This document shows, piece by piece, positions 1-22,096 of a stretch of 22,096 nucleotides of DNA (within the stretch, counting starts at the first letter, position 1; each line of letters starts with the position of its first letter). The stretch spans positions 1 through 22,096 of the forward strand of contig JARKSN010000271.1 in the NCBI GenBank assembly GCA_029974275.1, written 5' to 3'. The DNA comes from Candidatus Hydrogenedentota bacterium. GTDB lineage: Bacteria; Hydrogenedentota; Hydrogenedentia; Hydrogenedentales; SLHB01. The notes beneath the pieces are model-generated. The model saw only the letters and a list, made by a program, of their open reading frames with translations. It did not search any database and had not been told where the DNA came from. The position numbers were made by a program, and so were the translations under genes.

Positions 1-181
1 CTTTGTAGCGCCCGGTCTCCGTGCCGGGCGTGCTTTATCGCGAGCGCCTAGGCGCTATTGACGCAACCCGGATCAGAAAGCCTAAACCAGCTTTTTTTGT
101 CTTCATCCTTCAAGCCGCTCAACCCCATGCATCAGTCAATACCCTCAGACTCCCCCGGCACAGAGACCGGGCGCTACAAAG
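1..181. repeat. REPIN-like unit: two inverted GTAG-type REP sequences (5-30 and 152-177)
   Basis: 5-30 = GTAG CGCCCGG tctccgtg CCGGGCG (GTAG foot plus hairpin). 152-181 is its near-perfect reverse complement including the flanking ctttgtag. An identical REP is at 6520-6545. Confidence 0.8.
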
Positions 182-207
182 ACGTGATTTGACGCACACT
201 TCCACGT

Positions 208-1950
208 TCAGTCCACGTGATACTCCGAATCAACTCCCACCGCCTTCGAATCCAATCGGAACTGACGCAACGCCGACTCCCGTTCCTGTCCCGACACCAT
301 GAACGACACCGGATCATTCACCGACCGAACCGGCGACGTCAGCGCCGCCGTCGTCCGCACCTTGCGCCCCGTGAAACGATGCGTGACCTCCTTCACGCGC
401 CCGAACATCGTTCCCGCGAACCGCCCGCTCCATTCCCCGGGCAGCGCCCTGTCCATTCTGCGCACAGGCCCGCCGACGATCCGAAGGAAATCGCCCACCT
501 CCACATCCGCATCCCCATTCAAAAACGTCACGCCGCCGTCCAACTCGGGATACGCCACATCATTCAACACTTGCTCCGCAAGAACGTCCGCGTCTTCCAA
601 CAAATCGATCGCATACAACGGAAAACTCCTGCCGCGATAACCATACGCATCAACGCTCTCCCCCCGCACATAGGTCTTCGCCAGCCCTCCCGCCAGCGGA
701 TTCGTCTTGAAATAGAGAGCATTCGCAACGCCGCCCGACGCGGACCCCAACGTAACCCCAACCTCGCGCGCATCGTAAGGCACCGCCCGCGCACGCCCCG
801 CAAGCGTCCAATGAAACCGAACCCGCAAATCCGTTCCGACCGACCACGTAGCGCCGCGGGCGCAATACGCCAACGCCGTAATCGCCTCGTACGCCCCCCC
901 CTCCACGCGAAACCGCGTCACCACCTCGCCCGGCGATTCCGTCGAATCCTCATTCACCCCCGTATACGAAAAATAATCCTTCAGCCCCATCTCCGGCGCA
1001 TGATACTTTCCATCCTCGTACAAATAGACATCCGCCGCCCCCTTCTCCACCATCGCCGCGTTAAAACACTCTCCGCCGCCATACACAAGCCCGACATACC
1101 GCCCATGCGCATCCACGCGATCGTCGTACGCACCATCCTCGCTCCGATGCGGATTCAGCTCGATGAACGCAATGCCCTTCTCATCCATCAACGCCTGCAA
1201 CGCCGCCGTTGCCGCATCGGCCCGAACCTTATAGGCCGACAGCGCGTAAAACATCGGCGGAATGTATTGCAACTCCGGATGCCGCTTGATCGCGTGACTG
1301 TTCAGCGACGTCTCCTCGGCGTCGATCATCATCAGACGAATATCCGGCCACGCCGCCCCATCCACCTTCACGCCCGCGATCGTGTCCCCATCCTTCGCGT
1401 ACGCGCCGCTCACATCAAGACGGGACCCGCCGACCCATTGCCCCTGCGAAACGCCACCCACCTCCAATTCATTGTCCGGCCGCTTGCGCGCCAAAAACTT
1501 CCCATACTCGCGCTGCGCCCCATCGGGATACGCCGCATGCGCCACCGTATAATGCAGACGCCCCGGCGTCCGGTTGATGATGTCCCGCACGATTGTCCCC
1601 ACATCACGATAGCTATACGTGCACCTGACATCGCCATCCCCATACCTCGCCGGACGCTCCGCCTCGAACGCGATCAACTCGCGGAAATTCACGTACCGAT
1701 CCAATATGAGCCGCTTCATGTCGCCCCAATGCGGCGTCACCCGCGTCACCTCCGCCTCGCAAAACAACTTCCCCTCGACCAACACCCGCACGCGATAGCC
1801 ATGCCCAAGCTGCTCCGCGCCAGCAGGCAACAACCCGCGAATCCGGTCCGGACGATCCGGCATCGTCCGCACCGCCTCCAACAACGGCGTCTCGTCATAC
1901 GCGCCGACCCGCAGCCCCCCCGCGTCATACACCTCGATCCGGTAATTCAC
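208..1950 (-). CDS. Phage baseplate hub/Tal-like tail protein (580 aa)
   Basis: Last visible gene of the virion operon, directly after the Dit-like gene. GTG start with AGGAGGGAG upstream. N-term 'YRIEVYD..G' and C-term 'ESVDAYG..', 'VEVGDFLRI', 'GRVKEVTHRF' resemble hub/Tal proteins. Confidence 0.6.
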   Translation of the reverse strand: MNYRIEVYDAGGLRVGAYDETPLLEAVRTMPDRPDRIRGLLPAGAEQLGHGYRVRVLVEGKLFCEAEVTRVTPHWGDMKRLILDRYVNFRELIAFEAERPARYGDGDVRCTYSYRDVGTIVRDIINRTPGRLHYTVAHAAYPDGAQREYGKFLARKRPDNELEVGGVSQGQWVGGSRLDVSGAYAKDGDTIAGVKVDGAAWPDIRLMMIDAEETSLNSHAIKRHPELQYIPPMFYALSAYKVRADAATAALQALMDEKGIAFIELNPHRSEDGAYDDRVDAHGRYVGLVYGGGECFNAAMVEKGAADVYLYEDGKYHAPEMGLKDYFSYTGVNEDSTESPGEVVTRFRVEGGAYEAITALAYCARGATWSVGTDLRVRFHWTLAGRARAVPYDAREVGVTLGSASGGVANALYFKTNPLAGGLAKTYVRGESVDAYGYRGRSFPLYAIDLLEDADVLAEQVLNDVAYPELDGGVTFLNGDADVEVGDFLRIVGGPVRRMDRALPGEWSGRFAGTMFGRVKEVTHRFTGRKVRTTAALTSPVRSVNDPVSFMVSGQERESALRQFRLDSKAVGVDSEYHVD

Positions 1951-1969
1951 GCCGCTCCCCTCCTGCTCG

Positions 1970-2656
1970 CTACCACCAACGTCCGCGATACGCTATGCTC
2001 AAATTCATCTGATGCGAACTCCCCGCATCATCCACATACGTCAACGTCGTGCCGCCTGGCGCAATCTCCGGAAACTCCCCGCTCGTGAACGGCGTGATAT
2101 CGCCCCCCGCCATGGTCACCCGCCGCCCCGCGCCATCCACGACCAGCGTCAGCCCCGGCACAAAAACCCCCTGCGCCGCCAACGTCCGCACCCCATCGCT
2201 CAACTGCCACGACACCACCGGAGCCGCCGGATTCATCGTTATCACCGGACGCGCCGGAGCATTCCCCTGCGTCGTCAACGCCAACGTCGCGCCGCTTGCC
2301 GTCACGCCCCACATCACCGTCGTTACCGCCGTCGACTCCTCGAACGGATCCCGCGCCCCCAGCGTCATCTTGAACGCCCCCACCAACCGCTCGCGCGACA
2401 CCTCCCGCGTGAACGCCTCGCGACGCACCCACAACCGCCGTCCCGCGCGCAACGACAACGCCGTCGCATAATCCTCCGCCGACGCCAACGCCAACAACGC
2501 ATCCAACCGCGCCTCGATCGCCGCCGTCGTCGACTCGCCCGCAATCACCCCCGTCAACTCCACGATCCGCTCGTCGCGCCCGCCAACCTCTTCATAACAT
2601 TCCTTCACGCTCGTGAGCGTCTCATCCAGCGTCAACGTCCCCAACATGATGGCCAC
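1970..2656 (-). CDS. Distal tail (Dit)-like phage tail protein (228 aa)
   Basis: Siphophage Dit-like motifs: 'F.MTLGARDPF', 'TQGNAPARPVIT', 'LVVDG..RRVT', 'GEFPEIAPGGTTLTY', and C-terminal 'YRGRWW'. Position in the operon fits. Confidence 0.7.
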   Translation of the reverse strand: MAIMLGTLTLDETLTSVKECYEEVGGRDERIVELTGVIAGESTTAAIEARLDALLALASAEDYATALSLRAGRRLWVRREAFTREVSRERLVGAFKMTLGARDPFEESTAVTTVMWGVTASGATLALTTQGNAPARPVITMNPAAPVVSWQLSDGVRTLAAQGVFVPGLTLVVDGAGRRVTMAGGDITPFTSGEFPEIAPGGTTLTYVDDAGSSHQMNLSIAYRGRWW

Positions 2657-2659
2657 GGC

Positions 2660-3073
2660 TCACCCCTCCCCCAGCACGCGCCGCGTCGGCGTTGCATCCA
2701 GACCCGCACGCGTGCCTCGATCGCGCAGATACGGCCCCAACGCCTCCCATGCCTGGCATTCAAACCCTGCCGCCAATGCCCGCAGCGACGCGAATCGATT
2801 GCCGCTCGCCACACGCTGCCCCCCAACAACAACATCCTTCTGATCAAATGCCTCCTTTGCCGCAAGCGACCGCAACAAATACGCACCCGCCAAAAGCGTC
2901 TCGCCCAACGCCAATCCATCCGCCGGCGTCCCGCTCCCATGCCGCGGATCGAGCCACCGCCCAATCACCGTGTGCGCATCCGCAATCGCCATCAACACCA
3001 AGCCCTGCGGCGCCAACGCCGTATCCGTCAGCCGCAACCGCGCCCGCACCCCATCCTCCGTCGCAAATGCCAT
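2660..3073 (-). CDS. Head-tail adaptor/connector-like protein (137 aa)
   Basis: Follows the major capsid gene. 'MAFATEDGVRARL...AIADAHTVIGRWL' and terminal 'LGPYL' are typical of gp6/gp15-type adaptors. Start set at ATG 3073 (GGGAGAG upstream) because the longer ORF runs into a REP. Confidence 0.65.
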   Translation of the reverse strand: MAFATEDGVRARLRLTDTALAPQGLVLMAIADAHTVIGRWLDPRHGSGTPADGLALGETLLAGAYLLRSLAAKEAFDQKDVVVGGQRVASGNRFASLRALAAGFECQAWEALGPYLRDRGTRAGLDATPTRRVLGEG

Positions 3074-3085
3074 GTCCGCTCTCCC

Positions 3086-3111
3086 GTAGCGCCCGACTCC
3101 CATGTCGGGCG
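3086..3111 (+). repeat. GTAG-type REP variant
   Basis: GTAG CGCCCGAC tcccat GTCGGGCG, followed by tcttcc as in the copy at 6520. Confidence 0.75.
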
Positions 3112-3124
3112 TCTTCCGCTAAAA

Positions 3125-3312
3125 TTCGCCACAAAGGCACAAAGAACTCAGAGATTCACAAAAAGAAGAACAAATCACAGATGAACACAGATAAGAGCGA
3201 ATGCAGATATTCTTCTCTGCGAACTCAGCGGGCTTCTCCGCGCCTCTGCGTTAAAAACTCTTCGCTCTTTCTTCCTTTGTGCCTTCGTCCTTGTGCGCTT
3301 TGCGCTAAAACT
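3125..3312. repeat. Composite heptamer-array repeat (CACAAAG/CGCAGAG family, as flanking GxxExxY)
   Basis: CACAAAG-like units at 3130, 3138, 3147, 3157; CACAGATGAACACAGAT near 3176-3192; inverted CTCTGCG-like units at 3215-3250 and CTTTGTG-like units at about 3275-3305. Confidence 0.7.
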
Positions 3313-3324
3313 CTTTCCCGTCTT

Positions 3325-3356
3325 CGGCGGGACGCAGCCCACGCCACGTCCCGCCG
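3325..3356 (-). terminator. GC-rich stem-loop just after the capsid stop codon (mRNA stabiliser or weak terminator)
   Basis: Perfect 10-bp arms CGGCGGGACG (3325-3334) and CGTCCCGCCG (3347-3356). No immediate U-tract. Confidence 0.4.
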
Positions 3357-3367
3357 TCCCCGCTCGC

Positions 3368-4417
3368 TTACGACCAATCGCTCTGCACCACCACGCGCGC
3401 CTTCTCGTAGATCACCGCGAAATCCGTCACGACCGTCAAATACGTGCGGTCCCACTGCTGGTTGATCAGCTTGTCGCTCTCGACCAACAAGTCCTGCTCC
3501 GTCAGCTTCTCCACCGCATAGCCCGCGTCCAGGATCGTCAACTTGTTCGCCGGCTGGTCCGCCAACGGCACGAGCTTCACCCCGACCGGCGTCGGCAGAT
3601 TGCCCGACTTCGCGAAGTCAAAAAGCGCCGAATCCTTGAACTCATCGAGCTGCAGGATCGTCTGCGCCAACGCCCCGTTCGCCAGCATGTGCGTCGGCGT
3701 GAAATAGTGGTCCATCGTCAGCTTCATGAAGCCCGACAAAATGTCCCCGTACGTCCACGTGTTCGCCGTCGCCGTGTTCACCGTCGCCGCCGCCGTGCCG
3801 CTGCCCGAGTTGTCCCCGCTCACCAACACCTGCGCCAGCCGCGCATCGAGGTTGCGCCCAAGACGCTCGCCAATGCGCTGCAAATGCACCCGCAGCATAT
3901 CCACCGACATCCGGCGCACCACCTCATACGACGCCACCACCCCGCGCCCCTTCTTGTCAAGACGCACAATGCGATCGCCGTACGTGATCTCCGACTCCGG
4001 AATCGCCGCGCCTTCCGCAACGCTCCGCAATTCCTCTTCCGCCGCGTTCTCCTCGACATACGGCACGTCATACGCCGTGCCCTCGATCGGCGTATCGCGG
4101 ATGATCAACTCCCGGTACACCGGCTTCCGCTTCATCCCGCTGACCACCGCCTCGCGCACCATGTCCGGGAACAACCACTTCGCGTTCGCATCCGACTGGA
4201 AGAACCGATCCACCGTGATCCGATTCACATCCACCCCAAACTCCTGCGCGCAGTAATCCTGCAAGTTCGTCCCCAGCGCACGGAAATACTGCCCATACGA
4301 CAAGCCCAGCCCCTGCAGCGTGTCGTACAAATCGCGCCCACGCGTCTGCCGCAGCTTCTCCGGGTCGCGACTCAAGAATCCAACCCGCTCCTTCACCATA
4401 TCCTCGCGATATCCCAT
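3368..4417 (-). CDS. Major capsid protein, HK97 fold (349 aa)
   Basis: 'LFPDMVREAV', 'VAEGAAIPESEITYG...VRLDKKGRGVVASYEVVRRMSVD', 'ESDKLINQQW...DFAVI..KA' are phage MCP motifs. ATG 4417 with AAGGAAAGGG upstream. Confidence 0.9.
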   Translation of the reverse strand: MGYREDMVKERVGFLSRDPEKLRQTRGRDLYDTLQGLGLSYGQYFRALGTNLQDYCAQEFGVDVNRITVDRFFQSDANAKWLFPDMVREAVVSGMKRKPVYRELIIRDTPIEGTAYDVPYVEENAAEEELRSVAEGAAIPESEITYGDRIVRLDKKGRGVVASYEVVRRMSVDMLRVHLQRIGERLGRNLDARLAQVLVSGDNSGSGTAAATVNTATANTWTYGDILSGFMKLTMDHYFTPTHMLANGALAQTILQLDEFKDSALFDFAKSGNLPTPVGVKLVPLADQPANKLTILDAGYAVEKLTEQDLLVESDKLINQQWDRTYLTVVTDFAVIYEKARVVVQSDWS

Positions 4418-4449
4418 CGTCTTCCCTTTCCTTGCTACAACGACCGCCA

Positions 4450-4830
4450 TTACAACAGCACATGCACCTGCGTTGCCGACGTGTCCACCTTCACATTGAC
4501 GCCCTTGCCCGAACCCGACGCCGGAGCCTTCACGCTGCCCCCCGTCGCCGACGCAACAACGCCCGTCGCGCCGTCCACCGTCGGAGCCGTGCCCGTGTAC
4601 GCGAAAATCGCAATCCCGCGCACCTTCACCGGAATCGCCGCGCCGTTCGTCGCCGCCGCCGCCAACGCCTGACCAAACACCGTGTCCTCCGCGCTCGTTG
4701 CATTGTCCACCGTGTACGCCCCCGTCAACTTCACCGCATCGCCCTTCGCGATGTTCACCGTCCCCGATGCCGGCGTCCGGCACGTGATCACCAATTCCGT
4801 CACCGCTCCACCCAAATCGCCAAAAGCCAT
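4450..4830 (-). CDS. Capsid cement/decoration protein, DUF2190-like (126 aa)
   Basis: Small Ala/Gly/Thr/Val-rich beta protein ('IAKGDAVKL', 'FGQALAAAATNGAAIPVKVRG') just upstream of the MCP. AGGAG RBS. Confidence 0.75.
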   Translation of the reverse strand: MAFGDLGGAVTELVITCRTPASGTVNIAKGDAVKLTGAYTVDNATSAEDTVFGQALAAAATNGAAIPVKVRGIAIFAYTGTAPTVDGATGVVASATGGSVKAPASGSGKGVNVKVDTSATQVHVLL

Positions 4831-4882
4831 CGCTCGTTCTCCTTTTTCTGCGCACGATTCGTATCGCGCGCCGTTGTGTTCG

Positions 4883-5584
4883 CTACTCCCGCGCGATCGT
4901 CAACGCCGACTCCCGCCGCGTATCCTCGCGCTCCCCTTCCAACCGTTCCGGTCGCGACACCGGCAACGGCGGATACTTCGCGTCGAACCGCACCTCATAC
5001 GCCCGCAACTGCGCATGAATCTCATCCAACGAAAGCCCCGCCAACGCCCGACGCCACACGCCTTCATCGAACGCCGCCCCATCCAACTCACGTCCCAGCC
5101 CGCACAACCGCGAGATAGCCCGCCCGCGCGCCGTCAAGCCATCCACCACCAACCGCGCCGCTTCATCCGCGCTTGCGCCGGCCTCATTCAACGCCACCGC
5201 AACCGCACGCACCACATGCGCCGGCAATCCCGCCTGTTGTTCCACGCGCACAAACACCAGCCCCCTCTCCCCCCGCAACCACAACGCCTTCCGCCCGCGC
5301 GACCGCTCGACCCATAGATACGTCCCCGCGTCCTCGCGCACCGCATCCCCGTCCTGCTCCAACCAACGCACCGAATGCGGCCCCTTCTCGACGCCCCAGG
5401 CCTCCTCTTCCAGCGTCGTCGCGTCGATCCGCCAGCCCATCAAATGCCCGTCCTGTTCCAGGCGCAGATCCAGATGCGGCCCTTCCTCGTCGCGATGCCG
5501 ATGCAGCACAAAGCGCCCGTCCACCCGGTCACTCAAGCCTTCCGGCCACTCCCTGCGCACTTCACTCGTAATCTTGAAGAACAT
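4883..5584 (-). CDS. LigD 3'-phosphoesterase (PE)-like domain fused to a helical, scaffold-like C-terminus (233 aa)
   Basis: 'RFVLHRH.....PHLDLRLEQDGHLMGWRI', 'GPHSVRW' and 'DAGTY' match the LigD_N pattern (FVvQkH...lHyDfRLE.dGvL.SWav; dH...Y; wD.GtY). ATG 5584 with GAGG upstream, 8 nt after the previous stop. Confidence 0.7.
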   Translation of the reverse strand: MFFKITSEVRREWPEGLSDRVDGRFVLHRHRDEEGPHLDLRLEQDGHLMGWRIDATTLEEEAWGVEKGPHSVRWLEQDGDAVREDAGTYLWVERSRGRKALWLRGERGLVFVRVEQQAGLPAHVVRAVAVALNEAGASADEAARLVVDGLTARGRAISRLCGLGRELDGAAFDEGVWRRALAGLSLDEIHAQLRAYEVRFDAKYPPLPVSRPERLEGEREDTRRESALTIARE

Positions 5585-5592
5585 CCCGCACC

Positions 5593-5790
5593 TCACAGCG
5601 TCCGCAGCACCTGCTGCAACAACGTCATCGCCACGCCCACCAGATTCGCCACCAACAACATCACCCCGCGCCCCACCGTCGCCTCGATGCCGCGCACACG
5701 CCCCTTCAATTCCTCCAGCCCATTCGTCAATCCACGCAACTCCGCTTCGAGCGCCAAATGATACGCACACGCCGGCTCATCCCGATTCAT
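5593..5790 (-). CDS. Small coiled-coil protein with C-terminal transmembrane helix (65 aa; XhlA/holin-like architecture)
   Basis: GGAGGAGG RBS; fills the operon gap exactly. Heptad-like 'LEAELRGLTNGLEELKGRVRGIE', then hydrophobic 'GVMLLVANLVGVAMTLL'. Confidence 0.7.
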   Translation of the reverse strand: MNRDEPACAYHLALEAELRGLTNGLEELKGRVRGIEATVGRGVMLLVANLVGVAMTLLQQVLRTL

Positions 5791-5802
5791 CGCGCCTCCT
5801 CC

Positions 5803-6495
5803 CTACTCCTCGTTCCACGCACCCCGAGGCCACAACTCGACCGGCTCGTGATACGCCCGCCGCGCCCGCTCCAACGCCTCCCGCAACGGCAACCCCCGCT
5901 CCTGCTGCTGCACAAACGTCGTCCCCTGCGAACCCGCCGGCACCACCGACCCCTCGATCACCTCCAGCACGTCCCGCATCACGTAGTGACACAACGCATC
6001 CCCATACGACCGCCCCGGCACGTGATCGCACGTCCGCAAATCGCGCCCACAGACCGAGCACTCCGGCGTCTGGAACGAAAACCCAATCGAGGTTTCCCGA
6101 TACACCCCACCCTCGATATTCAGAATAAAATCCTCATTGTCCCGCGTCCGCAGCACATACACATCCGGACGCACCGTCACCCGCTCATCGTCCCGATGCA
6201 CACACGACCGAAAGAACGTCCCACGCGGCAACGACCCACGCAAATCATGCCGTTCCATCAACGGACGCCCCGGCGTCATCGCATTGATCTTTTCCAATTC
6301 CTCTTCCGGGAACCGGCTGAAATGGCGGTCAATCTGGTTGTGGCACAAGTCCAACGTAAACGCCGCAAACTCGTCCCGTCCCAACGGGCGCAACGCATAG
6401 CGATTCACCGCCGTGATCAACTCGCCATCCCCCACCCCTTCCCGCCGCGCCACAATCGCTCCGTCATGCCGAAACACAAACGCCCCAAGCTCCAT
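5803..6495 (-). CDS. Prohead maturation protease-like protein with Cys/His cluster (230 aa)
   Basis: Follows the portal. 'LMERHD', 'IEGGVYRETSIGF' and 'EGSVVPAGSQ' match HK97/herpes-type protease motifs. Contains CSVC...CDH...C. ATG 6495 with AGGAGG. Confidence 0.75.
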   Translation of the reverse strand: MELGAFVFRHDGAIVARREGVGDGELITAVNRYALRPLGRDEFAAFTLDLCHNQIDRHFSRFPEEELEKINAMTPGRPLMERHDLRGSLPRGTFFRSCVHRDDERVTVRPDVYVLRTRDNEDFILNIEGGVYRETSIGFSFQTPECSVCGRDLRTCDHVPGRSYGDALCHYVMRDVLEVIEGSVVPAGSQGTTFVQQQERGLPLREALERARRAYHEPVELWPRGAWNEE

Positions 6496-6519
6496 CACCC
6501 CTCCTCTCGCACACTCTTG

Positions 6520-6545
6520 GTAGCGCCCGGTCTCCGTGCCGGGCG
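6520..6545 (+). repeat. GTAG-type REP, identical to 5-30
   Basis: gtagcgcccggtctccgtgccgggcg, exact match. Confidence 0.85.
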
Positions 6546-6574
6546 TCTTCCCTTCTCTTCTATTCCCTTCTCTT

Positions 6575-6615
6575 CCCTTTGTGAACCTTTGTGTCCTTTG
6601 TGCCTTTGTGGTGAA
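6575..6615 (-). repeat. Heptamer-array repeat (4 x CACAAAG on minus strand)
   Basis: CTTTGTG at 6577, 6587, 6596, 6604; an inverted relative of 3125-3165. Confidence 0.75.
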
Positions 6616-6626
6616 TCTTCTCTTCC

Positions 6627-7901
6627 TCACCCCCGGCCCGCGTCATACCCCAACAACAATGCCGCCTGCGCCTGGTCCACAAACCCCTCATTCCGCAGCT
6701 TCACCGCGTTATCGATTTCCTTCCCCCGCGCCGTCGCCTCCTTCAACACATCCACCGTCCGATTCGACCGCATCCGCACCCGCGCACGCGCCTCGCCCCA
6801 CATCAACGCCAACTCGAAGTTGTACAGCCGCTCCAACAACCGCTTGACGCTTCGATTCACCGCCTCCACCTGCCGATTGACGATCTCGAACTGCGCCGTC
6901 CCATACGTCTCCGTCGTCCCATAATTCCGCCCCAGCAAAATCGGCATCAGATGCAGCCCCGTGATCACCTGCTCCTCCACCGCCTTGTGATTGTCATAGA
7001 AAATCCGCGACGTCTGGTCCCCACGAATCAGGTCCACCCCCACGTTGTCATACGTCACCAAATTCTGGTCCGCCTCCAGCCCACTCAGCTTTTGCCGCAG
7101 CTCATCAAAATTCGCCCCAATACGCCGCGCATACGCTTCCGGCGACTCGCCCCGCTCACGCCCCTCCGGCGTATACTTCACATGCAACTTCGCCCAACCC
7201 GCGTTATGCGTCGCCTTCGCCATGTCCTCCAGCAACCGCTGCTGAATCTTGATCACGAACGGAATCGACCGCAGCATCGACCGCCCATACGGGTTCGTCC
7301 CGTCCCGGTCCAGCCCCACATAGATGAATCGCTCGCGCGGCAACCGAATCTCTTCGCCCTCATGCACCTGATACGGCTGCAACACCCCGTTTTCGCGCCG
7401 GAACCGCACCGTCCACACATCCACCGGCGCCACGTCCGCGATCGACTCCCGGCTCGGCGACAACACGATCTCCAACGCCGCCGCGCCATACGTGAATAGC
7501 GACGTATAAAACACGTCCAGCAACCCGTCCATCCCCCGGTCGCCGCCATTCACCCGCCGATCCAAATCCTTCAGCAACCGTTCCGCACGCCGCTTCGCCA
7601 CCTCCGACGACGGATCCAAAATCTCGATGTCGTAACCCGTCTGACACAAGCGCTTCCACGTCCACACCGCATCGCTGATATCCGGGATCGCGTCCCGCAA
7701 GAACCGATACACATGCAGCATGTAGAACGGCGTCTCATTCGGAAGCCGCACGAACGACTCTGCCGCCGTATTCAGCGCCGACATGTCCTCCGCACGAGAA
7801 AGCGTCCGGAACGTTTCCGCCCGGACCCCTCCCCGTTGCGGCGCCGCCTGCTTCCCCGCCTTGCGCCCACGAACGCCCAACCGATCCAACCAGTTCCCCA
7901 T
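6627..7901 (-). CDS. Phage portal protein (424 aa)
   Basis: Portal motifs 'LFTYGAAALEIV', 'PVDVWTVRF', 'NPYGRSMLRSI', 'ITGLHLMPILLG'. Size and first position in the head module fit. ATG 7901 with GAGG upstream. Confidence 0.85.
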   Translation of the reverse strand: MGNWLDRLGVRGRKAGKQAAPQRGGVRAETFRTLSRAEDMSALNTAAESFVRLPNETPFYMLHVYRFLRDAIPDISDAVWTWKRLCQTGYDIEILDPSSEVAKRRAERLLKDLDRRVNGGDRGMDGLLDVFYTSLFTYGAAALEIVLSPSRESIADVAPVDVWTVRFRRENGVLQPYQVHEGEEIRLPRERFIYVGLDRDGTNPYGRSMLRSIPFVIKIQQRLLEDMAKATHNAGWAKLHVKYTPEGRERGESPEAYARRIGANFDELRQKLSGLEADQNLVTYDNVGVDLIRGDQTSRIFYDNHKAVEEQVITGLHLMPILLGRNYGTTETYGTAQFEIVNRQVEAVNRSVKRLLERLYNFELALMWGEARARVRMRSNRTVDVLKEATARGKEIDNAVKLRNEGFVDQAQAALLLGYDAGRG

Positions 7902-8107
7902 ACCGCACCTCGCTAGATGTCTCCAATGCCAACCGCCTGTATCTACTGGCCCAGCGTGTTGCACTCCACACGCGCCGGCAGATATCCAGAAAAAGATCAA
8001 ATGACAAGGGAAATGAATGGGGAAATCACGACAGGTCCGACGCCGCCAACGCGGCATCGTCAAAAGGAAAGTTGAATGTCAGACAATCCAGCCGAACCGC
8101 GGCTTGC

Positions 8108-9130
8108 CTATCCTCGCGCCCAATGGCTGCTCAGATAATCATAATAAAACCGCGCATTTTCGACAGGAACATTGCTCGGGATATGATTCCCGACCGCAAA
8201 CATAAAGCCCCCGCAACCGAACGCGACATCCAACGTCGCGTCGATCTCCGCCTGGATATCCTCCAACGCGCCAAACGTCAACGTCCGGCAATCGACCTTG
8301 CTTCCCACGATGACATGACTCTGACCATACTTCGCCACAACCGCATCCAACGAAACCGTCGGCTCGAGAATAAACCCATCCGCACCCGCCGCCGCAATGT
8401 CATCCAAAAACATCGACCAGTCGCCATCACTGCAAAACAGGACCCGCTTTCCCGCATCCTTCACGACCTTCCACAACGCTGCATAACGCGGAAATATCTC
8501 GCTTCGATAAAAATCCGGCGACAAAAACGGCCCCTCCGTCCACACCATATCATCATGACAGATAAACGCCTCGACCGACGTCCGCGCCCACGCCTTGTAA
8601 TGCTGCAAACTCAACCGAAAAAACGAATCCAACACGCGCGCAAAACCACTCCGATCCGCCGCCGCCAACAACAGCATCTCCCAGCCAAAAGACTGAATGG
8701 CCCCGCTCATCATGCTTCGATAATACCCCCCCGTCACCACTTGATTCGGAAACCGGCCCGCCAACTCCCAATAACGCTTCTCGTAATACTCCGTCAACGC
8801 GCCCAACTCCGGAGCCCCATACTCCCGAACCGCATCAAACGCCAACACCTCCTCAGGATCGTGAAACGGACATGCCCGGGCATCGCGCCGATCAACGCCC
8901 CCCTCCAAAAACTCCGCATGCCCCATATCCGTGCAACGCCCCGCCTTCTCCCACGCGATCGGGCCATCATCCGTATTCCACACAAAGTCTATGTCCCATC
9001 CATCAAAAAACGCCTTCCCCGTCCGCGCCTCCACATCCCGCATAATCGCGTCGCTCGAACAATACTCGGCATGCCCAAGCCGCGGCGTGCGACGAAGATG
9101 CAACACATCAAGCCCGATTTGACGACTCAC
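8108..9130 (-). CDS. Uroporphyrinogen decarboxylase (URO-D/MtaA-like) family protein
   Basis: 'ICHDDM....GPFLSPDFYRSEIFPRY', 'LFCSDG', 'GGFMFAVGNHIP.NVPVEN' match the URO-D-like TIM-barrel C-terminus. Confidence 0.8.
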   Translation of the reverse strand: MSRQIGLDVLHLRRTPRLGHAEYCSSDAIMRDVEARTGKAFFDGWDIDFVWNTDDGPIAWEKAGRCTDMGHAEFLEGGVDRRDARACPFHDPEEVLAFDAVREYGAPELGALTEYYEKRYWELAGRFPNQVVTGGYYRSMMSGAIQSFGWEMLLLAAADRSGFARVLDSFFRLSLQHYKAWARTSVEAFICHDDMVWTEGPFLSPDFYRSEIFPRYAALWKVVKDAGKRVLFCSDGDWSMFLDDIAAAGADGFILEPTVSLDAVVAKYGQSHVIVGSKVDCRTLTFGALEDIQAEIDATLDVAFGCGGFMFAVGNHIPSNVPVENARFYYDYLSSHWARG

Positions 9131-9157
9131 CCATCCCTCGCTTCCGTGGCGCCAACC

Positions 9158-9748
9158 CTACTTCGATCGCCCCTTCAACAACGCCGGACCCGACGACGAC
9201 TCCGGCTCTTCCGGCGCCGAATTCGGACCGTACCGCCACTCCTTATCCACGTAATTCCGGATAATCTTTTCCTCGCGCTTCTTCTTGTTCTCTGCCGCAC
9301 GCTTTTCCACCGCGCGCTTTTCCGCCTCCGCCGTCGCCGCCGCCTCCGCCGCCCGCCGCGCTTCCGCCAAACCCTCCCTTTCCTTCCGAACACGTTCCTC
9401 GCGCATCTTCAACGCACCCCCCGCCGACTCCAACGCGCCTGCCCCCTCCCCCTGATGCGCCGCAGGCAACCGCCTGCCCGGCTGATTTGGAAACGTCAAC
9501 TGATCCTGACGAATTTCCTGCACCGAACCATCCGGATATACGATCCGAACCGGCCCATTCCCACGACCCGTAATCGCGATCCCCCCCTGAGCATCAGCCG
9601 CGTGCACGCACACGCCCCACCCAAACCCCGTAACCGCCACCCCCCCCAACAACAGCCCCGCGCCCCATTTCCAGCAACGCGGAAACCGCTTCGAACGCAA
9701 GACTATGCCCGCGCCAAAAATCCAGGCCGCCATCGATCGCATTCCCAT
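9158..9748 (-). CDS. Hypothetical exported or membrane-anchored protein with coiled coil (196 aa)
   Basis: ATG 9748 with GGAGG; hydrophobic N-terminal segment ending 'VHAA'; E/K/R/A-rich helix. Confidence 0.55.
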   Translation of the reverse strand: MGMRSMAAWIFGAGIVLRSKRFPRCWKWGAGLLLGGVAVTGFGWGVCVHAADAQGGIAITGRGNGPVRIVYPDGSVQEIRQDQLTFPNQPGRRLPAAHQGEGAGALESAGGALKMREERVRKEREGLAEARRAAEAAATAEAEKRAVEKRAAENKKKREEKIIRNYVDKEWRYGPNSAPEEPESSSGPALLKGRSK

Positions 9749-9906
9749 ATCCCGCCTCCGGCATGCATGCCAACAACGCCCAAACCACTCCCATACTACC
9801 GCCGCAGACCACAAGAAAAAAAACTCGACGCCCCCACGCTTGGAATCAGAAAGCCATGTCTGGTACTTTTCCAGAACACGGCGCGCCGCGCCCCAAGGAG
9901 AAGCCC

Positions 9907-10575
9907 ATGAACACACTGATCATAGCGGCCCACCCAGACGACGAAGTCCTGGGATGCGGCGGAACCATGGCGCGCCTCGCCCAGGCAGGCAATGCCGTGT
10001 CGGTGTTGATACTGAGCGAAGGCGCAACATCCCGCGACAACGCCCCCCCGCACGCCGCGCACGACCTCACGCTCGCCTGCCAAAAAGCCTGCGCAACGCT
10101 AGGCGTGCGCGACATCGCCCTGGCAGGCATGCCCGACAACCGCTTCGATACCATCCCCCTTTTGGACATCGCCAAACGCATCGAAGCGGAAATCGAACGC
10201 GTCAACCCTGTCCACCTCTACACGCATCACGGCGGCGATCTCAACACTGACCACGCCATCGCTTTCCGCGCCGCCCTCATCGCCGCCCGACCCGCTCCAG
10301 GAAACACACTGCGCGAAATGCGCACCTTCGAAATTCCATCCTCAACCGAATGGGCCTTCGGACGTTTCGCCCCCCCATTCAACCCAAACGTCTTCGTCGA
10401 CATCTCCGCCACCCTCGACCTGAAACTCGCCGCCATGACCCTATACAAAAGCGAAACACGGCCAGCTCCCCATCCACGCTCCCCACAAGCCCTTCAAGCC
10501 GCCGCCCAACAACGGGGATCGACTGCAGGATTCACCGCCGCGGAAGCCTTCGAGATCGTGTGGAGATTGGAATAA
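9907..10575 (+). CDS. PIG-L/LmbE family N-acetylhexosamine deacetylase
   Basis: 'AAHPDDEVLGCGG' and 'THHGGDLNTDH' motifs. ATG 9907 with AAGGAG. Confidence 0.9.
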   Translation: MNTLIIAAHPDDEVLGCGGTMARLAQAGNAVSVLILSEGATSRDNAPPHAAHDLTLACQKACATLGVRDIALAGMPDNRFDTIPLLDIAKRIEAEIERVNPVHLYTHHGGDLNTDHAIAFRAALIAARPAPGNTLREMRTFEIPSSTEWAFGRFAPPFNPNVFVDISATLDLKLAAMTLYKSETRPAPHPRSPQALQAAAQQRGSTAGFTAAEAFEIVWRLE

Positions 10576-10636
10576 CCTTCAGAACCAACAACAACGCAAA
10601 ACCGCACCCACACGGCAATTCCCAACAGGAGGCCCC

Positions 10637-11830
10637 ATGCCCACAGCCGTTCCCTACCTCAAGGAACACGAAACCATCGCCCGCCAACTCGTCGCCGAAA
10701 CCCGCCGCCACGACGGACTGGCCCCCCTCGACCTAGAACAATTCTGGGCCGATCAAGAAATCGCCATCCAAGACCCCTTCGGCACAAACATCCCCCAACC
10801 CCCCTTCGGCGCAATCTTGACCTGGGAAACCGTCTTCGACGAACTCGGCATCGAAGAAAACGTCTGGCGATACCAACACGACGAAACATGGCAACTCGAA
10901 CTGAACCGCGCCTTCAACAACAAAGCCGAACGCATCGTAGGACGACGCCCTCTCCCCGAAACCCTCCCCCCAAAAGAACACCTATGGCCACAAACAAAAG
11001 GCCTCGCCGACGTGTTCGAAGCGCGCACCGTCTGGCACGATCAGTCCTGGTGGATCCAACAATCCGCCCACACCGAAGACGAACTCAACGCCCTGCTCGA
11101 CCGCGTCGAAACACGAAACATCCGAGACTGCATCCTGCCCCCAAACTGGGACAAAGAAAAAAACCGCCTGACCGCCCTCGGCATCGCCCCCCCCCTCTAC
11201 CGCGGCCAACGAGGACCCGTCACCTTCGCCACATCCATATACGGCGTGGAAAACCTCATCCTGCTCATCCTCACAAATCCCGACCTCGCCCAACGATTCC
11301 GCGACGCCATCCTGCGCACCATCCTCGAAATCGCCCGCATTCTCGACGAAGAAGCAGGCTACGATCCCCAAACCGCCCCACACGGCTGGGGCTGGGCCGA
11401 CGACAACTGCTGCCTGCTGCGCCCCGAAATGTACGAATTCTTCGGATACCCAATCCTCAAAACCGTTTTCGAACGCTACGCCCCCAACCCCAACGACCGC
11501 CGCTTCCAACACTCCGACTCCGACATGGCCCACCTGCTCCCAATCCTGGCGCAACTGAACCTGACAGAAGCGAACTTCGGCCCAACGCTCACCGTCAACG
11601 AAATCCGAAAACACATGCCCCGCACCATCATCGACGGACAACTGGCCCCCTTCACCTACAGCCGCAACGAAGAAGAAAACATGGTGCTCGAATTCCTGCG
11701 CGACTTCGAAATGGCCCGAGAACAACGAGGACTCCTCTTCGCCACCGCCGGCTCCATCAACAACGGCTCACGCCTCACCGGCATGCGCCTGCTCATGGCC
11801 GCCATCCAACACTACGGAAAATACGCCTGA
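10637..11830 (+). CDS. URO-D-like family protein
   Basis: 'RGPVTFATSIYGVE', 'ADDNCCLL.PEMYEFF', 'QHSDS', 'LFATAGSIN'. AGGAGG RBS. Confidence 0.7.
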   Translation: MPTAVPYLKEHETIARQLVAETRRHDGLAPLDLEQFWADQEIAIQDPFGTNIPQPPFGAILTWETVFDELGIEENVWRYQHDETWQLELNRAFNNKAERIVGRRPLPETLPPKEHLWPQTKGLADVFEARTVWHDQSWWIQQSAHTEDELNALLDRVETRNIRDCILPPNWDKEKNRLTALGIAPPLYRGQRGPVTFATSIYGVENLILLILTNPDLAQRFRDAILRTILEIARILDEEAGYDPQTAPHGWGWADDNCCLLRPEMYEFFGYPILKTVFERYAPNPNDRRFQHSDSDMAHLLPILAQLNLTEANFGPTLTVNEIRKHMPRTIIDGQLAPFTYSRNEEENMVLEFLRDFEMAREQRGLLFATAGSINNGSRLTGMRLLMAAIQHYGKYA

Positions 11831-11865
11831 GCCGCGCTTCCCAGACAAAACCGCGCCCCCCAGCC

Positions 11866-12846
11866 TCAATCGCGCAAAAGACCGGCCCTCCGCTTTCTAG
11901 CGCTGTCATAACACACCAGAAAAACGATCAGCCCCCCAATAAGAATGCTCTGCCAATACGCGTTATACCCCTTCAAATTACAAACATTCACCAACACATT
12001 CATGATCAGCGCCCCCGCAAGCGAACCGATGCACCCCCCCTCGCCGCCCATCAAACTCGCCCCGCCGATAACACATGCCGCGATCGCGTCAAGCTCCACC
12101 CCCGCCGCCGCAGAAGGATCCCCAATGCTCGTGCGCGACGCCAACACCACTCCCGCAAAACCCGACAACAATCCACAATACGTAAAGGCAATCACTCGAA
12201 TCCTGTCCGTTGACACACCAGAAAGTCGCGCACCCTCTGCATTGCCGCCAGTCGCATAGAGTGAACGACCGTAACGCGTCGCCAGCAGCACAATGGAGGC
12301 GACGACCGCAATCGCAACCGTAATCACCACAGGAATCCACCAACCGCGCGCCCCAAACACCTCGCGCGTGCCGCCGAGATAAAGAAAATTTTGCGGCAAA
12401 CCAGAAATGGTTTGGCCCTTCGCAAGCAGGAGCGCGAACCCGCGCGCGGCCATCATCATGCCCAGCGTGACAATGAACGATGGGATGCGCCCCCGCGTCG
12501 TCAAAAGACCGTTGATGAGGCCGCACAGCAACCCCATGTTCATGCCAGCGAGTATACCCGCAAGCGGAGACATCCCCCCCTTCGTCATCGCCAGACACCC
12601 CACCACCCCCGACAACGCCGCCACGCTCCCCACCGACAAATCAATGCCGCCGCTGACAATCACCAACGTCTGCCCCACGGCAATAATCCCCACCACCGCC
12701 GTCCGATACGCCACACTCTGCAAATTCCCCGCCTTCGCAAAATCCGGCACCAAAAACGCCAACACCGCACACAGCACGGCAAGAATCACCAGCGGAGAAT
12801 GTTTCGCGAGAAAACGTCGCATTGGATATTCTCGCATAGGGATCAT
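11866..12846 (-). CDS. Sugar ABC transporter permease (RbsC family)
   Basis: 'GGIDLSVGS', 'IPSFIVTLG', 'TRYGRSLYATGGN.EGARLSG', 'ELDAIAACVIGG'. Start is either ATG 12846 (ATGA overlap with the upstream stop) or ATG 12822. Confidence 0.93.
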   Translation of the reverse strand: MIPMREYPMRRFLAKHSPLVILAVLCAVLAFLVPDFAKAGNLQSVAYRTAVVGIIAVGQTLVIVSGGIDLSVGSVAALSGVVGCLAMTKGGMSPLAGILAGMNMGLLCGLINGLLTTRGRIPSFIVTLGMMMAARGFALLLAKGQTISGLPQNFLYLGGTREVFGARGWWIPVVITVAIAVVASIVLLATRYGRSLYATGGNAEGARLSGVSTDRIRVIAFTYCGLLSGFAGVVLASRTSIGDPSAAAGVELDAIAACVIGGASLMGGEGGCIGSLAGALIMNVLVNVCNLKGYNAYWQSILIGGLIVFLVCYDSARKRRAGLLRD

Positions 12847-13493
12847 GTCTGTATTTTTCTTGCAGTTTTTGTTCTCGGAAACCACTCGCGCAAAGTAGTT
12901 GCCAGTGCATGAAAGCTTTCGCTTTCGAGCCAATCACGTAGACTCGCAACCTTCGCAATTTCTTCGAAATCGACCGGCGATAAAGTTCTTTTGCGTTTCC
13001 TGAGGAAGACGTACTGCAGACGCTCTTTCGGGCAGTCCCAACGTCCTAGTTCCGTTACTTTTGGGCCGTCCAAGACAAACTCCGCGCACCATGAAGCAAA
13101 CGTGTCTGGATCAACGCCCAAACGTTTTTGAATGGAAGCAGTATTCTTCCACAACCATTCCTCAATCTCCGGAACCGTAACGATGGCGCGGCAGCGGCCT
13201 TTCCATGTGCACTGCATGAGTCTAAGTTCAATCTCTTCAGCGCATTTTTCTGGCGTGTCCTTTGTCTCGCGCCCAGAACCATGATGATCCCAGAGAAGCA
13301 AAATATATCGGTAATCTGCCTTGCGGGGACGCGTGAGTTCCGGTCCGGTCATAAGCATTCCACTGTCGTGCATCGGATGTCGATCCACGTCAAAGGTAAT
13401 GCGGCATATACCTAGCGATTCGGGTCTTGAGAGAACGGCGCGCATTACGGCTTGAGCATCGGCGTCCGCTGTAAGCACAAACAGATCTTTCAT
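12843..13493 (-). CDS. MAD4-like (DUF4276/TOPRIM-like) partner of defence ATPase
   Basis: 'MKDLFVLTAD.D', 'RPESLGI', 'HPMHDSG', 'D..GSG', 'PEIEEWLW', 'PKE' resemble the MADS protein MAD4. ATGA-coupled to the ATPase. Confidence 0.65.
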   Translation of the reverse strand: MKDLFVLTADADAQAVMRAVLSRPESLGICRITFDVDRHPMHDSGMLMTGPELTRPRKADYRYILLLWDHHGSGRETKDTPEKCAEEIELRLMQCTWKGRCRAIVTVPEIEEWLWKNTASIQKRLGVDPDTFASWCAEFVLDGPKVTELGRWDCPKERLQYVFLRKRKRTLSPVDFEEIAKVASLRDWLESESFHALATTLREWFPRTKTARKIQT

Positions 13494-14716
13494 CCCAATA
13501 TCCCTGAGGCAAAAACAGTTGCAATATCCGGCATGTCCTTCCAGCCTCGAATGATCGGGTGTTCACGACCATGGACAATTCGAGCACCCTGTTCTTCTCG
13601 AATGAAACACAACAGAGGATCGATACCCACTTCTTGCACTACAAGTGGGGAATGTGTCGCTACAAACATCTGTGCGTCTGGAACACAACTTAGGGCTCGC
13701 AGGATAATATCCAGCGCTTTGGGATGTACGCCATTTTCGGGTTCCTCGACGAGATAGAGTGCCGGTTCGGGCGGAAGAAATGCTGGGAGAGTCAGCGCAA
13801 GCATGCGAAGGGTGCCGTCGCTTAGGAGCCAACTGGGACAATCAAGACCGTTCTCGTATTTGAGGACAAGATACTCCGCATTGTCGGATTCTCGTCGGGC
13901 CCATCCTATTTCCTTCAAATCCTGAAGGGCATATTTCAAATGTGCTGTCCACTGATAAACCGCCGTGGAGGACTCGAAAAGAGGGCCCGCTCGTTTCGAC
14001 CGGGCCGCTTCGGAGAGAAGCGCTCCCACGACTCGCGCGAGATTTGTGCCATCAAGTTGAAGGGTCGTTGGCCGTGTCGCCGGACAGGGCCCACGCATTG
14101 CGCGGCTATTAAGTTGAAGATACCGAATACCGTCCAGTAGGAAAGCCCGAACGGCATTGCCTGTAGGGTAGCGTTCCATATCCGGGGGGGTGGAGGACAA
14201 TGCAAGTTTGTCCTGGCCGAAAACAAAAGAGTCCTGGTAAGTACCCGTCTCTCGCTTATAAAAATCCGAGCCTTTCGAGGTCTTACCGAGAAGACGTTTA
14301 GGGCGAGCGTTCGGACTAAATCGAAGCCCTTTCCCCCCTTGAATCCAGCTCTTGCTGTACTGCTTAAGCTCGTCTGCGACGGAGATTCCAAGTTGATTGT
14401 CACTCTGCACGCTCAACTGGTATCGAATCAGATTCGCCTGCTGAGAAGGAAGGCTAGAACCCATATCCAACCACAAGTCGATCTCTATCGCGCCTCCCCT
14501 GCGCATGAACGTCAGATCTCGTAAATCGGGCACTCTCGATTCTACCGCACTTCGAGGGCCATCTCGCACACAGTCTCGAACGAAGTCCAAAGCGTCAAGA
14601 AAAGTGCTCTTGCCGGATGCGTTGGGTCCGACGAGGACATGAAAAGCACCAAGCTCAATTGCCGGAGCAATTTCCTTGATGATTCGGAAATTCCGAATGG
14701 CAATTCCTACAATCAT
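13490..14716 (-). CDS. AAA_21/ABC-type ATPase, MAD3-like
   Basis: Walker A GPNASGKS, signature LSDGT, Walker B LYLVEEPENG, H-loop ATHSP. Confidence 0.85.
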   Translation of the reverse strand: MIVGIAIRNFRIIKEIAPAIELGAFHVLVGPNASGKSTFLDALDFVRDCVRDGPRSAVESRVPDLRDLTFMRRGGAIEIDLWLDMGSSLPSQQANLIRYQLSVQSDNQLGISVADELKQYSKSWIQGGKGLRFSPNARPKRLLGKTSKGSDFYKRETGTYQDSFVFGQDKLALSSTPPDMERYPTGNAVRAFLLDGIRYLQLNSRAMRGPCPATRPTTLQLDGTNLARVVGALLSEAARSKRAGPLFESSTAVYQWTAHLKYALQDLKEIGWARRESDNAEYLVLKYENGLDCPSWLLSDGTLRMLALTLPAFLPPEPALYLVEEPENGVHPKALDIILRALSCVPDAQMFVATHSPLVVQEVGIDPLLCFIREEQGARIVHGREHPIIRGWKDMPDIATVFASGILG

Positions 14717-14812
14717 GCTTACTCACCTTTCCCGCTCGCTCCATAACCCACTTTTGAGTGAAGAACTCACAAGGCGATCCGCAAAACAGATCGCCTTGTG
14801 GCGAATACGTGT

Positions 14813-16234
14813 CTATCCCTCGTGCAAATACACGTCCCAGCCGAGGTAATTCTCGAGGGCCTCGTAGACGGCCCGGGCGCTGCGGCTGTGGTTGACGGCG
14901 ACGTGATGCTCGAAGCCGTTTTGGCAAATGTATTCGAGCAAACCCTGCAAATCGGGAATCTCCGCGACGCCGTAGCCGCCGAAAGTATCGAGCGGATCAT
15001 CGGTGAAGCGGCCCTCGCCCATGTACGCAGCCACAATGCCCTCGTTATCGACCGTGCTCGGACGCAGATACGTCATCGGCGCGGCCTTGATGCGGCCAAC
15101 CACCGTGCCGAACGCGTTCTGCTTGCCGACGGACCCCGCGATGATCTCCTGATAATCCATCTTCATATGCTGGAAACAACTCTTCGGCAGGTTCGAACAG
15201 TGGAAACCCACGCACTTATCGGGATCGGACCCATAATTGTTATTCCAGTCGAGCAAAAAGCTAGGCGAACCCGACGCCAACGCCAACGCATGCATGCCGA
15301 CCGCGCCGCACACGTCCACCTCGCACGCAGACGAGCGCAATGTGTCGCTGAGCATACTCATCACCGTGCACGGCACCACGCCGTAGAACTCTTCCATCGA
15401 GGTCCAGCACTGGACCGCGGTGATGTCGAGTTCGGCCTTCTCCATCCAGTCGTTGATGACGATCGCGAGCTTGGCCATCTTGAGCAAGGCCTCGTTCGGC
15501 ACGCCGTTCGTCGCCGTATAGCCCTTGATCTTTGCAAGCTGCTCCTTCACCTTCGCATTGGCGTCCGCCATCTTCGCCGCCCGCCCAAAGACCTCGGACA
15601 AGTCAAGCGTCTCAACACTGATGCCATACTCCTCAAGAATCTTCTCGCTGTAACGGACCGTGTTGAACGCCGCCGGACGCGCGCCCAGCGCCCCAACACG
15701 GCAATGGCGCAACCCCTTGACCACCCGGCACACCGCCGCAAACCACGCAATCTCATCCTTGAACTCCGGAGCCGTCGGATCCATCGTGTGACGGCTCGTC
15801 AAGCTAAAATCGATGCCGTACTGCACAAGGTTGTTGCACGCCGACATCTTGCCGCAAAAACTGTCGCGGCGATGCTTGATCGTCATCTTCTTCGCATCAT
15901 CATCCCACGCATGAATAAGCACCGGCACGCCAAGACCGGCCATCTTCAACGTGTCCGCGACGCCGCGTTCATCGCCGAAATTCGGCAACGTGACGATCAC
16001 GCCGTCGATCTTCTCGCGGTTTTTCTTAAAAAGCTCCGCACACTTCTTCGCATCGTCCCACGTCTCGACCGATCCGAACTTCGTGTCCTTCGGCGTCAAC
16101 GCAACGACGCCGTGGCCCAGCTTCTTCAGCAGGCCCGACATGAACTCGTGCCCCTCCCGCGCCAACTCATCCGGGAAAAAACCCCGATTGCCCACGATCA
16201 ACCCAAAACACTGCTTCGCCAATTTCGCCGCCAT
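14813..16234 (-). CDS. L-fucose/L-arabinose isomerase family protein
   Basis: 'GNRGFFP', 'LPNFGDE', 'RRDSFCGKMS', 'ACEVD', 'FHCSN', 'GFEHH'. ATG 16234 with AAGGAG. Confidence 0.88.
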   Translation of the reverse strand: MAAKLAKQCFGLIVGNRGFFPDELAREGHEFMSGLLKKLGHGVVALTPKDTKFGSVETWDDAKKCAELFKKNREKIDGVIVTLPNFGDERGVADTLKMAGLGVPVLIHAWDDDAKKMTIKHRRDSFCGKMSACNNLVQYGIDFSLTSRHTMDPTAPEFKDEIAWFAAVCRVVKGLRHCRVGALGARPAAFNTVRYSEKILEEYGISVETLDLSEVFGRAAKMADANAKVKEQLAKIKGYTATNGVPNEALLKMAKLAIVINDWMEKAELDITAVQCWTSMEEFYGVVPCTVMSMLSDTLRSSACEVDVCGAVGMHALALASGSPSFLLDWNNNYGSDPDKCVGFHCSNLPKSCFQHMKMDYQEIIAGSVGKQNAFGTVVGRIKAAPMTYLRPSTVDNEGIVAAYMGEGRFTDDPLDTFGGYGVAEIPDLQGLLEYICQNGFEHHVAVNHSRSARAVYEALENYLGWDVYLHEG

Positions 16235-16339
16235 GGTGCGCTTCTCCTTCCAATCCGTAGTAAAATACACCGCCTCAAACCATCCCATTCTAATCGCGCC
16301 GCAAAATCGCCGCAAACTCCCAAAGCCCCGCCGAATACG

Positions 16340-16483
16340 CTATTTATACAAGCTCCCCCGCACAACAATCTCGCCGCCAGCCTGAACCCTCGTCGGCCCC
16401 GAGACGCCCCCCGAAGAAACCGTCGAACAGCCGCAAACAAACAACAAAACCATCGCCCCATGCAAAAGCCACATGCGCTTCAT
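16340..16483 (-). CDS. Small putative lipoprotein (47 aa)
   Basis: AGGAGAGG RBS; MKR + hydrophobic core + lipobox-like VCG-C; co-oriented 19 nt after the pseC stop. Confidence 0.6.
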   Translation of the reverse strand: MKRMWLLHGAMVLLFVCGCSTVSSGGVSGPTRVQAGGEIVVRGSLYK

Positions 16484-16502
16484 GACGCACCTCTCCTGTA
16501 AG

Positions 16503-17690
16503 TTACGCAGCGTATGCCGCAACGACTTTGCGAAGCGCCTGGACCACGTCCCCCGCGTCCGCATCCGTCATGCCCGCCCACAACGGCAGCGTGATCAACC
16601 GATCATATTGCGCCTCGGCAACCGGACAAAGACCTTTCAGATATCCCATCTGCCGGTAATAGCTGTGCCAGTAGATCGGAAGATAGTGCACGTTCACCCC
16701 AATGCCCTCGGCCCGCAGCGCTTGAAATACCTGACGACGATCCGCGCGGAGATATTCCGCGTTGAGGCGAATCACATAGAGGTGCCACGCAGATTCGCGA
16801 TCGGGAAGCTGTGTCAGCGGCATAACAGCCGGGACATCGCGGAAAGCAGCGTCATAACGCATCGCGATATCGCGACGACGCTCCAGCCATGCATCGAGCT
16901 TGCCGAGTTGCGAAAGACCCAACGCACACAGGATATCCGGCATGCGATAATTGTAGCCGAGCTCGCCCATGTCGTAGACCCAATCGCCGCGACGCTCCCG
17001 TTCGCGCGCGTCGACTTCAATGCCATGGTTGCGGAACGCGCGCAAGCGGGTTGCCAAGGCGTCGTCGTCAGTTGTCACAACGCCACCTTCGCCCGTGGCA
17101 ATGTGTTTCACGGGGTGCGTGCTGAACACGGTCATCGCGGCGTGCGAACCGATGCGTCTGTTGCGGTACGTCGCGCCGAGCGCATGGGCTGCGTCTTCAA
17201 TGACGACAAGGCTGTGGCGTTGTGCGATGTCACGGATGATATCAAGATCGACAGGCTGGCCCGCATAATCGACGGGCAGAATCGCCTTCGTGCGTTCGGT
17301 GACCAACGACTCGATACGGGCAGGATCGACAAGGCACGTGTCGGCCTGCACATCGGCGAAGACCGGCGTCGCGCCGCAATAGCGCACGCAGTTTGCCGTC
17401 GCCACAAAACTCAGCGCGGGCACGATGGCCTCATCGCCCGGACCGAGTCCCGCCGCATGCGCCGCAACATGCAACGCAGCCGTCCCCGAATTCACGGCAA
17501 CGGCATGTTTCGCGCCCACATATTCCGCAAAGGCCTGCTCATACGCCTCCACCGTCGGCCCCGTCGTCAACCACGCGCCACGCAACACCTCTGCAACAGC
17601 CTGTACGTCCGCCTCATCCACCACGTGCCGCCCATACGGAAGCATCGCCGTGCGCACGGGTGCGCCACCGTCTATTGCTAACGTTGCCAT
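16503..17690 (-). CDS. pseC: UDP-4-amino-4,6-dideoxy-N-acetyl-beta-L-altrosamine transaminase (DegT/DnrJ PLP family)
   Basis: 'LPYGRH', 'WLTTGP', 'NSGTAALH', 'IEDAAHALG', 'FSTHPVKHIATGEGG' (PLP Lys), 'LGYNYR'. Near pseB; ATG 17690. Confidence 0.85.
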   Translation of the reverse strand: MATLAIDGGAPVRTAMLPYGRHVVDEADVQAVAEVLRGAWLTTGPTVEAYEQAFAEYVGAKHAVAVNSGTAALHVAAHAAGLGPGDEAIVPALSFVATANCVRYCGATPVFADVQADTCLVDPARIESLVTERTKAILPVDYAGQPVDLDIIRDIAQRHSLVVIEDAAHALGATYRNRRIGSHAAMTVFSTHPVKHIATGEGGVVTTDDDALATRLRAFRNHGIEVDARERERRGDWVYDMGELGYNYRMPDILCALGLSQLGKLDAWLERRRDIAMRYDAAFRDVPAVMPLTQLPDRESAWHLYVIRLNAEYLRADRRQVFQALRAEGIGVNVHYLPIYWHSYYRQMGYLKGLCPVAEAQYDRLITLPLWAGMTDADAGDVVQALRKVVAAYAA

Positions 17691-18571
17691 ATAGGGCAAT
17701 CCTCCCAATTCACGGGAAAGCCCATGTTTTTTCGCGGAACATCCGGGTACTCGTCGAGCAGACAGCGTAACCGTTGTGACCATCGACTTTGCGGCGCGAC
17801 GACCCCGAGCATGTGTCTGAGAATCGTAAGAATGGCGAACACGCGGTTATTGGGGATGACAACAGGGGCATGCCATTCGGGATATTTGTGCCGGTTGGGT
17901 AGTAGTGGTTTGAAACCAAGTTCGCGGTTCCACAGACGGCCATGATGCGCGCAAATATTGCGCACACCATTGAGTACGCCGAGCCACGAAAACAGGACCT
18001 CGTCGGGGACGCCATGGTGTCGTGCGATGGTGCGTTTTATGGCAGGTTCGACGCCCGTGAATAGCGTAAAGACAAGCCCCAAGGGTACGATTTCCACGGC
18101 CATCCACAGTGGTAAATACCCATGTTGATCGCCGTATTTCTCCCGAAAGTGTTTGACAAACACCTCGTGACTGCGTTGCGTTTCTCCATAGACTCGGGCA
18201 ATAAACTCGCCGAAACGTTGACCGTCGATCTTGGGTAAGTTTGCAGGTATCGTATAACCAAAGGGGCCGTACTTGTGGACGTGCTCATAGACCAATTGCG
18301 TGCGCACGGCCACCTCTACCCGTTCAATACCGTCGAGTACGATAAGGCGCAAACGGCGGTCAAAGGTATAGTGCCGCCAGACCATATCAAGCGTAGTGTC
18401 AGAACGGAAGGTGTCATCGGATTTACGGAACGGGTAGAGGTATCCACTTAAGCGGTAGTAATTCACGGATTGCAACCGCGCGACAAGTGTGTCGCGATCG
18501 GCGATCAGACCACGCCCAAGGAGTAAATCGGCCTGTTCTAGGTAGGTCAGCGCCGGCTTGACATACTTCAT
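17678..18571 (-). CDS. Abi family protein (Abi_2/AbiD-AbiF-like HEPN RNase)
   Basis: 'KPALT..EQ..LL..RGL', 'NYYRLSGY', 'Y.FDRRLR', 'PLWMAVE', HEPN R-x4-H 'RNICAHHGRLWN', C-terminal 'MGFP.NW'. Confidence 0.92.
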   Translation of the reverse strand: MKYVKPALTYLEQADLLLGRGLIADRDTLVARLQSVNYYRLSGYLYPFRKSDDTFRSDTTLDMVWRHYTFDRRLRLIVLDGIERVEVAVRTQLVYEHVHKYGPFGYTIPANLPKIDGQRFGEFIARVYGETQRSHEVFVKHFREKYGDQHGYLPLWMAVEIVPLGLVFTLFTGVEPAIKRTIARHHGVPDEVLFSWLGVLNGVRNICAHHGRLWNRELGFKPLLPNRHKYPEWHAPVVIPNNRVFAILTILRHMLGVVAPQSRWSQRLRCLLDEYPDVPRKNMGFPVNWEDCPIWQR

Positions 18572-18586
18572 GCTGAGCCTTCCCCC

Positions 18587-18643
18587 AAAAAGAAAGGCCC
18601 ACCGGAATTAAGCATGCTAGGCAGAGGCTCGGCGGGCTTGCTA
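18587..18643 (-). ncRNA. Putative abiF-type leader/antitoxin RNA
   Basis: Minus strand: AAGCCCGCCG-AGCCTCTGCCTAGCATGCTTAATTC-CGGTGGGCC-TTTCTTTTT. An 8-bp stem (18630-18637 with 18597-18604) and U-tract lie between the promoter and the abi start. Confidence 0.6.
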
Positions 18644-18648
18644 TCCAT

Positions 18649-18677
18649 AGTATAGCCCAGTTTGTTGCATTGTGCAA
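18649..18677 (-). promoter_or_regulatory. Sigma70-type promoter for leader RNA and abi
   Basis: TTGCAC (18677-18672), 17-nt spacer, TATACT (18654-18649). Confidence 0.7.
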
Positions 18678-18714
18678 CTGCCGAAGCGAGAGACATCGCC
18701 ATCACCTCCCAGTT

Positions 18715-18876
18715 AGAAACCTCTTCGTTATTCGGAGGAACCCTTCTTGGAAGAAGGGTTCCTCCGACCCCCATCCCAAGAACTCTTGAGTGCGCTTCGC
18801 ACGTTGTGATGCGCAGCACTGAAAAGTTTCTGGAAGTTTTTTGGGGGGAAACCTCTTTTCAAAGAGGTTTCCCCAA
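18715..18876. repeat. Double-hairpin palindromic element
   Basis: Perfect 17-bp arms 18732-18748/18751-18767 and perfect 14-bp arms 18845-18858/18861-18874 of related sequence (GG..AAC.CT..TT). Confidence 0.7.
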
Positions 18877-18880
18877 TATC

Positions 18881-19870
18881 CTACCCCTTCTCTTCAAGTA
18901 GCTTTAATACCTCTTCCGCACTCAGCCAATGCGTGTTCGCGTCGCTCGAGAATTTTGTGCCGGGCGTCATGGGCGGGCCGAATTGCGGGCGTTGGTCGTT
19001 CCACCAAGGGAAGACCGGTTCGATGACATAGAGGTCGTCCATTTCTTGTGTGTGCAGCGATTCGTCGCGCGAGACGAGCACCTCGTGGAGTTTTTCGCCG
19101 GGGCGGATGCCGACGACGTCGATGCGGCATTCGGGCGCAACGGCGCGGGCGAGGTCGATGAGTTTCATGCTGGCGATTTTGGGCACAAACACCTCGCCGC
19201 CGCACATAATGTCGAGGCAGCGTTGCACGAACCGAACCCCTTGATGGAGCGTCAGCCAAAACCGCGTCATGCGATCATCCGTCACGGTGACGACGCCGGT
19301 TTCTTTTTGCTTGAGAAACAACGGCACGACGCTGCCGCGACTGCCGAGGACGTTGCCGTAGCGCGTACAGCTGAACCGCGTGCCGTCCGCGCCGGAATAC
19401 GAGTTGCCCTGCACGAACAACTTTTCCGCGACGAGTTTGGTCGCGCCGTAGAGATTGGTCGGGCTGACGGCCTTGTCCGTGCTGAGTGCGAGGACTTTCC
19501 GGACGCGGTTATCGATGGCGGCTTCGATGATGTTCGTCGCGCCGTCGATGTTCGACTTCACAGCCTCGATGGGGTTGTACTCGCACGCGGGAACTTGCTT
19601 CATCGCCGCGGCGTGCACCACGATGTCCACACCCGTCATCGCGCGCGTAAGTCGTTGTCGATCACGCACATCGCCCACGAAGAAGCGCAGGCGTGGGTCG
19701 TTGAAGCCCTCGACGCACTGCATATCGTGCTGCTTCGCCTCGTCGCGGCTGTAGACGATGACCTTTTTCGGGTTGCACTCCCGCAAGACCGTCCGGGCAA
19801 ACGCCTTGCCGAACGAACCCGTCCCCCCGGTCACCAAAATCGTCTGTCCATCGAGTGTCATAGGTTGCAT
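18881..19870 (-). CDS. pseB: UDP-N-acetylglucosamine 4,6-dehydratase (inverting)
   Basis: 'TGGTGSFG', 'SRDE.KQ', 'HAAAMKQVPACEYNP', 'STDKA..P.NLYGATK', 'RYGNVLGSRGSVVP', 'GIRPGEKLHE'. Confidence 0.93.
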   Translation of the reverse strand: MQPMTLDGQTILVTGGTGSFGKAFARTVLRECNPKKVIVYSRDEAKQHDMQCVEGFNDPRLRFFVGDVRDRQRLTRAMTGVDIVVHAAAMKQVPACEYNPIEAVKSNIDGATNIIEAAIDNRVRKVLALSTDKAVSPTNLYGATKLVAEKLFVQGNSYSGADGTRFSCTRYGNVLGSRGSVVPLFLKQKETGVVTVTDDRMTRFWLTLHQGVRFVQRCLDIMCGGEVFVPKIASMKLIDLARAVAPECRIDVVGIRPGEKLHEVLVSRDESLHTQEMDDLYVIEPVFPWWNDQRPQFGPPMTPGTKFSSDANTHWLSAEEVLKLLEEKG

Positions 19871-19925
19871 CCCTTAATTAAGACTCACCACGGAAAAGAG
19901 AGTGAACCACAGATGCCACAGCTAA

Positions 19926-20011
19926 CGCCGCATTTTCTCCGCGTTCTCTGCATCTCTGCGTTGATATCTCTCCAACGCAGAGGCGCTGAGGACGCAAAGA
20001 AACGCAGAGAG
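19926..20011. repeat. Back-to-back heptamer arrays downstream of GxxExxY
   Basis: CTCTGCG-type units at 19937-19960, then inverted CGCAGAG-type units at 19976, 19984, 19993, 20003. 19941-19966 is identical to 20418-20443. Confidence 0.8.
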
Positions 20012-20014
20012 ATT

Positions 20015-20395
20015 TCATTCGAGATTGTTGACGATCCGCTTGATGCCGTCTACGAGCCGTAACTCGTGGAAATTCATGTTGAGGCCGAGATGCGTTCCGG
20101 TCAATCGAAGATAGGTCAATGTCTTCGCGTGATCTTTTTCGGTCATCTCTTCTTTCGCTTTCACGTCCACAACGACCTTTTCTTCAATGAGCAAATCCAG
20201 CCGGAGATCCGTGGCCAGCTTCACACCCTTGTAATCAATGGGAACGGGCTTCTGGCGCTCGAAGCGAATCCCACGAAGGTGAAACTCGTGGCATAAAGCC
20301 TCTTCATAAACCCCCTCGAGCAGTCCCGGCCCAAGAATACGATGCACGTCAATGGCCGCTCCAATAATCCGTTCCGAAATCTCGTTCTCGTGCAT
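20015..20395 (-). CDS. GxxExxY protein (PD-(D/E)XK nuclease-like)
   Basis: 'LGPGLLEGVYEEAL' (GxxExxY), 'RLDLLIEEKVVVDVKA', 'GL.MNF'. Confidence 0.93.
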   Translation of the reverse strand: MHENEISERIIGAAIDVHRILGPGLLEGVYEEALCHEFHLRGIRFERQKPVPIDYKGVKLATDLRLDLLIEEKVVVDVKAKEEMTEKDHAKTLTYLRLTGTHLGLNMNFHELRLVDGIKRIVNNLE

Positions 20396-20402
20396 CTTTT
20401 AC

Positions 20403-20443
20403 CCTCTGCGTCACTCGGCGTTCTCTGCATCTCTGCGTTGATA
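20403..20443 (-). repeat. Heptamer array upstream of GxxExxY
   Basis: Units at 20404, 20414, 20423, 20431; inverted relative to 19973-20011. Confidence 0.8.
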
Positions 20444-20468
20444 GGCGCTCTTTGCTACTCCCGCAAAC

Positions 20469-21521
20469 CTATTGTGTCTTGCGGGGCGACACGGATTCCA
20501 GTGCGGCCATCGTCGCTTCGGTCATCGGGAATCTACCAGGATGCGCTACGAACTCCACGTGACCGTCCAGATACAAGACATGGCTTCCCGGTTCACGCTT
20601 CCATGTTCCAGTACTTCGACTTTTATCTATATCTATGGAAATGTGATTGCTGGGCCGTTCCACGATGACGGGAATTTTCGATGCTATGATAGCGGCAGCC
20701 GCCGGATTGGTCATGTCGGTGACAAAGAACCGTTCGATCCCCTCGCGCAGGTGGTAGAGGGTGTCGCTACCGGCGTTTCCTTTTCCGGGTACCACTTTCA
20801 GGTCGCCGTCGAACGCGCCGGGAACGTTACAGGCTTGTCGATAGGCCTCCACGAAGGCTGCGACTTCCGTGTCGTTGGTCATGCAATACCCCAAATAGAA
20901 ATAGTCGCGGTCGGTGAAAGCTGTTTCTGGTGTTAGTGGATCGTCAAACCATCCCAGCTTCTTGTGGCGAAAACAGGACAAGTTCGAGAGGTAGTCTGGA
21001 TAGATCGACCTATCGCACATCAGATTGCCGGGAATCGGCGAGAGATTTGGGAAACGGTCTTTGTGCTCGCCAGCGTACAACTTGAACACAAGGCCCAGTT
21101 GTTTAAGGTTGTTCTGGCAGTTCGCATTTTTTGCAGACTCGCGCGACTTAAATGTTGCCGCAAAAGAGAGAGGGGGGAGCAAGACAAGAGCAGTGCACCC
21201 CAGGATTAGCCCCTTGATGGCCCTGCCTTTTCCTGTCAACGCGCCATTTGCCCTGCGTATCGCAATCAAAGCGGCGATGCCGCAGATCGCGGCAGCAATC
21301 GCAAACAACCAGAGGATCGGAGCAAGAATGAGCACCGTGCCGGGAGGGAATACCCCGAAGAAAAATGTCACGGGAAACACAACGAAGGGAGCGCACAACA
21401 TAACCAAGCTCATCCACAACGACGCCGTGGCCAATTCGCTTACGCGCGGTCCTCTATTTGACGAGGGCGCACTCTCAGATTGTTTCGTTGGGTTAGTAGG
21501 CCCCGCCTTTTCGCTCATCAC
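20469..21521 (-). CDS. Membrane protein with DUF4190-like TM region and DUF1559/H-X9-DG-like C-terminal region
   Basis: N-terminal TM helices with 'GIAALIAIRR..G.LTGKGRAI.GLILG', then 'RESAKNANCQNNLKQLGL.FKLYA', and 'GSHVLYLDGHVEF'. Confidence 0.75.
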   Translation of the reverse strand: MMSEKAGPTNPTKQSESAPSSNRGPRVSELATASLWMSLVMLCAPFVVFPVTFFFGVFPPGTVLILAPILWLFAIAAAICGIAALIAIRRANGALTGKGRAIKGLILGCTALVLLPPLSFAATFKSRESAKNANCQNNLKQLGLVFKLYAGEHKDRFPNLSPIPGNLMCDRSIYPDYLSNLSCFRHKKLGWFDDPLTPETAFTDRDYFYLGYCMTNDTEVAAFVEAYRQACNVPGAFDGDLKVVPGKGNAGSDTLYHLREGIERFFVTDMTNPAAAAIIASKIPVIVERPSNHISIDIDKSRSTGTWKREPGSHVLYLDGHVEFVAHPGRFPMTEATMAALESVSPRKTQ

Positions 21522-21579
21522 TTTGATCCTTATTGTGTTGGCGCTTCAAGCACCATACTCTGGTACGAATCATACCCAA

Positions 21580-21760
21580 ACGCAACTCCTCTCTTCTCTG
21601 CGGACTCTCTGCGCCCTCGGCGTCTCTGGTTTATGTTTGGCTTCCCTTAACGCAGAGACGCAGAGCACGCGGAGATAGCGCAGAGGAAGAATAGGTGGAT
21701 ATCGTCCTGGATATCGTCCCCCGTCTTTCTCCCCTCGGTGTTATCTCAGTGTCCTCCGCG
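21580..21760 (+). repeat. ~181-bp direct repeat, copy 1 (heptamer-array family)
   Basis: Near-identical to 21915-22096. Contains inverted heptamer arrays and a tandem GGATATCGTCC duplication. Confidence 0.92.
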
Positions 21761-21801
21761 CCTCCGTGATGAATCTTACTCTTTCGGTTAGGGCGCGCGA
21801 C

Positions 21802-21870
21802 CTACTGAGTCTTGGAGGCCGACAAGGATTCCAGCGCCGTAATCGTCGCCACGGTCATCGGAAACTTCCC
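21802..21870 (-). pseudogene. 3' remnant of a paralogue of the 20469-21521 gene
   Basis: Translates GKFPMTVATITALESLSASKTQ* versus GRFPMTEATMAALESVSPRKTQ* (15/22 identical). Similarity stops at 21870. Confidence 0.8.
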
Positions 21871-21887
21871 CAAGAACAATCACTCTC

Positions 21888-21911
21888 AAAAAAATCCCGT
21901 TACAAACGGGA
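21888..21911 (-). terminator. Rho-independent terminator-like hairpin
   Basis: Minus strand TCCCGTT-TGT-AACGGGA-TTTTTTT. Confidence 0.55.
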
Positions 21912-21914
21912 CAT

Positions 21915-22096
21915 ACGCAACTCCGTTCTTCTCTGCGTTGTCTCTGCGCCCTCGGCGTCTCTGCGTTTATGTTTGGCTTCCCTTAACGCAGAGACGCAGA
22001 GCACGCGGAGATAGCGCAGAGGAAGAATAGGTGGATATCGTCCTGGATATCGTCCCCCGTCTTTCTCCCCTCGGTGTTATCTCAGTGTCCTCCGCG
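21915..22096 (+). repeat. ~181-bp direct repeat, copy 2 (runs to the window end)
   Basis: Matches 21580-21760 with few differences, all in the first ~50 nt. Confidence 0.92.

Follow-up and report, generated by a model that had tools for sequence, protein, structure and literature searches.

Hydrogenedentota, an uncultured phylum, appear to carry a domesticated, chromosomally inherited particle system that packages DNA in the manner of a gene transfer agent (GTA), a reading to which we assign a probability of about 0.6. If true, it would represent a novel type of gene transfer agent, and its near-universal inheritance on the chromosome within the phylum makes it a good candidate for one; we found no published description of a Hydrogenedentota particle system in the literature. 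The window analysed here, an entire contig of 22,096 bases, holds the following features.

208-7901, minus strand: particle operon of nine intact, co-oriented genes
7926-7967, minus strand: promoter-like motif, GGAGTGCAAC-N5-GGGCC-N-TAGATA, 62-66 nt upstream of the portal start codon
6627-7901, minus strand: portal, 424 aa (Pfam Portal_Mu 1.4e-8; phrog_3753 5e-49)
5803-6495, minus strand: probable prohead protease, 230 aa (phrog_16951, function unknown, 2.8e-33)
5593-5790, minus strand: small protein of 65 aa ending in a hydrophobic helix; position conserved in 32 of 40 loci
4883-5584, minus strand: protein of 233 aa with a LigD-phosphoesterase-like N-terminal domain and a helical C-terminal half, at the usual position of the scaffold gene
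4450-4830, minus strand: head decoration ('cement') protein, 126 aa (phrog_4588 8e-9; phrog_122 'head decoration' 0.007)
3368-4417, minus strand: HK97-type major capsid protein (MCP), 349 aa (Pfam Phage_capsid_4 1.6e-14; phrog_3922 2e-52)
2660-3073, minus strand: head-tail adaptor-like protein, 137 aa, named only from its position between MCP and Dit and a lead in the protein Atlas
1970-2656, minus strand: distal tail protein (Dit), 228 aa (Pfam SPP1_Dit 3.6e-9; phrog_33 'Dit' 9e-9)
208-1950, minus strand: baseplate hub (gp27/Tal type), 580 aa (AlphaFold model and Foldseek)
1-112, no strand: terminal repeat element of the contig, which does not belong to the particle genes

All nine frames are free of internal stops and each gene has a purine-rich Shine-Dalgarno-like sequence at its 5' side, in agreement with the initial annotation, which had described nine intact, co-oriented genes with good ribosome-binding sites. 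The distance of about 200 bp that it gave between the portal and a URO-D-family gene is 206 nt. Since this junction is spanned by independent contigs from two other public runs of different studies (X1 record 6, 7236-8110; X4 record 32, 6590-9294), the boundary is not an assembly join, as had been considered for positions 7950-8100. At the opposite side the window, being the whole contig, ends at position 1, and the assembly broke there because of the repeat element: 98 of its 112 nt are identical to the terminal 112 nt of contig C156, and of the 91 copies in the genome 34 lie no more than 300 nt from the end of a contig. The hairpin core of the element recurs at 154-181, 3082-3112 and 6516-6546, and the stretches 1-310 and 6511-6820 show about 10-fold depth. 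The cluster continues at the end of C156 with two further conserved genes, one fibre-like and one encoding a membrane protein, followed by host genes. With at least these two genes beyond position 1 and packaging genes at a second locus, the terms 'stand-alone' and 'minimal' proved too strong. The adaptor start, formerly set at 3103, most likely lies at 3073, because the longer frame extends into the repeat element. Searches with Pfam and PHROG families found no tail tube, tape measure, integrase or terminase within the cluster; 'tube-less' describes the cluster only.

Among the head genes, the protease-like protein has invariant Cys and His residues, which suggests zinc binding. In Flavonifractor phage Cormatin a homologue, annotated as 'major head and protease protein', is encoded between portal and MCP, and in the protein Atlas the protease-like protein falls near viral clusters partly labelled Peptidase_S78/S77, a lead only; a PDB sequence search gave no match and the AlphaFold model (pLDDT 49) is too poor for use. 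The small 65-aa protein, which matched none of the Pfam or PHROG families, is a putative membrane protein, the helix being read from its sequence. The decoration protein is kept in all 40 loci. For the MCP, 360 homologues were retrieved (E<=1e-5); the best 120 of these are 74-99% identical and, where an organism is named, almost all come from Hydrogenedentes/Hydrogenedentota, while a collection of 2.9 million viral contigs holds a single relative, a head-only copy.

Of 41 relatives, 39 have a portal match, as do 101 of the 109 phylum genomes, mostly as a single match and at 48-83% identity; the other eight have none. Presence is thus not patchy. The cluster spans 15 families, with intact frames in dozens of genera, six genomes from five families share the full nine-gene synteny, and order is fixed, being colinear in 64/64 loci that hold at least four cluster genes. 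Close pairs give non-neutral dN/dS values of 0.03-0.3, indicating purifying selection (in the closest pairs 0.03-0.09 for the portal, 0.03-0.11 for the MCP and 0.08-0.17 for the hub). Families f4, f11 and f13 have a head-only form that lacks adaptor, Dit, hub and fibre-like gene, so the tail tip is dispensable for whatever is selected. An ordinary defective prophage remnant under neutral decay would be compatible with the loss of whole modules, the eight genomes lacking a portal match, the missing or truncated large terminase (TerL) of some genomes and the head-only forms, but it is contradicted by the conservation data and hardly credible. The intact frames, fixed order, dN/dS and near-universal presence instead support selection for a particle over random decay, as first proposed from the window.

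Two complete relatives show the chromosomal setting. Host genes flank the cluster in both (GH31, esterase, response regulator, DJ-1, 3-keto-disaccharide hydrolase), rather than a prophage that continues beyond position 1, and neither an integrase nor a repressor or replication gene lies next to it. The latter also weighs against a PICI-like capsid-forming satellite, which would make its own head and depend on a helper phage for the tail tube. Head genes and a terminase combined with a cluster without tube or tape measure would fit such an element, and the source genome contains ordinary phage contigs (C161, C232, C255). However, almost every genome has a single copy of the cluster, the trees look vertical, Dit, hub and a fibre-like protein are encoded by the cluster itself, and the terminase of phage contig C232 occurs in 0/40 relatives, which leaves the satellite very improbable.

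The search for orphan genes that the initial annotation had called for was successful in one part. An intact TerL, overlapped at its start by a small terminase (TerS) candidate, lies at a separate locus on contig C145 and is conserved in relatives, whereas no lysis enzyme was found in the source genome, where the weakly endolysin-like gene of the relatives is missing. TerL has matches in 36 of 41 relatives (nearly full length in 31), is 64-72% identical among families, and its profile matches the solved structures 4zni (5e-7) and T4 gp17 (2e-4). The TerS candidate, so called for its position and conservation, is found upstream of TerL in six other loci; in a seventh (G035) the two are about 3 kb apart, again with the TerS candidate upstream. 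The Walker A, Walker B and nuclease motifs of TerL are invariant, and a conserved terminase with intact ATPase and nuclease motifs points to DNA packaging.

TerL and the capsid genes are not always together. Portal and TerL co-occur in 34 of 41 genomes; five with a portal have no TerL match (G006, G023, G027, G032, G038), two of them 95% complete, and the genomes of family f4 have capsid genes and no TerL match. In G015 TerL is reduced to its last 127 residues and the whole cluster is retained, and in G013 and G028 TerL is present and searches for portal, MCP and hub gave no match. The portal and TerL trees both separate families f1 and f3 from all others and agree in four sister pairs, with a Mantel r of 0.56 (reached in 1 of 2000 permutations) that is 0.28 without f11 and f13 (35 of 2000). 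Both trees are poorly resolved and family f1 requires 2-3 changes, so some transfer inside the phylum may have occurred.

A shared promoter-like motif also connects the two loci. It precedes the portal in many relatives, its strict pattern being found in 8 of 44 portal-upstream windows and zero times elsewhere in 1.48 Mb of the same loci. With a weight matrix trained on portal sites, 6 of 8 loci have a TerS-upstream window that scores above the 99th percentile of the background, and G002 has the identical variant GTGGAATGC at both portal and TerS sites. Genome-wide, the portal-upstream site has the top score but is itself in the training set.

The protein at the scaffold position is an enzyme relative. 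A profile of 15 orthologues shows homology over about 95 residues to solved LigD 3'-phosphoesterase domains (3p43, 2.2e-6; 3p4h, 5.8e-5; 2lj6 and 3n9b, 0.01), and the His, Asp, Arg and Glu of the stretch RFVLHRHxDxxGxHLDLRLE are invariant across these orthologues, retaining the metal-binding and catalytic pattern. In contrast to LigD, the protein is without ligase or polymerase fusion, has a conserved helical tail of 130 residues and is encoded within a capsid operon. In this context, one may think of a DNA-free compartment in which an HK97-type shell was co-opted, encapsulin-like, around the phosphoesterase-like enzyme, with TerL in another role. The enzyme at this position with its conserved C-terminal half, the head-only variants, family f4 and the truncated TerL of G015 beside an intact cluster are in its favour. 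We nevertheless consider it quite improbable: the portal is retained wherever the capsid is, encapsulins are not known to have a portal, and TerL accompanies the portal in most genomes with a common motif and tree pattern.

Of the tail-tip proteins, the adaptor-like one has viral nearest Atlas clusters, some with Phage_connect_1 (30%) or Phage_Mu_Gp36 (21%), and no match in PHROG and PDB searches. The AlphaFold model of the hub (pLDDT 81) resembles the hubs of diffocin, CIS, VgrG, Mu gp44 and T5 pb3, with Foldseek E values of 6e-10 to 1e-8 against baseplate hubs (gp27, VgrG, Mu gp44). Inserted at residues ~200-320 is a staphylococcal-nuclease domain (Pfam SNase 3.4e-5; PDB profile match 1.4e-6; structural match SNase TM 0.63-0.65), conserved in all 17 aligned orthologues. 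Hub relatives were not found in the 2.9 million viral contigs.

This nuclease raises the possibility of a bacteriocin-like particle that delivers mainly proteins, enzymes or toxins, to competitors: the tip nuclease, the internal phosphoesterase and sometimes a MuF-barnase. The second-best genome-wide motif match precedes an operon on contig C315, far from any portal, in which a MuF-barnase gene is followed by two barstar genes (Phage_Mu_F 1e-10; Ribonuclease 1.6e-14; Barstar 5e-15 and 1e-13), and the motif is again found upstream of the orthologue in G010. Polymorphic toxins of the MuF type, associated with temperate phages, are the subject of an earlier description (Jamet et al., BMC Biol 2017, PMC5576092). 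Like these, the C315 protein joins a Phage_Mu_F domain to a C-terminal barnase-type RNase with barstar immunity genes behind it, but its gene is stand-alone, portal-distant, preceded by the particle-operon motif and present in few genomes. Protein delivery, which the conserved hub nuclease and the enzyme at the scaffold position would also suit, is unlikely in our view: the MuF family is patchy (10 of 41 genomes; full-length MuF-barnase only in G000, G010 and G019), the conserved TerL points to DNA, and head-only lineages do without the nuclease hub.

For the preferred GTA-like system, portal, protease-like protein, capsid protein and decoration protein would form a small HK97-type head, probably loaded with the phosphoesterase-like protein. 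A tip of adaptor-like protein, Dit and the gp27-type hub with its nuclease would join this head directly, without tube or tape measure, presumably by docking on the adaptor; the genes for the fibre-like and membrane proteins come next in the set. The TerS-candidate/TerL pair would package DNA, its promoter-like motif being common to the portal operon. Most likely, such a host-controlled particle would take up DNA, exit by lysis, attach to other cells and transfer its cargo.

The siphophages Cormatin (ON453905) and Bacillus phage vB_BcM_CUBc25 (PV037644) have homologous portal, protease-like and MCP genes in the same order, and Dit and hub at the tail end. A likeness to a clostridial cluster had been suggested initially; the nearest phage head modules do come from gut or Bacillota phages, but at 23-33% identity and for portal, protease-like protein and MCP only. 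Cormatin differs in having TerS and TerL before the portal, replication genes, and, separating the adaptor from the minor tail proteins, a stretch of about 7 kb with genes for head closure, terminator, tube, chaperone and tape measure, none of which the Hydrogenedentota cluster has. RcGTA-type GTAs are old, vertically inherited head-tail clusters under purifying selection, with extra loci and host control, and RcGTA of the Alphaproteobacteria has a tail tube, a tape measure and a terminase inside the cluster. The Hydrogenedentota system is similarly a vertically inherited head-tail cluster under purifying selection with extra loci and presumably host control; it belongs to another phylum and another head-gene lineage, has no tube in its cluster, has enzymes at the scaffold and hub positions, and occurs in head-only variants.

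FpGTA of Faecalibacterium prausnitzii, compared by description only, is a GTA proven by EM, proteomics and 8.4-8.9 kb of packaged DNA; its genes occupy two loci and its particles show no visible tail (Borodovich et al., Nat Commun 2026, PMC12946183). The gene set reported there comprises TerS, TerL, portal, scaffold, MCP, baseplate, fibre and lysis genes, and the parts of that description available to us mention no phosphoesterase or nuclease hub. Its particles are proven and its terminase lies in the main operon, whereas the Hydrogenedentota system is known from its genes and has the terminase at a separate locus. Both are host-resident sets of phage-derived particle genes, spread over more than one locus and conserved across the host lineage.

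Nine phage-derived genes on the minus strand form a compact operon at one end of the window, which spans all 22,096 bases of contig C163, one of the 342 contigs of a 4.38-Mb assembly with a G+C content of 60.5%. Between position 1 and about 12.5 kb, where the genes lie on the minus strand, C is in strong excess on the plus strand (GC skew about -0.35). As the initial annotation had described, all nine ORFs at 208-7901 are intact and co-oriented, with ATG or GTG starts and Shine-Dalgarno-like sequences upstream. The intergenic gaps measure 3-52 nt, except for two of 131 and 294 nt, both of which contain repeat elements.

Genes of the cluster (window coordinates, strand, identity and evidence)
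6627-7901 (-): portal; Portal_Mu 1.4e-8, phrog_3753 5e-49
5803-6495 (-): protease-like protein; function-unknown PHROG 3e-33, annotation of the Cormatin homologue, Atlas lead to S78/S77 clusters
5593-5790 (-): small 65-aa membrane protein; no relatives in the family libraries
4883-5584 (-): PE, a LigD-phosphoesterase-like protein in scaffold position; profile of 15 orthologues matches LigD phosphoesterase 3p43 at 2.2e-6 and 3p4h at 5.8e-5
4450-4830 (-): decoration protein; phrog_4588 8e-9
3368-4417 (-): MCP; Phage_capsid_4 1.6e-14, phrog_3922 2e-52
2660-3073 (-): adaptor; position and Atlas lead only
1970-2656 (-): Dit; SPP1_Dit 3.6e-9, phrog_33 9e-9
208-1950 (-): hub; AlphaFold model (pLDDT 81) with baseplate-hub fold and inserted SNase domain

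The head module appears to be of HK97 type, with portal and MCP identified by family matches and the protease-like protein only by the function-unknown PHROG, a phage annotation and the Atlas lead. The protease identity of this last protein is less certain: its homologue in Flavonifractor phage Cormatin sits in the protease position and is annotated 'major head and protease protein', a PDB profile search returned no match, and the AlphaFold model (mean pLDDT 49) is too poor for a fold search. PE as a single sequence gave no match in a Pfam search; its orthologue profile identifies a LigD phosphoesterase fold, and a His/Asp/Arg/Glu active-site pattern is invariant among the 15 orthologues. PHROG and PDB searches with the adaptor were without match. 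The hub model resembles the hubs of diffocin, contractile injection systems, VgrG, Mu gp44 and T5 pb3 (E 6e-10 to 1e-8). Its inserted domain was recognized as SNase by Pfam (3.4e-5), by PDB profile (1.4e-6) and by fold (TM 0.63-0.65 at rmsd 2.8-3.5), and carries many Asp, Glu and Arg residues invariant in 17 orthologues, some of which may correspond to the calcium-binding and catalytic residues of SNase. Dit ring protein and gp27/Tal-type hub together represent the tip part of a siphovirus-type tail. No tail tube, tape measure or terminator gene lies between adaptor and Dit within the cluster; the two genes are 3 nt apart in the window and adjacent in 34 of 35 loci.

Both ends of the cluster could be followed beyond the operon. 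On the upstream side, 206 nt lie between the portal and the end of the URO-D-family gene, in agreement with the roughly 200 bp first estimated, and an assembly join near 7950-8100 can be set aside, as contigs from two other public runs of different studies span the portal/URO-D junction. At the other side, the hub is separated from the contig end by only 207 nt. Relatives have, after the hub, genes for a 173-aa fibre-like protein (d0), a 150-aa protein (d1, in about half of the loci) and a membrane-anchored helical protein (d2), and then host genes. The d0 and d2 genes of this genome lie at the very end of another contig, C156, in matching orientation; d1 was not found in this genome. Positions 1-112 of the window and the last 112 nt of C156 agree in 98 of 112 bases, and what they share is a repeat with a hairpin, present 91 times in the genome and 34 times close to a contig end. 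The assembly thus broke at this repeat, and past the break the cluster has just two more genes; the ORF that comes after them on C156 encodes an unrelated secreted protein. Hence a full prophage beyond position 1, considered in the initial annotation, was not found; its picture of a stand-alone minimal operon holds for the intact main operon but not for the whole set, which has two more genes on C156 and packaging genes on a third contig, C145. A contig from a public sequencing run (set X4) extends 704 nt beyond window position 1. The d0 protein has weak PHROG matches at 1e-6 to 'head/virion structural/baseplate' families, and PDB matches at chance level. The d1 protein of relatives has a weak endolysin match only (phrog_465 at 0.0056), with no match in Pfam or PDB; it may carry an M15-type zinc motif.

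The core of the hairpin repeat, TAGCGCCCGGTCTCCGTGCCGGGCG, has window copies at 1-31, 154-181, 3082-3112 and 6516-6546, and a second inverted repeat family is found at 3121-3169 and 6571-6619. Between them, the two families occupy three intergenic gaps of the operon, at about 10-fold depth in public runs. The remainder of the window holds further genes of note, of which the URO-D/PIG-L neighbours are not kept beside the cluster in relatives.

Other genes of the window
8108-9130 (-): URO-D-family gene, beside the portal
9763-10575 (+): PIG-L-type deacetylase
10637-11830 (+): second URO-D-family gene
12843-13493 (-): 216-aa ORF without family match
13490-14716 (-): AAA_21/AAA_15 ATPase, overlapping the preceding ORF; the two may be a defence-type pair
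17678-18571 (-): Abi_2 abortive-infection-type gene, Pfam 2.2e-50
20015-20395 (-): small PD-(D/E)XK_3 nuclease-family gene, Pfam 1.5e-36

The distribution of the cluster is informative on its mode of inheritance. The portal occurs in 39 of 41 relatives from 13 families and in 101 of 109 Hydrogenedentota genomes (those of the phylum at least 85% complete), mostly as a single match of 48-83% identity. Among 66 loci fetched around the MCP, gene order is colinear in all 64 that hold at least four cluster genes, and in six genomes from five families the whole nine-gene set shows synteny. Of 40 loci, 38 carry portal, protease-like protein and PE; adaptor, Dit, hub and d0 occur in 34 of the 35 that reach far enough. 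The flanks consist of ordinary host genes, different from genome to genome. Family labels cluster on the portal tree and on that of the large terminase TerL (none of 200 shuffles gave a value as low). Taken together, portal distribution, colinearity, clustering by family and host flanks reveal vertical residence in the host chromosome, a criterion for a gene transfer agent (GTA). As first noted for the window, replication, integration and lysogeny-control genes are absent, both from the Pfam matches of its other genes and from 19 flanking ORFs of two complete relatives. The earlier expectation of selection rather than neutral decay is borne out by dN/dS values of the closest pairs (Nei-Gojobori): 0.03-0.09 for portal, 0.03-0.11 for MCP, 0.08-0.17 for hub, with values for Dit and adaptor reaching about 0.3. 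Only close pairs are given because distant ones are saturated (medians over all pairs 0.2-0.4). Public runs with window sequence include ones from wastewater, sludge and digesters; none of the 21 listed is an RNA run. The genomic data are consistent with a particle system that the host has domesticated and owns, rather than with a prophage in decay or a mobile satellite.

In many relatives the protease-like and small membrane genes are separated by an ORF of 550 aa, variable and rich in glycine, whose N-terminus is signal-like, for example at 11688-13340 (-) in locus L017 (G002:C4), and gaps of about 2 kb occur at the same place in many loci. It has no family match and is absent from the window. 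Many cluster-bearing records (L024, L026, L034, L040, L065 and others) bear the title 'uncultured Nitrospiraceae/Nitrospirales', with isolated cases of Planctomycetota, Bathyarchaeia or Rhodothermaeota; these foreign titles look unreliable.

A search for an orphan terminase elsewhere in the genome had been suggested at first, and one was located. Standard TerL Pfam families proved unsuitable as a route to it: they are patchy (8 and 4 of 41 relatives over the cut-off), miss the conserved TerL and in this genome mark ordinary phage contigs (C232, C161 and C255). The Terminase_6N TerL of C232 has no counterpart in any of 40 relatives and lies beside ParB-like and radical-SAM-like genes; on C161 the ORFs after a TerL have the sizes expected of portal, protease and capsid genes, and C255 holds a TerL fragment. 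With a prophage TerL of the relative G019 (G019:C24) as query, a second, conserved type came to light; its members in 36 of 41 genomes are 34-38% identical to the query, 31 of them over nearly the full length. The prophage itself was rejected as a copy of the system, sharing TerL alone (34%). The TerL of this genome, at C145:11712-13178 (-), has 488 aa and lies among host genes. Eleven orthologues, this one included, are 64-72% identical, with Walker A (DGRDVGKT), Walker B (VDEA) and nuclease motifs invariant, and their profile matches solved large terminases (4zni 5e-7, T4 gp17 2e-4; nuclease domains 0.02-0.04). The TerL start overlaps by 14 nt with a 161-aa ORF, which solely from its position is a TerS candidate; this ORF has no family match, is kept upstream of TerL in six other loci, and in G035 lies about 3 kb upstream with inserted genes between.

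TerL lies near the portal in G035, G018 and G022 and 23 kb to 1.5 Mb off in others; none of 40 fetched cluster loci contains it. The portal and TerL trees, both weakly resolved, have in common the main split of families f1 and f3 versus the others, and four sister pairs. Pairwise identities of the two proteins correlate with a Mantel r of 0.56 (reached by 1 of 2000 permutations), or 0.28 without two long branches (35 of 2000). Some genomes have two TerL copies, such as G005 and G011 (loci L153/L177 and L158/L178); one copy of each, together with the only copy of G008, forms a long-branched clade (support 95-100).

A further connection between these loci comes from a promoter-like motif. Most portal upstream regions contain GTGCAAC-N5-GGGC with a TATA-like hexamer a few bases on; a strict pattern occurs in 8 of 44 portal-upstream windows and nowhere else in 1.48 Mb of those loci. 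A weight matrix trained on 16 portal sites scored TerS-upstream windows above the 99th background percentile in six of eight loci, with the TerS site of this genome at the 98th, and G002 has the identical variant GTGGAATGC at both portal and TerS sites. The three best matrix hits in this assembly are the portal site (part of the training set), a site before a MuF-barnase gene on contig C315 and ATGCAACAAACTGGGCTATACT at 18632-18673 (-), third best genome-wide and 102 nt upstream of the Abi_2 gene. This rare promoter-like motif is common to the portal operon, TerS-TerL, the MuF-toxin operon and the Abi_2 gene, and may reflect host regulatory control of particle production. The simple pattern shows no genome-wide excess (10 matches versus 6-12 in shuffles), so regulon membership rests on matrix ranks and cross-genome conservation. 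Sigma-70 and terminator scans were uninformative, with fewer sites than in shuffles.

Stand-alone MuF toxin system on C315, by family matches
9605-10243 (-): MuF-barnase fusion (Phage_Mu_F 1.1e-10, Ribonuclease 1.6e-14); motif site at about 10345 (-)
9251-9595 (-): barstar
8823-9254 (-): second, adjacent barstar

By its domains and two adjacent Barstar genes this is a MuF polymorphic toxin system. The motif also precedes the orthologue of G010, and those of G019 have a variant of it. The MuF family is accessory, with members in 10 of 41 genomes, and the C315-type toxin is full length only here and in G010 and G019. Because TerL is conserved, keeps intact ATPase and nuclease motifs, shares the motif with the capsid operon and has a similar tree, the TerL system points to DNA packaging. 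The particle may instead serve protein delivery or antagonism, a role that would suit a nuclease-bearing hub, an enzyme where a scaffold is usual and an apparently co-regulated MuF toxin.

Variation among relatives complicates a simple story. Families f4, f11 and f13 (G027, G034 and G036) and one IMG/VR contig have a head-only form, in the order portal, protease-like protein, PE, decoration protein, MCP and then d1 and d2, and no hub was found anywhere in these three genomes. TerL, intact here, is missing in five of 41 relatives, partial in five and truncated in G015, a 10-contig assembly with a complete cluster, where the last 127 residues remain. The five portal-bearing genomes that have no TerL match include two that are 95% complete. 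Conversely, G013 and G028 have TerL and no portal, MCP or hub match. In some lineages the head-only and TerL-less genomes may reflect a DNA-free compartment.

Combining these observations, we tentatively propose, at roughly three chances in ten, a new viriform family of Hydrogenedentota. Its particle would be a small DNA-filled capsid joined directly to a tube-less tail tip. The tip would bear a nuclease, and the capsid would hold a DNA-end-healing phosphoesterase and, in certain strains, a MuF-barnase toxin; a dedicated promoter type spread over several loci would drive the whole system. The particle would move DNA between kin and harm non-kin, and head-only forms would be a further reduction. 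To our knowledge, GTAs are known from a handful of lineages only. If the proposal is true, this list would be widened by a phylum-wide system under purifying selection in an uncultured phylum common in wastewater and digesters. The architecture would be new as well, with no tube, enzymes built into the particle, and split-off packaging genes tied to the capsid genes by a promoter-like motif. Through the shared motif, the regulator and additional members of the gene set might be traced, and the system is a concrete target that could show whether Hydrogenedentota export their chromosome in fixed-size pieces.

We found no publication on this cluster in the Hydrogenedentes/Hydrogenedentota or the wider GTA literature. 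Among 50,697 phage records, homologues exist for portal, protease-like protein and MCP only, at 23-33% identity; they come from scaffolds of gut phages, from Flavonifractor phage Cormatin and from Bacillus phage CUBc25. The likeness to a clostridial cluster suggested in the initial annotation is confirmed only in part. A search of 2.9 million viral contigs gave no relative of the hub and a single one of the MCP, a head-only copy. Cormatin differs in having TerS and TerL before the portal, which the cluster here lacks, and about 7 kb of head-closure, terminator, tube, chaperone and tape-measure genes between adaptor and minor tail proteins, likewise absent here. FpGTA, a GTA with experimental proof, shows no visible tail and has its genes divided between two loci (PMC12946183). 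It is the closest working counterpart of the proposed Hydrogenedentota particle system.
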